Position numbers and translations under genes: made by a program | Assembly: GCA_964226865.1 (NCBI GenBank) | Contig: CAXQUZ010000359.1 | Coordinates: 1-62,999 of the forward strand | Direction: 5' to 3' | Source of the DNA: Myxococcota bacterium | GTDB lineage: Bacteria; Myxococcota_A; UBA796; UBA2385 | Length of the DNA: 62,999 nucleotides | The notes under the pieces: generated by a model | Told to the model about the DNA's origin: nothing | Databases searched by the model: none | Seen by the model: the letters and a program-made list of their open reading frames with translations, nothing else | Part shown: in pieces, positions 1 to 62,999 of the stretch | How positions within the stretch are numbered: position 1 is the first letter of the stretch | Layout: each line of letters opens with the position of its first letter

Positions 1-175
1 TGCCACCATTGGCTTCAATCCGCTCGACCAGAATATCGGATTTTTGCGGGACGCAATTTGCGTAAAGCACCGAGCCTAGAGTTGTTCTGACTCCCGCGAC
101 GTCGGTCAGGTCCTTGATCGCGATCGGGATTCCAGATAAAACTGAATCTTTACGATCACCCTGCCGGGCTGCCGC
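1..175 (-). CDS. Amidase-signature family protein, N-terminal part; runs off the left window edge; true start unresolved
   Basis: Minus-strand translation of 1-139 reads SGIPIAIKDLTDVAGVRTTLGSVLYANCVPQKSDILVERIEANGG. This matches the GxPxxxKD...TTxGS block of amidase-signature enzymes. It is absent from the ORF track because it has no stop inside the window. Third codon positions are AT-rich, unlike the rest of the window. Confidence 0.45.
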
Positions 176-223
176 CCGGGCACACCCCGCCCGGAGCCCG
201 GGGCCTTCCCGCTGCCCGCCCCG

Positions 224-466
224 GTGGCGAGCCTCCACCACCAGCTCGACCGGGACCATGACGGCCAGCTCCGGCTCGGCGAGCTGCCGGCCCTTCCCGA
301 GGAGGGCACGCGGGCAACGGTCGATGTGGATGTCGACCATGACGGCGTCTTGAGCGAGTCCGAGCTGGGCGCGCACCTGGTCGCCCACAGCCACCAGACC
401 ATGCCCCACCGGCCCGTGCGGGCGCGCGGTCCCGGGGGCGCGCCGCCGCTGCCGCAGGGGCGCTGA
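224..466 (+). CDS. Small EF-hand pair protein
   Basis: GTG start at 224 and high GC3. It has two canonical calcium-binding loops, DRDHDGQLRLGEL and DVDHDGVLSESEL. Confidence 0.6.
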   Translation: MASLHHQLDRDHDGQLRLGELPALPEEGTRATVDVDVDHDGVLSESELGAHLVAHSHQTMPHRPVRARGPGGAPPLPQGR

Positions 467-487
467 GGGCGGGGGCGCCCGGGGGGC

Positions 488-2518
488 TCAGCGCACGTAG
501 ATGCGCATGGTGTTCTGGCCGGCGCCGCTGGTGCCCGTGTTCAGCCCGAGGGTCTGGGCGAAGCCGAGGCGGTTGCCCTCGGTCTGGGAGGTCGTCGCGC
601 TGCAGGCGCCGCAGGTGTTCTGGGGGCCGAGGGCGCCGCTGGACGGGTCGTCGAAGGGGCAGCCGTTGTTGTAGCCGTGGCTCCACATGGGGCCGAAGCT
701 CGCGTGGTTGTAGGTCGCGCTGAGGTTGCGGCAGGTGCTGACCCCGGCCTCGTGGTCGCCGAGGTTGAAGTAGAGGTCGGTGTCACAGAGGTTGCCGCCG
801 AGGGTCAGCGTGCCGCCGGTGAGGGGGTGGCCGTTGCCGGCCATCGAGAGGTCGCAGTTGGGGCTGGCGATGCTGTCGATGTGGCTGCCGAGGTCGAGGG
901 TGCCGTCGCCCACGCCCTCGTACTCGGCGGTCACGCCCGAGGGGCTGTGGACGAAGAGCAGGTCTTCGAAGAGCAGCTCGTGGTGGGCGGGGGACTTCAT
1001 GTCGGCGCTGAGGTCGGAGACCGTGCCGAGCAGGGTGGGGTCGCTGCCCATGAGGTCGCGGTCGTCCCAGGTCCAGCTGTCTTGGCCGTCGTCGGCGACG
1101 ACCATCGCGAGGGTCCAGCCGCCGCCCTCGGTGGTGAGGTCGCACCACACCGCGTAGGCGCCGCTGCCGGCCGGGTCGATGTAGTAGGTGCCGTCGGTCG
1201 AGGCGTGGGCCATCACGTCGAGACAGTCGACGGCGGGACAGGCGGCATCACTGCCGTCCATGGGGTCGCCGACGCCGTCACAGTCGTTGTCTTGGCCGTC
1301 GCAGACCTCGGCGGCGCCCGGGTGCACGGCGCTGGTGCTGTCGTCGCAGTCGGTGCTGTCGGCGACCGTGGCCGAGGGGGCGCTGCAGGCGGTCGTGGCC
1401 ACGCTGGCGTCGCCGTGGCCGTCGCCGTCGCTGTCGGCGTACCAGGCGCTGGCGGTGGCGAGGTCCAGCGAGGCGTCGTCGTCGTCGATGTCGCCGTCGC
1501 AGTCGTAGTCTTGGCCGTCGCAGATCTCGGTCGCGCTGGGGCTGATGGCGCCGTCGGCGTCGTCGCAGTCGGTGGCGTCGGCGACGTGGCCGGAGGGGGC
1601 GCTGCAGGCCTCGACCGAGACGGCGGCGTCGCCGTGGCCGTCGCCGTCGGTGTCGGCGTAGAAGACCGACAGCACGCCGTTGTCGATGGTGCCGTCGCAG
1701 TCCTGGTCGACCCCGTCGCAGACCTCGGGGGCGCCCGGGTAGACGGTGGCCTCGTCCGGGTCGCAGTCGCCGCCGCGGGCCGCGTAGCCGGCGGGCTCGG
1801 CGCAGGCCTCGGTGGTGGCGCCCAGGTCGCCGTAGCTGTCGCCGTCGATGTCGGCGTAGAAGGTGGTGAGGGTGCCCTCGTCGGTCTCGCCGTCGCAGTC
1901 GTTGTCTTGCTCGTCGCAGATCTCGGTGGCGTCGGGGTTCACCGCGGGGTCGGCGTCGTCGCAGTCGGTGGCCGAGGCCACCACACCGGCGTCCGGATCG
2001 CAGCTCACAACCCGGGCGTCGGGGTCGCCGTGGCCGTCCTCGTCCCGGTCGGCGTACCAGACCGAGGTCACCCCCTCGTCGACCTCGCCGTCGCAGTCGT
2101 TGTCGCGCTCGTCGCAGCGCTCGGCGGCGTCGGGGTAGCTGTCGGGGTCGTCGTCGTCGCAGTCGGTGGACGTGAGCACGGCGCCCGGGGGCTCGTCGCA
2201 GGCCTCGACCGGCGCGCCGGCGCTGCCGAAGCCGTCGCCGTCGGCGTCGGTGTACCAGGTCGACAGCACCCCCTCGTCGATCTCGCCGTCGCAGTCGTTG
2301 TCGAGGCCGTCACAGAGCTCTTCGGCCCCCGGGTAGACCGAGGCGCTGGCGTCGTCGCAGTCGTCGGCTGCGGCCACCCCGTCGCCGTCGGCATCGGCGG
2401 TGGCGTCGTCGCCGCCGTCTCCGAGCAGGCCCTCCTTGCCCTCGTCGCCGACGGGGGCGGTGCGGCAGGCGGGCAGGGCGGCGAGAACGACAGCAAGGGC
2501 GGCGATGCGGGGGCGCAT
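488..2518 (-). CDS. Lipoprotein with six Cys-rich MopE-type (putative metal-binding) repeats and a C-terminal fibrinogen-like globular domain
   Basis: ORF 488..2587 trimmed to the ATG at 2518, which is preceded by GGAG. The N-terminus MRPRIAALAVVLAALPAC carries a lipobox. Six CDDxD..PGAxExCDGxDNDCDG repeats alternate with WYxDxDGDGxG segments. The C-terminal ~230 aa contains YAVWCDLTTEGGGWTL, the hallmark of fibrinogen C-terminal domains. Confidence 0.85.
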   Translation of the reverse strand: MRPRIAALAVVLAALPACRTAPVGDEGKEGLLGDGGDDATADADGDGVAAADDCDDASASVYPGAEELCDGLDNDCDGEIDEGVLSTWYTDADGDGFGSAGAPVEACDEPPGAVLTSTDCDDDDPDSYPDAAERCDERDNDCDGEVDEGVTSVWYADRDEDGHGDPDARVVSCDPDAGVVASATDCDDADPAVNPDATEICDEQDNDCDGETDEGTLTTFYADIDGDSYGDLGATTEACAEPAGYAARGGDCDPDEATVYPGAPEVCDGVDQDCDGTIDNGVLSVFYADTDGDGHGDAAVSVEACSAPSGHVADATDCDDADGAISPSATEICDGQDYDCDGDIDDDDASLDLATASAWYADSDGDGHGDASVATTACSAPSATVADSTDCDDSTSAVHPGAAEVCDGQDNDCDGVGDPMDGSDAACPAVDCLDVMAHASTDGTYYIDPAGSGAYAVWCDLTTEGGGWTLAMVVADDGQDSWTWDDRDLMGSDPTLLGTVSDLSADMKSPAHHELLFEDLLFVHSPSGVTAEYEGVGDGTLDLGSHIDSIASPNCDLSMAGNGHPLTGGTLTLGGNLCDTDLYFNLGDHEAGVSTCRNLSATYNHASFGPMWSHGYNNGCPFDDPSSGALGPQNTCGACSATTSQTEGNRLGFAQTLGLNTGTSGAGQNTMRIYVR

Positions 2519-2600
2519 GGGGACTCCACGGACAGGTGCGCAGCATGGCACGCCGGACGCCCACTGCCTGCGACAGCCTGCTGACATCGGGCCCCCCGGC

Positions 2601-3137
2601 TCAGGTCGAGCGCTGGGTCTCGGGGCGGCGGGACCGGGAGGCCGCGGGGACCGTCTCGCGGGGGGCGGCCGCGGCGAGGGGGACCGCGGCGGGAGGCGCG
2701 ACCTCGGAGGACGCCGCGTCCACGGGGGAGACCGCGCCCACGGGGGAGACCGCGCCCACGGGGGACGTCTCGGCGGCGGGCGCGGGCGGCCAGGGCCGGT
2801 GCAGCCAGGCGGCGCCGGCGAGGCTGGCGACCCAGGCGAGGGCCACGGGCACGAAGAGCAGGGCGATGGGCTGGCCGAGGCGCAGGGCCGCCCAGCCCTC
2901 GATCCGGATGGTGGCCGTGACGCCGAGCAGCAGCACGGTCACGAGGGCCGCGAGGGCCAGCGCGAGGGCCCGGGGCACCCGCTGGCGCAGGGCGTGGCGG
3001 GTGGCGAGCAGGGCCGCGTCGTCGGGGTGGCGGGGGTCGAGCAGCGCCTGGCTCGGGTGGTCGGGGCACCGGGGCGCGGGGCCCGCCGCCGGGGGACGGG
3101 GCAGGGCACGCAGGCAGCGCTCGCAGTGGAGGGGCAC
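2601..3137 (-). CDS. Hypothetical membrane protein with N-terminal CxxC...C..H motif
   Basis: GTG start at 3137 and very high GC3. Two hydrophobic helices are present (LALALAALVTVLLLGV, IALLFVPVALAWVASLAGAAW). An in-frame 18-bp tandem repeat encodes SPVGAV. Confidence 0.6.
   Translation of the reverse strand: MPLHCERCLRALPRPPAAGPAPRCPDHPSQALLDPRHPDDAALLATRHALRQRVPRALALALAALVTVLLLGVTATIRIEGWAALRLGQPIALLFVPVALAWVASLAGAAWLHRPWPPAPAAETSPVGAVSPVGAVSPVDAASSEVAPPAAVPLAAAAPRETVPAASRSRRPETQRST
2721..2766. repeat. 18-bp tandem repeat cacgggggagaccgcgcc x2.5, in-frame inside CDS 2601..3137
   Basis: Two perfect copies at 2721-2738 and 2739-2756, plus a partial third copy. Confidence 0.9.
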
Positions 3138-3181
3138 GGGGCCAGCGTAGCCCGGGGCGCCGGAAAGAGGGTGCCGGGGCG

Positions 3182-3219
3182 TTGGTCTGGGGCCGCGGCA
3201 TTGGTCTGGGGGCGCGGCT
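3182..3219. promoter_or_regulatory. Two adjacent 19-bp direct repeats in a divergent intergenic region (candidate regulator binding site)
   Basis: ttggtctggggccgcggca (3182-3200) is followed directly by ttggtctgggggcgcggct (3201-3219), 17/19 identical. The repeats lie between the minus-strand start at 3137 and the plus-strand start at 3235. Confidence 0.4.
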
Positions 3220-3234
3220 CTGCTTCAATGGGGC

Positions 3235-3912
3235 ATGTCTTCAGCCGCCCGCCCCGTCCTGCCCACCGTCCTCGTCCACCTCGCGACCCTGCTCGTCGGC
3301 TTCGGCGTCGGGGTGGCCTACCGGGGCCCGGCCTCCGCTCCCCTCGACGCCCCGGCCGCCGCTCCCTCCGCGGCGCCGGCCGGCCCGGCCGCGGTGGCGC
3401 CGCGCCCCGCCCCCCCGGCCCCGGCGCCGACCCCGGTCCCCCCGACCGGTGCCGGGGGGCGCGCTGCCGCTGATGCGGGTCCCCGGGCCCGGGTGCGGCT
3501 GGCGCCGGTGGTCGAGCCGCCCAGCGCCAGCGAGGCCCCGGAGGCCTGGACAACGGCCCTGCGCGAGATCGTGGCCGACTGTGGGCTCGAGGGTGGCCTG
3601 CCCGTGGTCGACTGCGCCCAGTGGCCCTGTGTGGGGCTGGCCCCGGCGGTCGGGCTCTCGGAGGCCGCGGCCGACTGCCTCGCTGGCGGCGCCGAGGCCG
3701 CCGGGCTGGGCATGGTGGCCCGCTTCGAGGTCGACGTGGCCTGCCCGGACGGCGGCTTCGACACGGCCACGGCGCTCTTCGCCCTCGACCCGGAGAGCCC
3801 CGCCGCCCAGTCCCTCGAGGGGAGCGGTCTCGACGAGCTGCTCGTCAACACCATGGTCCTCGGCGGCCGGGTGCAGGATGCCGCGGCCGCCTGGCGCTGC
3901 GCCGGGGGCTGA
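3235..3912 (+). CDS. Hypothetical protein with N-terminal membrane anchor, Pro/Ala-rich linker and Cys-containing C-terminal domain
   Basis: ATG at 3235 and high GC3. The N-terminus PVLPTVLVHLATLLVGFGVGVAY is a hydrophobic helix. Confidence 0.6.
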   Translation: MSSAARPVLPTVLVHLATLLVGFGVGVAYRGPASAPLDAPAAAPSAAPAGPAAVAPRPAPPAPAPTPVPPTGAGGRAAADAGPRARVRLAPVVEPPSASEAPEAWTTALREIVADCGLEGGLPVVDCAQWPCVGLAPAVGLSEAAADCLAGGAEAAGLGMVARFEVDVACPDGGFDTATALFALDPESPAAQSLEGSGLDELLVNTMVLGGRVQDAAAAWRCAGG

Positions 3913-3943
3913 GCCGCCCGGGGCGCCGCGATACAGCCGGGCC

Positions 3944-4702
3944 ATGCACGCGCTCTCCTGCAAGTCCTGCGGCGCGGCCATGCGAGGGGACGGCTTCGAC
4001 CGCCGCCTGGGCGTGGTCGTCTGTGCCCACTGCGGCGCCATCTTCGACCTGACCCGTCGGGCCGATCGGGAGGCGGTGCTGCCCGAGCTGCCCGTGGCCC
4101 CGGCGGGCAAGGCCGCGGGGGGCGCCCGGGCGCCGGTGGCCCTGCCGGCGGGCATGGTGGTCGACCGCCAGGGCCCGGGGCGCCTCGCCGTGCGCTGGCG
4201 CTGGTTCCAGTGGCCCGCCGTGTTCCTGCTCTTCTTCGCCGTCGCCTGGGACAGCTTCCTGGTCTTCTGGTACGGCATCGTCTTCACGATGCCCGACGTG
4301 CCGTGGATCATGGCCGTGTTCCCCCTCGTCCACGTCGCCGTGGGGGTGGCCATCACCTACACCGCCGTGGCCAAGCTGCTGAACCGCACGACGGTGGACT
4401 GCGACGGCATGGCCCTGCGGGTGCGCCACGGGCCGCTGCCCTGGTGGCCCCAGCCGACCGTGCCGGTCGCCGCCCTCGAGCAGCTCTACGTCGAGCGCAA
4501 GGTCAAGCGCGGCAAGAACGGCACGACCGTCTCGTGGAACCTGCTGGCCGTGACCCGCGACCACAGCGGGCTGCCCCTCGTCACGGGCCTCGACGACCTC
4601 GACCAGGCCCTCTGGCTGGAGCAGGAGCTCGAGGACGGTCTCGGCATCCGCGATCGGCCCGTGGCGGGCGAGTACACGGGCGCGGGCGCCGTGCGCACCT
4701 GA
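3944..4702 (+). CDS. Zinc-ribbon membrane protein (hypothetical)
   Basis: ATG at 3944 inside ORF 3182..4702. CKSCG...CAHCG forms a zinc ribbon. Two hydrophobic helices are present (WPAVFLLFFAVAWDSFLVFWYGIVF, IMAVFPLVHVAVGVAITYTAVA). Confidence 0.7.
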   Translation: MHALSCKSCGAAMRGDGFDRRLGVVVCAHCGAIFDLTRRADREAVLPELPVAPAGKAAGGARAPVALPAGMVVDRQGPGRLAVRWRWFQWPAVFLLFFAVAWDSFLVFWYGIVFTMPDVPWIMAVFPLVHVAVGVAITYTAVAKLLNRTTVDCDGMALRVRHGPLPWWPQPTVPVAALEQLYVERKVKRGKNGTTVSWNLLAVTRDHSGLPLVTGLDDLDQALWLEQELEDGLGIRDRPVAGEYTGAGAVRT

Positions 4703-5025
4703 GCGGGGGCGTCCCCCCAGAGACGCCACGATCGCGGCACATCTTGCGGGGACGGCCGGGCACGGGGCGCGCCGGGAATTGGGGGGCATGCGGCACGGAC
4801 CGGGGCTGGCCCGCAAAGGTCACCCGGCGAGAGTGCAGGTCGCTCCTTGCTTTGCCGGGCTGTGGGCGTCGCTGCGGCGGCACTCCCGGCCACCACGGGG
4901 CGGGCGGGCCGGCACGCGCGCCCCGCCGAGCGGCAGGGGAGGCGCCGGGCGCGGTCATGCCCTGGCAAGATCGGGTCAACTCCGGACGGCGGCCCGCCGA
5001 TGGCCCCCCCAAGACCGGAGCGACC

Positions 5026-6144
5026 ATGCAGACCCATCAAGGCCACTCGGCCCAGCACGATGCCGCCGCCGCGGTGGCCGAGGCGACGGAAGGCTTTCCG
5101 TCCGACCTCGACATCCTCTTCGTCTTCTCGTCCACGGCCCAGGACCCGGACGGGGTGGCCGCCGCCCTCGCGGCGCGCTTCCCCGGGGTGCCCCTCGCGG
5201 GCTGCACGACGGCCGGCGAGCACATCAGCGGCGCCCACAGCACGGGCGGCCTGGTGGTCACGGGGGTCCAGGCCCCGGAGTACCGCTGGGCCACGACCGA
5301 CGTCGTGCTGGACGGGCTCGACCCGGCTGCGGCGGAGGCGGCGGCGGGCCGCCTCTTTGCCGAAGTGGGGGTCGACCCGGAGGGCATGGACGCCGAGACG
5401 CTCGTGTGCTTGCTGTTCATCGACGGCCTCTCGGGCGCCGAGGAGCGGGCCTCGGCCGTGCTGGCCGACGCGCTCCAGGGGGTGGCCCTGGCCGGCGGCA
5501 GCGCGGGCGACGACCTCCAGTTCGCCCAGACCCGGGTCTACAGCGCCGCGGGCGCCCAGAGCGGCACGGCGACCCTCGTGATGGTCCACGCCCACGACGG
5601 CGCGCCCCTCCAGGTGCGCAAGCACCAGCACTTCACGACCACCGACGCGAGCGTCGCCGTCACCCGGGTCGAGGGCCGGCGGGTCTACGAGCTCGACGGC
5701 TACCCGGCCCTCGAGGGCTACGCCCGGGCCCTCGGCGTCGCCCCCGAAGCGGTCAGCGCCGAGCTCACCTTCCAGAAGCCCGTGACCTTCGCCTGCAACG
5801 GCGAGCTCTACGTGCGCAGCATCCAGGCCATCCACGACGACGGCTCCATCTCCTTCTACTGCGCCGTCGAGGAGGGCATGGTGCTCGACATCGGCGACCG
5901 GGCCGACATGTCGGCCGCCCTGGCCGAGGGGCTGAAGTGGTCCCAGCGGCCGGCCCTCGTCGTGGGCTTCAACTGCATCCTGCGGGCCCTCGAGGCCACC
6001 GGCAGCGCGCTCCACCCCGAGCAGAGCGCCATTCTCCAGCAGTCCTGCGACGCGCTGATCGGCTTCGACACCTATGGCGAGCAGCTCAACGGACTCCACA
6101 TCAACCAGACCCTCGTCGCCGTCGGCTTCGGCTGCGCTGCCTGA
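5026..6144 (+). CDS. FIST-domain sensory protein
   Basis: ATG at 5026 with GGAG 6 nt upstream. The layout DLDILFVFSS...PLAGCTTAGEI...ALAGGSAGD...GFDTYGEQ is typical of FIST_N/FIST_C proteins. Confidence 0.85.
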   Translation: MQTHQGHSAQHDAAAAVAEATEGFPSDLDILFVFSSTAQDPDGVAAALAARFPGVPLAGCTTAGEHISGAHSTGGLVVTGVQAPEYRWATTDVVLDGLDPAAAEAAAGRLFAEVGVDPEGMDAETLVCLLFIDGLSGAEERASAVLADALQGVALAGGSAGDDLQFAQTRVYSAAGAQSGTATLVMVHAHDGAPLQVRKHQHFTTTDASVAVTRVEGRRVYELDGYPALEGYARALGVAPEAVSAELTFQKPVTFACNGELYVRSIQAIHDDGSISFYCAVEEGMVLDIGDRADMSAALAEGLKWSQRPALVVGFNCILRALEATGSALHPEQSAILQQSCDALIGFDTYGEQLNGLHINQTLVAVGFGCAA

Positions 6145-6154
6145 GGAGGCCCCC

Positions 6155-7753
6155 ATGTCCCCGTCCCCCACCCCCAGCTGGGAGCGGCGCGCCCGCGCTG
6201 CCGAGAAGACCGTCGACATCCTCAAGACGCGGGTCCGCTCGCTCTACAACGAGGGCGCCCAGACCGCGATCCACCAGCAGCTCGACCGGGCCCAGCGGCG
6301 CCAGGAGGAGGCCCTGCGGCGCCGGGCCATGGCCGAGGCCCGCAGCCAGGCCCTCCAGAAGCACTCCGAGCGGCTCGAGGCCGAGGTCGAGGCCCGCACC
6401 CGCCACATCCGAACCATCCTCGACAACGTCATCTTCGGCTTCGCCATCGTGGGCCGCGAGGGCACCATCCGCGAGTGCACCCGCTCGACGGCCGTGCTCA
6501 CGGGCCGCCCGGTGGCCGCGGGCGACAGCCTGCTCGATGTGCTCGGGGTGGGCGACACGGCGGCGGGCGGTGAGCTGCTGCTGGGGCTCGACCAGGTCTT
6601 TGAGGACTTCCTGCCCGAAGAGCTGACCCTGGCCCAGATCCCCTGGCGCTTCGCCCGGGAGGGCCGGGTGCTCAAGCTCGAGGGGCGGGTCATCCGCGAC
6701 GCCGCGGGCGCCGTCGATGCCATCCTCTTCACCCTCTCCGACATCAGCGACCTCGAGGCGGCCCGGATCGAGTCGCGCAAGAATGCCGTGCTTGTCGGTA
6801 TTCTTCGCCAGAAGTCGGCCTTCGTCAGCTTCGTCGAGGACGCCCGGGGCCGGCTCGCGGCCGCCGCGGAGGGGCTCGCCGATGCCGCCTTCGTGCGCCG
6901 GGCCGTGCACACGGTCAAGGGCAACGCCGCCAGCTACGGCCTCGACGCCGTGGCGCGGGTCGCCCACGCGGTCGAGGCCGAGCCGGCCATCACCGCCGCG
7001 GGCCTCGATCAGATCCGCGCGGCCCTCGAGGGCTTCCTGGCCGACAACGAGGCCGTGCTGGGCCTCGGCGCCAGCGGCGGCACGGTCGAGGTGCCCGCCG
7101 GGGTGCTCGTCGAGCTGCGCACCCTGCTCAACCCCCTGGATCCCCCGGGCCTCGCCCGCTGGGGGGCCGAGGTGGTCAAGCGCCCGGCGCGGGAGCTCGT
7201 CGGGCCGGTCGAGGTCTTCGTCGATCGGCTCACCGAGCGCCTGGGCCGCCGGGTCGACTTCAGCTTCGAGGGCGCGGATGTGACCGTCGATCCCGAGCTC
7301 CTCGGCGGGGTGCTCCGGAACCTCAGCCACCTCATCCGCAACGCGGTCGACCACGGCCTCGAGCCCCCCGAGGAGCGGGGCGACAAGGCCGAGGTGGGCC
7401 AGCTGCGCCTCTCGATCGCCGACGGCCCGTCGGGCACGGTGATCGCGGTCGAGGACGACGGCCGGGGCATCGACGTGGAGGCCGTGGTCGAGAAGGCCAT
7501 CAGCAAGGGCCACGTCGAGGCCGCTGCGGCCGCCGCCCTGTCCCGCAGCGAGAAGCTCGGGCTCATCTTCCTCGACGGGCTGTCCTCGAAGGCGGCCGCC
7601 ACCGACATCTCGGGCCGCGGCGTGGGCATGTCGGCCGTGCGCGAGGCCGTGCGCCGCGCCGGGGGCCGCATCGACATCCAGAGCACCCCGGGCCGGGGCA
7701 CCCGCATCGCGCTCGCGTTGCCGCCGCCGGAGGCCCTGGCTGTGGCGGTCTGA
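6155..7753 (+). CDS. CheA-like histidine kinase (coiled-coil, PAS-like, Hpt, CheA-type HATPase) lacking a CheW-like P5 domain
   Basis: ATG at 6155 is preceded by GAGGAGG, 10 nt after the FIST stop. The Hpt motif is HTVKGNAASYGL. The ATPase boxes are N-box HLIRNAVDHGLE, G1 DDGRGID and G2 GRGVGM. The protein ends right after the ATPase domain. Confidence 0.85.
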   Translation: MSPSPTPSWERRARAAEKTVDILKTRVRSLYNEGAQTAIHQQLDRAQRRQEEALRRRAMAEARSQALQKHSERLEAEVEARTRHIRTILDNVIFGFAIVGREGTIRECTRSTAVLTGRPVAAGDSLLDVLGVGDTAAGGELLLGLDQVFEDFLPEELTLAQIPWRFAREGRVLKLEGRVIRDAAGAVDAILFTLSDISDLEAARIESRKNAVLVGILRQKSAFVSFVEDARGRLAAAAEGLADAAFVRRAVHTVKGNAASYGLDAVARVAHAVEAEPAITAAGLDQIRAALEGFLADNEAVLGLGASGGTVEVPAGVLVELRTLLNPLDPPGLARWGAEVVKRPARELVGPVEVFVDRLTERLGRRVDFSFEGADVTVDPELLGGVLRNLSHLIRNAVDHGLEPPEERGDKAEVGQLRLSIADGPSGTVIAVEDDGRGIDVEAVVEKAISKGHVEAAAAAALSRSEKLGLIFLDGLSSKAAATDISGRGVGMSAVREAVRRAGGRIDIQSTPGRGTRIALALPPPEALAVAV

Positions 7754-7883
7754 GACCGGTGCCGCCGGGTGCGGGGCTGGCGGGGGCGGTGCGCGTCCCA
7801 CCCCCGGTGGTCCCGGGCCTGCCGCCCCGCCCCCGACCGCCCAGACCCGTGCTAGAACGGACCCTCTCCGGGAGGGCCGTCGC

Positions 7884-9170
7884 ATGCGCATCGCCATCAT
7901 CGGGGCCGGGGTCGCCGGCCTCTCCGCTGCTGAGGCGCTGCGGCGCCGGGGCCACACCGATGTGGTCGTCTACGAGGCCCGCGACCAGGTCGGGGGCAAG
8001 GTCCGCACCAAGGTGGTGGACGGCCGGCCCTACGAGCTGGGCGCCTACATCAGCTTCGAGAGCGACGACGAGGTGGCGCGGCTGGTCGCCGACCACGGCC
8101 TGGCCCTGCGTCCGGCCCTGCCCCGCATGGTCCACGACCTCGACGCCGACGGCCAGCTCATCGACTTCGAGGCCTGGCAGGCCAAGCGCTACACCAAGGC
8201 CGAGACCGCGGCGGCGGCGGCCCGCTACCTGCTGCTCTGCGCCCGCCACCGCAAGATCTTCCGCCCCGGGGGCTACGCCGGTGCCGATCCCGCGCTGTTC
8301 CGGCGGGCCCACCGCTTCTTCGCCGCGCACGAGCTCGGGCCGGTGGCCTGGCTCTACCAGCCCATCATGGCGGGCCTCGGCTACGGCTTCTACGAGCAGA
8401 CCCCGGCCCTCTACGCCATGCGCTTCATCGACCCGGCCAAGCTGGCCGTGCTCGTGCGCACCTTGCTCGACCGCGACGCGAAGGTCGACATGGTCACGGC
8501 GGGCTTCCAGCGCCTCTGGGAGGCCGTCGCCCGGGACCACGACGTGCGGCTGGGCCACCGGGTGCAGGCCGTGCGCCGCGAGAAGCAGGGGCCGGGTCGC
8601 TGGCGCATCACCGTGACGGCCAACGGCCAGGACGAGGTCTACGACCGGCTCATCACGACGGTCTCCCGCTCCGAGATGGCCGACGTGCTCGACGCCACCG
8701 ACCGCGAGCGCCAGGTCTTCGGCGCCCTGCGCTTCAGCCCCTACGTCACGAGCATCTTCCGGGCCCGGGGCCTCGCCGAGGGCGTCACGGCCTACCTCGG
8801 CCAGCACTCGACCCCCGACACCCGCGGGCGGCTGATGATCTACTCCCAGCCCCACACCGACCGGGATCTCTTCCTGGGCTGGCAGCTCGGCCGAGAGGAC
8901 GAGGGGCCGGCGCTGGCGCAAGCCCTGCGCGAGGACGTGGCCAAGGTGGGCGGCGAGGTCACAGCGCTGGTCCACCAGGAGTTCTGGCCCGACTACTTCC
9001 CGCGGGTCGGCCGGAAGGCCCTCAAGGCCGGCCACTTCGACAAGCTGGCGAAGATGCAGGGCAAGCGGGGCACGTACTTCGCCGGGGCCATGGTCGACTA
9101 CGAGCTCACGGGCACGGCGGCGGCCTGGGCGACAACGCTGGTGGAGCGCCACTTCCCGCCCGCCTGCTGA
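7884..9170 (+). CDS. FAD/NAD(P)-binding amine-oxidase / desaturase-family oxidoreductase
   Basis: ATG at 7884 with GGGAGGG upstream. [16 protein letters not shown]...[13 protein letters not shown] is a Rossmann dinucleotide-binding motif. Confidence 0.85.
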
Positions 9171-9221
9171 GGGGACGCGGGCCGCCGCGCGGGTGCCGGG
9201 GGGTGGTCGCCGGGTCGCCAT

Positions 9222-9244
9222 TTCGTTATTCGTCGAACAACGAA
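9222..9244. promoter_or_regulatory. AT-rich imperfect inverted repeat, candidate ArsR operator
   Basis: TTCGTTATTCG-T-CGAACAACGAA has 11-bp arms with one mismatch. It is the only AT-rich patch in the 7884-11608 stretch and lies immediately upstream of arsR. Confidence 0.5.
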
Positions 9245-9265
9245 GTGCCGCACCCCGGAGCCCCT

Positions 9266-9622
9266 GTGTCCTCCTCTCCTTGCTGCCCGCCGGCGGCCTG
9301 CCTGCCTGCGCCCCCCGAGGGCACGGTGCCCGGGGGCGCGCCCGATGCGGTCGCTGACGCCCGGCTGGCCGCGCTCTGCAAGGCCCTCGCCCACCCCCAC
9401 CGGGTGCGCATCCTGCGGGTGCTCCGCGCCATGGGCAGCGACCGCTGCTACGCCGGCGACATCGCCGATCAGCTGCCCATCGCCGCCTCCACCGTCAGCC
9501 AGCACCTGCGCATCCTCCGCGACGCGGGGCTGATCCAGGGCGAGGTGGAGGGGCCCCGGCGCTGCTACTGCGTGGCCCCCGGGGCCCTCGCCGAGCTCCA
9601 GGCCGCCGTGGGGGCCCTGTGA
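9266..9622 (+). CDS. arsR: ArsR/SmtB-family metalloregulator
   Basis: Winged-helix core is [11 protein letters not shown]...[26 protein letters not shown] chose the GTG at 9266 (GGAG 5 nt upstream) so the operator stays outside the CDS. The track start at 9203 and the GTG at 9245 remain alternatives. The stop overlaps the acr3 start (GTGA at 9619-9622). Confidence 0.8.
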
Positions 9623-10740
9623 GCGCGGCCCCGGGCAGTGGGCCCCAAGATGTCGTGGCCGAGGACGTTGTCGACGGTGATGCCCTCGGCCTCTTCGGCC
9701 GCTACCTCTCGGTCTGGGTCGGTCTGTGCATCGCGGCGGGCGTGGGCCTCGGCGCCCTCGTGCCGGGGCTCTTTGCCGCCGTGGCCCAGGCCGAGCTGGC
9801 CTCGGTCAACCTCGTCGTGGCCGTGCTCATCTGGCTGATGATCGTGCCCATGATGATCCAGGTCGACCTGGGCCGTGTGCGCGACGTCGGCCGCCGGCCC
9901 ACGGGCCTCGTGCTGACCCTCGTGCTGAACTGGCTGGTGAAGCCCTTCTCGATGGCCCTGCTCGGGGCGCTGTTCTTCCGGGGGCTCTATGCGGGGCTGG
10001 TGACGCCTGGAGAGGCCGACGAGATCATCGCGGGCATGGTGCTGCTCGGCGTCGCCCCCTGCACGGCCATGGTCTTTGTCTGGAGCCAGCTCACCCGCGG
10101 CGACCCGAACTACACGCTGGTCCAGGTCTCGGTCAACGACCTCATCATGGTGGTCGCCTTCGCGCCCCTGGCCGGGCTGCTGCTCGGTGTGAGCGAAGTG
10201 GTCGTGCCCTGGGGCACGCTGGTGCTGTCGGTGGGCCTCTTCGTCGTGGTGCCGCTGGTGGCGGGGGCGGCCATCCGGCGCCGGCTGCTGGCCCAGGGCG
10301 CCGCCGCCGGCCAGGCCCCCGACGACCCCGCCGGCCCCCTGGCGCGGCTCACGGCCCGGCTCCAGCCGGTGGGCATCGTGGGCCTGCTCGCGACCATCGT
10401 GCTCATCTTCGGGCTCCAGGCCCCGACCATCCTCGCCCGGCCGGGGCTCATCGGGCTCATCGCCCTGCCCCTGCTGCTCCAGTCGGTCGGCATCTTCGCC
10501 CTCGCCTATGGCCTCGCCTGGCTGCTGCGGGTCCGCCACGCGGTGGCCGCCCCGGCCGCCATGATCGCCACCTCGAACTTCTTCGAGCTGGCCGTCGCCG
10601 TGGCCATCAGCCTCTTCGGCCTCGGCTCGGGGGCCGCCCTCGCGACGGTGGTGGGGGTGCTCATCGAGGTGCCCGTGATGCTCGCCTTCGTCGCCTTCGC
10701 CAACCGCACCCGGCCCGCCTTCGCGGCCCGCGCCGCCTGA
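9619..10740 (+). CDS. acr3: ACR3-family arsenite efflux permease
   Basis: [14 protein letters not shown]...[15 protein letters not shown]...[14 protein letters not shown]...[15 protein letters not shown] are typical Acr3 blocks. About 10 hydrophobic helices are present. Confidence 0.9.
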
Positions 10741-10747
10741 GGTCCCC

Positions 10748-11608
10748 ATGCGCTTCGACAGCGTTCTCTTCGTCTGTGTCGCCAACGCCGCCCGCAGCCA
10801 GCTCGCCGAGGCCCTGGCCCGCCACCGCTTCGGCGGGGCCGTGCGGGTGCAGTCCGCCGGCTCGGCCCCCGCGGCCCTCCACCCCCTCGCGACGGCCGCC
10901 CTCGCCGAGCACGGCCTGTCGACCGAGGGCCAGCACGCAAAGGGCCTCGACTCCATTGATCTGGACGAGGTCGACCTCATCGTCACCCTCTGCGCCGAGG
11001 CGGCCTGTCCCGTGCTGCCGCCGGGGGTGGCCCGGCTCGACTGGCCCCTGGCCGACCCGGCGGCGGCGGCCCCGGGAGAGGACGCGGGGGCCCGCATGGC
11101 GCGCTTCCGCCAGGCCCGCGCGGCCATCGACGCCCGCATCGCCGTGCTCGCCGCCCTCCGGGACGGGCCGCCGCCGCTGGCGCCCACCGAGTTCCACGCG
11201 AGCATCCGGGTGCCGGACCTGCCGGCGGCCGCGCGCTTCTACGCCTGGCTGCTCGGGGTGGCCCCCAAGACCTGGACCCACCGCTACGTCACCTTCGTGA
11301 GCCCGGCCCTGCGCACCAACCTCGTGCTGCTCGTCGACGACGGCCTCGAGCTGCACCACGACACCCTCTACCACGTCGGTGTCGAGCTCCCCGACCGGGC
11401 GGCGGTTGTGGCCGCCCACCACGCGGCCGCGGCGGCAGGCCTGCCGATCCACAAGCCGGCGCGCACGACCTGGCGCGGCACCCCCCTGCACGAGCTCTGG
11501 CTGCGCGACCCGGGCGGCAACCTCGTCGAGGTCTATGCCCGGCTCCGGCCGGCCGAGCGCGCGGAGATGCCGGCCGACCAGCAGCCGACCCTGCTGGTGG
11601 CGGGCTGA
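10748..11608 (+). CDS. arsC: LMW-PTP-type arsenate reductase fused to a C-terminal glyoxalase/VOC-fold domain
   Basis: The N-terminus has the CX5R(S) loop VCVANAARS plus TLCAEAACP. From about aa 145, FHASIRVPDLPAAARFYAWLLG...LYHVGVEL...GNLVEVY resembles a VOC (glyoxalase/bleomycin-resistance) fold. Confidence 0.85.
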   Translation: MRFDSVLFVCVANAARSQLAEALARHRFGGAVRVQSAGSAPAALHPLATAALAEHGLSTEGQHAKGLDSIDLDEVDLIVTLCAEAACPVLPPGVARLDWPLADPAAAAPGEDAGARMARFRQARAAIDARIAVLAALRDGPPPLAPTEFHASIRVPDLPAAARFYAWLLGVAPKTWTHRYVTFVSPALRTNLVLLVDDGLELHHDTLYHVGVELPDRAAVVAAHHAAAAAGLPIHKPARTTWRGTPLHELWLRDPGGNLVEVYARLRPAERAEMPADQQPTLLVAG

Positions 11609-11630
11609 GAGGCCGGGGGGCGGGCGCGCG

Positions 11631-13109
11631 TCAGAGTGTCTTCAAGAACGCGATGAGTGCGTCTTTGTCGGCCTCTTCCAGGGCCGTGCCCCAGGGGTGG
11701 CCCGCCGCCGACAGGCCCCGGCGCGTCGTGTCGACCACCCGGCGCCGGGCCCAGCTGTCGGGGGGCGTGCCGGGGGTCTCGGCGACCGTGCGCCAGCCCA
11801 CCCGCACCGGATCGTAGTCGGCGGCCGCCCAGCCCGTGCGCGACCAGGCCGCCGGCCGCTCGTCGGGCCGCAGCAGCGCCGAGAGGTCGGGCACGGTGCC
11901 GTTGTGGAGGTAGGGCGCTGTGGCCCAGACCCCCACCAGCGGCGGGGCCAGGTAGCCGCCGGTGGCCGTGACGGGGTGGGCGGCGCCGAACCAGCTGCCG
12001 TTGATCCAGGCCGCCTCGGCCTCGCCGAAGGCCCCGGCCCGGACGGGATCGGTGCCCACTTCGGCGAGCGGCACGACCCGGTCGGGGTGGTGGCGGTCGT
12101 CCGCGGGGCCACAGACCGTGCCGTGGCAGTCGGCACAGTGGGCGGCATAGACGGCGGCGCCGGCGTCGGCGGCCTCCGGCGCGGGCGGGTCGAAGGGCTA
12201 GGGCGGCACCGGGGTCTCTTGGATGGCCGCCCAGAGCTCGGCCAGCGCCGCGTCCTGGGCCTCGAGCTCGGCGGGGCTGTTGCCGAAGGCGAGCAGCATG
12301 GCGGCCATCGTGCGGTGGCCCGCGGCCTGGCCCTGGCCGTCGGCACAGACGCGGGTCTTGTGGGCGGCCTGCCACCAGGCCGCGGGCTGCTGGCCGCCGT
12401 AGTCGGTCTCGGGCGCCATGCCCTCGGGGCCCCAGGGCGCGGAGAAGGCCATGCCCAGGCCGTAGGCATCGGTGGTGCCGGCGGCGAGGGTGCGGTCGTC
12501 GAGGGAGAAGGGGAGGGCGACCGGGGGCAGCCCCACCGAGGCGGCCAGCGCAGCCAGGGCGACGAGGTCGTCGAAGAGCGACTGGAGGTCGACCCGGCTC
12601 GAGCCGGCGCCCACCACCACCGCGCCGGCGACGCCGTCGGCGTGGCAGATGAGGCAGTCGATCGAGGCCATGCTCCCGCTCAGGGCGGGCACCCCGAGAG
12701 CGTAGGGCCCGCCCGCCGGATCGGGCAGCAGGCCGTAGCGATCCTGGAAGGCGGCCTGGAAGGCGGCCGTGTCGGCGGGGCGGCCCGTGCCCCAGACCCA
12801 GTAGAGGTTGTCGAGGGCCACCCGGGGGATGAGCGGGGCCGAGAGCGCGCTGGTGGCGAGCAGGGCCCGGCCCGCCTCGGCCGCGGCGGGATCCACGGTG
12901 TGGAGGCGGGGCAGGCTGGGGCGGCAGGTGGCGCTGTCGGGGGCGGCGCTGTCGGGGGCGGCGCTGTCGGTCGCAGGGACACGGTCGCCGGATCCGCCCG
13001 GCTTGCCGGGGGCACAGGCGGCGAGGGCGAGGGCGAGCACGGGGCCCCCGGGGCCGGGGCGCAGGCGAGGGGACAGGGGGGCCTCCAGGGCGGAGCCCCA
13101 GCGTGGCAC
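11631..13109 (-). pseudogene. Di-haem cytochrome c (peroxidase-like) lipoprotein gene interrupted by one in-frame TAG at 12198-12200
   Basis: ORFs 12198..14057 and 11631..12074 share one frame. The stretch between them reads PFDPPAPEAADAGAAVYAAHCADCHG, the second CxxCH motif; the first is CLICH. The C-terminus ...ALIAFLKTL mirrors the paralogue at 25973..27748 (...ALIEFLKTL). The proposed GTG start at 13109 precedes LALALAAC. Confidence 0.7.
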
Positions 13110-13140
13110 GGGCGGGATAGCCCCGCCGGGGGAGGTGGAC

Positions 13141-13767
13141 GTGGCGGGCTCCGGGACGGGCGGACAGTGCGCGGCGGTGCTGGCGGCGGTGCTGGCGGCG
13201 GTGCTGGCGGCGGTGCTGGCGGCGGTGCTGGCGGCGGGGCTGGCGCTGGGCACGGCGCGCCCGGCGGCGGCGGCCCCGGGCCCCGACACCGCGCACTGGC
13301 TGGTGGGGGCGGCGGCGCCCCAGCCGGCGCTCACGACCCTCGACGGGGCACCGGCGGACGCGCCCTGGGCCGCTGGGGGCGGCGTGGTGGTGGTGTGGGC
13401 GGGCTGGTGTGGGCCCTGTGTGGCCGAGCTGCCGGTGGTGGCCCAGGCGGTCGAGGCGGCCGGGGCGGCGGGCCGGCCGGTGACCCTGCTGTCGGTGGAC
13501 GACGAGCGTGCCGTGGCCCGGCGGGCCCTCGCGCGGACGGTGCCCCGCGACCCGGGCTGGGCCCTGCGCTGGGGCGGACCGGCGGCCGCGGGGGCCTTCG
13601 CCGTGCGCACCCTGCCCACCGCCGTGGTGGTGGGCGCCGACGGGCGGGTGGTGTCGGTCTGGACCGGCCACCAGGGGCGCCGGGACTGGCGGCGCCTGGT
13701 CACCCCAGCGGCGGCGCCCCCCGCAGAGACCGCCGCCCCGGCGCCCCGCCCGCCGCCGGCCCCCTGA
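13141..13767 (+). CDS. TlpA/ResA-like membrane-anchored thioredoxin-fold thiol:disulfide oxidoreductase
   Basis: GTG at 13141 with GGAGG 6 nt upstream. The hydrophobic anchor is built from (AAVL)x5. The active site is WAGWCGPC. Confidence 0.8.
   Translation: MAGSGTGGQCAAVLAAVLAAVLAAVLAAVLAAGLALGTARPAAAAPGPDTAHWLVGAAAPQPALTTLDGAPADAPWAAGGGVVVVWAGWCGPCVAELPVVAQAVEAAGAAGRPVTLLSVDDERAVARRALARTVPRDPGWALRWGGPAAAGAFAVRTLPTAVVVGADGRVVSVWTGHQGRRDWRRLVTPAAAPPAETAAPAPRPPPAP
13171..13242. repeat. 12-bp tandem repeat gcggcggtgctg x5 plus one degenerate copy
   Basis: Perfect copies span 13171-13230, and a degenerate copy gcggcggggctg spans 13231-13242. The repeat encodes the AAVL repeat of the TlpA-like signal anchor. 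Confidence 0.9.
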
Positions 13768-13780
13768 GCCCCGGCCGCGC

Positions 13781-14512
13781 TCATGCGAGGGGCGCGCGGT
13801 GCCACTGGTCGTCCGCGGGCGAGAGCCGCGGCATGACGAGGGCGAGGGGGTGGGGCTGGTCGAGGGCAGCGCCGGCCCGGGCCCGGGCAATGCGGTCCAT
13901 GCGGAAGAGCCGGGCCGCGTCTTTGTCGAGATCCCAGGCGAGCACGTACCAGACGGGCCGGTGGAGCACGAGGGCCATGCACTCGATGCGCCGGGAGGAG
14001 GCGGCGCCGGCGGCGTCGACGTAGGCGAAGGCCAGGGCCCGGCCGCCCGTGAAGCACTGCTCGAAGGCGGGCAGCACGGTGTGGTCGACGGCGCCGAGGG
14101 AGCGGGCCACCCGCGCGCTGGCGGGCGCGCCGATGAAGATGCGCCGCTCGAGGCGGCGGAGGGCGCGGCGGCGCTCGGGGGAGAGCGCCCGGCAGGCCCG
14201 GTCGAGGCCGGCGGCGGCGGGCCCGGCGAAGGGCATGTGGGGGGTGGCCTTGAGCACGGCCACCGAGAGGGCCAGGCCGACGATCTCGGCCACCTCGAAG
14301 TGGACCGGGCGGGGGCGGCTGTCGGGGGCGATGCGCACGCCGCCGCCGGGACCGGGCGTCGCGCGGATGCTGTGGCCGCCCTCCCGCAGGGCGGCGATGT
14401 CGCGGTGGACCGTGCGGGCCGACACACCGAGGGCGGACGCGATGGCCGGCACCGTGGTGGTGCCCCGGTGGAGCAGGTGGAGCAGGCGCTCTCGGCGGGC
14501 GGCGGTCTTCAT
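13781..14512 (-). CDS. YafY-family transcriptional regulator (HTH + WYL domain)
   Basis: Trimmed to the ATG at 14512, with GAGGA upstream. The HTH is ERLLHLLHRGTTTVPAIASALGVSARTVHRDIAALRE. The C-terminal half carries WYVLAWD...RLFRMDRI, a WYL-type motif. Confidence 0.8.
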   Translation of the reverse strand: MKTAARRERLLHLLHRGTTTVPAIASALGVSARTVHRDIAALREGGHSIRATPGPGGGVRIAPDSRPRPVHFEVAEIVGLALSVAVLKATPHMPFAGPAAAGLDRACRALSPERRRALRRLERRIFIGAPASARVARSLGAVDHTVLPAFEQCFTGGRALAFAYVDAAGAASSRRIECMALVLHRPVWYVLAWDLDKDAARLFRMDRIARARAGAALDQPHPLALVMPRLSPADDQWHRAPLA

Positions 14513-14682
14513 GGGGACATCCTCACCCTGAACCCTGACAGAAGCTGGCAGCATTGTGCCGGGCTCGGAGGCATCCCTGACAGAATCCGTCAGGGTCTCG
14601 TGTGACGACGGACGGGTCCCCGGCGCCCCCCCTGGCGGGTCGGTGTGCCGGGGCCTCCGCTCCTGTCCCCGAGGTCTCGCCG

Positions 14683-15642
14683 ATGTCCGCTCCTGTCGCC
14701 TTTCCGCCCCCCACCCTCGTCCCCCTCGACGACGTCGTGCTCGAGGTCTTTCATGCCGGGGATCCCCGGTCGGGCCGGCCCATCGTGCTGTGCCACGGCT
14801 GGCCCGAGCTCGCCCACTCCTGGCGCCACCAGATCCCGGCCCTCGTCGCCGCGGGCCACCATGTCATCGTGCCCAACCAGCGGGGCTTCGGGGGCTCGTC
14901 CTGCCCCGCAGATGTGGCGGCCTACGGGCTCGACGCCCTCGCGGGGGATCTGGTGGGGCTGCTCGACCACTTCGGCCATGCGCGCGCCACCTTCGTCGGC
15001 CACGACTGGGGCGCGATGGTGGTCTGGGGGCTCGCGCTGCTCCACCCCGACCGGGTCGAGCGGGTGGCGAACCTGGCCCTGCCCTACCAGGAGCGCGGCG
15101 ACGTGCCCTGGATCGAGCAGCTGGAACAGCTCTTCGGTCCCGACCACTACTTCGTCCACTTCAACCGCCAGCCGGGGGTGGCAGAGGCGGTGCTCGATCG
15201 CAACGTGGGCCGCTTCCTCGGCAACCTCTTCCGGCGCGATCTGCCCCCGGGTCCGCCGGCCCCGGGCGTGTGGCCCCTGTGCCTGGCCAAGGCCGACACG
15301 GCCCCGGGCACCCCCCTGCTGGGCGCCGACGAGCTCGCCGTCTACGAGGCGGCCTTCGAGGCCACGGGCTTCGGGCCGGGCATCCACTGGTACCGCAACC
15401 TCGACCGCAATTGGCGCCTGCTCGGCACGGTCGACCCCGTGGTCCGCCAGCCCGCCCTGATGATCCACGGCGACCGCGACAGCATCCCGCGGTCCCCGCG
15501 CCTCTCCCACTTCGTCCCCGATGTCGAGGTCGTGGGCCTCGACTGCGGCCACTGGATCCAGCAGGAGCGGCCCGCCGAGACGACCGCCCTGCTGCTCGAC
15601 TGGCTCGCCCGCACGGCGGCCCGCGCGGCCCCCGCGGCCTGA
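14683..15642 (+). CDS. Alpha/beta-hydrolase, epoxide-hydrolase-like
   Basis: ATG at 14683. HGWPELAHSWRHQIP is the HGXP oxyanion motif, GHDWGA is the nucleophile elbow, and DCGHWIQQERP is the C-terminal His motif. Confidence 0.85.
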   Translation: MSAPVAFPPPTLVPLDDVVLEVFHAGDPRSGRPIVLCHGWPELAHSWRHQIPALVAAGHHVIVPNQRGFGGSSCPADVAAYGLDALAGDLVGLLDHFGHARATFVGHDWGAMVVWGLALLHPDRVERVANLALPYQERGDVPWIEQLEQLFGPDHYFVHFNRQPGVAEAVLDRNVGRFLGNLFRRDLPPGPPAPGVWPLCLAKADTAPGTPLLGADELAVYEAAFEATGFGPGIHWYRNLDRNWRLLGTVDPVVRQPALMIHGDRDSIPRSPRLSHFVPDVEVVGLDCGHWIQQERPAETTALLLDWLARTAARAAPAA

Positions 15643-15788
15643 GCGGCGGGCGCCGAGCGGGGCGGCGACCCTGGGATACGGCCCGCTCGGTGCCGCTCCG
15701 GGTCGACCGGTGCGTCCCTGTCTCTGGTCGGCGGCCGGCCCCTGTGGCCGCCCCTCTCTCTTGCCCCGCCTCTGCCCCCCGAGGTCCC

Positions 15789-16766
15789 ATGCTCCTGTCT
15801 CTGGTGGTCTCTGCCGCCCTCGCTGCCGCCCCCGTCTACGGTCCCCGGCTCGAGGGCTTCGACTATCCCCATCCCGTGAAGACCTTCGCGCTCCACAGCC
15901 AGCGCCAGGACCTCGAGATGGCCTACCTCGACGTGCCCCCGTCCAGCGACCGGCCCTCGGGCCAGACCGTGCTGCTGCTCCACGGCAAGAACTTCTGCGC
16001 CGCCACCTGGGAAGACACCATCGCTGCCCTCGCCGCGGCGGGCCACCGGGTGATCGCCCCCGACCAGATCGGCTTCTGCAAGTCCTCCAAGCCCGCCGCC
16101 TACCAGTACAGCCTCGAGACCCTGGCCCTGAACACGGCGGCCCTGCTCGACAGCCTGGGCATCGAAGAGGTCGTGGTGGCGGGCCACTCCATGGGGGGCA
16201 TGCTCGCGATGCGCTTCGCCATGGAACACCCCGGTCGCACCGCGCGGCTGCTGCTCATCAACCCCATCGGCCTCGAGGACTGGAAGGCCCGGGGGGTGCC
16301 CGCGGTGACGGTCGACCGCTGGCTCGCCGCCGAGCAGAAGAAGACCCGCGCCGGCATCCGGGCCTACCAGCTCTCGTCCTACTACGGCGGCGTCTGGCGC
16401 CCCGAGTACGACCGCTGGGTCGACATGCTCGCGGGCATGGTCGAGGGCCCGGGGGCCGAGGCGGTGGCCTGGAGCCAGGCACTGACCGCCGACATGGTCT
16501 TCAACCAGCCCGTCGTCTACGAGCTCGACCGCATCCGGGCCCCGACCACCCTCTTCGTCGGCCAGCGGGACCGCACGGCGCTGGGGCGCGGCTTCGTCGA
16601 CGCCGCCCTCGGTGCGTCCCTGGGCGACTACCCGGCCCTGGGCAAGGCCACGGCGGCGGCCATCGCCGACTGCACCCTGGTCGAGCTCGACAACCTGGGC
16701 CACTCGCCCCATGTCGAGGCCCCCGCCCGCTTCCTGCCCCAGCTCGTGGCGGCGGTGGGCGGCTGA
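15789..16766 (+). CDS. Secreted alpha/beta-hydrolase
   Basis: ATG at 15789. The signal peptide is MLLSLVVSAALAAAP. GHSMGG is the nucleophile elbow, and NLGHSPHVE lies near the C-terminus. Confidence 0.85.
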   Translation: MLLSLVVSAALAAAPVYGPRLEGFDYPHPVKTFALHSQRQDLEMAYLDVPPSSDRPSGQTVLLLHGKNFCAATWEDTIAALAAAGHRVIAPDQIGFCKSSKPAAYQYSLETLALNTAALLDSLGIEEVVVAGHSMGGMLAMRFAMEHPGRTARLLLINPIGLEDWKARGVPAVTVDRWLAAEQKKTRAGIRAYQLSSYYGGVWRPEYDRWVDMLAGMVEGPGAEAVAWSQALTADMVFNQPVVYELDRIRAPTTLFVGQRDRTALGRGFVDAALGASLGDYPALGKATAAAIADCTLVELDNLGHSPHVEAPARFLPQLVAAVGG

Positions 16767-16836
16767 CCCGTCTGGGTCGGGCGATCCGGCCCCCATCCCA
16801 GACGGGATAGCCCACCTGGGCAACCCGGGAGCCCCC

Positions 16837-19290
16837 ATGTCTCTGCGCCGCCTGCTGCTCTGCTCGTCCCTCGCCCTCGTGGCCGCCACCGGCTGCGATG
16901 ACAAGGGCGCCGACGGCGCGGGGGGCAGCGACGGGCCCACGGGGGTCGACGGCGGAGAGGACGGGGCGGACGAGACCGAGGATGCGGACGGCGACGGGGT
17001 CACCGCCGACACCGACTGCGACGATGCCGACGCCGCGGTCTTTCCCGGCGCCACCGAGGTCTGCGACGGCGTCGACAACGACTGCGACGGCGCGGTCGAC
17101 GACGACGACGACAGCCTCGACGCCAGCACGGGGGTGACGGTCTGGGTGGACGCCGACGGCGACGGCCACGGGGCCAGCGACGGCGCGCTCCAGGTCTGTG
17201 TGGCCCCGGCCGGCACGGTCGACGCCGGCGGTGACTGTGACGACACCAGCGCGGCGGTCTCGCCCGATGCCTCCGAGGTCTGCGACGGGATCGACAACGA
17301 CTGCGACGGGGCCATCGACGACGCCGACGACAGCGTCGACACCGCCGACGGGGTCGACTGGTACACCGACGCGGACGGCGACGGCTACGGCGCCGGGGCG
17401 GTCGAGCGGTCCTGTGTGATGCCCGAGACCGGGGCCGCCGTCGACGGGGACTGCGACGACGCCGACGCGGCCCGCAGCCCCGCGAGCGTCTGGTACGCCG
17501 ACACAGACGGCGACGGCTACGGCGATGCCGACACGGCCACCACGAGCTGCGAGACCCCGAGCGGCACGGTGGCCGACGCGACCGACTGCGACGACAGCGA
17601 GGCCACCACCAACCCGGGCGCCCCCGAGCTCTGCGACCTCGTCGACAACGACTGCGACGGGGCCACCGACGACGCCGACGACTCCCTCGACCCGGCCCTC
17701 CTCTCCCGCTCCTACACCGATGCCGACGGCGACGGCTACGGCGACGACAGCACGGCCGTCGACAGCTGCTTCCCCGCCTCGGGCACGGTGGCCGTGGGGG
17801 GCGACTGCGACGACGCCGAGGCCGCGGTGAACCCGGGCGCCACCGAGGTCTGTGGCAACGGCCTCGACGACGACTGCGACGGCGGCCCGAACGACTGCGC
17901 GGTCTGGGGCGACGTCGACTTTGTCGATGCCGACATCATCATCGACCACACCGACTCCGACTCCTACTGGGGCTATGACCTCACGGTGGCCGACCTCGAC
18001 GGCGACGGCGCCGCCGACCTCATCTCGGCGGCCTACGACGGCGAGCCCCTCTCGGACGGCACCGAGACGGGCCAGGTCTTCATCAACTGGGGGCCGCTCA
18101 CCGGCGACCTGACCCTGCCCGCCGACGCCGACGTGGTCCTCGACGGTGCCGAGGGCGGCGACAACACCGGCGTCGTCAACCGCACGGGCGACCTCGACGG
18201 CGACGGCCACCTCGACCTCGTCATCGGTGCCCCCGACGCCGACTGGGGCGGCACGGGCAGCGGCGGGGTCTACCTGGTCTACGGGCCGGCCTCGGCCTGG
18301 GCGGCCCAGGTCGATCTGGCGAGCGGTGCCGACGCCATCTGGACGGGCAACGCCGGCAGCGACCGGCTCGGCACCGACCTCGCGACCGGCCTCGACGTCG
18401 ACGGCGACGGCATCCACGACCTGCTCATCGGCGCCGACGGCGACGACGACGGCGGCACCAGCGCGGGCGCCGTGTTCCTGATCTACGGCCAGACCAGCGG
18501 CCACACGGCCACCTCGGCCCTGTCGGTGGGGCCCGTCGCCGACACGGTCTTCGTGGGCGAGGCGAGCTTCGACTACCTCGGCGACAACCGCCTCATCGCC
18601 GACGCCGGCGACCTCGACGGCGACGGCATCGACGACATCGTGCTGGGCTCCCGCTACAACGACACGGCCGCGTCGAGCGCCGGTCGGGTCTACGTCTTCT
18701 ACGGCACCAGCTCCGGCTTCTCGGCCACGGTGGCCGCCACGGATGCCGACGCCATCTTCCAGGGCGTCAACAGCTCGGACTACCTCGGCGAGAGCGTGGA
18801 GTTCGTGGGTGATCTCGACGGCGACGGCACCGACGAGCTCGGCATGGGCGCGCCGGGCTTCGACGGCCCGGGGGGCGGCAATTCGGGTGGGGTCTTCGTG
18901 CTCGCCGGCTCCACCACCCGCGCCAGCGGCACGGCCACGGCGGTCTCGGCAGCGGTGGCGACCATCACCGGCGACGGGGCCAGCGACGGCGCAGGCGAGG
19001 GCATCGCCGGCTCCGACCTCGACGCCGACGGCTTCGTCGATCTGCTCGTGGGCAACGACGGCGACGACGACGTGGCCAGCGGGGCCGGCGAGGTCGCCGT
19101 GTTCTACGGGCCGGTCTCGGGCAGCTTCGACACCAACGGCGGCGCGGCCCTGCTCGCGGGCCCGGGCGCCACGGCCTACATGGGCCGCCAGGTGCGGGCC
19201 GGCGACCTGAACGACGACGGCTACGGCGATGTCGTGGGCATTGCCTACGGCCAGGAGACCGTGGGCATCTACCTGGGCGGCGCCTGGTAG
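16837..19290 (+). CDS. Lipoprotein with 4-5 MopE-type Cys-rich repeats followed by about seven FG-GAP (integrin-alpha-like) repeats
   Basis: ATG at 16837. The lipobox is LALVAATGC. CDDxD..CDGxDNDCDG repeats are followed by recurring DLDGDGxxDL calcium-loop motifs ([70 protein letters not shown]). Confidence 0.85.
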
Positions 19291-19307
19291 GGGCCGCGGC
19301 CCGTGCC

Positions 19308-19664
19308 TTGGCGCGGCGGGCCCCCCGGCCTATGGCCTGCGCCCACCCCCGCCGCGGAGCGCCCGTGTCTCAGGACCAGCCCAACAACCCCCTCCACGGC
19401 GTCACCCTCAAGGCCATCGTCGAGAGCCTCCATGCCCGCTACGGCTGGGACGGGCTGGCCGACCGGGTGCCGGTGCGCTGCTTCCAGTTCGAGCCCTCGC
19501 TGAAGTCGAGCCTCAAGTTCCTCCGCAAGACCCCCTGGGCGCGCGAGAAGGTCGAGCGGCTCTACATCGCCGACGAGAAGCGCCGCGCCCGCAACACCCG
19601 GCGCAACGCCATGCGGGCCGCCCGCCGGGCCCACAAGGCCAGGGTCGAGGCCGGCGAGGAGTAG
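19308..19664 (+). CDS. VF530/DUF2132-family small DNA-binding protein
   Basis: [25 protein letters not shown]...[26 protein letters not shown] matches my recollection of DUF2132. The real start may be an internal GTG near 19365. Confidence 0.7.
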
Positions 19665-19680
19665 CCGGGCCCCGCGGCGC

Positions 19681-21111
<1,431 letters not shown>

Positions 21112-21357
21112 GGGGGCCGCTATCGTGGTGACCGGTGCGGCGGGGCACGGGGGGCCGGAGTCCAGGCCGAGCTTGTCTCAAGTTGTTTCAGGCGGGGTCC
21201 GATGGTGATGGTTCATGCGCTGAATCATGGATGGCGCAAGATCTGAAATGTTGACCGCGCGGGCCCGCCGCTGCGGCGGCTGGGGCGGTGGCCCCAAAGG
21301 CGCATGGTCTCTGACGATTCGGGGCCACTGGCCCACTCCGAGGGCCCAGGTGGGACA

Positions 21358-21374
21358 TGGCCCGAAGCTTGCAT
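21358..21374 (+). promoter_or_regulatory. Candidate sigma-54 (-24/-12) promoter
   Basis: TGGCCC-GAAGC-TTGCAT compares with consensus TGGCAC-N5-TTGCA and has correct GG-N10-GC spacing. It lies 65 nt upstream of the ATG at 21439. Confidence 0.4.
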
Positions 21375-21438
21375 GACATCTGGGTCTTGCACGCGCCGCC
21401 CGTCGCCTCGGGCCCCGGCGCAGCCTCCGGAGCTGTCC

Positions 21439-23292
21439 ATGATGAACTACCTTGTGTGGCTGGCGGCGTTCAGCCTCCTGGTCGCGGTCTTCGAGCGACT
21501 GTGGCCCGCCCGCCCCCAGAAGGTGCTGCGGCGCTGGCTGTGGTCCGACGCCATCCACCTCGTCTTCAACGGCCACGTGCTCGGGCTGCTGCTCTACGGC
21601 ATCGCCTGGTACCGCGTGCTGCCGGTGCTGGACGGCTGGCTGGCCGAGCAGGGCCTGTCGGGCATGGTCTACCGGAACGCCGTCTCGGGCTGGGGCATCG
21701 TGCTCCAGAGCATCGTCGCACTGGTTGTTCTCGACTTTGTCCAGTGGCTCGTCCACAACAGCCTGCACCGCATCGGCCCGCTCTGGCGCATCCACCAGGT
21801 CCACCACTCCGTCAAGGACGGCGAGATGGACTGGATCGTGTCCTTCCGCTTCAGCTGGCTCGAGCCCGTCTACTACAAGGCCGCGATGTACCTGCCGGCC
21901 GCGTGGTTCGGCTTCGCTCCCGAGGCCCTCTTCTTCCACGCCGTCTTCGGCACCCTCATCGGCCACCTCAACCACGCCAACCTGACCTGGGACTACGGCC
22001 CGCTGCGCTACGTCTTCAACTCGCCGCGCATGCACCTCTACCACCACGACTGGGAGGCGCCGGCCACCGGCCAGAACTTCGGCATCACCCTGAGCTGCTG
22101 GGACTGGATCTTCGGCACGGCCCACCTGCCCGACCAGCCGCCCGCCAAGATCGGCTTCCCCGGTGTCGAGAAGCTGCCCGAGGACTTCTTCGGCCAGCTC
22201 ATCTGGCCCCTGCCCCTGGCGGCGAAGGGGCTCCAGGGCACGAAGGTCTCGGCCAGCGTCGCCGGCGTGGGGGTGCTGGGCCTGCTCTACAGCCTGAGCC
22301 TGGCCCCGAGCGTCGACACCCCGATGTTCGGCGAGCCCGCCGCCAGCTCCCAGCCCGCCGTCTCTCCCGACGTGGCCCCCGTGGCCCACGCCGCCACCCC
22401 CGCCGAGGCCACCGCCGCCCTCGGGCGCTTCGGCACGGCCGCCCGCGCCGCAGGCTGGGCCGCCCCCGAGGTCGCCGTGACCGCCCGCGAGCTCGCCGAG
22501 GCCCTGGGCAGCGAGCGGCTCGTGGTGCTCGACGTGCGCACCGAAGACCGCTTCGCCGAGGGCCACATCCCCTCCGCCCAGCTCGTCACCCGCGGCGACT
22601 ACTCGGGCGGCGAGGTGCCCGGGGTGTCGAGGTCCCGGGACGAGCTCCAGGCCCTGCTGCGGGCGAAGGGCGTCGACGACGACTCGGTGGTGGTGCTGCT
22701 CGGCGACGGCGGCCCCGAGCCCTACCGCCTGTGGTGGACCCTGGCCCAGGTCGGTGGCTTCGAGACGCGTGTCCTCGACGGTGGTCTCGCCGCCTGGAAG
22801 GCCCTCGGGGAGCGCCTCGCCGAGGGCCCCGGCCGCGCGGTCGAGGCCGGCACGGTCACCCTCGCCGGTGGGCCGGCCCGCAACCTCATGTGGGCCGAGG
22901 TCGAGGCCCTCCGGGCCCGCCACCCCGACCTCCAGCTCGTCGACACCCGCGGCGCCCCCGAGTTCACCGGCGAGGAGCAGCACCGCAAGGCGGCCCGTGC
23001 CGGCCACAGCCCCGGCGCCCGCCACCTCGACTGGAAGGCCGTGCTGCGCCTCGAGGGCGACGCCCCCGTGCTGCGAGATCCGGCCGACGCCCGGGCGGTC
23101 TTCGCGGCGGCGGGCATCGACCCGGCGCGGCCCGTGCTGACCTACTGCCAGAGCGGCACCCGCAGCTCGACGGTCTACTACAGCCTGCTCCAGCTCGGCG
23201 CCGACATGGAGGCCGTGGCCAACTACGACGGCAGCTGGGCCGAGTACAGCCGCCTCGAGGCCCTGCCCGTGGCCATGGGCCCGAACGGGTGA
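21439..23292 (+). CDS. Fusion: membrane fatty-acid-hydroxylase/sterol-desaturase-family di-iron domain + tandem rhodanese (sulfurtransferase) domains
   Basis: ATG at 21439. The His boxes are HNSLH, HQVHH and HLYHH, set in a hydrophobic N-terminal half. The C-terminal half has two rhodanese modules, with the active-site loop CQSGTRS in the second. Confidence 0.85.
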   Translation: MMNYLVWLAAFSLLVAVFERLWPARPQKVLRRWLWSDAIHLVFNGHVLGLLLYGIAWYRVLPVLDGWLAEQGLSGMVYRNAVSGWGIVLQSIVALVVLDFVQWLVHNSLHRIGPLWRIHQVHHSVKDGEMDWIVSFRFSWLEPVYYKAAMYLPAAWFGFAPEALFFHAVFGTLIGHLNHANLTWDYGPLRYVFNSPRMHLYHHDWEAPATGQNFGITLSCWDWIFGTAHLPDQPPAKIGFPGVEKLPEDFFGQLIWPLPLAAKGLQGTKVSASVAGVGVLGLLYSLSLAPSVDTPMFGEPAASSQPAVSPDVAPVAHAATPAEATAALGRFGTAARAAGWAAPEVAVTARELAEALGSERLVVLDVRTEDRFAEGHIPSAQLVTRGDYSGGEVPGVSRSRDELQALLRAKGVDDDSVVVLLGDGGPEPYRLWWTLAQVGGFETRVLDGGLAAWKALGERLAEGPGRAVEAGTVTLAGGPARNLMWAEVEALRARHPDLQLVDTRGAPEFTGEEQHRKAARAGHSPGARHLDWKAVLRLEGDAPVLRDPADARAVFAAAGIDPARPVLTYCQSGTRSSTVYYSLLQLGADMEAVANYDGSWAEYSRLEALPVAMGPNG

Positions 23293-24350
23293 GGCCGGGC
23301 CTGCCGCTGCAGCGGGGAGGGCGCGGCCGCTCCCGTCGCCTCTCCGTCCTGCGCCGCGGCGGGCGCGGTGCCCTGCTCGCCCTCGGGCTCGGGGGCTGCG
23401 CGGCCCCGGCGGTGGCGCCGTCCGGTCCGGCCGCCGACGGGGTCTCGCTCGGCCTCTTCGCGACGGATGCCTTCTACGACTATGGCCCGATGGTCGAGGA
23501 GATCGCCGAGCTGGGGGCGGGCTCGCTGCTCGTGGTGGTGCCCCGGCGGCTCGACCACTCCCAGGCCAGCGCCCCCGTGCTCGCCGTGCCCCCGCCCACC
23601 CTCGACCGCACCCTGCGCCAGGCCCGGGTCCAGGGCCTCGAGACCACGGTGATGCCGGTCATCGACCTGGTCCAGCGGGCCCACGCGGGCGACTGGCGCG
23701 GCCGTCTCGCCCCCGCCGCCCCCGATCGCTTCTGGTCGGCCTACGGCGCCGCCCTCGACCGGGTGGCCGTGGTGGCCGAGGGCGCCGGCGCCGACCGCCT
23801 CGTGGTGGGCTCCGAGCTGTCGAGCCTCGAGGCCGAGGCCGAGCGCTGGTCGGCGCTCATCTCCGGCCTCCGCGACCGCTTCGGCGGCCGCCTCACCTAC
23901 TCGGCCAACTGGGACCACCACGCGGCCGTGCCCTTCTGGGGCGCGCTCGACGAGGTGGGGGTCACCGCCTACCACCCCGTCGACGGCGCCGATCCGGCCG
24001 CGGCCTGGTCCGAGGCCCTCGCCGCCGCCGCCGCCACGGCTGCCGAGAACGACCGTCCCCTCGTCATCACCGAGTACGGCTACCCCGCCCTGGGCTCGGC
24101 TGCGGCCCGCCCCTGGGACGAGACCACCGGCGCCCCCGCCGACGACGCGCTCCAGGCCGCGCTCTACGGCGTCGCCCTCGCGGCCCTCGCCTGCGCCCGG
24201 CCCCAGGCGGCCTTCGCCTGGAACTGGTTCGGCCACCCCGCCGACCCCGCCAGCCCCTTCTCCCCGCGCGGTCGTCCCGCAGCCGCCGTGCTGCGCGACC
24301 ACTTCGCCACCGCACCGGCGCAGCGCTGCGCCCCCCCGGAGTCCCGATGA
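23289..24350 (+). CDS. Lipoprotein, TIM-barrel glycoside-hydrolase-like
   Basis: The GTG at 23289 overlaps the upstream stop (GTGA). The lipobox is LALGLGGC. SELSS...SANWDH...ITEYGYP resembles clan GH-A catalytic strands. The function call is tentative. Confidence 0.65.
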   Translation: MRPGLPLQRGGRGRSRRLSVLRRGGRGALLALGLGGCAAPAVAPSGPAADGVSLGLFATDAFYDYGPMVEEIAELGAGSLLVVVPRRLDHSQASAPVLAVPPPTLDRTLRQARVQGLETTVMPVIDLVQRAHAGDWRGRLAPAAPDRFWSAYGAALDRVAVVAEGAGADRLVVGSELSSLEAEAERWSALISGLRDRFGGRLTYSANWDHHAAVPFWGALDEVGVTAYHPVDGADPAAAWSEALAAAAATAAENDRPLVITEYGYPALGSAAARPWDETTGAPADDALQAALYGVALAALACARPQAAFAWNWFGHPADPASPFSPRGRPAAAVLRDHFATAPAQRCAPPESR

Positions 24351-25933
24351 AGCCGCCCGCCACCCCGGCCGATCCCGCCCGCCGCCTCTTCCTCCGCCGC
24401 GTCGCCCAGGTCGCCGGCGCCTCGGCCCTGGCCGCCTGCACCCCGCGGGCCCCGGGGGTGGCCGACGCCGCCCCGTCCGTCGCCCCGACCCTGCCCCCGC
24501 CCCCCGGCGACGCGGGCCCCGCCGGACTTCCCGACGGCCTCGACCGCACCCACTTCCACGTCCACAACGAGGGCCCCCTGTCGCTCGAGACCCGCCGCGG
24601 GGCCCACGGCCGCGGGCTGCTCACCCCGAACGACCGCTTCTTCGTGCGCAACAACCTGCCCCGGCCGGCCGCGAGCATCCTCGACGACCGCGACGCCTGG
24701 GCCGTGGCCTTCGAGGGGGTGGCCAAGCCCCGCACGGTCACCCTCGCCGAGCTCAAGACCCTCGGCGTCGCCACCGAGGCGGTCACCCTCCAGTGCTCGG
24801 GCAATGGCCGCGCCTTCTTCGCCCACGGCCCCTCGGGCTCGCCTTGGGCCACGGGGGCCGCGGGCTGCGCCATCTGGACGGGGGTGCGGCTGCGGGATGT
24901 CTGGGCCCACCTCGGCGGGGTGCTGCCGGAGGCCCGCTATCTGACCGCGACCGGCGGTGAGCTGCTGCCCGAGGGCGTCGACCGCGACACGGTGGTGGTC
25001 GAGCGCAGCGTGCCCGTCGAGAAGGGGCTGGCCGACGCGCTGCTCGCCTGGGAGATGAACGGCGCGCCCATCCCGCTCACCCACGGCGGCCCCCTGCGGC
25101 TCATCGTGCCCGGCTACTTCGGCGTGAACCACATCAAGTACGTGCGCCGCATCGGGGCGACCGTCGACCAGACCAATGCCAAGATCCAGAAGAAGGGCTA
25201 CCGCTTCCGTCCCATCGGCGAGGGCAGCAGCGACACCCACCCCTCGATGTGGCGCATGCCCGTGAAGTCGTGGCTCAACGGCCCGGGCACGGACGGCCAC
25301 ACCGTGCCGGCGGGCAAGGTCGTCTTCTACGGGGTCGCCCTGTCGGGCGAGCGCGGCGTCGAGTCGGTCGAGGTCTCGGTGGACGGCGGCGAGACCTGGG
25401 CCCCGGCCACCCTCGAGGGCCCCTCCCTCGGGCCCAACGCCTGGCGGGCCTTCTCGTTCTCGACCACCCTCGCCGAGGGCCGCCACACCCTCCACACCCG
25501 CGCCACCGACACGGCGGGCGAGCAGCAGCCCCGGGACCGGGTCGAGAACGAGCGGGGCTACGGCCACAACGGCTGGCTCGACCACGGGCTCGCCGTCGTC
25601 GTCACGGCCACCCGGGAGGCCCTGCCCGAGGAGCCGGCCGCGGCCGTCCCGGCGGGGCCCAAGGGGCCGGTCACCCTCTCGGAGGCGGGCGAGCGGGGCA
25701 AGGAGGTCTTCCTGGCCCAGGCCGAGCCCAGCTGTGGTGTCTGCCACACCCTCGCCGACGCGGGCACGAAGGGGGCCGTCGGGCCCAACCTCGACGCCCT
25801 CGCCCCCGAGCTCGGCCGGGTCGAGTCGGCGGTCACCAACGGCGTCGGCGCCAGGCCGGGCTTCGGCGGCCGCCTCCGCCCCGAGCAGATCCGCGACGTG
25901 GCGACCTATGTGGCCGAGTCGACCGGCGGCTGA
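24347..25933 (+). CDS. Sulfite-oxidase-family molybdoenzyme (SorA-like) fused to a C-terminal mono-haem cytochrome c
   Basis: The ATG at 24347 overlaps the upstream stop (ATGA). The Tat-like signal is RRLFLRRVAQVAGASALA. The Mo-ligand Cys block is TLQCSGNGR. A dimerisation region is present, and CGVCH lies in the last ~90 aa. Confidence 0.85.
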   Translation: MKPPATPADPARRLFLRRVAQVAGASALAACTPRAPGVADAAPSVAPTLPPPPGDAGPAGLPDGLDRTHFHVHNEGPLSLETRRGAHGRGLLTPNDRFFVRNNLPRPAASILDDRDAWAVAFEGVAKPRTVTLAELKTLGVATEAVTLQCSGNGRAFFAHGPSGSPWATGAAGCAIWTGVRLRDVWAHLGGVLPEARYLTATGGELLPEGVDRDTVVVERSVPVEKGLADALLAWEMNGAPIPLTHGGPLRLIVPGYFGVNHIKYVRRIGATVDQTNAKIQKKGYRFRPIGEGSSDTHPSMWRMPVKSWLNGPGTDGHTVPAGKVVFYGVALSGERGVESVEVSVDGGETWAPATLEGPSLGPNAWRAFSFSTTLAEGRHTLHTRATDTAGEQQPRDRVENERGYGHNGWLDHGLAVVVTATREALPEEPAAAVPAGPKGPVTLSEAGERGKEVFLAQAEPSCGVCHTLADAGTKGAVGPNLDALAPELGRVESAVTNGVGARPGFGGRLRPEQIRDVATYVAESTGG

Positions 25934-25972
25934 GGCGCAAGCCGCCGCCGACGATGCTGAGAATGCCCTCGG

Positions 25973-27748
25973 CTACAGTGTCTTGAGGAACTCGATGAGG
26001 GCCATGCTCTCGTCCTCGTCGAGGTCGTCGAGCATCTCGTCGTGGCCGGCCGGGGACTGGCCGGGGCCGCCGAGGGTGACGTGGGCCTCGGTGTCGTCGA
26101 GCCAGGCCTCCGGGATGGCCGCGCCCGTGGGGTAGCCGACGCAGGCCGCGTCGAAGTCGGTCTCGGGGTCGTCGGCGGGGCCCTGGACGTAGAAGGCCGT
26201 GCGCTCGGCGGGCGGGCGCAGCACGTCGCAGAGGGTGGGGGCGGCGTTGTTGTGGAAGTAGGGGTAGCGGGCCCAGATGCCGTCGAGGGGCGGCGGCACG
26301 TAGCCGGCCTCGCTGGCGTCGACGGTGGTCTGCATCCACTGGGAGACGGCGAGGGCGTTGAGGGCCTCGAGGTCGACCATGCCCGTGGCGCGGCCGCTGT
26401 CGGTGCCCACGTCGACCCGGGGGGTCTGGGGGTGGTAGCGCACGGCCGTGGTCGCGAGGCGGTCTGCCGGGCTGCGCGCGTCGGCGTCGTCGGCGTCCCA
26501 GCCCTTGTCGTAGCTGCCGTGGCAGCGGGCGCAGCGGGCCTCGAAGGCGAGCTGGCCCGCCTGGGCCCGGTCTTCGTCGATGCTCTCGGCGCCGAAGAAG
26601 TCGGTCCAGCGGGGGGCCTCGGTGGCGAAGACCGTGACCGTGAGCTCGTCGACGACCCGCATGCCCGCGTCGCTCTCGAGCCAGGCCTGGAGCGCGGGCA
26701 GGTCGGCGCCCCGGCCGAGCTCGTTCCAGAGGAAGTTGGTGAGGATGGGGTTGCCCGCGACGATGCTGCCGTCCGAGAGCCAGCGCGTCTTGTGCTTCAT
26801 CGTCCACCAGGGCATCGGCTTGGAGTCGCCGACCACCTCGTCGAGCACCAGCGCGCGGGGGCTGGCCTCGAGGCCGGCGTCGAAGCTGGCGTCGGCGTCG
26901 TCCCGGCGGCGGGCGAGGCTGCCGGCGACCTGGGCGAGGCTGGTGTCGAGGCCCAGCGCCACGGGGGGCAGGGTGCCCACGGCGCCGAGGGCCGCGATGG
27001 TCTCTTCGTACATGGCGCGCTCGCCGTCGGTGGCGTCGGTGAGCTGCTGGAAGGTGTCGCCGTCGAGGGTCGAGAGGGCCGTGGCCGCCACGTGGAAGAG
27101 CGCGTTGGGCCGGGGACGCTTGTTCTGGAGCCCGACGACGGGGGTGCCGAAGAGGGTGCCGACGTGGCAGGCGGCGCAGGAGAAGGTGAGGCCGAGGCCC
27201 TGGTCGGTCTCGAGCCAGGTGGCGCCCATGGGGTCGCCCGGGCCCTGGCCGGGGGGCGGCGGGGCCCAGGTCGGGTCGCCGGGGTGGTCGGGGTCGGGGG
27301 GCACGGCCGCTGCGGCGGGCCCGTCGGGGAAGCGGGACAGGCCCATGCGCGCGTACATGCCGTCCTCGTCGCTGAAGCCGGTCGTGGCCTCGAGCACCTG
27401 GCGCACCACCTCGGCGTCCGGATCGGTGAAGACGTTGCGCAGGGCGCCGAGCGGCAGCAGCATGCGGGTCGTGGGCACGGGCCAGTGGAAGACATGCTGG
27501 AGGCCGGCGGCGCGGGCCGTGGCGAGGTCGTCGGCGCTGAGCCCGTAGATGTTGGCACGGCCCTCGCCGGGGGTCACCGTGGCCCCGGCCGACCAGTCGG
27601 CGGCCTCCCGGTCGCAGACGCCGTCGCCGTCCATGTCGAGGCCCGCCGTGCAGCCGGCCTCGGGGGCGCCCGTGTCGTCGGGGACGTCGTCGCCGGGGGC
27701 CTTGCCGCCGCTGTGGCAGCCGACGAGGAGGAGCAGAGACGTGACCAT
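25973..27748 (-). CDS. Di-haem cytochrome c (peroxidase-like) lipoprotein, intact paralogue of 11631..13109
   Basis: ATG at 27748 with GGGAGG upstream. The lipobox is LLLLVGC. The two haem motifs are CAACH and CARCH. The C-terminus is ...MALIEFLKTL. Confidence 0.85.
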   Translation of the reverse strand: MVTSLLLLVGCHSGGKAPGDDVPDDTGAPEAGCTAGLDMDGDGVCDREAADWSAGATVTPGEGRANIYGLSADDLATARAAGLQHVFHWPVPTTRMLLPLGALRNVFTDPDAEVVRQVLEATTGFSDEDGMYARMGLSRFPDGPAAAAVPPDPDHPGDPTWAPPPPGQGPGDPMGATWLETDQGLGLTFSCAACHVGTLFGTPVVGLQNKRPRPNALFHVAATALSTLDGDTFQQLTDATDGERAMYEETIAALGAVGTLPPVALGLDTSLAQVAGSLARRRDDADASFDAGLEASPRALVLDEVVGDSKPMPWWTMKHKTRWLSDGSIVAGNPILTNFLWNELGRGADLPALQAWLESDAGMRVVDELTVTVFATEAPRWTDFFGAESIDEDRAQAGQLAFEARCARCHGSYDKGWDADDADARSPADRLATTAVRYHPQTPRVDVGTDSGRATGMVDLEALNALAVSQWMQTTVDASEAGYVPPPLDGIWARYPYFHNNAAPTLCDVLRPPAERTAFYVQGPADDPETDFDAACVGYPTGAAIPEAWLDDTEAHVTLGGPGQSPAGHDEMLDDLDEDESMALIEFLKTL

Positions 27749-27875
27749 GGGGCCTCCCGGGCGGGGGACCGGCGGGGGCCGGCAGGGAGGCGGAGGGTAG
27801 CGCGGGCGGGGCCCTGAAGGGAGCGCGCCCGGGCGCCGAAGGAAGCGGGCCCGGGCGCGGGGGGGACGGAGGGCC

Positions 27876-29903
27876 TCAGGCCGTGAGCGCCGCCGCCTCG
27901 GCCGCCTCGGCTGCCGGGATGCGGATCTCGACCGTCGTGCCCGCGCCGGCGGTGGAGGCGATGTGGACCTCGCCGCCGAGGGCCCGGGCGGCCTGGCGCA
28001 CGGCGGCCATGCCCACCCCGCGGCCGCTGACGCTGCTCACCTCGTCGCGGGAGGAGAGGCCGTCCATGAAGAGCAGCTCTTCGGGGTGCTCGATGTCGAT
28101 GCCCTTGGTGCGGGCCTTCTCGACCAGGGCCTCCCAGGCGATGCCCCGGCCGTCGTCCTCGATGCGCAGCCGCACGGACTCGTCGTCCTGGTCGGCGTGG
28201 AAGCGGAGGCGGGCGGTGGCGGGCTTGCCGTGCTGGCGGCGCTCCTCGGCGGTCTCGACGCCGTGGTCGAGGGCGTTGCGGACGGCGTGGACCAGCGAGC
28301 CGTAGAGGGCACGCCAGGCGTCGCTGGGGGGCGTGCGCAGCCCGGGGGCGGCCACCTCGACCTCGACGTGGTCCTTGCCCAGCCGATCGGCGAGGGCCCG
28401 GCTCTGGTCGGCGAGGCGCCCGAGGCGCTGGTCGGCCTTGTCCCAGGACCAGCGGTCGAGGGTCTCGAGCACGGCGGCCACCTCGGCGCCGGCGCCCAGC
28501 AGCTCGCGCACGGTCTCGACGTCGTCTTCGTGCACGACGAGGGCCTCGTCGTCCTGCTCGCCGGCCAGGGGGGCGAGCCAGCTGGCCGTCTCGTCCCAGA
28601 GCTGGAGCACCGCCTCCCGCTCGCTGGCCGTGAGGCCCGTGCCGTCCTCGGCCAGGCGGTCTTCGATGCTGTGGAGGGCCTCGGCCAGCCGCTCGAGCCC
28701 CATCAGCGCGCCGGAGCCCTTGAGGGTGTGGATCCAGCGCTTCTCGTCGGCGGGGCTGCCCGCGGCGCCGGCGATGGCCTCGACGAGCTGGCGGGCCTCG
28801 GCGAGGAAGTCGCCCAGGGCCGTGGGGTCGCGGCGGGTCAGGGAGAAGACGGCGAGCATCTCGCGGCCGGCCCGCTCGGCCTCGGCGGCGGCGAGGGTGG
28901 CCGTGATGTCGCTGATGACGAGGAGCACCCGCTCCAGCGCGCCGCTGTCGTCGCGGATGGTGCGGTAGTCGAGGGCGAGCTGGCGGTCGCCGGCCCGCAG
29001 CCGCTTGGGCAGCTGGTCGATGGCGAGGTCCTCGGGCATCCAGTCCGAGTCGAGCTCGTCCCAGCCGATCTCGAGCCAGCTCGCTGCGGTCGCGTCGTGG
29101 GCGGCCAGCCAGTCCCAGAGCCGCTGGCCGGTCGTGGGGGGCGAGAGCAGGTCGGCGGTGGCGCCGCTGCGCGCGCCGCAGAGCTTGCCCTTGGGGTCGA
29201 CCATGATGAGCCCCTGGTCGACGTTGTCGAGCACGAGGCGGGCATCTTCGTGGGCCCGCTGGGCGGTCTGCTGGGCCGTCTCGGCCGCCGCCCGGGACTG
29301 GTCGACGAGGCTCATGGCCCGCACCCGGCTGGCATCGTAGAGCAGCGCCACGGCCCCGTAGGCGCCGATGGCCCCGGCCGTGATGGCGAGGTTGAGGACG
29401 TTCTCGGCATAGGCCGGGGTCTCGCTGGGCGGGCCGAGGCCGGTCCAGCCGAGCACGCTCAGCCCGATGACGGCGGTGGCCGAGACGGCACCCCAGGTGG
29501 CCATGATGCGTCGGTCGCCCATCATCAGGGCGATCATCGGCGCCAGGGGCATCCAGCTGACGGCCATGGACTGGTGGAAGCCCGTGCCGAACATGATGGC
29601 GGCGAGGGTCAGCGCGAGGGTGGCCGAGAGGGCGTGGGCCGCCGGGACGACCGCGCCGTCGCGCTTGAAGCGGCGCATCGACAGCACCAGCACGACGACG
29701 GCCACCCCGACCCCAGCGGCGGTGCGGTGCATGCCGAGGGCGGCGTAGAGGGCGCCGTAGGCGACGGCGGCCACCAACAAGACGAGGCCGACAACCGTTA
29801 CCAGCACGGCCTTTCGTTCAATCTCGGGGTCGGTGGTCTCGTGGATGTGGCGCGGTGTACACAGGCGGGTCCATCTGCGGACGAACTGCTGCAGTGTGGT
29901 CAT
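27876..29903 (-). CDS. Membrane-bound CheA-like kinase (multi-TM sensor, PAS-like, Hpt, CheA-type HATPase; no P5)
   Basis: ATG at 29903. About six N-terminal hydrophobic helices are present. The Hpt motif is HTLKGSGALMGL. The ATPase boxes are N-box HAVRNALDHGVE, DDGRGI and GRGVGM. Confidence 0.85.
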   Translation of the reverse strand: MTTLQQFVRRWTRLCTPRHIHETTDPEIERKAVLVTVVGLVLLVAAVAYGALYAALGMHRTAAGVGVAVVVLVLSMRRFKRDGAVVPAAHALSATLALTLAAIMFGTGFHQSMAVSWMPLAPMIALMMGDRRIMATWGAVSATAVIGLSVLGWTGLGPPSETPAYAENVLNLAITAGAIGAYGAVALLYDASRVRAMSLVDQSRAAAETAQQTAQRAHEDARLVLDNVDQGLIMVDPKGKLCGARSGATADLLSPPTTGQRLWDWLAAHDATAASWLEIGWDELDSDWMPEDLAIDQLPKRLRAGDRQLALDYRTIRDDSGALERVLLVISDITATLAAAEAERAGREMLAVFSLTRRDPTALGDFLAEARQLVEAIAGAAGSPADEKRWIHTLKGSGALMGLERLAEALHSIEDRLAEDGTGLTASEREAVLQLWDETASWLAPLAGEQDDEALVVHEDDVETVRELLGAGAEVAAVLETLDRWSWDKADQRLGRLADQSRALADRLGKDHVEVEVAAPGLRTPPSDAWRALYGSLVHAVRNALDHGVETAEERRQHGKPATARLRFHADQDDESVRLRIEDDGRGIAWEALVEKARTKGIDIEHPEELLFMDGLSSRDEVSSVSGRGVGMAAVRQAARALGGEVHIASTAGAGTTVEIRIPAAEAAEAAALTA

Positions 29904-29969
29904 GGTCTGCTCCCTTCCAGGACTGCGGGAACGGATCGGTGGCCGCTTCGGGGCAGCGCACGGGCCCAG

Positions 29970-29993
29970 AAATCCTGCGCTGGCGCAGGATTT
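29970..29993. promoter_or_regulatory. Perfect 11-bp inverted repeat, candidate operator
   Basis: AAATCCTGCGC-TG-GCGCAGGATTT lies in the 278-bp divergent intergenic region between the kinase start (29903) and the acyl-CoA synthetase start (30182). Confidence 0.45.
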
Positions 29994-30181
29994 ACCGGCG
30001 CGGGCGTCGCTGGCACGGGGGCGGGGCCGCGCCCGCGGGACGGGCGCCGGGTGTCGGAGATCAGCGTGCGTGCGGGTCTCCCTGCGAGACCGGGCGGGCC
30101 CTGGTGCGCAGGGGGCCGCGGGTGCGATGGTGGGATCCCGGCTGCGCCCGCGTCCGGATCGCCCCCCTGCCCGGAGCCCCG

Positions 30182-32095
30182 ATGTCGACCTCCCCCCTCC
30201 TGAGTGACGACCACCGCCGCTGGCAGGCCGACCCGCTGGGCTTCTGGGCCGAGCAGGCCCGGGCCATCGACTGGATCGTGCCGCCGGCGACCGTGCTCGA
30301 GGACGAGGGCGAGACCTGGCGCTGGTTCCCCGACGGCCAGCTCAACACCTGCGCGCTGGCCCTCGACCACCACGTCGATCAGGGCCGGGGCGACCAGCTC
30401 GCCCTCATCCACGACTCGCCTGTGACCGGCAGCCAGGCCCGCTGGACCTACCGCGAGCTGCGGGACGAGGTGGCCCGCCTCGCCGGTGCCATCCGCAGCC
30501 TGGGTGTCGAGAAGGGCGACCGGGTCGTCATCTACATGCCCATGATCCCCGAGGCCGTGATGGCCATGCTGGCCTGTGCCCGCCTCGGCGCGGTCCACAG
30601 CGTCGTCTTCGGGGGCTTCGCGCCCAAGGAGCTGGCCGTGCGCATCGACGATGCCCGGCCCACGCTGCTGCTGACGGCGAGCTGTGGCATCGAGGTCGAC
30701 CGGGTCATCGCCTACATGCCGCTGGTGCGCGAGGCCCTGGCGCTCTCCGCCCACCCGCCGGCCCACGTGCTGGTGCGCGAGCGCAGCGCCATGCCCGTGC
30801 GCCTCTCGGCCCCCGCCGAGCTCGACTGGGACACCCTCGTCGCCCGGGCCGCGCCCGTCGACCCGGTGCCGGTCGGCGCCAACGACCCGCTCTACGTGCT
30901 CTACACCTCGGGCACCACCGGGCGGCCCAAGGGGGGGGTGCGCGAGAACGGCGGCCACGCGGTCGCCCTGCGCTACAGCATGGGGGCGGTCTACGGCGCC
31001 CGTCCCGGCGATGTCTACTGGGCGGCCAGCGACGTGGGCTGGGTCGTGGGCCACAGCTACATCGTCTACGGGCCCCTGCTCCACGGCTGCACGACGCTGG
31101 TCTACGAGGGCAAGCCCGTGCGCACCCCCGACGCCAGCGCCTTCTGGCGGGTCATCGCCGAGCACCGGGTCAACGTCTTCTTCACGGCCCCGACGGCCTT
31201 CCGGGCCATCAAGAAGGAAGACCCCGAGGGCCGCGGGCTGGCGGGCCACGACCTGTCTTCGCTGCGCACCATCTTCCTCGCCGGCGAGCGCCTCGACCCG
31301 CCCACCCTGGCCTGGCTCGAGGCCCTCGTGGCGCGCCCGGTGCTCGACCACTGGTGGCAGACCGAGACCGGCTGGCCCATGGTCGCCTACGCCGCCGGCC
31401 TCGGGGCGCCGCCGGTGCGCGCGGGCAGCGCCGGGCTGCCGGTGCCCGGCTACGACGTGCGGGTGCTGCGCGAAGACGGCAGCCCCTGCGAGCCGGGTGA
31501 GCCGGGCGACATCGTCGTGCGCACCCCCTTGCCGCCGGGCAACCTCTGCACCCTCTGGGGCGACCACGCGCGCTTCGTCGACAGCTACCTGCGCCGCCAC
31601 CCGGGCCACTACCTGACCAGCGACGGCGGGGTCATCGACGCCGAGGGCTATGTCACGGTGCTCGGCCGCACCGACGACGTCATCAACGTGGCGGGCCACC
31701 GGCTCAGCACGGGCGAGATGGAGGCGGTGGTCGGCGCAGATCCCGCCGTGGCCGAGTGCGCCGTGGTGGGCATCGAGGACGGCCTCAAGGGCCAGGTGCC
31801 GCTGGGCTTCGTCGTGCTCAAGGACGGCGCCGCGGTCCACCCCCAGCGCCTCGAGGCCCGCCTGGTCCAGTCGGTGCGGGCCGAGATCGGCCCCATCGCC
31901 GCCCTCAAGACCGTGCTGGTGGTCGGGCGGCTGCCGAAGACCCGGTCGGGCAAGATCCTGCGCCGCACCCTGCGCCAGATGGTGGCCCGCGCCGACGTGG
32001 CCGTGCCCGCGACCATCGACGACCCGGTCATCCTGCGCGAGATCGAGGCCGCCCTCCGGGCCCGGGGCGTCGGGCGCTTCGGTGGGGCGGGCTGA
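30182..32095 (+). CDS. prpE: Propionate--CoA ligase-like acyl-CoA synthetase (AMP-forming)
   Basis: ATG at 30182. DGQLNTCALALDHHV and YTSGTTGRPKG are AMP-binding motifs, and SGKILRRTLR lies near the C-terminus. At 637 aa, the length fits PrpE/Acs-type enzymes. The substrate assignment is tentative. Confidence 0.8.
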   Translation: MSTSPLLSDDHRRWQADPLGFWAEQARAIDWIVPPATVLEDEGETWRWFPDGQLNTCALALDHHVDQGRGDQLALIHDSPVTGSQARWTYRELRDEVARLAGAIRSLGVEKGDRVVIYMPMIPEAVMAMLACARLGAVHSVVFGGFAPKELAVRIDDARPTLLLTASCGIEVDRVIAYMPLVREALALSAHPPAHVLVRERSAMPVRLSAPAELDWDTLVARAAPVDPVPVGANDPLYVLYTSGTTGRPKGGVRENGGHAVALRYSMGAVYGARPGDVYWAASDVGWVVGHSYIVYGPLLHGCTTLVYEGKPVRTPDASAFWRVIAEHRVNVFFTAPTAFRAIKKEDPEGRGLAGHDLSSLRTIFLAGERLDPPTLAWLEALVARPVLDHWWQTETGWPMVAYAAGLGAPPVRAGSAGLPVPGYDVRVLREDGSPCEPGEPGDIVVRTPLPPGNLCTLWGDHARFVDSYLRRHPGHYLTSDGGVIDAEGYVTVLGRTDDVINVAGHRLSTGEMEAVVGADPAVAECAVVGIEDGLKGQVPLGFVVLKDGAAVHPQRLEARLVQSVRAEIGPIAALKTVLVVGRLPKTRSGKILRRTLRQMVARADVAVPATIDDPVILREIEAALRARGVGRFGGAG

Positions 32096-32122
32096 GGCCG
32101 GGAGCCGGGGCGGGCGGGGGGC

Positions 32123-32845
32123 TCAGGTCTCGCGGCGCTCGTGCAGCTCGGCGGGCAGGCTGGTCCAGACCGTCGGCTGGTGGGGGCTGTCGTCGAAGAC
32201 GATGGTCGCGAAGGGGGTGGGCTCGCTCGGGGGGCGGGCCGGCGCCTTGGGCTCGTCGGCGTAGCGCCAGGCCACGATGTCGAAGCGCTCGCCGTTGTGG
32301 TGCCAGCGGAAGGCGTCGTGGGTCGAGGGCACCTTCGCCGTGTCGCCGTCCCTGAAGCGCACGGTGACCTCGCGGAAGGGGTTGCCCGGGAAGGGCTCGC
32401 CGCCGTGGGGGTGCCAGGCGGGGTCGCTCGCGGCGGTGGTGGGGGCCTCGGCCGCGAGGGCCGCCGGGGGCAGGGGCACGGGCGAGCGGGGCGGCGCCGG
32501 GGCGGTCGCTGGGGCGGTCGGGAGAGGGGACGGGGCGGTCGCGGGGGACGGGGCGGTCGCGGGGGACGGGGCCATCTCGAGGCGGGCCCGGAGGGCGTCG
32601 CGCTCGGCCCGCACCTGGGCGAGCTCGGCGGCGAGGGCGCGGCTCTCGGCCTGGGCCTGGTCGCGCGCGCGCTGGGCGCTGGCCTGCTCGGCGGCGCAGG
32701 CCTCGAGGGCCTCCTCGAAGACGGCGCAGACCGCCGCGACCTCGTCGGCCACCGCCTGGGTGAGGCGCAGGCGGGCCTCGGCCGCGGCCACGGCCTCGGT
32801 GGCCCGGCGGAGCACGCGCTGGGACAGGGGGTGGGAGCTGGGCAC
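32123..32845 (-). CDS. Hypothetical coiled-coil protein with Pro-rich repeat linker and conserved-looking C-terminal domain
   Basis: GTG at 32845 with GGAGG 5 nt upstream, trimmed from ORF 32123..33178. It has an Ala/Glu/Arg-rich heptad-like region and an (APSPAT)x2.5 linker. The C-terminal domain includes FRWHHNGERFDIVAWRY. Confidence 0.6.
   Translation of the reverse strand: MPSSHPLSQRVLRRATEAVAAAEARLRLTQAVADEVAAVCAVFEEALEACAAEQASAQRARDQAQAESRALAAELAQVRAERDALRARLEMAPSPATAPSPATAPSPLPTAPATAPAPPRSPVPLPPAALAAEAPTTAASDPAWHPHGGEPFPGNPFREVTVRFRDGDTAKVPSTHDAFRWHHNGERFDIVAWRYADEPKAPARPPSEPTPFATIVFDDSPHQPTVWTSLPAELHERRET
32526..32573. repeat. 18-bp tandem repeat ggggacggggcggtcgcg x2.7, in-frame in CDS 32123..32845
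   Basis: Perfect copies at 32526-32543 and 32544-32561, plus a partial third copy. The repeat encodes APSPAT on the minus strand. Confidence 0.9.
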
Positions 32846-33197
32846 GGGCGCCTCCAGGTCGCGGGTGCGGGGCGCACGGCGCCACCGCCTCTGTCGCGGA
32901 GACGGAGAGGGAGGGGCAGCGGTCGCGCGCCGGCGCGGGGGGGACGAGTCTAGGGGCTTGCGGGGCGCCGGGCCGCAGAAGCCGCCTGACAATTGCGGCG
33001 CCCGGCCCGCCTGGCCCGTGCCGACAACCGAGCTGCAAGCTCGGAAGTGGCCACTGTCAGACCGTCTTGGGGCGCGGACAGCCCCCGGGGCGCGCCCGCG
33101 GGGCCGACGGGGGACGCGGGGGCGCAGGGGCGGCCGCCGCGGGGCGCGGGGGGCGCGGGGGGCGCATCCCCCCTCCACTCTCGCCGGAGGCCCCCCC

Positions 33198-35009
33198 TCA
33201 GGGGCGCGGGGGGCCGCTCGCGAGGGCCTGGCGCAGCAGGGTGAAGAGCGCCTCGGGCAGGAAGGGCTTGGCGAGCACGGGGTAGGGGGCCAGCCACCCG
33301 GGGCGCTCGGCGTGGGCGGTCATGAACACGAAGGGCCGCCCCGGGAAGTCGGCCACCACGGCGGCGCCGCCCCCCCGGGGCATCGACAGGTCGCAGAGCA
33401 CGACGTCGACGGGCGTGTCTTGGTGGTCGCGGGCCTCGACGGGACCGGCGGCCGTGCGCACCGTCCAGCCGTCGTGGCTGAGGAGCCGTGCCGCGAGGCG
33501 GCGCACGGCGGGGTCGTCCTCGACGATGAGCACGGTGCGACCCGCGACGCTGGAGCGGGGGGCGGCCGGGGCCGCGGCCGCGGCGGTGGGCGCCGTGGCG
33601 GGCGGCAGCCGGAGCACCACCGTCGTCCCCCCGCCCGGGGTCTCGTCGAAGGCGAGGGTGCCGTCCATCTCTTCGACCACCCGCCGCACCATGGCCAGGC
33701 CCAGCCCCGTGCCCTTGCCCGGCCTCTTGGTGGTGAAGAAGGCCTCGCTCGCCCGGGCCCGCACCTCGGGGCTCATGCCTGCGCCGTGGTCGATGACCGC
33801 CAGCACGACCGTCTCGCCGTCCCGCCGGGTCTGGACGGTGACCCGGCCGGCGCCCGGTGTGGCGTCCCGGGCGTTGAGCACGAGGTTGAGCAGCACCTGG
33901 TCGAGCTGGCGGGGGTCGGCCCGCACGGTGGCGTCGGCGGAGGTGTCGACGGTGAGGGTGATGCGCTCGGGCAGGGCCGTCCGGAGCAGGCGCTGGCTGT
34001 GCTGGACCAGCCGGTCGATGGCCAGGGGCTCGCGGCGCTCGGGGGCCGGCCGGGCCTGGGCCAGCAGCCGCTGGGTGAGCTCGGCCGCGGCGCGGGTCGC
34101 CTGGAGGGCCTCGTCCAGCTCGGTGCTGGGGCGCTCGAGATCCGCCAGCATCACATTGCCCAAGATGACCGTCAGCAGGTTGTTGAAGTCGTGGGCCACC
34201 CCGCTCACGAGGCTGCCGAGGGTCGCGAGCGAGAGCTGGCGCTGCTGGGCCTCGGCGAGGCGGTGCTGGTCGGTCGAGTCGTGGACCACACACAGCGACC
34301 AGCGGGGGTTGTCGGGCACCTGGCGCAGGCTGAGGTGGAGCCAGCGCCGGGCCCCGTCGGGGCGCGCGATGCGCAGCTCGCAGCGGTGGACCCCCGGGGC
34401 GCTGGTGGCGACGAGGGCGTCGTAGCGGGCGCGATCTTCGGGGACGATGAGCCCGCGGAAGGTCTCGGGGTCGACGGGGCTGTCGGGGGCGAGGCCGGCG
34501 ATGCGCCGCAGCTCGGGGGTCCAGGTCACGGTGCCGGTGCCCGGGCGCCAGACCCAGCTGCCGACGTGGGCCATCTGCTGGGCCTGCTCGAGGGCGTAGG
34601 CGTGCTCTTCGAGGGCCGCCCGGGTCTCGTGGATGTGGGTGCGGTCCTGGATGGTCCCGACCATGCGCAGCATCTCGCCGCCGGGACCGCGCACGGCCAC
34701 GGCCTTCGAGACGACGTGGCGCACGGCCCCGTCGATGATCAGCCGGTAGTAGACCGGGGCCCCCACCTCCGAGCTGATGGTCGCCTGGAGCGCGGACTGG
34801 AAGTGGTCGAAGTCGTCGGGGTGGACGCAGGTGAAGAAGAGCTCTTGGGAGGGCGGGACGGCATGGGGCTCGAGGCCCAGCAGCCGGAAGCAGTTGTCGG
34901 ACCAGAGCACCTCGCCGGTCTGGAGGTCCCAGGAGTAGCTGCCCAGGCCGGCCACCCGCTCTGCCTCGTCGGCGAGGGCCCGGCGCACCGCCTGTTCGTC
35001 TCGGTCCAT
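33198..35009 (-). CDS. Hybrid sensor histidine kinase (2 PAS, HisKA, HATPase, receiver)
   Basis: ATG at 35009. Two PAS-like modules are present. The H-box is GVAHDFNNLLTVILG, the N-box is LNLVLNARDA, and the G-box is GTGLGLAMV. The C-terminal receiver is VLIVEDDPAVR...VVLCDLSMP...KPF. Confidence 0.9.
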   Translation of the reverse strand: MDRDEQAVRRALADEAERVAGLGSYSWDLQTGEVLWSDNCFRLLGLEPHAVPPSQELFFTCVHPDDFDHFQSALQATISSEVGAPVYYRLIIDGAVRHVVSKAVAVRGPGGEMLRMVGTIQDRTHIHETRAALEEHAYALEQAQQMAHVGSWVWRPGTGTVTWTPELRRIAGLAPDSPVDPETFRGLIVPEDRARYDALVATSAPGVHRCELRIARPDGARRWLHLSLRQVPDNPRWSLCVVHDSTDQHRLAEAQQRQLSLATLGSLVSGVAHDFNNLLTVILGNVMLADLERPSTELDEALQATRAAAELTQRLLAQARPAPERREPLAIDRLVQHSQRLLRTALPERITLTVDTSADATVRADPRQLDQVLLNLVLNARDATPGAGRVTVQTRRDGETVVLAVIDHGAGMSPEVRARASEAFFTTKRPGKGTGLGLAMVRRVVEEMDGTLAFDETPGGGTTVVLRLPPATAPTAAAAAPAAPRSSVAGRTVLIVEDDPAVRRLAARLLSHDGWTVRTAAGPVEARDHQDTPVDVVLCDLSMPRGGGAAVVADFPGRPFVFMTAHAERPGWLAPYPVLAKPFLPEALFTLLRQALASGPPRP

Positions 35010-35214
35010 GGTGTCGTCCCGGGGATGCGGCTCGGTTGTACCGGTCGCGCCCCGCGGGGGACAAGATCTGGGTGGGATGGGCAGGAGCCGGGCACCGAAA
35101 GCGAGGGAGCGGGCGGGATCTGTGCGGCCCGGTGGCCCCGCGGGGCCGGGTGCGAAGCCCCCCTCGATCGGGGCACCGGCCGGGGACGCGGGTGGGGGCA
35201 GGCCCGCAGGGGGC

Positions 35215-36801
35215 TCAGGGCGCGACCGCGACCTCCCCGTGGCAGGTGGTCACCGAGCAGTAGAAGGCGGTGCCGGTGATCGTGGCGGCCGCGGCCGTGG
35301 TGTCGCCGCGGCGGGCGAAGAGGGCGAGGTCGGGGGCCGCGCTGCATGCCGCGATCGGGCTGGTCGCGGCGACGGCGGCCCCGGCGGCCTGGCAGCCGGC
35401 GAAGGACAGGGCCCCCGACCCGGCGATGGCCGCGGTGGCGCCGCCCGTGTCGGCCCAGTTGTCGTCCCAGGCAGACACGAGCCCGGTCTCCTGGCCAAAG
35501 CAGCTCAGGTTGCCCTCGGTGTAGACGGCGCCGCCGGCGTCGGCCCGGTTGGCCGTGGCCCCGAGCCCCGTGACGAAGCTGTCGGTGCCGGGCCCCAGGT
35601 AGAGTCCGCCGCCGTAGCGGTTGCCCCAGTTGTCGTGGAGCGAGACCGCCCGGGCGTCGAGCCGGAAGCCGCTGCCGTAGAAGGCCAGGCCCCCGCCGGT
35701 GGCCGCGCGGTTGCTCTCGAAGTCCACCGAGACCATGCGCAGGCCCGAGAACTCGACCAGGGCGCCGCCGCCTGCGGTGTCGTCCCCGCCAGTGTTGTGG
35801 GCGAGGCGGCTGTCGGCCAGCTCGAGCGGGCCCACGCTGCCGGCGTAGAGACCGGCGCCCCCCACCGAGCCGGCGCTGGCGTGGTTGCCCGTGATGACCA
35901 GGGCCGAGAGCTCGGCGCTGGCGAGGCCCGAGAGGTGGAGGCCCCCCCCGGGCACGGTGGCGGTGGTGACGCCGCCGGTGAGCACGAGGCCCGAGAGCAC
36001 GGCCCGGCCGCCCGTGCCCGAGAGCTGGACGGTGGGGCCGGCGGTGGTGGAGGCGGCGCCGTTGAGCACGGGCCAGGTGTCGGCGGCGGCGAGCCGGTCG
36101 GTGTCTCCGGTGTCTCCGGTGTCTCCGGAGTCGGTGGAGTCGGCGGAGTCGGCGGAGTCGGCGGAGTCGGGAGGGACGCCGGTGTCGCCGGAGTCGAGGG
36201 GCACGGCACGGCCGATGATGTGGAGCGCGGCCACGTCGCCCTGGACGATGCGCACCCGGTAGGGGGCGGCGCCGCGGCAGATGTCGAGGCGGCCGGCGGC
36301 GGCGAGCTCGACCCGGACGGGGGCGTCGCGGCTGTCGGTCGGGAAGTCGGCGCTGCGGTCGACGGGCGCGCCGCCGTCCGGGGTCCAGGTCACGACGCCC
36401 AGCTCGTCGGCGGGCTGCCAGCCGGGGCGGCAGCCGTCGTTGCGTCCGTTGCAGCGCTCGGTCTGGCCGGGGAAGACGGCGGGATCGGTGTCGTCGCAGT
36501 CGCCGGTGGTGGCGACCCAGCCGACCTGGCAGGCCCCGGCGGCCACCCCGCCGACGCCGTCCCCGTCCGCGTCGGGGGCGAGGCCCTCGTCCCGCTCGCC
36601 GTCGCAGTCGTTGTCGAGGCCGTCGCAGCGCTCGGGGGCGCCGGGGTGGACCGTGGCCCGGCGGTCGTCGCAGTCGTCGAGAACGCTGAACCCATCGTTG
36701 TCGTCGTCGACTCTTGCCCGCTGGTCTTCGGCGGTGATGAAGACACAGCCCGGCAGCAGCGTGGCGCCCAGCAGGGCCGCCCTGGCGGGGCGGCTCAGCA
36801 C
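35215..36801 (-). CDS. Lipoprotein: two MopE-type Cys-rich repeats, acidic DSAD/DTGD repeats, Gly-rich beta-helix-like repeats, Cys-rich C-terminus
   Basis: The GTG at 36801 overlaps the upstream stop (GTGCTGA). The lipobox is ATLLPGC. CDDRRATVHPGAPERCDGLDNDCDG is a MopE-type repeat. Recurring GGG(L/A)x motifs (GGGLHLSG, GGAGLYAG, GGGALVEF, GGGLAFYG, GGGLYLGP, GGAVYTEG) suggest a parallel beta-helix. Confidence 0.8.
   Translation of the reverse strand: MLSRPARAALLGATLLPGCVFITAEDQRARVDDDNDGFSVLDDCDDRRATVHPGAPERCDGLDNDCDGERDEGLAPDADGDGVGGVAAGACQVGWVATTGDCDDTDPAVFPGQTERCNGRNDGCRPGWQPADELGVVTWTPDGGAPVDRSADFPTDSRDAPVRVELAAAGRLDICRGAAPYRVRIVQGDVAALHIIGRAVPLDSGDTGVPPDSADSADSADSTDSGDTGDTGDTDRLAAADTWPVLNGAASTTAGPTVQLSGTGGRAVLSGLVLTGGVTTATVPGGGLHLSGLASAELSALVITGNHASAGSVGGAGLYAGSVGPLELADSRLAHNTGGDDTAGGGALVEFSGLRMVSVDFESNRAATGGGLAFYGSGFRLDARAVSLHDNWGNRYGGGLYLGPGTDSFVTGLGATANRADAGGAVYTEGNLSCFGQETGLVSAWDDNWADTGGATAAIAGSGALSFAGCQAAGAAVAATSPIAACSAAPDLALFARRGDTTAAAATITGTAFYCSVTTCHGEVAVAP
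36101..36172. repeat. Two adjoining 9-bp tandem repeat blocks (gtgtctccg x3; gagtcggcg-like x5) encoding DSADSADSADSTDSGDTGDTGDT
   Basis: Read directly from the sequence. The blocks are in-frame within CDS 35215..36801. Confidence 0.9.
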
Positions 36802-37793
36802 TGGGGCTCGGGGGCCAGCAGGGGATCGACGACGAGCCCGGGCACGGCGCCGAGGGCGGGCCAGGACACGTCGAGCGGCAGGCAGGCCGGGGCGCCCGCG
36901 TCGCCCGTGTCTCTGGCATCTCCCGTGTCTCCGGCATCTCCCGTGTCGTCCGTGTCGCCGGTGGCGCGCTGGTCGGCGCAGGGCTGGCAGGTGGCGCCCA
37001 GGGCCGCGAGCTGGGCGCAGGCGTTGACGCCGTTGCCGCCGGGCAGGGTGCGCAGGTCGATGTCCATGCGGAGCCGCAGCTCGTCCGCCCAGACGGTGCC
37101 GTCGTCGGCGAGGCGGAGGGTGGCCGTGATCTCGACCCCCTCGAGGTCGTACTGGCGGTCGGGGGGCTCGGCGAGGCGGAGGGTGGCCGGGCCCAGCTGG
37201 AGTGCGTCGCCGGTGCGCGACAGGGGCAGCGCGTCGGGCGCCACACAGCTGTGTTGCCAGGCCCGGTCGGCCGTGACCTCGGCGAAGCCCAGCCAGGCCG
37301 TGCCCGTGGCGTCGACCCCGATGAGCATGCCCGTCGCCTCGCCCACGAGCTCGCCCAGGGCCGCGGCGCTGGGGGGCGTGGTGAAGCTGTGGAAGCGGGC
37401 CTCGGGGTCGAGCAGGTCGGCCGCCCAGCTCGTGGCGGCGAGGGGCGGCACGGTGGCGGAGGCGGGCGCGCCGGTGGTGGTGAGGGTCCAGCGCTCCTGG
37501 ACCTCGCCGCACTGCTCGAGCAGGGCGGTGTGGACCGTGTCGGGGGCGAGGGTGACGGGGACGGCGCCCGAGGGGGGCACGGCGACCCAGCCCGGGGTGG
37601 CGCCGCCGTCGACCCACAGCCGGGACCGGTCGCCGCGGGTCTCGACCGTCAGGGTGGTCGGGCCGGGGGCGAGGGGGCCTGTGGCGGGCCCGAGCTGGGC
37701 CGGTGCGCTGCGGCAGGAGGCGGGGGCCGGGGCGCAGCCGGTGGCGGCGAGCGCGAGGGCCCCCCCGCCGAGCAGGGCGCGCCCGGGGCTCAC
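36795..37793 (-). CDS. Lipoprotein, hypothetical, with Cys-rich acidic DTGD-repeat C-terminus
   Basis: The GTG at 37793 overlaps the upstream stop (GTGA); the track start at 37808 is an alternative. The lipobox is LALAATGC. The C-terminus is CAQLAALGATCQPCADQRATGDTDDTGDAGDTGDARDTGDAGAPAC. Confidence 0.7.
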   Translation of the reverse strand: MSPGRALLGGGALALAATGCAPAPASCRSAPAQLGPATGPLAPGPTTLTVETRGDRSRLWVDGGATPGWVAVPPSGAVPVTLAPDTVHTALLEQCGEVQERWTLTTTGAPASATVPPLAATSWAADLLDPEARFHSFTTPPSAAALGELVGEATGMLIGVDATGTAWLGFAEVTADRAWQHSCVAPDALPLSRTGDALQLGPATLRLAEPPDRQYDLEGVEITATLRLADDGTVWADELRLRMDIDLRTLPGGNGVNACAQLAALGATCQPCADQRATGDTDDTGDAGDTGDARDTGDAGAPACLPLDVSWPALGAVPGLVVDPLLAPEPQC

Positions 37794-38908
37794 CACTCGT
37801 GCACCCACAGCGCCCCGGCGCCCAGCGCGCCCGCGAGGCTGAGCCCGGTGATGCCCGCGGCCCCGGCGAGGTGGTTGCGGCGCACGAGGGCGGCCTCGGG
37901 GCCGTCGGCGACGGTGCCGGCGCGGTAGTCGGCCCGGGTGGTGGCGGCGAGCACGAGGCCCGTGGTGCCGACGAGGGCGAGGCCGCCGGCGGCCCAGGCG
38001 AGGCCCCGCGAGCGGTGGCGGGGCAGGGCCGCGAGCGGCGGCGGGGCGCCGGTGGGCACGAAGATGAACTCGCCCGAGCCCTGGAGGTGGCCGAAGGCGG
38101 GGGTCTGGTCGTGGTGGCTGCGCAGCCAGGCGTCCTGGCGCACCTCGCGCTGGACCTGGACCGAGAGCTCGCTGGCCGTGCGGAAGGGGGCGGGCTCGTC
38201 GAGGGCCGCGAGCAGCCGGGCGGTGAAGACGCTGTGGCCGTCGGGCCCCACGTCCAGCACGGCCTCGTCGGCCTGGCCCGCCGCGAGCACCTGGAAGGCC
38301 GTGCGCTGGCGGTTGCGGGCCAGCCAGGCGGCGTCGTGGGGCGCCAGGTCCGGCGCGCCGCGGGTCGCGAGCATGCCGCCGTAGCAGGCGTCGACCACGA
38401 GCAGCCGGTGGCGGGCGGGGATGCTGCGGCCGATCAGCGTGCGGACACTCTCCATGGGAATGTCGTGCAGCAGGGCTTCTTCGGGGTCGAGGCTGCCGTC
38501 GTGGGGCACGAGGTAGCCGAGGGCCTCGCCGCTGGCGGTGTGGGTGGTGGTGCCGTGGCCGGCCCAGAAGACCACCAGGGCGTCGTCGGGCGACAGGGCC
38601 GCCAGCGACTGGAGGGCCGAGAGCACCCCGGCCCGGGTGGCGGCGTCGTCGTAGAGCTCGATGACCTCGTCGAAGCCGAAGCGCGTCCGCAGCCGGTGGG
38701 CGACGGCCGCGGCATCGGCGACGGCGTGGTCGAGGTCGAGGGCCTCGCCGGGATAGTCGCTGATGCCCACCACCAGGGCGACCTGGCGCTGGTAGAGGGG
38801 GGCCGGGGGGGCGGCGCCGGGGCCCGCCGGTGCGAGGCCGCGGGTGGGGGCGGCGGCGGCCAGCGGGGCGGCCAGGCGCAGGGCCAGGGCGAGCAGGGCG
38901 GGCGTCAC
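37790..38908 (-). CDS. Caspase-family (peptidase C14) protein with N-terminal signal peptide and two C-terminal hydrophobic helices
   Basis: The GTG at 38908 overlaps the upstream stop (GTGA). VALVVGISDYPGEALDLDHAVADA is a typical C14 N-terminus. The catalytic-dyad contexts are FWAGHG and LVVDACYGG. The C-terminal helices are GLAWAAGGLALVGTTGLVLAA and AAGITGLSLAGALGAGALWV. Confidence 0.85.
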   Translation of the reverse strand: MTPALLALALRLAAPLAAAAPTRGLAPAGPGAAPPAPLYQRQVALVVGISDYPGEALDLDHAVADAAAVAHRLRTRFGFDEVIELYDDAATRAGVLSALQSLAALSPDDALVVFWAGHGTTTHTASGEALGYLVPHDGSLDPEEALLHDIPMESVRTLIGRSIPARHRLLVVDACYGGMLATRGAPDLAPHDAAWLARNRQRTAFQVLAAGQADEAVLDVGPDGHSVFTARLLAALDEPAPFRTASELSVQVQREVRQDAWLRSHHDQTPAFGHLQGSGEFIFVPTGAPPPLAALPRHRSRGLAWAAGGLALVGTTGLVLAATTRADYRAGTVADGPEAALVRRNHLAGAAGITGLSLAGALGAGALWVHEW

Positions 38909-40647
38909 GGGGCGGCTCCGGCCCAGGCGGTCACGGCCGAGAGGGTGTAGGTGAGGGTGGTGGTGGCGCCGTCGGCGGTCCAGTCGCCGCGCAGGGGCGC
39001 CCCGTCGAGCCAGGTGGCCAGCGGCAGCGGGGCCCGGGTGGCGAGCAGCTTGAGGCGCTCGGTGCCCCAGGGCGGCACGGTCTGCCAGCAGCGGGGCGAG
39101 GTCCAGGCCTCGCCGGGGGCCAGCAGGGGGGCCTCGTCGTCGTCGAGGAGCGCGGTGGCCCGGTTGTCGGCGTCGAAGTGGACGAGGTGGATCCGGCGGG
39201 GGCCGGGGGCCGTGTGGCGCACCTCGACCGTGATGCCGGCCCCGGGGGGCAGCTGGAGGGCGCCGGTGGCGTCGGGCACCAGCACGGCGCCGGGGGCGCA
39301 GGTGGTGGGGTCGGCCGCGCGCAGGCGCAGGGAGGGGGACGGGCCGCCGGCGAGCTCGAGGGCGGCCAGCTCGGTGGCCCGGCGGCGGCGGCGCAGGGCC
39401 GTGGCCACGGGGCTGGTGGACCAGGGCGCCCCGGCGGGAGACCGGGCCAGCTCGGTCGCGCCCGCCCGCAACACCAAGGTCCCGGCCTCGCTCTCGGGCC
39501 CGGGCTCTGTGGTGAGCACCAGCGCGGCGGGGCCGGCGGTCCAGCCCTCGGCGGCGAGCAGGGGCAGGAGGCGGTCGTGGAGGGCCGGGGGCAGGGCGAG
39601 GCGGCGGGGGGAGGGGGGCGCACCCTCGCGCTCGACCCGCACCCGGGCGGCCGCCAGGGCCGCGGGGGGCGCCGCGCAGCCGGGCTGGAGGAAGGTCTGG
39701 CTGGCGGTGGTGGAGGCGACCGCGGCGGAGCAGACGCGGCCGTCCTCGAGGACCAGGGCGTAGCGGGCCCGGTCGTCCAGGCCGAGCAGGGTGCCGCCGG
39801 CGATGCGCAGCTGGAGGGGCGGGCCGGCCACGACGCCGTCCACCGCGAGGCCGCCGGCCGCCGGGGCATCCGGGGCGAGGGGCAGGTGGCCGGCGCCCAG
39901 GAGCACGGGGTGCTGGGCGGGGGCGGCCTGGGCCAGGGCGGCCTGGATCCGTGCGTGCACGGTGGACCAGGTGGCCCCGGCGGGCGCCCGGACGAGGGCC
40001 TCGGCGAGGGCCTGGGAGAAGCGCCCGCCGCCGCCGGGGGCCTCCTCGGCCAGCTCGTCGGCGCGGGCGGCCGCCAGGATGGTGACCGGGGCGAGGGCGT
40101 CGGCGGGGCGGACCCACTCGTGGCCGAGGGTGTCGGCGCCGGGCACGGCGGGCCCCGAGCCCCGGGCGGCGGGCTGGAGCCCCCGCAGCAGCCCGCCGCT
40201 GTGGCAGGTGTCGAGGGTCAGCACGAGGTGGCCCGCGGGCCCCAGGGCGCGCCGCAGCTCGGTGAGGGCCGCGCCGAGGGCGTCGTCGCGCACCACCCCG
40301 CCGTCCGTGAGCAGCAGGGCCTCGTCCCAGCCGTCGGCCTCGTCCCGGTCGTCGTCGGCCACCCGGGTGCCGTGGCCCGAGATGTGGACCCACAGCCGAT
40401 CTCCGGGGGCGAGGCGGCGGGCCTGGGCGGCGAGGGCGGCCGCTGGGTCGGCCGTGGCCGCGGCGCGCTCCAGTGCGGTCGGCCCGAGGGGGCCTGCGGC
40501 GGCGGCCGTGGCGAGGCGATCGAGGTCGCGCCCCAGGTCGAGGGCGGCCGCGCTGGGGGGCGGGGGCACGGCCATGAGGAGCGCGTGCTGGCCGGCCGCC
40601 GCCGAGAGGGCGAGCCAGGGGACGGCGGTGAGCAGGGACGGGGACAT
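38905..40647 (-). CDS. Caspase-family (peptidase C14) protein with signal-peptide-like N-terminus and ~330-aa uncharacterised C-terminal region
   Basis: ATG at 40647, inside the much longer spurious ORF 38905..41793. The N-terminus is MSPSLLTAVPWLALSAAAGQ. The dyad contexts are VHISGHG and LTLDTCHSGG. Confidence 0.85.
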   Translation of the reverse strand: MSPSLLTAVPWLALSAAAGQHALLMAVPPPPSAAALDLGRDLDRLATAAAAGPLGPTALERAAATADPAAALAAQARRLAPGDRLWVHISGHGTRVADDDRDEADGWDEALLLTDGGVVRDDALGAALTELRRALGPAGHLVLTLDTCHSGGLLRGLQPAARGSGPAVPGADTLGHEWVRPADALAPVTILAAARADELAEEAPGGGGRFSQALAEALVRAPAGATWSTVHARIQAALAQAAPAQHPVLLGAGHLPLAPDAPAAGGLAVDGVVAGPPLQLRIAGGTLLGLDDRARYALVLEDGRVCSAAVASTTASQTFLQPGCAAPPAALAAARVRVEREGAPPSPRRLALPPALHDRLLPLLAAEGWTAGPAALVLTTEPGPESEAGTLVLRAGATELARSPAGAPWSTSPVATALRRRRRATELAALELAGGPSPSLRLRAADPTTCAPGAVLVPDATGALQLPPGAGITVEVRHTAPGPRRIHLVHFDADNRATALLDDDEAPLLAPGEAWTSPRCWQTVPPWGTERLKLLATRAPLPLATWLDGAPLRGDWTADGATTTLTYTLSAVTAWAGAAP

Positions 40648-40893
40648 GGCGGCGGCGGCTCCCGGCAGGGGAGGGGACGGGGGGCAGGGCGCCGGGCCAG
40701 GGCGCGGTCCCGCAGGCAGGGCGGGGGCGCCGGGCCCCCCACCGGGATCCTGTGGGGGCCCCACCATAGCGCGGGGACCAGGGGCGCTGGGGGCCATCCG
40801 GGCCGGTCGTGGGCGGGAATCCCGGATTTTCTTCGGGGGCGTTTCGTCCCGCTTCGCCGCAGCGAATGCCCGACCGAGACCCGGAGCTGTGCC

Positions 40894-41877
40894 ATGTCCC
40901 TGCCCGCTGCCCCCCGCCTGGCGCCCGTCCCCCCCACCGCATGCCGCCGCGATCCCTGCGCCGCCCCCGGGGAGGGGCGCGCCGGCGCTGCGGCGGGTCC
41001 GGGGCCTGGGCGGCCCGCGTGGGTGCCGGGCGGGGCGGAGGGGGCGGTCTGGCTCCCGCTCGGCCTCCACGCGGGCCGGGTGGTCGGGGTGGGGCTCGAG
41101 CAGTGGTCTGACCGGGGGCCCCTCCCGGGGGCCGCGGCCCTGCTCGTGGTCGCGGTCACGGGGCCCGCCCTCGCCCGGGCCCCCGGCGCCCTCTGCGGGC
41201 CCGGGGCCGGGGGGCCGGGCTGTCCGAGCGCCGCCGGCAGCCCCCGCGAGGTGGGGGCGGGCGGCCTGTGCTGGGTGGTCTCGGGCCGGGACGGGGCCGC
41301 GGGGGCCTGGGCCGGCCGGGCCGCCGAGGGCATGGTGCTGCGGGACGGCCAGCTGCGGGGCTGGCTGGCCGTGGCCGGGCCGGCGCCCCGGGCCCTGTGG
41401 ACGGCCGCCGCGGCGGCCCTGGCCGCCCGCCCCGCCTGGCCCCGGACGGGCCCCGCCCAGGCCCTCGTCGACGGCAGCGGTGCGGTGATCTGGGCCGATC
41501 CCCCCGGCCGGCGCTGGATGGCGGCCCCCGGGCGCCGGGCCCAGGTGGCGGCCCTGCTCGCGGCCGGTCGCCAGCACTGGGTGGACGGCGCCGCCGTGCG
41601 CGTCGGCTGGGGCGCCGGCCGGGACGGGGCCCTGGCGCTGATCTCGGTCGTCCCCTCGGCCCCCGTGCCGGCCCCGCCGGTGGCGGCCCTCACCCCCGGC
41701 CAGTACCGGGTGGCCGTCCGGGCGGCGGCGGGGTGCACCGTGGCGGAGATCGCGGCCGAGACCGGCCGCAGCACGCAGACCGTGCGCTCCCACCTCAAGG
41801 CGGTCTACCGTCGGCTCGGGGTGACCAGCCGGGTCGCCCTCGTCCGGTGCTTCGGGGCCTGGGGAGGAGGGGCATGA
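40894..41877 (+). CDS. LuxR-family transcriptional regulator with uncharacterised N-terminal domain
   Basis: ATG at 40894 and uniformly high GC3. The C-terminal HTH is LTPGQYRVAVRAAAGCTVAEIAAETGRSTQTVRSHLKAVYRRLGV. Confidence 0.8.
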   Translation: MSLPAAPRLAPVPPTACRRDPCAAPGEGRAGAAAGPGPGRPAWVPGGAEGAVWLPLGLHAGRVVGVGLEQWSDRGPLPGAAALLVVAVTGPALARAPGALCGPGAGGPGCPSAAGSPREVGAGGLCWVVSGRDGAAGAWAGRAAEGMVLRDGQLRGWLAVAGPAPRALWTAAAAALAARPAWPRTGPAQALVDGSGAVIWADPPGRRWMAAPGRRAQVAALLAAGRQHWVDGAAVRVGWGAGRDGALALISVVPSAPVPAPPVAALTPGQYRVAVRAAAGCTVAEIAAETGRSTQTVRSHLKAVYRRLGVTSRVALVRCFGAWGGGA

Positions 41878-42800
41878 TGGGGGGCATGGCCGCGCTGCCG
41901 GCGGAGGAGGCCGAGCTCTGGGCCCGCTGGGCCCACGACCGGGAAGACGCCGCCGCCGAAGAGCTCTGGCGCCGCAGCCAGCGCCTGGCCGTGGCCGTGG
42001 CCGCGCGGGCCCTGGGCGGGCTCAGCAACCCTTGGGAGCGGGCCCGGGGCATCGTCGACGAGGCCTTCGTGCGGGCCCTGGGCAGCTTCGACCCCGCCCG
42101 GGCCCCGGCCGCGAGCGCCCAGCCCTTCCGGGCCTGGTTCCTGCGGCTGGTCCGCAGCGCGGTCGTCGACCACCGGCGCCGGGCCGCCCGAGAGGTCGAG
42201 CTGGTCGACCTGCCCGTCGCCGCCCAGGAGTGCCCCCAGCCCGCCCCCGAGGTGGGCATCGACGCAGCCCGGCTCGTGCGCCAGCTCGAGCGCCTCAACG
42301 CCGAGCAGGGCCTCGCCGAGGACTGGCCCGTGCTGGTGGCCTGGCTCCAGTGCCGCCACGACGGGGTGCGGGTGCCCTGGAAGTCGCTGGCGGCGGCCCA
42401 TCCTGTGCAGCCCCCCGACGACCTCCGCTTCGCGCCGGGGGCCGCCTCCCTGCCCGAGGGGGCCCCGGGGCTCGCGGCCGCCGCCCGCAAGCTCGCCCTC
42501 TGCCCCCGGCTCTGCCTCGCCGCCGACGGCAGCAGCGCGCCCCCGGAGGGCCCGGAGCTGGGGCCGGCCCGGGCCGAGGGGGTCGTGGAGGCGCTGGTGG
42601 CGTGGCTGCGGGTGCGCCGGGTCCACCACGGGGGCGTGGCGATGGAGCGGCTCGTGGTCGGCGGCGCCGAGCGGGGCCACCGGCGGGTGCGCTTCCGGGT
42701 GGAGGCCGGGGCCCAGCGCAGCCCCGATGCGCTCCGGATGCGCGTGGAGAAGGTCATCTTGGGCAAGTTGCTCGCACTGGTGGACGGAGGTGGACGATGA
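41874..42800 (+). CDS. Sigma-70 region-2-like (ECF-like) protein with long atypical C-terminal half
   Basis: The ATG at 41874 overlaps the LuxR stop (ATGA), with GGAGGAGG upstream. The ...VDEAFVRAL...FRAWFLRLVRSAVVDHRRR pattern resembles ECF sigma region 2. I recognised no clear region 4. Confidence 0.6.
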   Translation: MMGGMAALPAEEAELWARWAHDREDAAAEELWRRSQRLAVAVAARALGGLSNPWERARGIVDEAFVRALGSFDPARAPAASAQPFRAWFLRLVRSAVVDHRRRAAREVELVDLPVAAQECPQPAPEVGIDAARLVRQLERLNAEQGLAEDWPVLVAWLQCRHDGVRVPWKSLAAAHPVQPPDDLRFAPGAASLPEGAPGLAAAARKLALCPRLCLAADGSSAPPEGPELGPARAEGVVEALVAWLRVRRVHHGGVAMERLVVGGAERGHRRVRFRVEAGAQRSPDALRMRVEKVILGKLLALVDGGGR

Positions 42801-43522
42801 GCGGAGCGGTGGAGACGGAGGCCGCGGCCCTCTGGGCCTGGCTGGCAGCACCCGACGAGCCGCCGCCGCCGGCGGTCGCGGCGCTGCTCGCGGACGAGGC
42901 GGCCCTCGGTGCCCTGGTCGCGGCCCTCGAGGTCTCCGCCCCCCCGGACGACCCGGCCGGGCGCTGGGCCTGCATCGCCGACCGGCTCGACCGGCCCGTG
43001 GCGCCCGCCGGGGTGTCGCCGGCCCTGCTCGACGGCCTGCACGCGGCCCTCGCCCCGCCCGCGCCCCTGCCCCGCCCCGCCCCCCGCGGGGGGCGCCGGT
43101 GGCGCGTCGGGGTGGCCCTGCTCGCGGCGGCGGTGGCCCTCGTGGTCTTGTGGCCCCGCCCGGCCCCCACCGTGCTGCTGGCCCCGGGTGAGCTGGTGCC
43201 GGCCGCTGCCCCCACCACCCGCGGCACGGGTCCGGTGGCGGCGGCGCTGGGCCCCGTGCTCTCGGTCCGCGCCACCGTCGGGGCCGGCGGGCTGCGGCTC
43301 CAGGTCTCGGCCACCCCCGGTCCCGAGGGGGTGCCGGTCGATCCGGGCTCGCTGCGCCTGGGCTACGGCGGCCGCGACCTGACCGCCCGGCTGGGCGCGG
43401 TGGCCCTGCCCCTGGATCGGTCGGGGCTCCAGCTCCCGCCGGGTCGCCACCGCTTCACGGTCTCGGTGGCCGACGTGGCGGGCCAGCGCAGCGCCCAGAC
43501 CCTCGAGGTGGTCGTGCCCTGA
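42797..43522 (+). CDS. Single-pass membrane protein in anti-sigma position, with Ig-like C-terminal domain
   Basis: The ATG at 42797 overlaps the upstream stop (ATGA). The TM helix is WRVGVALLAAAVALVVLW. The C-terminus GRHRFTVSVADVAGQRSAQTLEVVV looks beta-sandwich-like. Confidence 0.6.
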   Translation: MSGAVETEAAALWAWLAAPDEPPPPAVAALLADEAALGALVAALEVSAPPDDPAGRWACIADRLDRPVAPAGVSPALLDGLHAALAPPAPLPRPAPRGGRRWRVGVALLAAAVALVVLWPRPAPTVLLAPGELVPAAAPTTRGTGPVAAALGPVLSVRATVGAGGLRLQVSATPGPEGVPVDPGSLRLGYGGRDLTARLGAVALPLDRSGLQLPPGRHRFTVSVADVAGQRSAQTLEVVVP

Positions 43523-43539
43523 AGCCCGTCGGCTCGGCT

Positions 43540-44910
43540 TCAGTCGGCCGTGCTGCCGCCCTCGGCCCGGGGCTGGCGGCGCCGGATGCGCATGGGCAGG
43601 CCGTCCTTGAGGGTCAGCACCCCCTCCATCTCCCAGCGGGCCTGGTAGCCGGGGCGCAGCTCGGGGGCGAAGCGCTGGGCCAGCACGGCGAGCAGGATGT
43701 GGCTCTCGAGCAGGGAGAAGTGGTTGCCGAGGCAGGTGCGGGGCCCGACGGCGAAGGGGTGGTAGGCCCCCGGGTGGCGGTCCGGGTCGTCGCCGTCCAG
43801 CCAGCGCCCCGGGTCGAAGCGCTCGGGCGCGGGCCAGTGCGCCGGGTGGCGGTGGGTGAAGTAGGAGGCGAAGAGCAGCGGTGTGCCCCGGGGCACCTCG
43901 TGGTCGCCGATGACGTCGTCCTCGACGGCATCCCGGGCGTAGAAGGGAATCGCCGGGTAGAGCCGGAGCACCTCTTGGATGACGGCGCGGGTGTAGGGCA
44001 GCCGGCGGAGGTCGTCGGTCGTCGGGGGCCGGTCGCCGAGCACCTCGTCGAGCTCGGCGTGGAGGGCGGCGGCGACCTCGGGAAAGCGCGCCAGGGCGTA
44101 CCAGGCGAAGGTCATCGTGCGGGCCGTGGTCTCGTGGCCCGCGAAGAAGATGGTGATGGACTCGTCCCGCAGCATCTCCTCACTCATCGGCGCGCCGGTG
44201 TCGCGGTCGCGGGCCCGCATCAGGCGGGTGAGCAGGTCGTCGGGCCAGTCGGCCTCGTCCATCGCCCGGCGCTCGGCGATGATGCGGGCGGTGAAGGCGT
44301 GGGCGAAGTCGCGGGCCCGCCGGTAGCGCAGGTTGCCCGGGGTGGGCACCCACAGCGGGATGTCGGGCATGACCATGCGGCGGTTGACGAAGCCGACCAT
44401 GTCTTGGACGCAGGTGCCGACCCGGTGGATGTCTTCGGGGGAGGCGGTGGTGAACATGCCGCGCAGGATGATGGTGGCCGTCAGCCGCGTCATCTCTTCG
44501 CTCATGTCTTCTTCGGTGCCCGCCGCGGCGAGGGCCTCCCAGCGGTCGAGGAAGCCGAGCGTGTCGCGCAGCATGAGGGCGGCGAAGGCCCAGACGCCGC
44601 TGCGGGTGAAGAAGGGGGCCATCAGCCGCCGCTGGCGCTTCCAGAGCTCGCCGTTGCTGGCCACGAGGCCGTTGCCCACGAGGTAGCGGCGCACCATGTC
44701 GTAGCTCTCGGCCTTGCCGTAGCGCTTGCGCCGCTCGACGTTGACCTGGTGCACGGCCTCGGGGCCGATGGCCACCAGCAGGCCGCGGCCGAAGATGCGC
44801 ACCATGAACAGGTCGCCGTGGTCGGCCCAGAGGCTGCCGATGGTGGCGAGGAAGCCCCGGGTGGCGAGGCGGTAGAGAAAGACGAGGGCGCGGGGGCCGG
44901 GCGGGGTCAT
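43540..44910 (-). CDS. Cytochrome P450
   Basis: ATG at 44910. The I-helix is FFAGHETT, the ExxR motif is in EVLRLYP, and the haem loop is FAVGPRTCLGNHF. Confidence 0.9.
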   Translation of the reverse strand: MTPPGPRALVFLYRLATRGFLATIGSLWADHGDLFMVRIFGRGLLVAIGPEAVHQVNVERRKRYGKAESYDMVRRYLVGNGLVASNGELWKRQRRLMAPFFTRSGVWAFAALMLRDTLGFLDRWEALAAAGTEEDMSEEMTRLTATIILRGMFTTASPEDIHRVGTCVQDMVGFVNRRMVMPDIPLWVPTPGNLRYRRARDFAHAFTARIIAERRAMDEADWPDDLLTRLMRARDRDTGAPMSEEMLRDESITIFFAGHETTARTMTFAWYALARFPEVAAALHAELDEVLGDRPPTTDDLRRLPYTRAVIQEVLRLYPAIPFYARDAVEDDVIGDHEVPRGTPLLFASYFTHRHPAHWPAPERFDPGRWLDGDDPDRHPGAYHPFAVGPRTCLGNHFSLLESHILLAVLAQRFAPELRPGYQARWEMEGVLTLKDGLPMRIRRRQPRAEGGSTAD

Positions 44911-45509
44911 CGGGCGCTCCCGGGCGGGGTGAGGAGGGGGGCGCCCACCAGGGCGAGGGCCTCGGCGAAGACGGCGCTGGGGGGGCCCGGGTGGTCGCCG
45001 AGCAGGGCCGTGCGGCCGGCGGCGACGATGAGGGCACCGGCGAGGCGGGCCTGGAGGGCGCCCGGCGCCAGCCCCAGCCGCGTGGCCACCAGCGCGGTGA
45101 AGGCCTGCTCGGCGTCGTCGAGCAGCTGCAGCCACACGGCCCGGTGGCGCTCGGTGCCCCGGAGCACGGCGAGGATCGCCGGGAGGTCGAAGTGGACGGC
45201 CAGGTCGAGCAGGCCGGCGTGGGCCGGCAGCAGCGCCGCGTGCAGGGGGCGGTCGGCGCTGGCCGCGGTGAGACCGGCGACCACCTGGGCCAGGCCGGCG
45301 CCCAGGTAGGGGCGCAGGGCGTCTTCCTTGCGGGGGAAGTAGCGGTAGAAGGTGCGCTCGGAGAGGCCGGTGTGGGCGGCGAGGGCCCGGACGGGGTGGT
45401 CGGTGTGGCCGTCGCGCAGGTAGAGCGCCAGCACGGCACGGGACGCGTCGAGAACGGCTTGCTCTCGGTCGTTGTCGGCGGAGAAGAAGGGCAGGCTGAC
45501 CGGGGACAT
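44907..45509 (-). CDS. TetR-family transcriptional regulator
   Basis: The HTH is HPVRALAAHTGLSERTFYRYFPRKEDAL. The stop overlaps the P450 start (ATGA at 44907-44910). Confidence 0.85.
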   Translation of the reverse strand: MSPVSLPFFSADNDREQAVLDASRAVLALYLRDGHTDHPVRALAAHTGLSERTFYRYFPRKEDALRPYLGAGLAQVVAGLTAASADRPLHAALLPAHAGLLDLAVHFDLPAILAVLRGTERHRAVWLQLLDDAEQAFTALVATRLGLAPGALQARLAGALIVAAGRTALLGDHPGPPSAVFAEALALVGAPLLTPPGSAR

Positions 45510-45634
45510 GGGGGGAGGGTAGCGGATGGTGGCAGTTTCTGCCAGGGGTCATGGTTGGGCCGGGGGCGGCCCTCCATCTTCGGTCAACCCCGGGGGACGG
45601 GGGGCCGATGGGCGGCCACAGCCGGAGACGACCC

Positions 45635-46081
45635 ATGCGCTGGACCCTCGAGACGACCATCGACATCGCCGCCCCGCCCGACCGGGTCTGGGACATCCTC
45701 GTCGACCTCCCGCGCTACGGCGCGTGGAACCCCCTGGCGGCGCGCATGGAGGGCCCCCTCGAGGTGGGGGCCGTGCTCGACATGACCGTGCGGCTCGGGC
45801 GCCACACCCGCCGCCAGCCCGCCGATGTCTTCGCCGTCGGCCCGGGCCACCTGCTCATCTGGAGCGGCCACTCCCTCAAGGGGCTGGCCGTGCGCGGGGT
45901 GCGCAGCCAGTGGCTCACCCCCACCCCCGGGGGCTGCCGCTACACGAGCCGCGAGGTCTTCACGGGGCCCCTGGCCGGGCTGACCCGGCGGCTGCTGCGG
46001 TCGACCCTCGACGCGGGCCTCCAGGAGATGGCCGTGGCCCTGCGGGATCGGGCCGAGGCCGGGGCGCGGGCGGCCGCCTGA
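45635..46081 (+). CDS. SRPBCC (START/polyketide-cyclase-like) ligand-binding protein
   Basis: Trimmed to the ATG at 45635. IDIAAPPDRVWDILVDLPRYGAWNP is a typical SRPBCC N-terminus. Confidence 0.8.
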   Translation: MRWTLETTIDIAAPPDRVWDILVDLPRYGAWNPLAARMEGPLEVGAVLDMTVRLGRHTRRQPADVFAVGPGHLLIWSGHSLKGLAVRGVRSQWLTPTPGGCRYTSREVFTGPLAGLTRRLLRSTLDAGLQEMAVALRDRAEAGARAAA

Positions 46082-46206
46082 GCCCGGGACCGCCGGGAGG
46101 CCCGATCGCCGGATCGCCCTCAGGGCACGGGGCCCCGGGCCGATGGTCCCGACGGGCGCGGTCGGCCGGATCGCCGCGGCGGCGCCCCGCTTGTGGGAGG
46201 TCTGCT

Positions 46207-48324
46207 GTGGTTGCTCTGGGATCCGGGTCTGCTGCCCGCCGCGTGCGCCGGCTCCGCGCCCCCGAGAGCCGGGGGCTGGTGATCTTCTGCCACGGGCTCG
46301 GGCTCCACGCCGACAAGTTCACCCCGCTCTACGGGCTCGTGAACCGCCTCGGCCACGACGTGGTCACCTTCGACGCCCCGGGCCACGGGGACGCGGAGGG
46401 CTTCGTGCTCGACAGCGCGACGGTGGACCAGGCGGCGGCGGCGGCCATCTCGGTCTACGCCCGCCACGCCCACGAGCGCCCCGTGCTGCTGGGGACGGGC
46501 TGCTTCGGGGGCTTCTTGATGCGGCGCATCATCGCGGCCGCCCGGGGCAGCGACTGGGTGCCGCCGGCCATCTTCTACTCGGTCGACTACATCCGGCTGC
46601 CGGCGCCCCTGCTGAGGGGGCTCCAGCATGACCGGGTGCTGCGCCTCCTCGACCGCTTCCGGCCCGGCTATGACCACCGCCGCCTGACCCACGCCTCGGT
46701 CGACGACGCGGACTTCATCGCGGGCGACCCGGCCGCCTGGACCCGCTTCCCCCTGGGCATGGGCCTCAAGCTCGCCCACGAGACCAACGCCTTCTACGAC
46801 GGGTTGGGGGACGACGAGCCGCCCCACGCCTTCATCGTGGGCAGCGACGACCGCCTCTCCCACCTGCCGCCCGTGCGCCGGGCGGGCCGGCGCCAGCCCG
46901 ACTTCCGGGTGTGGGAGGTCGCTGGCGGCCACATGCACCTGCACCGCGACCGTCCCGAGGTCCAGGCCCGCTTCGAGACCGCCCTGGCCGAGGCCCTCGC
47001 CTTCGTGACCACACGGGCGGGCGCCCGGGGGCTGCCGGACGGGCTGCCCGCGGCCTCCCTGCCGGCGCCACCCGAGGTCGCCCCGGCCGGTCCCCGGGGC
47101 CAGGCCCGGCTGCTCCGCCAGCTCATGGTCGATCCCGTCGGCCTCGTCGAGGAGCTCCAGGCCCGCCACGGCTCCCTCTTCACCGTGCGCATCCCCTTCG
47201 ACATCACCCCGCCCTTCACCTTTCTCACGACCCGCGAGGGCTACGCCAGCGTGCTGGGCCTCGACCCCGCGGTCGGCCGCAACGGCCCGGTCATCGACCG
47301 GGTGCCCGCCCTGGCCCACTGGACCCCCCGGAGCGACCCGAGCCCCGAGCACCTCCAGGAGCTGCTGCTCACGGGCCGGCGCCACATCGGGCGGCTGCTC
47401 CGGGGCCTGCCCTCGGCCACCATCGACGCGCGGCTGCGGGCGCGGGTCGCCCACCACGTGGCCCAGTGGCCCGCCACCCTCGACCTCGCCGACCGTCTGG
47501 TCACCCTCATCCACGACAGCTGCGCCCGCCTCGTGCTCGGCGATGCGCTCGTGGATGCCCTCGGGCCCGGCATGCTGGACGAGGTGCGCACGGTGGTCAA
47601 CGCCGTCGACGCGGCCCGGGCCGTGACCGCGCTGACCCCCGCCGGGCGGCTGCTGCCCGAGGCCCGGGCCGCCGCGGCCCTCGCCCGTCGGCTGCGGCGG
47701 GCCGCGCGGGACCCCCAGCTCCAGGCCACGCCCACCCTCGCCGGCCTGCGGGCGGAGCACCCCTCGCTGCCCGAGGACGACCTCGTCTGGATGCTCTTCT
47801 TCGCCCTCTGGAACGCCACCATCTACATGGGCACCTACGGCACCTGGTCCTTTCTCGACCTGCTCGCCCAGCCCGGCGCCGTGGCCGCCCTCGACGCCGC
47901 CCCCGACCGCCGGGCCCATCTCGTCGGGGGCATCCTCGAGACCATGCGCCTCAACCCCATCTCGTGGCAGCTGCGCGCCCTGGCCCGCCCCGTCGAGGTG
48001 ACCAGCGGCGGCCGCGCCCACCGGGTGCCCGCGGGCCACTTCCTCACGGTCTTCTCCCACGGCCTGAACCGCGACCCCGCCGTCTATCCCGCGCCCCTGC
48101 GCTGGGATCCCGGCCGCTACGCCGCGGGGGCGCCCCTGCCCCTGCTCTTCGGCACGGGCCCCTTCGCCTGCGTGGCCCAGTTCTTCGTGAAGCAGGTGCT
48201 GGCGACCATCCACGACACCCTGCTGGGCACGGTCTCGCTGCGCCTGGAGGGGCCCCTGCCGCCCCGGATGAGCCGGGTCCACCTGCTCTACCCGAGCGTG
48301 CCGGTGGTCGCGACGCGGGGCTGA
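46207..48324 (+). CDS. Fusion: alpha/beta-hydrolase (lysophospholipase/monoacylglycerol-lipase-like) + atypical cytochrome-P450-like domain
   Basis: GTG at 46207 with GGGAGG 6 nt upstream. The N-terminal ~270 aa carry GLVIFCHGLGLHADKF...FDAPGHGDAEG. The C-terminal ~430 aa carry ExxR (ILETMRLNP) and a Cys loop FGTGPFACVAQFF. The I-helix AGxxT consensus is absent (FFALWNATIY). Confidence 0.8.
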   Translation: MVALGSGSAARRVRRLRAPESRGLVIFCHGLGLHADKFTPLYGLVNRLGHDVVTFDAPGHGDAEGFVLDSATVDQAAAAAISVYARHAHERPVLLGTGCFGGFLMRRIIAAARGSDWVPPAIFYSVDYIRLPAPLLRGLQHDRVLRLLDRFRPGYDHRRLTHASVDDADFIAGDPAAWTRFPLGMGLKLAHETNAFYDGLGDDEPPHAFIVGSDDRLSHLPPVRRAGRRQPDFRVWEVAGGHMHLHRDRPEVQARFETALAEALAFVTTRAGARGLPDGLPAASLPAPPEVAPAGPRGQARLLRQLMVDPVGLVEELQARHGSLFTVRIPFDITPPFTFLTTREGYASVLGLDPAVGRNGPVIDRVPALAHWTPRSDPSPEHLQELLLTGRRHIGRLLRGLPSATIDARLRARVAHHVAQWPATLDLADRLVTLIHDSCARLVLGDALVDALGPGMLDEVRTVVNAVDAARAVTALTPAGRLLPEARAAAALARRLRRAARDPQLQATPTLAGLRAEHPSLPEDDLVWMLFFALWNATIYMGTYGTWSFLDLLAQPGAVAALDAAPDRRAHLVGGILETMRLNPISWQLRALARPVEVTSGGRAHRVPAGHFLTVFSHGLNRDPAVYPAPLRWDPGRYAAGAPLPLLFGTGPFACVAQFFVKQVLATIHDTLLGTVSLRLEGPLPPRMSRVHLLYPSVPVVATRG

Positions 48325-48342
48325 GGGGGAGCCCCCGGAGGC

Positions 48343-49413
48343 TCAGGTGTGGCGGGCCCCTGCGGCGCCGTAGTGGAGGGGCCGCACACCGGGAATGACC
48401 GCCTCCGGATCGATGCCCACGTGCGCGAGCAGGCCGGCGCCCACGCTCTCCACCCCCACCAGCTCGGTGCCTTCGACCACCTCGCCCGAGCGCGGGTCCC
48501 AGGCCAGCGCGGCGCCCCGGGCGTCGGTCGCGCCCAGCACCCGTCCGCCGTCCACGCCCGCGCCGGCGACGAGCACCGAGTGGGTGCGGCCGTGGTCTCG
48601 GCCGTGCTTGTGGTTGCGGCGGACGGCGCGGGCCACGTCGCCGACGACGGCCACCGTGACGGTGTGGAGCAGGGGCATGCCGTCGGGGCCGGGGGTGGTG
48701 GAGAGGTGGTCGAGCAGGCGGTCGAGGGCCCAGAACAGGCCGTCGGCGTCGGCGTCGGCGGTGGCCAGGCTGTCGTGGGCGTCCCAGCCACCGGGCACCT
48801 CCACCCGCGCTGCGGCCACGGCGCCCGCGGCCAGCTCTTCGGCCGCCAGCAGCGCGCGCAGCAGCAGGCCGTCCCGATCGGTGCGGCCCGGGTCGAGCCG
48901 GTCGGGGGAGGCCTCGCCGGAGCCCTCGGGCCACGGGGAGCTGCTGTAGACGCGGAAGGGGGCGCCGGCCTGCGCGGCCACGTGGGCGAGCAGCTCCGGG
49001 GCACCGGGGGCCGCCGTGCCGGCGAGCATGGCCTGGCGGGCGCCGGGGTGGTCGAGTCGATCCGACCACAGGCCGCGGAGGAGCAGGGTGTGCGCCGACC
49101 AGCGGCGGAAGTAGCGGTCCAGCGCGGGGCGGCCCGGCCCGCCCGACCAGGACAGGGCGCCGCAGGCGCGGTGGCAGGTGCCGGGGTCGGCGGGGACGCC
49201 GGGCAGCGGGGTGTGGCCGTCGGGCCCGAAGTGGGGGTCGAGCAGGGTGGGCACGAAGCCGCCCCGGATCGACAGCACGAGCAGGCGCCGGTCAGCAGGG
49301 GGCGCGGCCCGGGCGACCGGTGGCCGTGCGGCGCCCACGACGGAGGCGGCCGCGGCGGACTGGAGCAGCCGGCGGCGAGAGACGGCCAGCGGACGGCCGG
49401 TGGCGCGGCTCAC
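48343..49413 (-). CDS. DUF1501-family (sulfatase/phosphatase-superfamily-like) protein with Tat signal
   Basis: The GTG at 49413 overlaps the upstream stop (GTGA). The Tat-like signal is SRRRLLQSAAAASVVGA. The motifs GGWDAH and GRDHG match my recollection of DUF1501. Confidence 0.8.
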   Translation of the reverse strand: MSRATGRPLAVSRRRLLQSAAAASVVGAARPPVARAAPPADRRLLVLSIRGGFVPTLLDPHFGPDGHTPLPGVPADPGTCHRACGALSWSGGPGRPALDRYFRRWSAHTLLLRGLWSDRLDHPGARQAMLAGTAAPGAPELLAHVAAQAGAPFRVYSSSPWPEGSGEASPDRLDPGRTDRDGLLLRALLAAEELAAGAVAAARVEVPGGWDAHDSLATADADADGLFWALDRLLDHLSTTPGPDGMPLLHTVTVAVVGDVARAVRRNHKHGRDHGRTHSVLVAGAGVDGGRVLGATDARGAALAWDPRSGEVVEGTELVGVESVGAGLLAHVGIDPEAVIPGVRPLHYGAAGARHT

Positions 49414-52124
49414 TGGGCCACCATCACGGTCCACCGGTGCTCGGCGAGGGCGAAGGGGTTCTTCGCGCCCGTGGAGAGGTACTGGCCGAGGTAGTCGCCG
49501 TTGACGGTGTCGCGGAAGGCGAAGGTCGGGCCGCCGAGGCTCTCCCAGGCCACGGGCGCGGCCTCCTCGGGGCGATCCACCACCACCCAGGCCCCCTGGT
49601 TGGCGCCGAGCCACTTCCCGGTGCCGCTCTCGCGGAAGTAGGTGGCGTTGGCGGCGGCGCCGGTGCCGCGCACGGGGGTGCGGTCGGGCACCCACCATGT
49701 GGGGCCGGGGTCGAAGCGGGGGTGGTCCATGTCGTCGGCGAAGTCGAACTCGGCGCGACTGGAGAGGTAGGCCTGGGTCTCCTGGTTGACCAGGGCCAGC
49801 ACCGGCGGGAGGGCGGGCGGGTCGCTCGTGGGGGTGACCGGCACGAGGACGGGCACGGGCTTGGCGATCCAGGCGTGGTCGTCGCCGAGCACGGGGGGAA
49901 AGAAGACCTCGCGGCCCACCTTGGCCGGACCGGGGGTGTCGGGCACGCGCAGCCACAGGTTCTGCATGTCTTGGAAGGCGAGACGCCCGTCGGGCAGGGT
50001 GATCATCCGCAAGAACGCGAGCTTCGGGGCCGCGGCTGCCACCCCCGGGGTGGCCGAGTCGGCGGCCCCCGGCAGCAGCCACTGCTCCCGATCGAGCGCC
50101 CGGATGAGCGTCATGGACGAGCCGGTGAAGTCGTCCTTCCGCCACACGGCCGCCTGGCGGAGGTCGCTCGTCGTCGACAGGCCGGTCGCCGGCGCGGCTG
50201 CCCAGGACAGGTACTGGCCGGTCTTGGGGGCATACAGCGCGAAGGTGTCGGGCAGGCGGACCTCGGCGGCCACCTGGCGCTCGTACACCCGGTGGCGCAT
50301 CACGAGGTTTCGCAGGGCGAGGTCGGTGTCGGGGAGCCGGCCGGCGTGGACCTCGACGGCGGCGAGGGTCCACTCCCCCGCCCGGGCCTGGAGGTCGAGG
50401 GCCCCGCCCCGGACGTCGGTCCGCGCCAGTGCGGCGACGTCACCGGCGGGGAGGGGGACGACGCTGTCGGCCGCGCCCGCGCCGGCCCGCACCCCCAGCA
50501 GCGCCTGCTCCCGGTCCACCCAGATGGCGACGAGCTGCATGGTGTGGTCGACCTTGGTCACGGGCTGGAGCGGCGTGGGGCCCATCCTCTCGGTGTAGAC
50601 CGAGAAGCAGTGCTCGCGGCCCTCGGCGCCCGCCCGGCTCTCCAGGTTGAGCGTGAGGAAGAAGGCCCCCCGTGCCCCCAGCATGAGCTGGAAGACCTTG
50701 CTCCTCGAGCCGCCGCCGACCGGGGCCTCGGGCTCGACCCGCACCCACACGAGCACCGTGATGCCCTCGGCGGGGGGCGGCACGTCGGGCAGGAAGCGGC
50801 GGTAGGCCCCGTCCACGAGGCCGCTGGCGTCGCGCCTGGCCGCCACGGGGCCGTCGGGCTGGAGGGCCTTGTCCTTGCGGCGGGCGTCGTGGAACCAGCC
50901 CAGCGGCAGCATCGCCTCGGACTTGGGGGCCTGCAGGTCGACCGCGGCCCGCACCCCGCCCGCCGAGCCCCACACCTGCAGCTCGGGCCAGTCGTAGAGG
51001 CTGAACTCCTGGGTGGTGAGCACCTGCTTGGACTCGGTGACCCCCGAGCCAGCGGCCGTTGTGAGCAGGCGGGACCAGTCGTGGGACGCGAAGATGAGCT
51101 GGCCCGAGTGGGCCTGGACCACGTGGAAGCGCTCATGCGGCAGCACGTCGGTGGGGCTGCCCGGTGTGAGCTGCCCTTGCTGGCCCACGCCGAGGTGGTG
51201 GAAGACGATGGCGTCGCCGTGGAAGTCGTTGCCGCGGTCGGTGATCTGGGAGATCGTGACCTGGCCCGTCTCGAGGGGGTCGATGCGCACATGCTGCCAC
51301 GCCCCCACCCACACCCCCGCGGCGTAGGTGTTGTCGTCGCGGAGGGCGTGGATGGCCGCAAAGCGGGGCAGCGAGCCCGCCACCGTGCGGGCCCGCAGCC
51401 GGCGGCGGTGGTCGAAGTCATCGTGCAGGCGCCCGAGCTCCTCGGCGGTGAGCGCGCGGTCGTAGATGCGCACCTCGGCCACGGTGAGCCCGCTGAGGTC
51501 GCCCGAGCCGGCGCTCTCGCCGAGGGGGCCGATCCACAGCTTCGTCTGGCCCGGCTCGAAGGCCCGGGTGGGGCGCGCGCCCGCCATGTCGTCCGTGGAG
51601 CGGGAGGGCCAGACCGGTCGGCGGCTGTGGGCGCCGTCGTAGTTCACGACGTAGAGCTGGTGGCCGCCCCACTGCTGTTCGGTCGCGTCGAGGTGGTGCT
51701 CGAGGCCGGTGGCGGCGTCCGGGTCGGCAGGCCGCAGGGTGGCGAGGCCGGCCCGGGTGCTCCGGAACTCGATGCCCTCGCCCCACGGCGCCTGGGGGGT
51801 GCCGCTGCGCCCGGCCTGGCGGCGGGCCTCGTCGTCGGCGTCGGTGTGCAGGGCCTCCAGCCAGAGGGGCGCGCCGAGGGCGCTGCGCTTGCCGCCGTCG
51901 TGGCGCACCCACACACACAGCGCGAAGGCGCTGAGGCGCGGCCCGGTGTAGCCCTCGGCCGACAGGGCGCCCCCCTCGCCGAAGGCCACGCCCCACGGGG
52001 TGAAGCGCAGCCGACCCTCGGCGCGGAGCCCCGCCCAGCGGCTCGCCTGGTCGCGGCCGGGGGCGGCGCTGGCGAGGTCGAAGTGGGCGACCAGTCCGCC
52101 CACCGGGTCCTTGGGGAGAATCAT
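49410..52124 (-). CDS. Large hypothetical protein: two LamG/concanavalin-like domains plus C-terminal repeat region; no signal peptide
   Basis: ATG at 52124, 7 nt after the upstream stop. LTVAEVRIYDRALTAEEL is a typical end of a LamG (Laminin_G_3) domain. A second LamG-like block spans ITVLVWVRV...LVAIWVD...LAAVEVHAGRL. The C-terminal ~300 aa carry recurring GxY/WL motifs that may indicate a beta-trefoil. Confidence 0.75.
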   Translation of the reverse strand: MILPKDPVGGLVAHFDLASAAPGRDQASRWAGLRAEGRLRFTPWGVAFGEGGALSAEGYTGPRLSAFALCVWVRHDGGKRSALGAPLWLEALHTDADDEARRQAGRSGTPQAPWGEGIEFRSTRAGLATLRPADPDAATGLEHHLDATEQQWGGHQLYVVNYDGAHSRRPVWPSRSTDDMAGARPTRAFEPGQTKLWIGPLGESAGSGDLSGLTVAEVRIYDRALTAEELGRLHDDFDHRRRLRARTVAGSLPRFAAIHALRDDNTYAAGVWVGAWQHVRIDPLETGQVTISQITDRGNDFHGDAIVFHHLGVGQQGQLTPGSPTDVLPHERFHVVQAHSGQLIFASHDWSRLLTTAAGSGVTESKQVLTTQEFSLYDWPELQVWGSAGGVRAAVDLQAPKSEAMLPLGWFHDARRKDKALQPDGPVAARRDASGLVDGAYRRFLPDVPPPAEGITVLVWVRVEPEAPVGGGSRSKVFQLMLGARGAFFLTLNLESRAGAEGREHCFSVYTERMGPTPLQPVTKVDHTMQLVAIWVDREQALLGVRAGAGAADSVVPLPAGDVAALARTDVRGGALDLQARAGEWTLAAVEVHAGRLPDTDLALRNLVMRHRVYERQVAAEVRLPDTFALYAPKTGQYLSWAAAPATGLSTTSDLRQAAVWRKDDFTGSSMTLIRALDREQWLLPGAADSATPGVAAAAPKLAFLRMITLPDGRLAFQDMQNLWLRVPDTPGPAKVGREVFFPPVLGDDHAWIAKPVPVLVPVTPTSDPPALPPVLALVNQETQAYLSSRAEFDFADDMDHPRFDPGPTWWVPDRTPVRGTGAAANATYFRESGTGKWLGANQGAWVVVDRPEEAAPVAWESLGGPTFAFRDTVNGDYLGQYLSTGAKNPFALAEHRWTVMVAQ

Positions 52125-52131
52125 GGGTGCC

Positions 52132-54357
52132 TCAGGCGGGGGCGTCGGAGATGGAGATCTCGATCGAGGTGAACACGCGGGTCACCTCGATGCCCACGGC
52201 CACCTTGTCGAAGGCGTCGAACACCCGGGTGAGCTTCGTGGCCAGCGGCGTCACCGCGGCGCCCACGCCGTCGGTCTCTGGTGCAGCGGCGGCGGCCTCA
52301 CCGGTCTCGACGACGGGGTCGTCGACGATCTGGACGATGTGGCTCCCCGAGGCCAGCACGCTCGACAGCAGCGTGGCGCTGGCGTCGGCATAGCCGGCAG
52401 CGAAGGCCTTGTCGGAGGTGGGCTCTGGCCCGCTGGCGTGCTTGAGGGTCTCCAGCGCGATGCAGACCACCTTCTCCATCGCGCTCAAGACGAGGTCGAT
52501 GAGGGAGAGGACAGCGGCGGCGAGCTTGCTGAGCTCCTTGACCTCTCGGGAGCTGGCCAGCGAGACCGCGAGGGCCCGCGGCAGGATGGACAGCTCGAAG
52601 CCCATCTGGGTGATCTCGAGCCCCGTGCGCGCGTCGGAGTAGCGGTTGGACAGGATGTCGGCCATGCGCAGGAAGCCCCGCACCGTGTAGGCGACCCCCA
52701 CGAGCACGCCCCCCACCGTGGTGATCGCCAGCAGCTCGAAGCCGGTGAGCACGAGGCCCACGAGCTCGACGAAGGACAGCACGATGCCGAGGGCGAACTG
52801 GGACACCGCCGAGAGCTGGGAGAGGGTCGGGGCGCCGCTGGCGGGCTGGCCGTCCCGGGCGAACAGCCGCTGGATCGAGCCGTCGTCGACCGTGTCCGTC
52901 ATGACCTCTTCGAAGAAGTGGACCACCGCGGCCGGCTCGGGGAGGTCCGGCAGGCTGTGGATCCAGCTCTCCAGCTCGCTGTTCCGGGGGTCGAGGTTGC
53001 GGCCCGCCATCACCCGGTACGAGACGTGGATGAAGTAGGCGACCGAGACGGTGAGGGCCTCCTGGAGGCTCAGGTGGCGGGCCTTGCCCGTCATCGTGAG
53101 GGTGACGAGGCTGTAGAGCTCAGAGACCCCGGGCACGTAGACCTCGGCCTGGAAGGCGCCGCGGAGCGTGTCGACGAGGGTGTGGGCCAGCGACCGGGCG
53201 GAGGCAACGACCCAGGTCTCGAGCCAGTCGCCGAGCTCGGCCATGGCGTCGGTCATCGTGTCGTAGAGGTCGCCCAGGTCGAGGGCCAGCGGGTTGCTGC
53301 CGAGCACGCCGAAGACCATGCCCAGGATGGGGTCGAGGATGGCGAGGAGCTCTTTGAGTGCACGGGTGTCGAGCCCGAAGCCCCGCAGCTCGGCCAGCAG
53401 CTCGGCCTCGAGGTCGGCGAAGAGGCGCTCGGCCTGGTCCAGCACCTGGTGGAGCAGCTGCATGGCCTGGTTGTCGCCGTGCAGGGGGCCGAGGGCGGTC
53501 TCGGCGTTGGCGAGCGCCTCGTCGAGCACGGGCTGGAAGCCCACCACCATGGCCCGCACGCCCCGCAGCTTGGGGTTGTCGCGGCCCTCCTTGAGCACGG
53601 CTGGCGCGAGCCCGAGCATCAGGTCGATGCCGCGCTTGAGCTGTCGCCAGCCGTAGTCGACCAGGCTGTCGAGGATGGCCTTGATCTCGAGCGCCTTCTT
53701 GAGGTTGGCGAGGTCCTTGAAGAAGTTGAGGAAGGCCTCGGCGAGCTCCTTGAGCTCCTCGACGAAGGCCTCGCAGGCGGCGCGGATCTCCTCGAGGGCC
53801 GACGCGAGGGTGTGGCCCAGGCTGTCGAGCTCGTCGGCCAGGGAGTCGACGGCCGACTCGCCCACCTCCTCGATCCACTCGGCGGCGGTCTTCACGGCCT
53901 GGGCGGCCTGGACGGCGGCGTCTTCGATGCCCTCGCCGATGGAGGTGGCGGCGTCGACCACCGCGCCGCCCACCACGGCCGCGCCGTCGGCCACCGCAGC
54001 CAGCCCGACCCGCGCGCACTCCTCGGCCTCGTGGTAGGCATCGTCGACCGCGTTGCCGAGGTCTTGGAAGGCGTGGCCCACCGGGTCGATGACCTGGTTC
54101 TCGATGCCGTCCACCACCTGGTTGCCGAAGTCTTCGAAGGCGTGGAGGCTGGTGTTGGCGGCCATGGTGACGCCGTCGGCGACGGCCTCGGCGGCGTCCT
54201 CGATGCCCTCCCCGACGGCGACGGCGGCGTCCTTGATGCCCTCGCCGGTCGCGATCGCGGCATCCTCGAGGGTGTGCCCGACGTCGTTGAAGCCCTGCTT
54301 GACGTCGTTGTCGTGCACGGCACCGAAGGTGAATGTGCCGCAGAAGTCGAAGCTCAT
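52132..54357 (-). CDS. 741-aa acidic, predominantly helical hypothetical protein with one internal hydrophobic hairpin; no signal peptide
   Basis: ATG at 54357, trimmed from ORF 52132..54471. N-terminal degenerate repeats are present (GEGIKDAAVAV / GEGIEDAAEAV / GEGIEDAAVQA; AFEDFGNQV / AFQDLGNAV). There is a single ~45-aa hydrophobic stretch, FALGIVLSFVELVGLVLTGFELLAITTVGGVLVGVAY. Arg/Pro content is low compared with off-frame ORFs. Confidence 0.75.
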   Translation of the reverse strand: MSFDFCGTFTFGAVHDNDVKQGFNDVGHTLEDAAIATGEGIKDAAVAVGEGIEDAAEAVADGVTMAANTSLHAFEDFGNQVVDGIENQVIDPVGHAFQDLGNAVDDAYHEAEECARVGLAAVADGAAVVGGAVVDAATSIGEGIEDAAVQAAQAVKTAAEWIEEVGESAVDSLADELDSLGHTLASALEEIRAACEAFVEELKELAEAFLNFFKDLANLKKALEIKAILDSLVDYGWRQLKRGIDLMLGLAPAVLKEGRDNPKLRGVRAMVVGFQPVLDEALANAETALGPLHGDNQAMQLLHQVLDQAERLFADLEAELLAELRGFGLDTRALKELLAILDPILGMVFGVLGSNPLALDLGDLYDTMTDAMAELGDWLETWVVASARSLAHTLVDTLRGAFQAEVYVPGVSELYSLVTLTMTGKARHLSLQEALTVSVAYFIHVSYRVMAGRNLDPRNSELESWIHSLPDLPEPAAVVHFFEEVMTDTVDDGSIQRLFARDGQPASGAPTLSQLSAVSQFALGIVLSFVELVGLVLTGFELLAITTVGGVLVGVAYTVRGFLRMADILSNRYSDARTGLEITQMGFELSILPRALAVSLASSREVKELSKLAAAVLSLIDLVLSAMEKVVCIALETLKHASGPEPTSDKAFAAGYADASATLLSSVLASGSHIVQIVDDPVVETGEAAAAAPETDGVGAAVTPLATKLTRVFDAFDKVAVGIEVTRVFTSIEISISDAPA

Positions 54358-54392
54358 GGTCGCCCTTCCCGGGGGGCTGGCAGGGCGCCCAC

Positions 54393-54408
54393 CGCGAGCG
54401 CGGTGCCA
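54393..54408 (-). promoter_or_regulatory. Candidate sigma-54 (-24/-12) promoter for the 54357->48343 operon
   Basis: The minus strand reads TGGCAC-CGCGC-TCGCG. The -24 element is perfect and the GG-N10-GC spacing is correct, but the -12 element is TCGC versus consensus TTGC. It lies about 35 nt upstream of the ATG at 54357. Confidence 0.35.
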
Positions 54409-54524
54409 GTTTGGTTTGGGAGCGGCGGTGCGCGCAAGCCCCGGTGCATGCGCTGCGCTCCGTGCGCCCAACGCCCCCGGGTCCCGTGTCAGAATGGGCT
54501 GCCCCTTGGTCTGGGTGGAGCCCC

Positions 54525-55835
54525 ATGCGGTCCGTCGTCCCTCTTGTCCTGTCTGCGGTCGTGGCCGCGCTGCCGGCGGTGGCGCACGCGCGGCTGTCCT
54601 GTGAGACGCCCTGCGGCGTGGGCGGCATGGTGATCCAGCCGGGCAGCCACTACACGCTGCAGGTCGACTGCTCGACGGGGGGCTACTCGGCCGAGACCGG
54701 CAGCCTGCACCCGGCCACCCTGTCCCTGTCCACCCCCCAGTCCGTCATCTTCGGCGAGCTGGCCGACAGCACCAACTCCCAGCTGTCGTTCTTCGTGCAC
54801 GGCACGGGCGAACACTTCAGCACGAGCACCGGGGGCAGCCTCCCCCCCGACGCCACCGAGGCGGTGCCGGACGGGACCTGCCTCTTCGACCCGCCCGACA
54901 CGGCCGACGAGCCCGACAGCGTCGGCGTGGAGACCGAGTGGGCGGTGGTCGACGCCGCCGGCTCCACCTGGATCTGGCGCCACGAGGTGGTGACCTTCGG
55001 CAACACGGACGACAACGCGGGCATCCGGCTCACCCAGACCCTCACCACCGACGGAGCGGGCGGCAGCGGCAGCGTGGGGCTGCGCTGGCAGGTGGACCAC
55101 CGGGCGGCCGACGACGACGGCCCGGTGCTGGCGACCGTGACCTGTGACCCCTTCGGCCTGTCCGACAGCACCGCGGCGCAGACCAGCCTGGCGGCCACCG
55201 AGCTCGAAGACTTCGTCCAGCTCGTCAACAACACGGCCAGCCCCTTCGTCTCGACGCTGGTGTCGACCACGACGCTCGACGCCCTGCCGTCGACGGGCCG
55301 GCCCGACCTCGTCGCCTACGGCACCTGGTCGTGGCTCACCCTCGCCCCCTGGGGCGACCCTCCGGCAGGTCCCGCCAGCGGGCCCGACGCCGACTCGGCC
55401 GTCCTCTACACCTTCGGCGCCGACATCAGCAGCGCCACCACGCTGGCCGCCGGCGAGTCGGTCACCCGCAGCCTGCTGCTCTTTGCCGCCGAGAACGTCG
55501 ACAGCTGCGGGGACTTCATCGAAGACAGCTCCACGGAGCCCGGCGACTCCGGCGACCCGGGAGAGCCGACCGACACCGGGCCTGTCGACACCGGCGAGCC
55601 CACCGACACCGACGAGCCCACCGACGATCCCACCGACGATCCCACCGACACCGACGACCCCACCGACCCGGACGCCGCCGTCGACTCGGGGGCCGCCGCT
55701 GCGACCGCCGCCGGGGGCTACGGCGGGGGCTTCGCGAGCTGCGGGAGCACCTCCGGGGCCGTGCTGCTGGTCTTCGGTGTGCCGGTCCTCGCCGGTCTGC
55801 GCCGGCGCCGCCGGTCGGGAGGTGGGCCGTGCTGA
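54525..55835 (+). CDS. Secreted protein with acidic PTD-repeat linker and MYXO-CTERM-type C-terminal sorting signal
   Basis: ATG at 54525. The signal peptide is MRSVVPLVLSAVVAALPAVAHA. The C-terminus is GGFASCGSTSGAVLLVFGVPVLAGLRRRRR, i.e. Cys plus hydrophobic helix plus Arg cluster. Confidence 0.8.
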   Translation: MRSVVPLVLSAVVAALPAVAHARLSCETPCGVGGMVIQPGSHYTLQVDCSTGGYSAETGSLHPATLSLSTPQSVIFGELADSTNSQLSFFVHGTGEHFSTSTGGSLPPDATEAVPDGTCLFDPPDTADEPDSVGVETEWAVVDAAGSTWIWRHEVVTFGNTDDNAGIRLTQTLTTDGAGGSGSVGLRWQVDHRAADDDGPVLATVTCDPFGLSDSTAAQTSLAATELEDFVQLVNNTASPFVSTLVSTTTLDALPSTGRPDLVAYGTWSWLTLAPWGDPPAGPASGPDADSAVLYTFGADISSATTLAAGESVTRSLLLFAAENVDSCGDFIEDSSTEPGDSGDPGEPTDTGPVDTGEPTDTDEPTDDPTDDPTDTDDPTDPDAAVDSGAAAATAAGGYGGGFASCGSTSGAVLLVFGVPVLAGLRRRRRSGGGPC

Positions 55836-57649
55836 AGGCGCTCCTGCTGCTGCTTGCGCCCCCCGCCGCTGCCCAGGATGCCTTCGACGCCCACCAGCTC
55901 CACGCCACGGGCCTCAGCTCCGACCCCCGCTCGCCGCTGCGCCTGCTCGCACCGCCGTCGCCCGCTGCTCCCCACTGGAGCGCCAGCCTCGTGGGAGAGC
56001 TCGGCCGGGCCCCCCTCGTGGCCGTGGGCCCGGACGGCACGGTCACGTCCATCGTCGACCAGCTCGGGGTGGCGAACCTCGCCGGGAGCTGGCGCCCCAC
56101 GGACCGGCTCCGGCTCACGGCGGCCGTGCCGGTCTTTGCGGTGCTGCAGGCCCCCGGCGACACCACGGGGGCCGCGGTCGGAGACCTGCGCCTCGTGGGC
56201 TCGGCCACACTGATCGATGGGCCGGTGCGGCTCGGCCTGTCGCCGCTGCTCGACCTCCCCACGGGGGCCGAGGAGCGCTACGTCGGGCGCCCGGGCCTCG
56301 GGGGGGGGCTGCTGGCGACCGCCCAGGTGGAGCGGGCGCGGCTCACCGTCACCGGAGAGCTGGGGCCCGACCTGTCGGCGGCGCCCAACGACCTGGACCA
56401 CACCCGCGTGAACACTGGTCTTCACGTCGCCTACGGCCTGTCGGACGACCTGGCTCTCAACGCCGAGCTGCGGGCCCTGTGGTCGCTGCGGGGGGACGGC
56501 TGCGCCTGCACCCCCGCAGAGCTGTCGTCTTGGGCCCACCTCGGCAGCGAGCGCGGCCTCCACGCCCTCATCGGCGGCGCCGTCGCCCTGAACAGCCACC
56601 CCGGCACGAGCCTGTTCCGGGTCTTTCTGGGAGGTGGCTTCGGAGCGGTGCCCCCGGCCCCCCCCGAAGAGCTGCTGCTCGACGACCCCTACGCCGCGAC
56701 CGAGCTGCCGCCCGAGGACGAGGACGACGACCGCCTCGCCGCCTGGCTCGCGGCGGCGGCGGGAGGGGCGGCGGGGGCCCTGCCTGGGGGAGGCGGCATC
56801 CCCGGGGCGGCGCTGCCCGGCGGGGGGGCGCCCCTGGTGGTGCTGCCGGGGTGGCCCACGGGCGATGACCGGGAGGCCGCCAGCGACGACGACCCGCCCT
56901 GCGCCCGCGCCACCGTGGGCAAGCGCGCCCACCACCTGCCGTCGGTCTTCTTCGCGCCCAACCGTGCCGACCTCTCCGCCGACGGCGTCGCGGCGCTCCA
57001 GGCCGCAGCGGAGGCCCTCGCGCGCGACGACGGGGCCACGCTGCAGGTCGACATCCACAGCCACGACCGGGCGGGCGCATCCTTCACCGACCACATCGTC
57101 GAGCGGCGCCGTGTGCAGGTCTTCACCATGCTGCAGCACCTCGGCGTCGCCCCCGAGCGCGTCACGCTGGGAGCGCTGGGCGCGCCCGGCGACGAGCTGG
57201 CCGACCACCGCAAGGCACGGGCCGAGCTCACCATCCTGGGCGGCAAGGAGCCGCGCGTCTCGCTCCAGGAGGGGCTCCGCGAGGCGGCGGCCGCGGCGGT
57301 CTTGTCCGCTGCTGCCGATGCCTGTGTGGTGCCGCTGCTCACCCCCCACGCGGTGCGCTTCCGCGGCTCGGGGACGCGGTGGACCGTGGCCAGCGAGCCC
57401 GCGCTCGTGGAGGCGGCCACGGCGGGCCGCGGGGGCAAGGTGGTGGTGCTGGTGGCGCACCTGGGGCCCGGTGCCGTCTCCGAGGACGACCGCCACCTGG
57501 CGCGGCAGCGGGCGGCGGCGATCCGCACCGAGCTCGTGGAGCGCGGGGTGGACGAGCACCTGCTGCGCATCGAGGTCCAGGACACGGTCGATCCCAGCCG
57601 CGCGGGTGCCCCCCGCATCGAGCTGCACATCAGCGACCGGAGACCCTGA
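55829..57649 (+). CDS. Outer-membrane protein: N-terminal beta-barrel-like region plus two OmpA-C-like domains
   Basis: The GTG at 55829 overlaps the upstream gene end, with GGGAGG upstream. The signal peptide is LKALLLLLAPPAAAQD. The two OmpA-like blocks are FFAPNRADLSADGVAALQ...ERRRVQVFTMLQHLGV and RHLARQRAAAIRTELVERGV. Confidence 0.8.
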   Translation: MLKALLLLLAPPAAAQDAFDAHQLHATGLSSDPRSPLRLLAPPSPAAPHWSASLVGELGRAPLVAVGPDGTVTSIVDQLGVANLAGSWRPTDRLRLTAAVPVFAVLQAPGDTTGAAVGDLRLVGSATLIDGPVRLGLSPLLDLPTGAEERYVGRPGLGGGLLATAQVERARLTVTGELGPDLSAAPNDLDHTRVNTGLHVAYGLSDDLALNAELRALWSLRGDGCACTPAELSSWAHLGSERGLHALIGGAVALNSHPGTSLFRVFLGGGFGAVPPAPPEELLLDDPYAATELPPEDEDDDRLAAWLAAAAGGAAGALPGGGGIPGAALPGGGAPLVVLPGWPTGDDREAASDDDPPCARATVGKRAHHLPSVFFAPNRADLSADGVAALQAAAEALARDDGATLQVDIHSHDRAGASFTDHIVERRRVQVFTMLQHLGVAPERVTLGALGAPGDELADHRKARAELTILGGKEPRVSLQEGLREAAAAAVLSAAADACVVPLLTPHAVRFRGSGTRWTVASEPALVEAATAGRGGKVVVLVAHLGPGAVSEDDRHLARQRAAAIRTELVERGVDEHLLRIEVQDTVDPSRAGAPRIELHISDRRP

Positions 57650-57701
57650 GGCGCCCGGGGCGGGGGCCCGCAGGCGGAGCGGTGTCGCCCGCCCGGGGCC
57701 A

Positions 57702-57842
57702 CTCGTGCACGACCAGCTCGGTCATCCTCCCGAGCTCGGCATGCGCGAGGATGTGGCAGTGGGCCATCCACCGGCCGGGGTTGTCGAGCTCGGTGAGCGA
57801 CCCGTCCACCTGCAGGCGTGCATTCGGAGGGGCCTTGCGCCG
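57702..57842 (-). pseudogene. C-terminal remnant of a multicopper oxidase
   Basis: The minus strand reads ...LQVDGSLTELDNPGRWMAHCHILAHAELGRMTELVVHE, the HCHxxxHxxxGM copper-site motif that ends multicopper oxidases. The upstream part of ORF 57630..58598 is Arg/Gly-rich junk with no other copper motifs. Confidence 0.6.
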
Positions 57843-57983
57843 GAGGGGGCGGCGAGCGCGGGCGCCCCACCCGTGGCACCACCCCGCGCGTCGGCCCGGG
57901 GAAGGCGGCGGCCGTCGCCCCGGATCGTGGGTGTTGCCAACCCCCGACGGGGAACCGCGCACACCGCCCAGGAGGTTGGTCTG

Positions 57984-58937
57984 GTGACCCTGTTGGCTTC
58001 GCTGCTGCTCGGACGCGGCGACGCCGCGGCACAGAGCCCCAAGAGGGCGGAGGTCCCCTCGGTCGCGAGGTCGTGGCGCGGGAGGGCTTCCCGCCCACCC
58101 CGAGCCCGTCCGACCTCTACCGGCCCGGGGCCGTGCGCGTGCCCAGCAACCTCTGCCCCGGCGAAGGCCGGGGTCGAGAAGCGCCTGACCTTCATCGATC
58201 CCGAGCAGCGCAGCCTGGCCCTCGGCGACCTCACCCCCACCGATGACTGCCGCAGCACGCTCGAGACCGCTGGGCGCACTCGCGACCTCTCCGATGCCTT
58301 CGTGGTCCACGATGTGATCGTGGCCATCGTCCAGAACACTGTGTGCATCCGCGCGGACGCGTCGGGCGGGGGGGGCGCTCGGCCAGGCCGAGGCATCGTC
58401 CAGCTCGGAGTGCGTGCAGGAGAGCGATGCCCAGGGTCCCCTCGGCTTCAAGGGCGTGCCCCTCGAGAAGGTGGTCGCCGCGGCCCCCGCGCCCACCACC
58501 GTCGCCCTGCCCCTCGCCGCCACCACCCTGTCGGCCAGCTCCTGCCCCTGGGACGGCATCACCTCGGCCGCCGCCCAGAACCACACCCTTGTGCGCAACG
58601 GCCAGTCCTTCGACGTGGAGCGGGCCGACGCCGTGCTGTCGATGTCGAGCCAGCTCCGGGCCTGTGGCGAGGGCGAGGCGGCGCTGCACGTCGAGGACTG
58701 GCGGCGGCGGATGCACCAGAAGAAGGTGGCCGGCCTCGTGATCTTCTACGGCTGGCCCTTCCTGCCGAGTGTGTCGAAGAAGGCCGAGGCGGCGCGGGTC
58801 GAGATGCTGCGGGCCCTCGACTGGGCGCCGGGGGTCGCGTCGCCACCTCCCTGTGGCACGCCGTGGCGGCCGGCTCTCTTCCGCGGCGCGCCCGGGAACG
58901 GGCCTCCCGCGGCACCTGGTGGACGGGCCCGCGATAG
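57984..58937 (+). pseudogene. Hypothetical gene whose coding signal jumps between three frames (probable pseudogene or indel-containing sequence)
   Basis: AGGAGG sits 8 nt before the GTG at 57984. The high-GC3 frame switches near 58050-58062 and near 58165. It switches again exactly at a G8 run (58368-58375), after which ALGQAEASSSSECVQESDAQGPLGFKG...FYGWPFLPSVSKKAEAARVEMLRALDW continues in the +1 frame. The 3' end is uncertain. Confidence 0.45.
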
Positions 58938-58973
58938 GGTCCCCCCTCGTCTGGCCCCGCATCCGGAGCGCGC

Positions 58974-59891
58974 ATGGGCAGCCGCGTCGACTGGAGCGAC
59001 CTGCAGGTCGTGCTCGCCGTCCAGCGCCACGGGACCCTCCTCCACGCCGCGGCCGCCATCGGCGTCGCCCACACCACCATCGGGCGCCGCCTCAAGGCCA
59101 TGGAGCGCCAGCTCGGCGTCCGCCTCTTCGACCGCACCCCCCGCGGGCTCGTGCCGACCCCGGCAGGCGCCGACCTCGCGGCCACCGCCGAGCGGGTGGA
59201 GGGCGAGGTCTTGGCGGTCGAGGGGCGGGTGCTCGGCCGCGACGCACGGCCCACCGGTCCGCTGCGGGTGTCCACCGTCGACGTTCTCTTCCGGTGCTTC
59301 GCCGCTGACCTCCGGGCCTTCATCGAGCGCTTCCCCGGCATCGAGCTGGTGGTGGACGTCTCGCGAGAGACCGTCTCGCTGAGCCGGCGGGAGGCGGACG
59401 TCGTGCTGCGGGTGTCGACGGATCCCCCGGAGGCCCTGGTGGGACGCAAGGCCGCCGAGATGCAGTTCGGCGTCTACGCCGCGCGCCAGCTTGTGGAGCG
59501 GGTTGGCGAAGATGCCCCGCTGGCGGCCTTTCCCTGGATCGGCTGGGACCGTGGGCCCAACTGGCGCTGGTTTGCGCGCTGGCTGGCGGAGCATGCCCCG
59601 GGTGCCCACATCGCCATGCGCCTCGACGACCGGGGACTGCTCATGTCGCACGCGGTGCGCCAGGGCATCGGCGTCCAGCTGCTCCCCTGTGTTCTCGCCG
59701 ATGCCGATCCGGCGCTGCGCCGCATCGCGCCACTCGACCCCGCCTTTCGGGTCGGTGTGTGGGTGCTGACCACCGACGAGCTGCGCACCAACCACCGGGT
59801 GCGGGCGTTCATGGCGCACATGGGCGATGCCCTGGCGGCCGGCCGCAGCCGCCTGGCCGGCGAGGCTTCGGCACCCGGCGATGTGCAGTAG
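58974..59891 (+). CDS. LysR-family transcriptional regulator
   Basis: ATG at 58974 with GGAG upstream. The HTH is LQVVLAVQRHGTLLHAAAAIGVAHTTIGRRLKAMERQLGVRLFDR. A typical LysR substrate-binding half follows. Confidence 0.9.
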   Translation: MGSRVDWSDLQVVLAVQRHGTLLHAAAAIGVAHTTIGRRLKAMERQLGVRLFDRTPRGLVPTPAGADLAATAERVEGEVLAVEGRVLGRDARPTGPLRVSTVDVLFRCFAADLRAFIERFPGIELVVDVSRETVSLSRREADVVLRVSTDPPEALVGRKAAEMQFGVYAARQLVERVGEDAPLAAFPWIGWDRGPNWRWFARWLAEHAPGAHIAMRLDDRGLLMSHAVRQGIGVQLLPCVLADADPALRRIAPLDPAFRVGVWVLTTDELRTNHRVRAFMAHMGDALAAGRSRLAGEASAPGDVQ

Positions 59892-59992
59892 CGCACAACC
59901 GCACGCGCATCTTCGCCATGGTCTGTGCGCCCACGCAGTGTGACCCTCGCCGTGTGGCGCCGCGGGTGCGGTGCCCTGGACGCGGAGGTCCC

Positions 59993-60598
59993 ATGCGAGT
60001 CCTGGTGTTGGGTGCGAACGGTCGGCTGGGCCGGCGGGTGCTGGCGGCGCTCCACGAGGCGGGCCACGACGCCACCGCGGTGGTGCGGGGGGCGGACCGG
60101 GTGGTCGACGACGACACCGTGGTCGGAGACCCCTGCGACCCGGCCTTCCTGGCGTCGGTCCTGCCGGGCCACGACGCGGTCATCTCCACGCTCGGGCCGC
60201 GGCTGCCCACCCGCGGAGCGAGCGCGGTCTACCCCCGGTCGGGCGCAGCCCTTGCCCGTGCGCTGCCGGCGGCCGGTGTGCGGCGCGTGCTGGTGACCTC
60301 GTCGGGCCTGCTCTTCCCCCCCCAGACCTGGTGGTCGGGCCTCCTGGCACGGGCGCTGCCGGCCATCGTCTCCGGCTGCCGCGAGCTGGAGGCCCACCTC
60401 ACCGGTGCCGACGTCGACTGGACCATCGTGCGCACGGACTTCCTCACCGACGGCGACGAGCTCGACTGTCGGGTGGGCACCGGTGTCTTCCCTCGCGGGG
60501 GCGGGGCCGTGTCGCGGGCCGCGGTGGCACGGGTGCTGGTGGAGCACCTCGACGCACCGGGCGGGCAGCGGCTGGGCGTGTGTGGGCCGGCCGCGTGA
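59993..60598 (+). CDS. NAD(P)-binding NmrA/BVR-B-like short atypical SDR
   Basis: ATG at 59993 with GGAGG upstream. MRVLVLGANGRLGRRVL is a Rossmann motif. The gene forms a pair with the upstream LysR gene. Confidence 0.85.
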   Translation: MRVLVLGANGRLGRRVLAALHEAGHDATAVVRGADRVVDDDTVVGDPCDPAFLASVLPGHDAVISTLGPRLPTRGASAVYPRSGAALARALPAAGVRRVLVTSSGLLFPPQTWWSGLLARALPAIVSGCRELEAHLTGADVDWTIVRTDFLTDGDELDCRVGTGVFPRGGGAVSRAAVARVLVEHLDAPGGQRLGVCGPAA

Positions 60599-60723
60599 CC
60601 GAAGGCACCAGGGGCAGCCCACGGGGCCGCAGTCGCGGGCCGATCGCTCGGTAGCGGGAGTGGTTGAGGCGGGAACCGGAACACGATGGCAAGGCGACTC
60701 GTCCGCCCGAGTCGCGCAGCTTG

Positions 60724-61077
60724 TCAGCGCAACATTCGCGGCTCTGCTGCCCTTGGGCTTGGCCTCCTCCGACCGGATGGACCGGCCGGTGGTCCCCGGC
60801 TCTCCTCTGCGAAGAAGGCCGCGGCCGGTGTTGGCTTCTCCCGCTCGTCTCGGAGGGCCCGGTGCTCGCGACGGAGCCGCGCGAGCTCCCGCTCCATGGA
60901 CGGCGTTGTGGGGGCTTGGCCGGAATCCCCACGGGCGCCTCCATGCGCTCGGCGGCACCAGTCTCCGATGGTGGACGTGTTCACGCCCAGGTCCTTGCCG
61001 ACCTGCGCGGAGGTGAGCCCCTCCTCGCTCACGAGGCGCACCGCCTCCTGCTTGCACCCGAGGGTGTGCCGCCGTCT
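60724..61077 (-). mobile_element. IS3-family transposase OrfA remnant (no OrfB/DDE part present)
   Basis: The minus strand reads (stop)RRRHTLGCKQEAVRLVSEEGLTSAQVGKDLGVNTSTIGDWCRR...ERELARLRREHRALRDERE...AAAFFAEESR. This has the IS3 OrfA HTH, leucine zipper and AAAFFA(K/E)ES end. The N-terminus is cut by a stop, and only ~125 bp separate it from the next gene. Confidence 0.6.
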
Positions 61078-61278
61078 CTACCGGGCGCTGGGGGTCTCCT
61101 GGGACGCTTCCGACCCGGTGGTCTGCGATCTGGGGGCAGGGTCGGGTGTGTCGCCAGGAACCACCCGTGCTCCTGCGCACCGGAGCGTGGCTGCCCCCGT
61201 TCGTCGTGCCGCACCACGGCCCGTGTGGGAGAGGAGGTCGCAGGGGTCACGAGCTGCCGACCGGGTGGTGGCGCGGGC

Positions 61279-61540
61279 ATGGACCCAAAGCGGAGGTTTC
61301 CGGGTCGTCGGTGCTTGCTCCGCCCCCCCCAAGGGAGATGAGGCCCAGTCCGACCCGGCGCCCGAGAAGACCGAGACGCCGACTCCTCCCGGAGAGGCCG
61401 CCGAAGACGCGTCCGAGGAAGAGGCCAAGGAGGCCCCAGAGGCGAAGCCCAAGGGCGAGCCCATGGAGGCCCCCCGGCCGGAGGTCGAGGCGGACAGCCG
61501 GGCGGAGGCGGACACGAAGGCGTTGCGCAGCAGTTGGCTG
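61279..61540 (+). other. Short acidic Pro/Glu/Ala-rich coding segment separated from its ATG by a C8 homopolymer frameshift; 3' end lost at the low-GC boundary
   Basis: The ATG at 61279 gives MDPKRRFPGRRCLLRPP, and the frame then stops just after the C8 run (61323-61330). With one C fewer it would continue as KGDEAQSDPAPEKTETPTPPGEAAEDASEEEAKEAPEAKPKGEP..., which is the high-GC3 frame up to about 61530. Confidence 0.3.
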
Positions 61541-61542
61541 TG

Positions 61543-62568
61543 CTACTCCGAACACACAGAGGGACGTGCATGGGACACGTCATTGATCATGGACTCCAAA
61601 CGAGCTTCTTCGGACGAGGCATCACCGAGAACCACTCTGCCGACCGTCCACATGTCACGTTCATTGAGACGAGAGCGCTCGTCAAACAGCAGGGTGTCGT
61701 AGGAATAGGCTCTCACGCTGACCTCGTGAGGTATCGACCGGTCTTCGTCATCCCAGGCCAAGACCGAGCGCGCGAAAATCGCCGCATCCACGGTCATGTC
61801 CGACCCGCTTGGGGTGATGATCCAGGCCATCTGGGAGTCGTCCCAGTCCGGATGCCCGTCGTAGCGAATGTCGTCATTCTCGCTGTCTTTGTCCGGCCCC
61901 AAAACGTAGGCATTGCACCAGGTGGCGTCTCCGCTTGAGTACATCGCGGCCCCGTTGACCAGTCCGTGCAACTCAATATCGGATGCGGCGTCGGGCTCTA
62001 CCTGCAGTTCAAGGCGCAGTCGGTTGCCGTTCTTCCATGTCAGACCACAGCGCCAAGGCTCTGAGATGCCACCGTCGGTGGAGGTCAACGTCACTTCGGC
62101 GACGAAGTGCCCCACGTAGCGAGACTGAATCATGATGACTGCGTCGCCGTTGACCACGGGGCGCGCCGTCTCGTAGACCCTGAGGTGTGCTGGGAGCCAA
62201 GGAGTCGAGTGCTCAATGATCGTGATCGACGCGAGGACATCGCCGTCTCCGTCGTACACGACATCGTCCATCTCAACCTTAAACTTGTGCGGCAGTTCCT
62301 CAGTTGCCGGGCCGGCGGAGTCTACCGCCATGATCAACCCAGAAGCGGGGCAGTCCCGTGCGTATTCCAATTCGGGCGCCGGGGTCCATGTGCCGGAGTC
62401 GCCACCGTCGTTGCCCGTCCCTCCGCCATCTCCTGGGGAATCGCCTGAATCTGACGAATCGGGCCCGTCGTCTGGAATGTCCGAGTCACCATCTTCGGGA
62501 CCGAGTTTTCCGCTGGGGTCTGTAGAGCAGGCAATGAGGGCCCAAATCACCAATGAAAAATGCTGCAA
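61543..62568 (-). CDS. Lipoprotein, hypothetical, with atypical (low-GC) codon usage
   Basis: TTG start at 62568 with GAGG 5 nt upstream. The lipobox is SLVIWALIAC. An acidic DSGD-type linker is followed by a globular domain. Counted 60-nt samples give roughly 55-60% GC with many A/T-ending codons. Confidence 0.75.
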   Translation of the reverse strand: MQHFSLVIWALIACSTDPSGKLGPEDGDSDIPDDGPDSSDSGDSPGDGGGTGNDGGDSGTWTPAPELEYARDCPASGLIMAVDSAGPATEELPHKFKVEMDDVVYDGDGDVLASITIIEHSTPWLPAHLRVYETARPVVNGDAVIMIQSRYVGHFVAEVTLTSTDGGISEPWRCGLTWKNGNRLRLELQVEPDAASDIELHGLVNGAAMYSSGDATWCNAYVLGPDKDSENDDIRYDGHPDWDDSQMAWIITPSGSDMTVDAAIFARSVLAWDDEDRSIPHEVSVRAYSYDTLLFDERSRLNERDMWTVGRVVLGDASSEEARLESMINDVSHARPSVCSE

Positions 62569-62999
62569 AGCAACCTCGCTTCTATGGCAATTCGCCCCGC
62601 CAGACGGCGGAGCGATGGAGAGCCGCTACCATAGCTCCAACGGAGTGACAGCCGCGACGGGCACTCGGGAGGAACTGTTGTGGCTGCGGTCTCGCAGTCG
62701 TGAGAGATCTCACTGAGGTCTTCGGAACCGCATGCATCGCCGCCGCCCTCGACGTCGTCTTGTCCGGAAGGGCTGGGAACGCCCCCCATAGCCCCGCGCT
62801 CCTTTGGTGAGTCCCGCGCCTCCTGTGCGGCCCCCGTCATCAAGCGGCCGCCCGCAGGGAGCATCGCGACCGAGGACGGCCGCCACAGAGACCCGACGGG
62901 AGCGCATCGTCGGCCTGCCCGCCAGTCGCGTCCCGGGAAGTGGTGTACGAAGCCATCGGACCTCGTAGTTGGCTCTCGCACCTCTCTGCCGGTCGAATC

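Follow-up and report, generated by a model that had tools for sequence, protein, structure and literature searches.

A coupled Myxococcota operon encoding a hydroxylase-rhodanese fusion, a GH113 lipoprotein and a SorT::SorU sulfite dehydrogenase

In Sinorhizobium meliloti, the sulfite dehydrogenase SorT serves organosulfonate degradation. SorT and its cytochrome SorU are separate proteins in that organism, encoded in one operon and meeting in a transient complex (eLife 2015, PMC4760952). Another known system, SorAB of Starkeya novella, is a periplasmic molybdenum enzyme of two subunits which passes electrons to a c-type cytochrome. Among two-domain rhodaneses, RhdA and SseA reside in the cytoplasm and YnjE is a soluble periplasmic protein. 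Members of the fatty acid (FA) hydroxylase/sterol desaturase superfamily share a four-helix core, which is also found in the first protein described below. A metagenomic study of marine sediments in 2025 reported that heterotrophic Myxococcota carry sulfur-oxidation genes, and SorA-type sequences in that data set were assigned only to this group; the operon analyzed here was not described there (PMC12345210), and no description of a hydroxylase-rhodanese pairing was found in the searched literature.

The operon lies in a 62,999-nucleotide stretch of DNA from a Myxococcota bacterium (the window). Its three genes encode a membrane hydroxylase fused to a tandem rhodanese, a GH113 lipoprotein, and a SorT::SorU fusion bearing a Tat signal and a lipobox. 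We favor the view, at a probability of about 0.6, that they form one translationally coupled operon for a sulfur-oxidation module attached to the inner membrane on its periplasmic side.

Identity and membrane arrangement of the three gene products

The three genes are joined by a GTGA overlap (23289-23292) and an ATGA overlap (24347-24350), together spanning 21439-25933 (Table 1); the starts at 21439 and 23289 match the N-termini of aligned homologues. In the window's subclade the operon probably starts from a sigma-54-type promoter. The pattern TGGC-N7-TTGCW occurs twice in the window against 0.36 expected, and in the closest relatives (L019-L021) a TGGCAC/TGGCAT-N5-TTGCT lies just 5' of the gene 1 homologue. 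It is mostly missing in other clades: of 45 loci, 5 had a match within 300 nt 5' of the gene.

Table 1. Features of the operon, in window coordinates
Feature	Position	Strand	Description or basis
Sigma-54-type promoter candidate	21358..21373	+	TGGCCC-N5-TTGCA, 65 nt upstream of gene 1
Gene 1	21439-23292	+	617 aa; FA-hydroxylase di-iron membrane domain and tandem rhodanese
FA-hydroxylase-family di-iron domain, residues 1-268	21439..22242	+	TM1-TM5 and His boxes; Pfam PF04116
Extra sixth membrane helix TM6, residues 269-288	22243..22302	+	Hydropathy peak 1.77; AlphaFold2 helix 269-287
Ala/Pro-rich flexible linker, residues 289-345	22303..22473	+	Conserved motif TPMFGEPAASSQP; low pLDDT, invariant motif residues
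Tandem rhodanese, residues 346-617	22474..23292	+	PF00581 twice; catalytic Cys570 codon 23146-23148
Gene 2	23289-24350	+	353 aa; GH113-family (clan GH-A) lipoprotein
Gene 3	24347-25933	+	528 aa; Tat-signal, lipobox-bearing SorT::SorU fusion
SorT domain, residues 71-419	24557-25603	+	NCBIfam NF052247, 502 bits
SorU domain, residues 451-522	25697-25912	+	NCBIfam NF052248, 93 bits
AGG (Arg503) in place of the GVGAMP Met	25853..25855	+	Met in 17/17 aligned homologues

The N-terminal part of gene 1 belongs to the FA hydroxylase superfamily, as indicated by a Pfam match at residues 92-227 (88.4 bits; cut-off 31) and by the histidine boxes HNSLH (106-110), HQVHH (119-123), HLNH (176-179) and HLYHH (199-203), in which H106, H110, H119, H122, H123, H176, H179, H199, H202 and H203 are invariant among 29 homologues. 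No solved relative of this domain was found by sequence. It shares the His-box motifs and the PF04116 match with superfamily members such as the ornithine lipid hydroxylase OlsE; unlike OlsE, it is extended by further helices at both ends and is repeatedly associated with sulfur-oxidation genes. An assignment as OlsE itself was rejected (NF052566, 84 bits; equivalog cut-off 475). AlphaFold2 places helices at residues 2-21, 34-70, 87-111, 141-157 and 161-178, and the loop 20-37 contains five Lys/Arg residues, which sets the His boxes on the cytoplasmic side and the N-terminus outside; gene 1 encodes a six-helix protein whose di-iron domain faces the cytoplasm. TM6 is present in every in-group protein, the hydroxylase-only ones included, and is missing in three aligned remote homologues and in a reversed-order fusion, P0368. 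In the linker that follows, residues 292-312 have a pLDDT below 50, while T294, P295, E299, A302, S304 and P306 are invariant in the homologue alignment. Because of the positive-inside charges and the six predicted helices, TM6 and the linker should put the tandem rhodanese in the periplasm, together with the other two proteins.

The rhodanese part gave two PF00581 matches (97 bits), is modeled with pLDDT above 90, and carries in its C-terminal domain the loop CQSGTRS (residues 570-576), invariant in 29 homologues. Its best solved relative is RhdA of A. vinelandii (1e0c, E = 4e-23), with both domains aligned. As in RhdA, SseA (1urh) and YnjE (2wlr), an inactive N-domain precedes a C-domain with the catalytic cysteine loop; unlike in these proteins, the pair is fused through an added helix to a polytopic membrane oxygenase. 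The 3-mercaptopyruvate sulfurtransferase SseA was rejected as an identity (NF008557, 84.6 bits; cut-off 250).

Gene 2 scored 79.7 bits against Pfam GH113 (PF22612; gathering cut-off 27) and has its lipobox cysteine at residue 37. All of the top 15 Foldseek matches to its AlphaFold2 model (pLDDT 87) are GH113 proteins, the best being mannanases with TM scores of 0.7-0.8. The family profile aligned to AaManA (4cd6) with E = 1e-40, GSEL and TEYG falling on GCEM and MEVG, whose glutamates we take to be the catalytic pair; the corresponding E176 and E262 do not vary among 24 homologues, and gene 2 apparently encodes an active glycosidase. The TIM-barrel fold and both glutamates are shared with the beta-mannanases AaManA (3civ, 4cd6) and BaMan113A (7dv7), from which gene 2 differs in being a lipoprotein of only about 20% identity. 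It belongs to a Myxococcota GH113 subfamily, in which the cassette-linked branch sits between rhodanese and sulfite dehydrogenase.

Gene 3 carries a Tat motif (RRLFLRR, residues 12-18), a lipobox cysteine (Cys31), the molybdenum-cysteine motif QCSGNGR and the haem motif CGVCH. Its SorT score lies just under the equivalog cut-off of 570 bits, but SorT is still the best family by far (SorA, 194 bits). The solved SorT aligned over 343 residues with 372 bits and an identical LQCSGNGR (4pw3), and the cytochrome part gave 68 bits against solved SorU (4pw9_B), its family score standing at 93 against a cut-off of 100. Like SorT/SorU of S. meliloti, gene 3 is predicted to be exported by Tat and periplasmic; unlike them it forms a single chain, in which a lipobox cysteine follows the Tat signal and Arg503 replaces a conserved methionine. 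That cysteine recurs in the Myxococcota homologues and in those from unnamed metagenome assemblies, and is missing in two homologues named for cultured gammaproteobacteria. The GVGAMP methionine is presumably the axial haem ligand, as in class I cytochromes c, and judging from the sequence Arg503 may signify either poor electron transfer by the window's SorU or a wrong base call. With SorAB (2blf) gene 3 would share a molybdenum centre in the periplasm and electron delivery to a c-type cytochrome; it was rejected as a member of that type, being fused to a cytochrome of SorU type and matching SorA far more weakly (151 versus 372 bits against the solved structures).

Most of what the first-pass annotation had read from this DNA was borne out. 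The three reading frames, the two overlaps and every motif it quoted were found in the sequence; the hydroxylase domain with HNSLH, HQVHH and HLYHH and the tandem rhodanese with CQSGTRS were upheld by Pfam and the motifs, the glycoside-hydrolase-like TIM-barrel lipoprotein by Pfam, lipobox and Foldseek, and the Tat-signal sulfite-oxidase-family enzyme with a C-terminal cytochrome c by the NCBIfam SorT and SorU families. It had missed TM6 in gene 1, the helix that should place the rhodanese in the periplasm. Two further statements did not stand: the appropriate comparator is SorT/SorU of Sinorhizobium rather than SorAB, and the SorT-cytochrome fusion, regarded as unusual, is common elsewhere, occurring in nearly all of the best 120 of 3512 matches. 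It stands alone in two of these, named for Microbulbifer and Pseudohongiella. The core of the interpretation, a coupled cassette, was retained.

Distribution and genomic context

At least 120 protein clusters contain the full-length hydroxylase-rhodanese fusion (PF04116 with PF00581), and so do 39 species genomes, nearly all of these carriers belonging to Myxococcota. The operon was present in 20 of the 401 Myxococcota genomes sampled. Every carrier found came from a metagenome, either as a contig or as a metagenome-assembled genome (MAG). Across the 39 species genomes, GH113 comes next after the fusion gene at 30 of the 33 informative loci; it is missing at the Myxococcota loci L046 and L049. 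A sulfite dehydrogenase adjoins the cassette at 24 of 25 informative loci, either as a SorT::SorU gene that follows it (18/25) or as an adjacent SorA-type gene (6/25, one with a SorB-like cytochrome).

The chance that errors of assembly or binning, or a frameshift, produced the fusion or the gene order is negligible. The window does come from a fragmented MAG of 786 contigs (completeness 88%, contamination 7%), but the uninterrupted fusion and the conserved gene order recur in independent clusters and species genomes from many studies, and the reading frame was split at a single locus, the nanopore-derived L058. The fusion junction, which the first-pass annotation had marked near residues 300-330 as a possible artefact, is real, given the invariant linker motif and the full-length homologues. 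The same annotation had proposed a search for the domain architecture and a check for co-occurring sulfite dehydrogenase-cytochrome fusions, and had counted a lack of co-conservation as refuting; the outcomes, in the numbers given above, were in its favor. Since the identical fusion and gene order are seen again in dozens of species genomes, the cassette is far beyond chance. The central idea of a sulfur cassette linking rhodanese to sulfite oxidation likewise held, the genes being co-conserved, gained and lost jointly, and able to swap to a SorA-type partner.

At one locus, L082, the cassette lies among genes for a TsdA/SoxA-type cytochrome, an MBL-rhodanese, a YeeE-type transporter and SulP, homologues of which are present on other contigs of the window's genome. 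This context bears on a cyanide-detoxification role, which we consider very unlikely: the rhodanese would form thiocyanate and sulfite from cyanide and thiosulfate, and SorT::SorU would clear the sulfite. The rhodanese does have its nearest relatives among the thiosulfate:cyanide sulfurtransferases (RhdA, Thermus rhodanese), and a sulfite-removing partner at nearly every locus suits a by-product. However, no cyanide-related genes were seen in the contexts examined, L082 points to inorganic sulfur oxidation, and both the hydroxylase and GH113 are left unexplained.

Reversed-order counterpart and the accessory block

Hydroxylase, rhodanese and sulfite dehydrogenase are also brought together, with the domain order reversed, in a second lineage that is partly named Flavobacteriales. 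These rhodanese::FA-hydroxylase operons are widespread in metagenome contigs and lie by SorA/SorB-like genes; two clusters are named Flavobacteriales and Cryomorphaceae. By our table count, SorA-like and SorB-like genes adjoin the fusion, or tightly adjacent separate rhodanese and hydroxylase genes, at roughly 20 of some 25 informative metagenome loci, most with a GC content of 0.30-0.47 versus 0.75 in the window. The fusion P0368 begins with a signal peptide, followed by the rhodaneses and then by the hydroxylase with an N-out first helix, in keeping with the topology proposed for gene 1. Shared with the window's cassette are the periplasmic tandem rhodanese with its C-x-S-G-x-R-S loop, the sulfite dehydrogenase with cytochrome c, and the hydroxylase, which in both cases belongs to one broad subfamily and is N-out at its first helix (37% identity between the two); the differences are a SorA-like enzyme with a separate SorB-like cytochrome and no need for a sixth helix. 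GH113 was not found next to this version among the loci examined.

Between close relatives, a single clean indel of 3.6-3.8 kb removes rhodanese, GH113 and SorT::SorU and keeps the hydroxylase. It runs from just past TM6 to just past the SorT::SorU stop and was seen in two genomic contexts; the flanks of one such pair are about 90% identical, and L066, in which the block is absent, keeps a remnant of the linker motif. In the tree, hydroxylase-only forms are nested within the fused clade at no fewer than four places, and in the reversed-order lineage, too, the block is present or absent by a resident hydroxylase. Rhodanese, GH113 and sulfite dehydrogenase behave as one accessory block, which is gained or lost as a whole and is in every case attached to a resident hydroxylase gene of one subfamily, at its periplasmic end. 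The hydroxylase outlasts repeated loss of the block and so has a function of its own.

The same data can be read to mean that the hydroxylase is merely an anchor or neighbor, and that rhodanese and SorT::SorU, with or without GH113, are a self-sufficient periplasmic thiosulfate/sulfite module. We regard this as unlikely, though a serious competitor. The clean, repeated deletions leave the hydroxylase and its His boxes intact, hydroxylase-only relatives are common, and the catalytic sites lie on opposite faces of the membrane. On the other hand, two distant lineages combine this hydroxylase subfamily with rhodanese and sulfite dehydrogenase, and do so in opposite orders. Moreover, the hydroxylase gene still follows the rhodanese where the two are separate genes (3-10 nt gap or 11-nt overlap; L137, L165, L166), and in G030 a SorT::SorU gene lies directly 5' of a hydroxylase-only gene.

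The behavior of GH113 bears on another proposal, sulfolipid or organosulfonate breakdown, in which GH113 would trim a sugar head, the hydroxylase would oxygenate the lipid or the C-S carbon to yield sulfite, and SorT::SorU would oxidize it. Such a scheme gives a role to the apparently active glycosidase and the lipid-type oxygenase, and recalls the part played by SorT in S. meliloti, yet we find it highly improbable: it leaves the rhodanese without a role, and GH113 travels with the rhodanese-SorT::SorU block rather than with the hydroxylase and was not found next to the reversed-order version. Nor was a transporter or sulfatase consistently linked to the cassette in the contexts of the loci compared.

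Proposed function and implications

Under the favored reading of a periplasmic sulfur-oxidation module, the most likely function is thiosulfate/sulfane transfer coupled to sulfite oxidation. The tethered rhodanese would take sulfane sulfur from thiosulfate or another sulfane carrier and release sulfite, which SorT would at once oxidize to sulfate; the electrons would reach the respiratory chain by way of the built-in SorU haem. The hydroxylase would act as a functional partner or platform, not a mere anchor, and GH113, seen only with the Myxococcota version, as an accessory enzyme.

Some observations weigh against this scheme. GH113 is not easily fitted into sulfur chemistry. The membrane separates the di-iron site from the rhodanese, so it is difficult to see how substrate would pass directly from one to the other. 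The first-pass annotation had rightly left the hydroxylase and GH113 outside a simple rhodanese/sulfite scheme.

A bolder variant, in our judgment rather doubtful, is that the FA-hydroxylase-like protein is a catalytic part of an as yet undescribed, oxygen-dependent sulfur-oxidation pathway in at least two phyla. It may oxygenate membrane-soluble sulfane or elemental sulfur from the tethered rhodanese, or make a lipid-bound sulfur carrier, and the attached sulfite dehydrogenase would then complete the oxidation to sulfate. If this is true, a member of the 'sterol desaturase' family gains a role in inorganic sulfur metabolism.

The fusion in opposite orders in two phyla is a Rosetta-stone-type clue to an unrecognised tie between the 'sterol desaturase'-type oxygenase family and sulfur metabolism, and the natural pairs of genomes with and without the block make the hydroxylase-sulfur link directly testable. 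In the favored reading, the operon would be a compact pathway, tethered to the membrane, that takes thiosulfate or sulfane sulfur first to sulfite and then to sulfate.

Organisation of the operon and predicted products

The three genes of the cassette share one orientation and together span 21439-25933, in a window of ~75% G+C from a fragmented metagenome-assembled genome (MAG; 786 contigs, 88% complete). The stop codon of gene 1 overlaps the GTG start of gene 2 in a GTGA, and the stop of gene 2 overlaps the start of gene 3 in an ATGA; the start codons chosen match the N-termini of the homologues (MMNYL..., MR[AP]GLP...). A sequence scan detected neither a sigma-70-like promoter nor a convincing terminator inside the operon. 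Upstream of gene 1 lies a sigma-54-type promoter candidate, TGGCCC-N5-TTGCA; the pattern TGGC-N7-TTGCW has two matches in the whole window, against 0.36 expected. The three closest relatives (loci L019-L021) carry TGGCAC/TGGCAT-N5-TTGCT immediately 5' of the gene 1 homologue; conservation of the motif does not extend beyond the window's own subclade, and in most other clades the region 5' of the gene lacks it. The other match in the window, TGGCCGCGCGGTTGCT, is situated inside a caspase-lipoprotein cluster. A RoxA-like gene is convergent with gene 3, with 40 bp between its end and the gene 3 stop; it was ruled out as a cassette member, as it is not conserved beside the cassette in relatives.

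Positions of the cassette genes and neighbouring features in the window
Feature	Position	Strand	Remark
Sigma-54-type promoter candidate	21358-21373		65 nt 5' of gene 1
Gene 1, hydroxylase-rhodanese	21439-23292		
Linker motif codons	22318-22356		gene 1 residues 294-306
GTGA overlap	23289-23292		genes 1 and 2
Gene 2, GH113 lipoprotein	23289-24350		
ATGA overlap	24347-24350		genes 2 and 3
Gene 3, SorT::SorU	24347-25933		
Arg503 codon (AGG)	25853-25855		gene 3, SorU domain
RoxA-like di-haem cytochrome c peroxidase-type gene	25973-27748	minus	NCBIfam CytoC_perox, 97 bits
Other TGGC-N7-TTGCW match	35700-35715	plus	

The gene 1 product (617 aa) combines a Pfam FA_hydroxylase domain at residues 92-227 with two rhodanese domains, and its NCBIfam matches are weak (OlsE, 84 bits, cut-off 475; SseA, 85 bits, cut-off 250). 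Across 29 homologues of 52-89% identity, neither the His boxes nor the rhodanese loop CQSGTRS (Cys570) varies. The nearest relatives of the rhodanese part are A. vinelandii RhdA and other thiosulfate sulfurtransferases; for the hydroxylase domain, a sequence search of solved structures returned no relative. Hydropathy and the AlphaFold2 model (pLDDT 84) place helices at residues 2-21, 34-70, 87-111, 141-157/161-178 and 269-287, the last being referred to as the sixth helix; in the model, residues 292-312 are disordered and 320-617 form a confident tandem rhodanese. Loop 20-37 has five Lys/Arg residues, and the sixth helix is flanked by Lys on its N-terminal side and by Asp/Glu on its C-terminal side. 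Applied to these charges, the positive-inside rule would put the N-terminus outside and the His boxes in the cytoplasm, as for other proteins of the superfamily, and the sixth helix would carry the rhodanese to the periplasm. Just after this helix, a linker motif, TPMFGEPAASSQP, is nearly invariant among the fused homologues despite its disordered surroundings; it may serve for docking or processing.

The gene 2 product (353 aa) has a lipobox, LGLGGC (Cys37), and a Pfam GH113 domain (80 bits). The profile of its family aligns to the GH113 mannanase AaManA with E = 1e-40, and E176 (GSEL) and E262 (TEYG), both invariant in 24 homologues, align with the glutamates of GCEM and MEVG in AaManA, which we take to be the catalytic pair of that enzyme. 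The closest structures to the AlphaFold2 model (pLDDT 87) are GH113 enzymes, with TM scores of 0.7-0.8. Given the invariance and alignment of the two glutamates and the GH113-like model, the protein seems to be an active clan GH-A glycosidase. Paralogous GH113 genes located away from the cassette (at most 40% identity) neighbour genes for NAD kinase, a SPOR protein, an MBL-fold protein and a tRNA synthetase; these contexts are unrelated and thus offer no hint of the substrate.

The gene 3 product (528 aa) begins with a Tat motif, after which comes the cysteine of a lipobox (ALAAC, Cys31). This cysteine is kept in homologues from Myxococcota or from unnamed metagenome assemblies and is absent in both homologues named for gammaproteobacteria. 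With the sixth helix of gene 1, the lipobox of gene 2 and the Tat signal and lipobox of gene 3, all three predicted products would be tethered on the periplasmic side of the membrane. In the SorU domain, Arg503 replaces the methionine of GVGAMP, presumably the axial haem ligand as in class I cytochromes c in general, which is Met in 17/17 aligned homologues. As ATG and AGG are one base apart, Arg503 may be either a real, haem-altering variant or a MAG consensus error.

The first-pass annotation had compared this protein with SorAB and considered its fusion of catalytic and cytochrome parts unusual; neither view was upheld. The catalytic part is of the SorT type (502 bits in NCBIfam; 372 bits to PDB 4pw3) and the cytochrome part of the SorU type (93 bits; 68 bits to 4pw9_B), which makes SorT/SorU of S. 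meliloti the proper comparator; both NCBIfam scores are slightly under the equivalog cut-offs. In S. meliloti, SorT and SorU are distinct proteins whose genes share an operon (PMC4760952), whereas gene 3 encodes a single polypeptide; the same paper makes no mention of fused forms. Judging from domain content, the SorT-cytochrome fusion as such is common, since molybdopterin, dimerisation and cytochrome domains occur together in nearly all of the best 120 of 3512 matches to gene 3. Two of these, named for Microbulbifer and Pseudohongiella, are encoded by solitary genes in unrelated contexts.

Distribution of the fusion and co-inheritance of the block

Domain searches bore out the hydroxylase-rhodanese fusion as real: the full-length protein is present in at least 120 protein clusters from many sources, named, where a name is given, as Myxococcota, Polyangiales or Sandaracinus, and a scan of species-representative genomes placed it in 39 of them. 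No cultured Myxococcota carrier turned up, every carrier being a MAG or a metagenome contig. The breadth of full-length occurrence contradicts an assembly artefact, which we regard as excluded. At one locus from a nanopore-derived MAG (L058, 7968-9843) the hydroxylase and rhodanese parts lie in overlapping frames, for which a frameshift introduced by sequencing is a likelier cause than a natural split.

The proposed co-conservation of the genes was likewise confirmed among loci with enough flanking DNA. The GH113 gene lies directly 3' of the fusion gene in 30/33 informative loci, and SorT::SorU follows it in 18 of the 25 loci informative for the sulfite dehydrogenase; six have an adjacent SorA-type enzyme in its place (one with a SorB-like cytochrome) and one has none. 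That one type of sulfite dehydrogenase can take the place of another is an argument for sulfite oxidation being the partner function under selection. Of 401 evenly sampled Myxococcota genomes, 20 have the fused gene; the GH113 gene shares its contig in 18 of these, one has a truncated copy on a different contig and one has it elsewhere.

At one locus (L082) the neighbours of the cassette include a rhodanese, a TsdA/SoxA-type cytochrome, YeeE-type transporter halves, SulP and two MBL-fold proteins, one of them rhodanese-fused. Homologues of these sulfur-neighbourhood genes are found on other contigs of the window's own genome; SoxB was not found in that genome (88% complete).

Clustering of neighbouring genes revealed that loci with and without the cassette share their flanking genes. 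DNA alignment showed a clean indel, in which L054 8904-12521 is absent from L066 and L057 between flanks ~85-90% identical; in a different genomic context, the equivalent stretch is absent from L061 relative to L042 and from L060 relative to L072. Every missing piece extends from just past the sixth helix to just past the SorT::SorU stop, so the linker, rhodaneses, GH113 and SorT::SorU are lost together. The hydroxylase-only proteins retain the sixth helix, which is absent in three more remote homologues aligned, and all His boxes, and a decayed remnant of the linker motif in L066 indicates deletion. In the hydroxylase-domain tree the in-group forms a single clade (SH-aLRT 96), and hydroxylase-only forms branch from within it at no fewer than four well-supported positions. 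Taken together, the clean indels and this nesting indicate that the block is accessory and repeatedly lost, and that the hydroxylase persists independently of it. The architecture, conservation and co-inheritance of the cassette are matters of observation.

In one clade (L042, L044, L047, L060, L061, L072) a conserved run of genes for an arylsulfatase-like protein, a class III alcohol dehydrogenase (FrmA-like) and an MBL-fold hydrolase lies 5' of the hydroxylase gene, both with and without the sulfur block. The MBL-fold gene was rejected as a block member and assigned to the resident context, as it also accompanies hydroxylase-only genes. A third hydroxylase-sulfite dehydrogenase arrangement was seen in L015 6261-8733 (genome G030), where SorT::SorU is directly 5' of a hydroxylase-only gene with the sixth helix kept, and the locus has no rhodanese or GH113 gene.

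A counterpart with reversed domain order

An exhaustive search of representatives yielded a protein (P0368, 603 aa) with a signal peptide, two rhodanese domains (loop CHSGVRSS) and then FA_hydroxylase. Its hydroxylase domain is 37% identical to that of gene 1, first N-out helix included, and the sixth helix is absent. It was the only true reversed fusion among ten two-stretch proteins scanned, the other nine being four-domain rhodaneses without a hydroxylase. A metagenome scan recovered at least 580 related stretches, and two clusters of this version bear the names Flavobacteriales and Cryomorphaceae. SorA-like and SorB-like genes adjoin the rhodanese::hydroxylase gene, in three arrangements, in ~20 of ~25 informative metagenome loci; no GH113 gene was found in the loci examined. 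Elsewhere the rhodanese and the hydroxylase are encoded by two genes, set 3-10 nt apart or overlapping by 11 nt. Presence and absence of the block is again seen in this version: between the same flanks, L125 has SorA, SorB and the rhodanese part where L174, L173 and L160 have the hydroxylase only.

In a joint tree the Myxococcota and reversed versions form separate, well-supported clades. The Myxococcota version differs in its inverted domain order, added helix, GH113 gene and SorT::SorU partner. Both designs are predicted to attach the rhodanese to an end of the hydroxylase that lies in the periplasm, the reversed one using the N-terminus directly and the Myxococcota one the C-terminus via the added helix; this agreement supports the topology model. 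The main rival explanation, that the hydroxylase is merely an anchor for the rhodanese, is made less likely by the existence of the second, reversed version.

Proposed pathway and novelty

In the proposed scheme, the tethered rhodanese would work on the periplasmic side of the inner membrane, taking sulfane sulfur from thiosulfate or a different carrier and releasing sulfite; SorT would then oxidise the sulfite and pass electrons via the fused SorU haem to the respiratory chain. Cyanide detoxification and the catabolism of sulfoglycolipids or organosulfonates are rival readings of the cassette.

Our literature searches found no paper describing the hydroxylase-rhodanese pairing, GH113 beside sulfur genes or the cassette operon, and searches on the GH113-rhodanese combination gave nothing relevant. 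A 2025 metagenomic study reported PDO and SorA-type genes in sediment Myxococcota, and the cassette is absent from its account (PMC12345210). The Myxococcota version of the hydroxylase-rhodanese operon is a new form of the pairing, built from enzymes of known kinds; what is both interesting and unexplained is that these enzymes are repeatedly found coupled to a membrane protein of the 'sterol desaturase' type.

Follow-up and report, generated by a model that had tools for sequence, protein, structure and literature searches.

A conserved, clade-restricted gene cluster joining predicted exported C14 peptidases and lipoproteins to a sigma-like regulator and membrane protein in uncultured Myxococcota

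The locus described here lies in a 62,999-nucleotide stretch of Myxococcota DNA (contig CAXQUZ010000359.1; the whole stretch is called the window) and consists of two divergent, translationally coupled operons, g1-g4 on the minus strand and r1-r3 on the plus strand (Table 1). It is a conserved, clade-restricted gene cluster, undescribed as a system within what was searched, and it is proposed, with a probability of about 0.5, to be an envelope module in which a sigma/anti-sigma-type circuit is tied to an operon of envelope proteases and lipoproteins. The frame plot backs all seven ORFs as coding, with GC3 of 0.95-0.98 against 0.81-0.92 in the overlapping alternative frames; the signal is blurred in the N-terminal half of r1 because of the high GC2 there, and GC3 is 0.96-1.0 from about 41000. 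The stop/start overlaps that chain both operons in the preliminary description were reproduced at their exact positions (g1/g2, GTGA 38905-38908; g2/g3, GTGA 37790-37793; g3/g4, GTGCTGA 36795-36801; r1/r2, ATGA 41874-41877; r2/r3, ATGA 42797-42800), as was the 246-bp gap between the operons (40648-40893). The flanking genes, a hybrid kinase on the one hand and P450 and TetR genes on the other, are unrelated to the module.

Table 1. Features of the divergent locus, in window coordinates
Feature	Position	Strand	Description
g4	35215..36801	-	528 aa predicted lipoprotein: two MopE-type Cys-rich repeats, right-handed beta-helix body, C-terminal C-x5-C
g3	36795..37793	-	332 aa predicted lipoprotein; small family without Pfam model
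g2	37790..38908	-	372 aa C14 peptidase of a subtype other than that of g1
g1	38905..40647	-	580 aa metacaspase/orthocaspase-like C14 peptidase, predicted exported
g1 layout			Leader, caspase domain ~20-245, Ig-like beta-sandwich domains, terminal DUF4384-like domain ~465-545
cis-element	40816..40867	+	Conserved element in the divergent intergenic region, facing the regulator arm
r1	40894..41877	+	327 aa LuxR/GerE-type HTH regulator; N-terminal region unassigned, Ala/Gly/Pro-rich
r2	41874..42800	+	308 aa sigma-like regulator: ECF-type sigma-2 ~10-108, disordered linker, three helices, OmpA-C-like alpha/beta domain ~195-305
r3	42797..43522	+	241 aa single-pass membrane protein in the anti-sigma position

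Six of the genes, g1-g4 and r2-r3, occur in the same divergent arrangement in about 7 lineages at 35-70% protein identity, the linkage being seen in the window, L003, L004/5, L009, L010 (partial) and L012. All relatives are MAGs or metagenome contigs of uncultured Myxococcota or 'Deltaproteobacteria', several of the contigs being truncated, and the family is very rare, its carriers being a small group of marine-type organisms. Synteny among related lineages holds for the order of g1-g4 and r2-r3 but not for the whole set of seven, as r1 is not universal. In L014/L015 the g3-g4 pair is present with no caspase genes beside it, and the earlier wording of "dedicated" lipoprotein partners was therefore too strong. 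The linkage of r2-r3 with g1-g2 is tighter than that of g1-g2 with g3-g4. An apparent exception is seen in L013, where phage tail/lysis genes abut g1, and in L006, where phage replication genes abut r2; both are closest to lineage L004, and the split fits prophage insertion.

Both peptidases exceed the Pfam cut-off for Peptidase_C14 (21.4 bits), g1 at 28.5 and g2 at 69.1 bits, and the His/Cys dyads first proposed from the translations hold up in alignment. The dyad of g1 (H92/C148, ISGHG/DTCHSGG) aligns with SGHG/DSCHSGG of Arabidopsis metacaspase-4 (AtMC4) and with Geobacter GSU0716, and that of g2 (H118/C175, WAGHG/DACYGG) aligns to the same metacaspase-4 motifs, the Cys column of the AtMC4 alignment being set by the C139A entry 6w8r; both dyads are invariant across orthologues. 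The description of the two as "twin" caspases was not borne out, since their caspase domains share only 29% identity and belong to different C14 subtypes. In g1, an acidic DExDGxDE insert downstream of the catalytic His is metacaspase-like, and a Foldseek search with its structure model, which is of moderate quality (pLDDT 65, built from a 3-sequence alignment), returned 3bij at E 7e-7 as well as metacaspases and MALT1 caspase-Ig3 structures. The C-terminal region of g1, formerly regarded as unrecognised, instead comprises Ig-like sandwiches and a weak DUF4384 signal, the latter covering the full profile in 4/4 orthologues, albeit as weak matches; two cysteines in this C-terminal domain (C450/C520) are invariant in the orthologue alignment. 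The DUF4384-like end is a known orthocaspase accessory.

In all six g1 orthologues a hydrophobic stretch with an A-x-A end lies just upstream of the first caspase strand, and a comparable leader is found in 5/5 g2 orthologues (window, L003, L004, L009, L013), while the proteins of an unrelated caspase pair, L016, have no leader and start directly with the caspase domain. This conservation supports the predicted export of both peptidases, in agreement with their earlier reading as exported. The g2 protein is the most conserved product of the module, its orthologues being 52-62% identical to the window copy and up to 72% identical to one another; a conserved TRGL motif follows its leader, and the two hydrophobic segments previously noted at its C-terminus are kept in orthologues, likely forming a membrane anchor. 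The g2 leader is short and has no basic n-region. Basic residues (PRxSR) are located upstream of the first C-terminal hydrophobic segment, and by the positive-inside rule a cytoplasmic caspase domain fits this arrangement equally well.

The remaining two genes of the operon encode predicted lipoproteins, as originally assigned, and lipidation is supported in both by conservation of the lipobox Cys. The g3 protein gave no Pfam or NCBIfam match, and a search of 1.84 billion representatives yielded only 12 relatives; it has the motif WVDGGxTDGW and seven invariant Cys beyond the lipobox Cys, which is itself kept across the family, the seven including those of C-x-P-C-x-D-Q and a C-terminal one, at or beside the last residue. 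The g4 protein is adhesin-like in combining MopE repeats (Cu-binding_MopE, 68 bits in Pfam), which had also been noted before, with a beta-helix, for which the L003 orthologue reaches 26.1 bits (Beta_helix cut-off 25.9); in 4/4 orthologues the lipobox Cys is followed by VFI(T/P) and accompanied by ten further invariant Cys. Window-specific 9-bp tandem repeat tracts are located at 36893-36967 in g3 and at 36099-36196 in g4.

The regulator arm had been described as a private trio of a LuxR-type HTH protein, a sigma-70 region-2-like protein and a single-pass protein, and the domain assignments are upheld by GerE in r1, Sigma70_r2 in r2 and one TM segment in r3; however, r2 is without sigma-4 and r3 without an anti-sigma domain. 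The supposed trio is in effect a duo. Wherever the caspase operon occurs, r2-r3 accompany it, but only three lineages have r1: the window, L010 (orthologue with 43% identity) and L012 (a GerE-HTH gene in the same position). It is absent from L003, L004/5 and L009, and is a clade-variable add-on placed between the cis-element and r2. Its GerE match scores 37.5 bits in Pfam, and a weak Sigma70_r4_2 match (E 1e-4) was also returned.

For r2, the Sigma70_r2 score in the window is 23.3 bits, slightly below the 24.0 cut-off, and the profile is matched by 8/8 family members; sigma-4 was found in 0/8 by profile search, and an OmpA match appeared in one member (E 0.0097). In the AF2 model (pLDDT 82.8), Foldseek superposes the sigma-2 domain on that of sigmaE bound to -10 DNA (4lup_C; TM 0.81, rmsd 2.4 A) and the C-terminal domain on OmpA/Pal domains (TM 0.55-0.66), so that an OmpA-C-like domain is modelled in the place of sigma-4. 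Given this replacement, r2 is perhaps no sigma factor at all, and the anti-sigma label of r3 then rests on position and topology. The latter protein, always paired with r2 in the lineages examined, has an acidic N-terminal part of ~100 aa, Arg-rich residues, a TM segment at ~101-124 and a beta-rich C-terminal domain; the N-terminal part is predicted to be cytoplasmic and the C-terminal domain periplasmic and Ig-like. The single TM segment, with Arg on its N-terminal side, is conserved in 6/6 orthologues. A Big_13 match is weak (E 0.23), and r3 has no recognisable anti-sigma domain and no zinc motif.

Within the divergent gap, the cis-element consists of an AT-rich patch (AATCCCGGATT), a spacer of ~11 nt, CGTTTCGTC, 10 nt and GCAGCGAA, with the consensus CGTTTCGTS-N10-GCMGCGAA; the composite contains CGTC. 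In the window the exact composite is found a single time, where 0.02 copies would be expected per 63 kb even allowing 2 mismatches, and is present at the equivalent position in four lineages (window, L003, L004/5, L010), with variants in L009 and L013. The element looks like an ECF-type -35/-10 pair, or like an operator: it is half-palindromic (TTCG-N16-CGAA), and this, together with its single copy facing only the regulator arm, means that it could be an operator for another protein. No comparable element was found upstream of g1.

The view that the locus is not a described system stands: PADLOC gave a generic caspase match only and no known defence system, NCBIfam returned no specific model (caspase_w_EACC1 at 72 and 24.6 bits against a cut-off of 140), and a limited literature check yielded no source naming the orthologues and no characterised matching system. 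Individual parts are familiar. Among the architectures catalogued for orthocaspases are caspase domains with DUF4384 or a TM segment behind them (PMC7475262, PMC8283722); the surveys consulted deal with enzymes that are cytoplasmic or membrane-bound, set them in the context of cell death, and discuss no such operon. Bacterial orthocaspases (GSU0716, PDB 3bij, and cyanobacterial enzymes) share with g1 the C14 fold, dyad and acidic insert, 3bij being its best sequence and fold match, but here two C14 subtypes with export-type leaders stand side by side, in translational coupling with the genes for two lipoproteins and in linkage with a gene pair for a sigma-like and a membrane protein. MALT1 paracaspase also places Ig-like beta-sandwich(es) after its caspase domain, but it is a signalling protease of the eukaryotic cytoplasm that has death and Ig domains at its N-terminus; apart from the shared C14 fold the sequences are unrelated, and the alignments have high rmsd values. 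Gingipains and PorU offer a functional analogy only, as clan-CD cysteine peptidases outside the cytoplasm acting on lipid- or surface-anchored proteins; they belong to family C25, not C14, neither CTD signals nor components of type IX secretion were seen here, and the Pfam, NCBIfam and Foldseek searches gave no similarity.

The regulator arm can be compared to ECF divergons (sigmaE-RseA, SigW-RsiW, CarQ-CarR), with which it shares a sigma-2 protein coupled to an N-in single-pass partner, an adjoining divergent envelope operon, and a conserved upstream element in which an AT-rich patch and CGTC are spaced much as in ECF promoters. It differs in the length and domain content of r2, in the missing anti-sigma signatures of r3 and, in three lineages, in the LuxR-type gene between element and r2. 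SigO-RsoA is a two-subunit sigma factor of Bacillus subtilis; by analogy r2 would give sigma-2 and the adjacent, co-transcribed r1 a sigma-4-related GerE HTH, but neither r1 nor r2 resembles SigO or RsoA in sequence. As at least three lineages have r2-r3 but lack r1, such a split sigma factor is ruled out as the general mechanism.

Other arrangements of the same parts must be weighed against the proposed circuit. The peptidases may themselves lie within the signalling path: g2 and/or g1 would serve as a caspase-family site-1 protease, cutting r3 in its periplasmic Ig-like domain so that regulated proteolysis releases r2, with g3/g4 as sensors or modulators of the cut. It is established that periplasmic proteases can make the site-1 cut in anti-sigma factors (DegS/RseA, PrsW/RsiW), the components of the module are all predicted to come together in the envelope, the periplasmic domain of r3 is conserved, and the strict linkage of r2-r3 to g1-g2 would be accounted for; however, r3 carries no cleavage-site evidence and resembles no known cleaved anti-sigma factor in Pfam or NCBIfam, the module encodes no site-2 protease, and in divergent sigma/anti-sigma loci the neighbouring operon is usually the regulon, leaving this reading unlikely. 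The adjacency of the two arms could instead be mere neighbourhood, with r2-r3 controlling other genes and the g operon under a housekeeping or other sigma factor, as the lack of a cis-element copy facing g1, a promoter scan that gave no sigma-70-type promoter and the lack of sigma-4 in r2 would allow; this is the least probable of the readings, since the divergent adjacency persists in about 6 lineages at identities as low as 35-40%, amid flanks that otherwise all differ, which is difficult to account for if the arms have no functional connection.

What the peptidases do may also be read differently. Of the roles suggested earlier, a proteolytic cascade acting on the lipoproteins stays hypothetical, and kin-related killing finds no backing in any of the present results. 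PorU of the type IX secretion system and GPI8 transamidase are clan-CD precedents for processing in which a C-terminal segment is removed or exchanged, and g1 and g2 might by analogy be sortase-like transpeptidases or maturases that fix g3/g4 to a surface polymer. The invariant Cys at or near the last residue of g3 with a conserved Cys-rich block upstream, the conserved C-x5-C of g4 and the translational coupling of g1-g4 would suit this; yet in L014/L015 g3-g4 have no caspases beside them, Pfam and NCBIfam revealed no known sorting signal, and disulfides explain the conserved Cys more simply, making it improbable. Highly improbable is a cytoplasmic, caspase-based system for conflict or abortive infection, comparable to the caspase/CHAT effectors found in NTPase, CBASS, gasdermin and type III-E CRISPR systems; the hydrophobic N-termini would then not be export signals. 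Although the generic PADLOC and NCBIfam caspase matches, the ambiguous topology of g2 and the prophage genes abutting the module in L013 and L006 are compatible with it, the NCBIfam scores are far under the family cut-off, domain, PADLOC and flank checks showed no partner of the NTPase, sensor, gasdermin, SAVED or CRISPR kind, A-x-A leaders occur in all orthologues unlike in L016, g1 and g2 are partnered by lipoproteins with many conserved Cys, and the prophage looks inserted rather than a partner.

In the favoured circuit, r2 would presumably be held at the inner membrane by co-translated r3 until r3 receives a cue from the envelope or from outside, a partner-switch that would free r2 to raise transcription of the module by acting on the cis-element and on the g operon, the regulator arm probably being autoregulated via its ECF-promoter-like element. 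All four g products would be extracytoplasmic, g1 soluble, g2 membrane-anchored and g3 and g4 disulfide-rich lipoproteins. The two peptidases would act on envelope proteins, in the periplasm or at the cell surface, with g3/g4 as their most obvious candidate substrates or scaffolds.

The window has a G+C content of 72-82%, which is why long ORFs appear in every frame. The seven ORFs of the two divergent operons, the minus-strand genes g1 to g4 and the plus-strand genes r1 to r3, are set apart by a third-position GC (GC3) of 0.95-0.98, compared with 0.81-0.92 in the overlapping alternative frames, and as the phase plot agrees with GC3, all seven can be regarded as real genes. The coding signal is blurred only in the N-terminal half of r1, owing to an unusually high GC2 in that stretch, and the GC3 in the r1 frame is 0.96-1.0 from ~41000 onward. 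The five stop/start overlaps that had been claimed are all exact, and 246 bp separate g1 from r1.

Features of the window referred to in the text
Feature	Position	Strand	Description
g1	38905-40647	-	predicted C14 peptidase, metacaspase-like
g2	37790-38908	-	predicted C14 peptidase, other subtype
g3	36795-37793	-	predicted lipoprotein, without family model
g4	35215-36801	-	predicted MopE/beta-helix lipoprotein
r1	40894-41877	+	GerE-family regulator
r2	41874-42800	+	sigma-2-containing protein
r3	42797-43522	+	single-pass membrane protein
cis-element	40840-40866		exact composite motif in the divergent gap
cis-element region	40790-40900		
OmpA-C-like part of r2	42450-42797		residues ~195-305
tandem array in g4	36099-36196		9-bp unit, ~12 copies
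tandem array in g3	36893-36967		9-bp unit, ~8 copies
hybrid histidine kinase	33198-35009	-	PAS-HisKA-HATPase-REC
flanking block	25973-30341	-	
flanking block	43540-48324		
ORF in flanking block	45526-48324		alpha/beta-hydrolase and P450 matches
MopE-type repeat coding	1673-2341	-	tblastn, g4 residues 43-127
MopE-type repeat coding	17233-17886	+	tblastn, g4 residues 43-127

The module is extremely rare. Two full-length homologues of g1 were found among 5.8 billion proteins and seven homologues of r2. Of 185,579 GTDB species representatives, only 2 carry r2, both of them MAGs, one classed as 'Myxococcota bacterium' and the other as 'Deltaproteobacteria bacterium'. Across the loci recovered from other metagenome contigs and MAGs, the conserved core consists of six genes, g1 to g4 together with r2 and r3. 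The LuxR-type gene r1, previously counted in a private regulatory trio, occurs in three lineages, is missing from three others and does not belong to this core. The window is flanked by a hybrid histidine kinase on one side and by P450 and TetR genes on the other, and these are unrelated to the flanks elsewhere, thus the module boundaries first proposed are right.

Gene order at the loci carrying parts of the module (<> marks the divergent gap)
Locus	Gene order	Remark
Window	g4-g3-g2-g1 <> r1-r2-r3	complete
L003	r3-r2 <> g1-g2-g3-g4	no r1
L004/5	r3-r2 <> g1-g2	contig ends; no r1
L009	g2-g1 <> r2-r3	contig ends; no r1
L010	g1 fragment <> r1-r2-r3	partial
L012	g2-g1 <> GerE gene-r2-r3, then cysDN	most distant member
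L013	g1-g2-g3-g4	phage baseplate/tail/endolysin genes upstream
L006-8	r2-r3	phage replication genes upstream
L014/15	g3-g4 only	no adjacent caspases

Two of the incomplete loci adjoin phage genes. In L013 (650-6718), a myovirus-type block of baseplate, tail and endolysin genes ends ~300 bp upstream of g1, and in L006 (1-9761), the phage genes are those of replication (DnaB, DUF4031, zinc-binding proteins, HTH_17), their block reaching to ~240 bp upstream of r2. The g proteins of L013 and the r proteins of L006 are both closest to those of L004, and the conserved cis-element of the divergent gap is retained on the g1 side in L013 and absent from L006. This kinship and the split of the element point to a prophage inserted between the element and r2, and integration in the divergent intergenic region is the likeliest account of the two loci. 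In the window, the hybrid histidine kinase lies on the same strand as g4 and 205 bp downstream of it; in L003, a kinase/response-regulator pair occurs a few genes beyond g4. The two further flanking blocks of the window encode a RoxA-like di-haem cytochrome c, an Hpt-HATPase (CheA-like) kinase and a TetR-P450 pair. One ORF there matches both alpha/beta-hydrolase and P450 and is probably two genes, as the phase plot changes frame near 46020-46320.

Both g1 and g2 exceed the Pfam cut-off for Peptidase_C14 (PF00656, 21.4 bits), at 28.5 and 69.1 bits, respectively. The proposed catalytic dyads, H92/C148 in g1 (ISGHG/DTCHSGG) and H118/C175 in g2 (WAGHG/DACYGG), align with SGHG/DSCHSGG of Arabidopsis metacaspase-4 (AtMC4), the Cys column being fixed by the C139A crystal entry of that enzyme, and are invariant across all orthologues; they were correctly identified. 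The two proteins had also been described as twins, but their caspase domains share only 29% identity over 187 residues, and only in g1 is the catalytic His followed by an acidic segment of the metacaspase type (GHG...D..DE.DG.DE...P.D; ISGHGTRVADDDRDEADGWDEALLLTDG in the window). The segment can be aligned to those of AtMC4 and Geobacter GSU0716 and is absent from g2 in the alignment. In the metacaspase/orthocaspase subtype, with its basic P1 specificity, this segment forms the S1/Ca2+ region. Only g1 is therefore assigned to that subtype; it is a predicted peptidase of the orthocaspase kind, and g2 is a predicted C14 peptidase of another subtype.

The best solved relative of g1 is GSU0716 (PDB 3bij). 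The AlphaFold model of g1, built on a three-sequence alignment, has a mean pLDDT of 65, reaching 70-89 within the caspase core and the last beta domain, and its matches to 3bij (E 7e-7), metacaspases 4 and 9, MALT1 caspase-Ig3 and caspases indicate a predicted caspase/hemoglobinase fold. The C-terminal part, initially called unrecognised, resembles Ig-like sandwiches (RhoGDI, UNC119, filamin) in the model, and DUF4384 (PF14326, gathering score 27 bits) gives sub-threshold matches of 12.9-15.4 bits (E 0.02-0.12) in 4/4 orthologues. These matches coincide in position and span almost the full profile; the matched region of the g1 model folds as an Ig-like sandwich. As DUF4384 is a catalogued orthocaspase accessory domain, ranking fifth by frequency in cyanobacteria (PMC8283722; also PMC7475262), the architecture of g1 would be a known type bearing an export leader. 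C450 and C520 of the g1 C-terminal domain are invariant in the orthologues.

A profile search to deepen the g1 alignment added one weak match only, which led to a locus in a related metagenome (L016, 1882-9418). It holds two tandem, leaderless C14 genes of 681 and 684 aa with cytoplasmic products, divergent from a VIT-VWA gene, a gene whose 189-aa product matches Sigma70_r2 at 26 bits, and an ORF of 79 aa. L016 is a different system, in which a caspase pair beside a sigma-2 protein recurs in another form.

Export and lipidation were judged from conservation across orthologues. In 6/6 orthologues, the first caspase strand of g1, (H/R)ALL(M/L)GV, is immediately preceded by a hydrophobic leader with A-x-A at its end; the L003 copy shows it only if read from an in-frame ATG that lies 102 nt ahead of the called start. 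In 5/5 orthologues, g2 has a 10-14-residue hydrophobic leader, A-x-A and a conserved TRGL, and its two C-terminal hydrophobic segments are also conserved. The unrelated caspases of L016, in contrast, begin directly with the domain. The view of g1 and g2 as exported proteins is borne out by these leaders at the level of prediction, with the reservation that the topology of g2 is less certain than that of g1, as its leader has no basic n-region and basic residues precede the first C-terminal hydrophobic segment.

The lipobox Cys of g3 and g4 is likewise conserved, and both proteins are predicted to be lipidated, as proposed from the start. The g3 lipobox occurs in all full-length family members; that of g4 reads LLPGC, LSASC, LGGC or LSQAC in the 4/4 orthologues, each followed by VFI(T/P), the window copy having an atypical Pro at -2. 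The g3 family, with only 12 relatives among 1.84 billion representatives and no Pfam match or family model, conserves the motif WVDGGxTDGW. Besides the lipobox Cys, seven Cys are invariant in this family, among them those of C-x-P-C-x-D-Q and one at the C-terminus. Ten Cys besides that of the lipobox are invariant in four g4 orthologues. The g4 of the window matches the MopE-type Cys-rich repeats (PF11617) at 68 bits against a cut-off of 27, and the L003 orthologue matches the right-handed beta-helix (PF13229) at 26.1 against 25.9, a match not reported for the window copy. MopE-type repeats are typical of secreted Myxococcota proteins, and further coding for them is present at two places in the window. 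Chlamydia-PMP repeats seen by eye in g4 reached a profile E of 0.7-2.9 only and are not claimed. The in-frame 9-bp tandem arrays of g3 and g4 encode acidic DSA/DTG tracts and are found in the window copies only, being absent from all orthologues. At L014 (9731-12282) and at L015, which has the same genes, the g3-g4 pair stands alone behind a PAS-kinase-like gene and one of 165 aa. The 10 kb upstream contain neither a caspase nor a sigma-like gene, and the lipoprotein pair is thus a separable unit.

Among the regulators, r1 matches GerE (PF00196) at residues 265-319 with 37.5 bits against 23.5, and residues 1-260 gave no profile match and no recognisable N-terminal input domain (receiver, autoinducer-binding etc.). 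The window copy of r2 falls just below the Sigma70_r2 cut-off (23.3 against 24.0 bits), and the model is matched by 8/8 members of the r2 family (best E 2.5e-7). Its AlphaFold model (pLDDT 82.8) has an N-terminal helical domain, a disordered linker and a C-terminal alpha/beta domain. The N-terminal domain superposes on sigma-2 of E. coli sigmaE bound to -10 DNA (4lup_C; TM 0.81, rmsd 2.4 A) and likewise on further ECF sigma factors. The C-terminal domain resembles OmpA-C/Pal/MotB domains (TM 0.55-0.66, with weak E-values), and one family member matches the OmpA profile weakly (E 0.0097). The sigma-like character first seen in r2 holds for sigma-2, the likeness to ECF (group 4) sigma-70 factors, but does not extend to sigma-4, whose models match 0/8 family members; with its OmpA-C-like C-terminus, r2 is a sigma-2-containing protein and not a canonical ECF sigma factor. 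r2 has no signal peptide and is presumably cytoplasmic, even though this fold is of the peptidoglycan-binding type. The invariant C-terminal helix of r2 (ALRMRVEKVILGKL) was considered as the recognition helix of an insertion-split sigma-4 and rejected, as it falls inside the OmpA-C-like domain and sigma-4 is matched by none. A sigma factor split between r1 and r2 is weakened by the absence of r1 from three lineages.

The membrane protein r3 is always coupled to r2, in the window translationally. Its first ~80-100 residues are acidic; Arg residues then lead into the only TM segment, which is conserved and has an N-in topology, and the C-terminal domain is beta-rich and matches Big_13 weakly. 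It gives no anti-sigma profile match and has no family model; r3 is a candidate anti-sigma factor by its position and topology.

The cis-element is a composite, CGTTTCGTS-N10-GCMGCGAA, to which the window, L003, L004/5 and L010 conform exactly and at equivalent positions, with variants in L009 and L013; 0.02 matches per 63 kb are expected by chance even with two mismatches. The surrounding region includes CGTTTCGTC and GCAGCGAA. The element is always oriented toward the regulator arm, with an AT-rich/GA patch ~11 nt upstream, and resembles ECF-like -35/-10 geometry with CGTC (reference GGAAC-like ... CGTC), making it a candidate promoter; given the TTCG-N16-CGAA half-palindrome within it, it may instead be an operator. 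Where r1 exists (the window and L010), it lies between the element and r2, an arrangement that speaks for co-transcription of r1 and for its gain or loss at exactly that spot. No comparable element oriented toward g1 was found. A second conserved patch, TGCTAnnnT, which does have that orientation, was rejected as a -10 box, as GCTA is expected ~0.5 times per region by composition and no consistent -35 accompanies it. A promoter/terminator scan found nothing, which is unsurprising at 80% G+C, and a global alignment of the six intergenic regions was uninformative.

The preferred reading, with a probability of about 0.5, is a sigma/anti-sigma-type circuit of r2 and r3, joined by r1 in some lineages, linked to an operon of four extracytoplasmic proteins. 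The circuit would probably be autoregulated from the conserved cis-element, and the operon would supply a soluble metacaspase-like peptidase with Ig-like domains (g1), a membrane-anchored C14 peptidase (g2) and two disulfide-rich lipoproteins, of which g4 may be adhesin-like. The peptidases would act in the envelope, where the co-encoded lipoproteins are the most obvious candidate substrates or scaffolds; the r2-r3 partner switch, the r2 target, localisation and substrates are what we infer. Were the two arms mere neighbours, which is the least likely of the options weighed here, their conserved adjacency would be difficult to account for. A cytoplasmic conflict system is very unlikely, as g1 and g2 carry leaders, their partners are predicted lipoproteins, and neither a sensor nor an NTPase is present; profile searches found no EACC1 or NTPase partner in the neighbourhood, the PADLOC anti-phage models gave a generic 'caspase' match only and none for g3, g4, r2 or r3, and both g2 (72 bits) and g1 (24.6 bits) fall far below the 140-bit cut-off of NCBIfam NF047832 (caspase, EACC1-associated type).

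Other alternatives also place the peptidases in the envelope. Cleavage of r3 by the peptidases as a site-1 step is doubtful, and a sortase-like maturation of g3 and g4 is more doubtful still. Between these two in probability, and itself unlikely, is a two-tier extracytoplasmic caspase-family cascade wired to transcription, in which membrane-anchored g2 would be the initiator and soluble g1 the executioner, acting on the periplasmic targets g3, g4 and the r3 domain and releasing a new kind of transcription factor, one that joins sigma-2 to an OmpA-C-like domain and possibly binds muropeptides. If true, bacteria would have in their envelope a counterpart of initiator/executioner caspase signalling, as well as a sigma-like factor working without sigma-4. 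Nothing in the analysis supports kin-related killing specifically, which the preliminary description had raised as one possibility.

What may be new is the gene combination; individually, g1, g2, r1 and g4 are of known kinds. The finding is real, conserved and unusual, especially in its regulator. A limited literature check found no description of the whole combination (a pair of lipoproteins, C14 peptidases of two subtypes, both predicted to be exported, and a sigma-2/OmpA-like regulator accompanied by a membrane partner and a fixed cis-element), the curated libraries NCBIfam and PADLOC hold no match to the module, and its orthologues are named in no source found; the absence of a prior description is not firmly established. 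Matches to DUF7055 and DUF6426 were sub-threshold, were not reproduced in orthologues and were set aside. The impact is limited by the rarity of the module, which is confined to about seven lineages with no cultured member, and by functional assignments that are inferred throughout. Bacterial caspase homologues are discussed mostly as cytoplasmic cell-death or defence effectors, and in the 2012 survey of prokaryotic homologues by Asplund-Samuelsson and colleagues, some reportedly have signal peptides and TM segments. The regulator, in which sigma-2 is combined with an OmpA-C-like domain and sigma-4 is missing, is conserved along with a membrane partner and a cis-element of exact sequence, and it raises the questions of whether sigma-2 can act without sigma-4 and what is sensed. 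Two C14 types with export signals, together with lipoproteins, would point to envelope caspase-family chemistry in social, predatory bacteria, with candidate substrates that are defined because they are encoded next door.

Follow-up and report, generated by a model that had tools for sequence, protein, structure and literature searches.

Three adjacent minus-strand genes, A, B and C, form one translationally coupled operon in the window, the 62,999-nucleotide stretch of Myxococcota DNA analyzed here, and comparison with other loci supports the operon and the divergent MYXO-CTERM gene D as a conserved unit. The products of A and B are near-orphan families; C encodes a divergent DUF1501 protein with a twin-arginine signal peptide. 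The reading that we prefer, held tentatively at a probability of about 0.35, is that the operon derives from a widespread "large partner plus Tat-targeted DUF1501" module in which B replaces the usual partner and probably crosses the inner membrane on the Tat signal of C. What is unusual here is a partner lacking any PSCyt, PSD or DUF1800 module as well as a signal peptide.

Organization and conservation of the locus

The genes and the upstream element are as follows:

52132..54357, minus strand: gene A, 741 aa (GC3 frame, composition, homologues, model)
49410..52124, minus strand: gene B, 904 aa (N-terminus kept in four loci)
48343..49413, minus strand: gene C, 356 aa, divergent DUF1501 protein of the alkaline-phosphatase clan
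54525..55835, plus strand: gene D, 436 aa, divergent from A and in the same position in L001 and L004
55829..57649, plus strand: gene E, 606 aa, OmpA-domain protein; its start shares 7 nt with the end of D
54394..54408, minus strand: sigma-54-like TGGCACcgcgcTCGC, 37 nt upstream of the A start (pattern scan)

The GC3 frame plot identifies the frames of A, B and C as coding. The junction sequences agree with an earlier note on this DNA, which described a 7-nt gap between A and B (TGA-ggcaccc-ATG) and a GTGA overlap of the B stop with the C start; the GTG of C is the sole canonical start codon between the B stop and the twin-arginine motif. The coupled operon proposed in that note is borne out by tight A-B linkage and B-C adjacency in other loci. 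The gene set with D was found again in a few metagenomic or MAG contigs, one of them labelled Myxococcota, and the divergent D/A-B-C arrangement or parts of it recur in L001, L002, L004 and L006 at 30-70% identity, so that the trio is syntenic beyond the window. B and C are adjacent in the window, L001, L002 and L006; A and B in the window, L001, L002 (where only the C-terminal module of A is present), L003 and L004; and the divergent D/A pair is seen in the window, L001 and L004. Spacing varies: the A-B gap is 8 nt in L001 and L002 and is replaced by an ATGA overlap in L004, and the GTGA overlap of B and C is not kept in L001 or L002, where gaps of 19 nt and 26 nt, respectively, separate the two genes. 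B and C are still coupled in L002, which has a reduced A, and in L006, in which no A can be seen. Co-occurrence statistics are thin, because there are only about five loci, all on short contigs. An exhaustive search of 1.84 billion representatives returned four relatives of A, and a word-indexed search returned three relatives of B; no clear housekeeping homologue of A was seen.

The same note had placed the operon behind a sigma-54-like element and opposite a MYXO-CTERM/OmpA pair. The former sequence is there (TGGCAC-N5-TCGC), but the slightly looser pattern TGGCAC-N5-TNGC, for which 0.83 occurrences are expected in the window, was found twice, a count reached in 24 of 100 shuffles. L001 and L004 lack the element upstream of A, and it is probably a chance match. 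Both domains of the divergent pair were confirmed. The product of D is acidic and secreted, and it combines a signal peptide and a Thr/Asp/Pro-rich linker with a MYXO-CTERM tail (TIGR03382, 19.3 bits against a cut-off of 15.85 when the isolated tail was scored). The contigs of the other loci end before reaching the position of E. The pairing of a MYXO-CTERM surface protein with a downstream OmpA-domain protein in the same operon recalls TraA/TraB of Myxococcus, which mediate outer-membrane exchange (PMC3325183; for MYXO-CTERM sorting see PMC11980579), but only the OmpA domain of E matches the TraB model (16 bits, where the cut-off is 700), and D does not match TraA.

The DUF1501 protein and its putative large partner

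The features of C and B are listed below, all on the minus strand:

49306..49413: C, twin-arginine signal peptide, residues 1-36 (read from the sequence and homologues)
49252..49263: C, GGFV for canonical GGWD, residues 51-54 (alignment with canonical DUF1501 proteins)
48775..48792: C, GGWDAH motif retained, residues 208-213 (same alignment)
48589..48603: C, GRDHG motif retained, residues 271-275 (same alignment)
51420..52103: B, first LamG-like (concanavalin-A-like jelly-roll) domain, residues 8-235 (Laminin_G_3 and motifs)
50925..51389: B, middle beta-rich domain, residues 246-400 (hhalign, model strands)
50280..50924: B, second LamG-like domain, residues 401-615 (hhalign, model, Foldseek)
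49413..50279: B, tandem domain pair, residues 616-904 (hhalign, RicinB_lectin_2, Foldseek)

C exceeds the DUF1501 cut-off of 27 bits (PF07394, 54.9 bits, E = 1e-14), the profile covering residues 184-340 only, and the Tat signal, GGWDAH and GRDHG claimed previously are all present. The signal consists of SRRRLLQ, a weakly hydrophobic core and an A-R-A cleavage motif; every C homologue (L001, L002, L006 and P0023) keeps both the RR motif and the AxA site. One of the three conserved DUF1501 motifs is altered: the first GGWD reads GGFV, with the Asp replaced by Val in four of four family members. Since C has lost this Asp together with some 90 residues, it may not be an enzyme at all.

B is soluble, with neither a hydrophobic segment nor a signal peptide. 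Strong conservation marks the N-terminus, which is M-x-x-P-K/R-DPVGGLVAHFDLAS in four loci and, by eye, looks like the opening strand of a LamG_3-type domain, leaving no room for a missed signal. The earlier description of B as a signal-less protein with a repetitive C-terminus holds; its two LamG domains draw on weak but convergent support. Laminin_G_3 matches residues 192-230 at E = 0.011, under the Pfam cut-off, and is hit in three of the four homologues; a LamG-type start and the motifs "WV" and "VRIYxRxL" can be recognized by eye in both domains. In the model, pLDDT reaches 50-78 in the second domain alone (40.8 for the whole), and the Foldseek matches of this domain are the receptor-binding HC domains of botulinum neurotoxins (BoNT) and NTNH and a legume lectin. 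The two C-terminal segments of ~140 aa each (residues 616-765 and 766-904) align with one another at an hhalign probability of 85% and E = 6e-6; RicinB_lectin_2 matches the pair at E = 0.062 and is found in two of the four homologues, and Foldseek likewise points to a beta-trefoil-like fold. Residues 246-400, for which the model predicts beta strands, align weakly with residues 616-765 (hhalign, E = 0.03) and are possibly trefoil-like. The confidence of both structure models is low (pLDDT about 40), which leaves these domain assignments no more than suggestive, and B is best described, on weak evidence, as a putative array of LamG-like and beta-trefoil-like modules.

The helical protein A

Three features of A were delimited, all on the minus strand:

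53638..54300: eleven-residue (hendecad) repeats, residues 20-240 (lag-11 identity, hydrophobic period)
52132..52926: C-terminal module, residues 478-741 (L002, P0006)
52678..52815: hydrophobic helical hairpin, residues 515-560 (hydropathy, alignment, model)

A is acidic (pI 4.34) and rich in Ala (15%), has no export signal, and is modelled as all-helical at low confidence (pLDDT about 40), in keeping with its previous description as acidic and helix-rich. Its start is fixed by conservation of the MSF N-terminus in L001 and L004. The homologue P0002 shares 58% identity and the copy in L004 about 30%. The GEGI(K/E)DAA repeats noticed earlier exist and reach further than was stated: residues 20-240 contain about 20 amphipathic, acidic repeats of the type GEGIEDAAxAV, whose lag-11 identity is 23.5% (shuffles, 9.7%; z = 7.1) and whose hydrophobic period is 3.66. 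Amphipathic repeats of eleven residues characterize lipid-surface proteins such as apolipoproteins, perilipins and alpha-synuclein. A shares its period with apolipoproteins A/E, perilipins, alpha-synuclein and group-3 LEA proteins and has a weak Apolipoprotein Pfam match, but its repeats are strongly acidic, not Lys-rich, and the likeness is one of composition only. The repeat region by itself accounts for the weak matches to Apolipoprotein, ZorA tails, tape-measure proteins and P0009-P0019.

The C-terminal module is separable: it is the only portion of A retained in L002, as a stand-alone 300-aa gene beside B and C, where the N-terminal two-thirds are dispensable. It contains the hairpin (Kyte-Doolittle maximum 2.18), with helices at about 517-538 and 543-570. 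The hairpin claimed in the earlier note is thus confirmed, but to call it the only one was slightly too strong, as a weaker hydrophobic helix lies at residues 609-635 (1.92). An acidic residue (E531/D) is conserved in the first hairpin helix and R560 after the second; behind the hairpin comes R-x-GLEIT, the block in which conservation within the family is highest. Every homologue has basic residues after the hairpin, and three of four (P0002, P0006 and P0007) have them before it as well, whereas the window protein lacks the preceding ones. This pattern would partly fit a resident inner-membrane hairpin at least as well as a toxin.

Relation to known systems and candidate roles

DUF1501 proteins are reported to be Tat-targeted and paired with PSCyt/PSD partners, some of which carry Laminin_G_3 (PMC3542564), and in Proteobacteria they pair in operons with DUF1800, linked to polysaccharide-related genes (PMC5122149). 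The earlier assertion that DUF1501 partners are not LamG proteins is therefore too strong, and LamG domains beside DUF1501 are not new: on a Vibrio maritimus plasmid, a 2327-aa CBM96/LamG-like jellyroll/cytochrome c/PSD protein with a signal-peptide-like N-terminus lies directly upstream of a DUF1501 gene, with tatABC ~2.7 kb upstream. In L008, a 578-aa PSD2/PSD4/PSCyt3 lipoprotein gene shares one base with the DUF1501 gene that follows. The A-B-C operon resembles such modules (DUF1549/DUF1553 or DUF1585/1588/1592 with DUF1501, in Planctomycetota/Verrucomicrobiota and others) in the order of large partner then DUF1501, in tight coupling, in the twin-arginine signal of the DUF1501 protein and in the Laminin_G_3 or other carbohydrate-binding modules of some partners. 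It differs in that profile searches find no PSCyt, PSD, DUF1800 or cytochrome c module in B and no DUF1800 in A, B has no signal peptide, C is shorter than canonical DUF1501 proteins by about 60-90 residues and carries GGFV for GGWD, the 741-aa helical A precedes the pair, and the lineage is Myxococcota. With the DUF1800-DUF1501 operons it shares a Tat-motif DUF1501 protein encoded beside its partner.

These likenesses, together with the B-C, A-B and D/A co-occurrence and the Tat motif in all C homologues, argue for the derived-module reading. C, with its alkaline-phosphatase-superfamily fold, would be the exported subunit; B, composed of ligand- or glycan-recognition-type modules only (two LamG-like jelly rolls and two to three trefoil-like domains), would fill the slot of the PSCyt/PSD or DUF1800 partner, fold and bind C in the cytoplasm, and be carried by C across the inner membrane; for a protein without an export signal of its own, hitchhiking in this way is the simplest path to the compartment of C. 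A may attach to the membrane through its hairpin module, bearing the repeats as a long acidic helical extension, and D and E may constitute the cell-surface and peptidoglycan-linked end of what would be a lineage-restricted envelope module of uncultured Myxococcota (A-B-C with D and probably E). The data show how the genes are built, coupled and found together, their domain layout, the Tat motif and the lack of signals on A and B; we infer the B-C complex and its joint export, what A does at the membrane and any enzymatic activity, and the substrate, at a guess, might be a surface or prey glycan or a phospho/sulfo-ester. Hitchhiking has a precedent in PaoABC, a three-subunit complex whose signal-less subunits, encoded in the same operon, ride one Tat signal (PMC4273604), as B would on C. 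Known hitchhikers are mostly cofactor-bearing redox enzymes in demonstrated complexes, whereas here the complex is putative, the gene that carries the signal comes last, and no cofactor motif was seen, which counts against the reading. Hydrogenase small/large subunits and DmsAB are further Tat hitchhiker complexes. The derived-module reading also leaves the role of A unexplained; if its hairpin spans the membrane, a periplasmic loop of only ~4 residues would be a poor docking site. Lectin-like domains can act in the cytoplasm too, which likewise counts against it.

A possible but doubtful alternative is that the three proteins are co-transcribed and spatially separate, with C alone in the periplasm and A and B cytoplasmic or at the inner membrane face, for example as a scaffold or sensor, with neither a B-C complex nor co-export. 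This would account for the missing export signals, for hairpin-flanking basic residues compatible with both ends of A being cytoplasmic, and for repeats resembling those of lipid-surface proteins. However, B occupies the slot of a DUF1501 partner, and in both cases inspected the partner has its own export signal (of lipoprotein type in L008, a signal-peptide-like N-terminus in Vibrio); LamG and ricin-type modules are mostly extracytoplasmic; and B and C stay adjacent and coupled even where A is reduced or not visible.

The earlier note likened A to membrane-inserting toxins or translocators, a comparison drawn from its layout; profile, sequence and fold searches returned no match of A to any toxin or translocator. 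The layout, a hydrophobic hairpin between amphipathic helices in an acidic, signal-less, soluble-looking protein, is that of colicin pore domains, the diphtheria toxin T domain, Cry domain I and Bcl-2 proteins; A differs in the conserved acidic residue of its first hairpin helix, in the basic residues after the hairpin and in a context that is not toxin-like. It is unlikely that A and B form a two-component membrane-damaging toxin in which A, as a pore-former or translocator, hides its hairpin until it meets the target membrane and B binds the receptor, with release by lysis, vesicles or another route for predation or competition. Myxobacteria are predators, and the top Foldseek results for the B model are all receptor-binding HC domains of BoNT/NTNH (E = 5e-8 to 4e-5), in which a LamG-like jelly roll is likewise followed by a beta-trefoil. 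These matches come with TM-scores of ~0.3 on a low-confidence model, and lectins commonly combine a jelly roll with a trefoil; in B the unit is repeated and a further trefoil is present. Membership of B in the BoNT/NTNH HC family was rejected, with identity at 6-10% and neither a protease nor a recognizable translocation domain. No immunity gene, secretion system or polymorphic-toxin feature was seen nearby, and a toxin would leave the strict linkage to a Tat-exported DUF1501 protein and a MYXO-CTERM protein unexplained.

More improbable still is cytoplasmic assembly of all three proteins and their joint export on the signal of C, with the hairpin of A inserting in the outer face of a membrane. 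The coupling of A-B-C in every locus showing them and the two signal-less PaoABC subunits (PMC4273604) favor such a complex, and Tat is reported to be able to integrate proteins with hydrophobic C-terminal helices (PMC10924467); the complex would, however, reach ~210 kDa, beyond the usual range of Tat cargo, and L002 does without the N-terminal two-thirds of A. Finally, that the genes are spurious long frames or three unrelated neighbors has a negligible chance of being correct and was refuted: DNA of 75% G+C is rich in long open reading frames (62 of at least 100 aa in 16 kb), but the coding GC1/GC2/GC3 pattern is confined to these frames and the three proteins are conserved elsewhere in the same order, with identities of 30-72%.

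The three-gene locus and its distribution

The genes A, B and C follow one another on the minus strand, each showing the G+C profile of coding sequence: middle, low and very high at codon positions 1, 2 and 3. Long open reading frames are abundant (62 of at least 100 aa in 16 kb) because the window has a G+C content of about 75%, and the true frames were chosen by codon-position GC analysis. The trio and the divergent gene pair upstream of it are as follows:

52132-54357, minus strand: gene A, helical hairpin protein, 741 aa (codon-position GC)
49410-52124, minus strand: gene B, LamG-like protein, 904 aa (codon-position GC)
48343-49413, minus strand: gene C, DUF1501 protein with a Tat signal, 356 aa (codon-position GC)
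54525-55835, divergent, upstream of A: gene D, MYXO-CTERM protein
55829-57649, after D and overlapping its end: gene E, OmpA-domain protein

The tight junctions claimed in the earlier note are borne out: A and B are separated by TGA-ggcaccc-ATG, and B and C share a GTGA overlap. The GTG of C is the sole canonical start codon from the stop codon of B to the twin-arginine motif, and no terminator-like or sigma-70-like site was found within the trio. At three other loci A and B are spaced by 8 nt, 8 nt and an ATGA overlap, so that the coupling is conserved.

A lack of synteny in related genomes would, according to the earlier note, have spoken against the trio; instead, the gene order is common to the few contigs found, and the module is real, conserved and very rare.

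Contigs carrying all or parts of the gene set in which D is divergent from A-B-C, with protein identities to the window
L001: D<->A-B-C; identity 51/58/49/67%
L002: A reduced to its C-terminal module (residues 481-741), encoded by a 300-aa gene; B (62%) and C (71%) follow
L003: 100%-identical fragment
L004: D<->A and the start of B; A only about 30% identical
L006: Myxococcota MAG; B residues 340-904 and C (61%)

A word-indexed search of about 5.8 billion proteins returned a single relative of A (58% identity); for B it returned three, of which one is a 100%-identical fragment. An exhaustive HMMER profile search of 1.84 billion cluster representatives yielded only four true relatives of A, the remaining matches covering the N-terminal repeat only. 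Scanning with the B profile gave zero relatives in 185,579 species genomes, JGI metagenomes and IMG/VR, and the C profile matched no more than a MAG (L006) and a distant JGI contig (L011). The window itself holds no paralogues of A-E. The sole labelled locus places the module in Myxococcota; the locus is rare and lineage-specific, and A and B are two new orphan protein families.

Several of these contigs have peculiarities of their own. An apparent frameshift in the A homologue of L004 was rejected, as it is a 10-N scaffold gap. In L006, B is shortened by unrelated lower-GC sequence that cuts it at the contig start; this sequence (L006:1-214) codes for the final part of an unrelated basic protein (...RKLMKAFDARAHNHPVF...) and may stem from the insertion of a mobile element or from chimeric assembly. 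In L002 (168-3706) the first ~480 residues of A are absent, and two other proteins are encoded upstream. One, of 255 aa, has several hydrophobic helices and no Pfam match, and might conceivably stand in for the N-terminal part of A; the other is a 545-aa lipoprotein made up of seven MopE-type "putative metal-binding" Cys/Asp repeats.

Features of the three proteins

A is acidic (pI 4.34), contains 15% Ala and has no signal peptide. Its residues 20-240 form about 20 eleven-residue repeats (lag-11 identity of 23.5% versus 9.7% in shuffles, z = 7.1) with a hydrophobic period of 3.66, or 11/3. Kinship with Apolipoprotein, ZorA-tail, tape-measure or WalE1 proteins, raised by scans of Pfam, NCBIfam, PADLOC and PHROGs, was rejected as compositional because all of these weak matches fall on the eleven-residue repeats and far under the family cut-offs. 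A sequence search of the PDB with A, B, C, D and the family profiles returned nothing meaningful. The structure model of A is all-helical and of low confidence (pLDDT 40), and a fold search with it gave no significant match (best Foldseek E = 0.43). The extreme N-terminus of A (54298-54357, minus strand; L001:699-760; L004:1190-1250) stands out for its conservation: the 58%-identity homologue has the same MSFDFCGTFT, and MSF persists at 30% identity. No known motif was recognised in this stretch, a possible tag for targeting or interaction.

The C-terminal module of A (approximately residues 478-741) is separable, since it occurs as a stand-alone gene in L002. It comprises a hydrophobic hairpin (515-560) and a milder hydrophobic helix (609-635). 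Helix 1 of the hairpin retains an acidic residue in the A homologues; basic residues follow helix 2 in all of them (R560 is conserved) and precede helix 1 in the homologues P0002, P0006 and P0007, the window protein lacking them there. Right after the hairpin lies R-x-GLEIT, the block with the highest conservation in the family; helix 2 is amphipathic, not plainly hydrophobic, in the 30%-identity homologue. This layout fits two readings: it is compatible with a resident inner-membrane hairpin whose ends are both cytoplasmic, and also with a buried hairpin of the pore-former type.

B contains no hydrophobic segment. Its first 25 residues are among its best conserved (15/18 identical in L004, whose A shares just 30% identity) and resemble the first strand of a LamG_3 domain, so that a missed signal peptide is unlikely. 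Laminin_G_3 (PF13385) matches B below threshold (16.4 bits against a gathering threshold of 27.6, E = 0.011) and gives weak matches, likewise under the cut-off, in three of four B homologues; RicinB_lectin_2 matches two of the four (E = 0.062). A C-terminal pair of ~140-aa domains is mutually homologous (hhalign probability 85%, E = 6e-6), indicating a tandem duplication, and the two LamG-like regions and the middle domain show just marginal self-similarity. The AlphaFold model of B is poor (pLDDT 40.8, with only residues 440-600 at 50-78) and not confident in the putative C-terminal trefoil region; values near 40 for both A and B arise because the alignments hold only 3-5 sequences. In Foldseek, every one of the best 48 PDB matches of this low-confidence model is a receptor-binding HC domain of a clostridial neurotoxin or NTNH, and a legume lectin comes next in the list. 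HC domains combine a jelly roll and a beta-trefoil, the architecture also suggested for B. The fold search was taken as a hint only, and neurotoxin kinship was not inferred from it. Weak as they are, the profile matches and the model point one way, suggesting that B is built of LamG-like jelly rolls and trefoils.

C matches DUF1501 (PF07394) with 54.9 bits (gathering threshold 27, E = 1e-14). The profile alignment covers only residues 184-340, corresponding to PF07394 positions 229-369 of 390; the N-terminal half aligns by BLAST to a canonical DUF1501 member and is homologous. Relative to two canonical DUF1501 proteins, C lacks about 90 middle residues. Its twin-arginine signal, read by eye as SRRRLLQ followed by an ARA site, is kept in the C homologues as a twin-arginine motif and AxA site. 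GGWDAH (residues 208-213) and GRDHG (271-275) align with the canonical GGWDxH and G(K/R)DH, whereas all four C subfamily members have GGFV as the first motif, where the canonical protein P0023 and the Vibrio protein have GGWD. By analogy with the alkaline-phosphatase superfamily, the Asp of the canonical first GGWD is probably a metal ligand; with its loss, C may have an altered chemistry or be non-catalytic.

Comparison with canonical DUF1501 modules and a possible export route

DUF1501 is a large family of Tat-exported proteins that have obligatory partner proteins. Some PVC-group genomes carry many copies (PMC3542564). Its members bear Tat motifs, and their PSCyt/PSD partners sometimes carry Laminin_G_3 (PMC3542564); pairing with DUF1800 has also been described (PMC5122149). 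The nearest canonical relative of C is P0023 (34% identity; locus L008), whose gene is preceded by that of a 578-aa lipoprotein that matches PSD2/PSD4/PSCyt3 and, weakly, DUF1800, the two genes sharing one base. In a Vibrio maritimus plasmid, the DUF1501 gene lies 63 nt after the gene of a 2327-aa protein annotated as "LamG-like jellyroll", in which CBM96, Laminin_G_3 and cytochrome c modules are combined with PSD/PSCyt modules and whose N-terminus resembles a signal peptide. LamG beside DUF1501 is therefore already known, from PMC3542564 and this plasmid, and is not the unexpected combination that the earlier note took it to be. On the same plasmid (L010; NZ_CP090440.1, record 28476-40953), tatA-tatB-tatC lie ~2.7 kb upstream of the 2327-aa protein and its DUF1501 partner; a dedicated Tat system beside a DUF1501 module may merit survey.

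Like a canonical partner, B lies directly upstream of C on the same strand and is coupled to it. It differs in having neither an export signal nor any PSCyt/PSD/DUF1800 element: A and B have no Pfam match to PSCyt/PSD (DUF1549/1553/1585/1588/1592) or DUF1800 at E <= 0.1, and the B homologues have none at E <= 5. That A and B together represent a split canonical PSCyt/PSD partner was rejected, as hhalign of the family alignments against the L008 partner gave a probability of 0.1%. The locus is a variant of the partner + DUF1501 module with two orphan families; what is new is a partner devoid of PSCyt/PSD/DUF1800 and of an export signal, along with the extra protein A. It represents a natural "partner swap", in which a helical cytochrome-type partner is replaced by a seemingly all-lectin-like, signal-less protein. 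The observation made in the earlier note is confirmed, and its interpretation is supported in part.

Both canonical partners inspected have an N-terminal export signal and can therefore reach the compartment of the Tat-exported DUF1501 protein. Since B occupies the partner slot, is coupled to C and has no signal, the simplest model is one whereby B would fold with C into a complex that crosses the membrane on the Tat signal of C. We give this model a probability of about 0.35. The genes have the arrangement of a Tat hitchhiker system, with a twin-arginine signal on C, none on A or B, and all three in one operon; the hitchhiker route has been established for other complexes encoded in operons, among them the three-subunit PaoABC (PMC4273604). 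Weaknesses of the model are that no cofactor is evident, that C is possibly degenerate and that it gives A no clear role. If B is indeed co-exported with C, partner and DUF1501 protein would act as a physical complex, and Tat hitchhiking would extend beyond redox enzymes.

A rather doubtful alternative is that B and C form no complex and work in separate compartments; the missing signal of B is compatible with this, and the coupled partner position of its gene is what favours co-export. A more speculative extension of co-export, which we consider unlikely, is an undescribed Myxococcota envelope machine, in which the signal-less 97-kDa B would be carried by a degenerate DUF1501 protein through Tat, possibly with the hairpin module of A, and then handed to the MYXO-CTERM/OmpA pair. 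Such a machine would constitute a non-redox Tat hitchhiker system and provide a first functional handle on the DUF1501 family. An A+B toxin, which would suit a buried hairpin, is improbable: A matches no known toxin or translocator family or fold, with no relevant pore-forming toxin or translocator match in Pfam, NCBIfam, PADLOC or the PDB. Least probable is ternary co-export, in which A, likewise signal-less, would cross together with B and C. Nothing at the locus points to a specific phenotype.

Regulation and gene neighbourhood

The sigma-54-like element proposed in the earlier note is present upstream of A (TGGCAC-N5-TCGC, 54394-54408, minus strand), with correct -24 GG/-12 GC spacing and one mismatch to TTGC. 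Its status as a promoter is not upheld: the looser TGGCAC-N5-TNGC occurs twice in the window against 0.83 expected, which is not above chance (at least two in 24 of 100 shuffles), and the equivalent regions of L001 and L004 lack the element. No element is conserved among the D-A intergenic regions of the three loci; L001 and L004 share a short GATACCG..CCCT similarity that is missing from the window. Sigma-54 activators (Sigma54_activat), Tat genes and secretion-system genes were not found among the 36 neighbouring window proteins scanned, nor were Rfam RNA families in the window.

In D, a signal peptide and an acidic Thr/Asp/Pro linker are combined with a MYXO-CTERM tail reading ...ASCGSTSGAVLLVFGVPVLAGLRRRRR, that is, a C-terminal Cys motif, a hydrophobic helix and an Arg-rich tail, which fits the tripartite tag described for MYXO-CTERM (PMC11980579). 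The isolated tail scores above the cut-off for TIGR03382 (19.3 bits versus 15.85) and below that for TIGR03901 (15.3 bits versus 20). The architecture of D and E is like that of TraA/TraB (PMC3325183), although neither protein belongs to those families. A larger envelope locus, as suggested previously, is supported for D by its conserved position; inclusion of E is plausible, the other contigs ending before it. A LysR regulator gene comes after E.

Downstream of the trio, convergent genes encode an alpha/beta-hydrolase, an SRPBCC protein, a TetR regulator and a P450, and look unrelated to it. The gene convergent to C (46243-48324, plus strand) encodes a 693-aa protein with an N-terminal alpha/beta-hydrolase (Hydrolase_4) domain, whose C-terminal stretch matches just the last quarter of a cytochrome P450 (E = 7e-6); it adjoins the SRPBCC/TetR/P450 cluster at 43540-46081 and is an odd fusion or a P450 remnant.

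Elsewhere in the window, 57650-58970 and 60600-62999 have no clear coding frame by codon-position GC and no Rfam match, the latter also being lower in G+C (~0.71). The redox genes clustered at 21439-27748 appear unrelated to the trio; their products are a fatty-acid hydroxylase fused to a rhodanese, a molybdopterin oxidoreductase carrying a cytochrome c domain, and a di-haem cytochrome c resembling RoxA. At 35215-40647 (minus strand), a run of four genes includes two caspase-domain (Peptidase_C14) proteins and a MopE-motif protein, and the window encodes further MopE-motif proteins, one that has a Fibrinogen_C-like region (488-2518) and one that has FG-GAP repeats (16837-19290).
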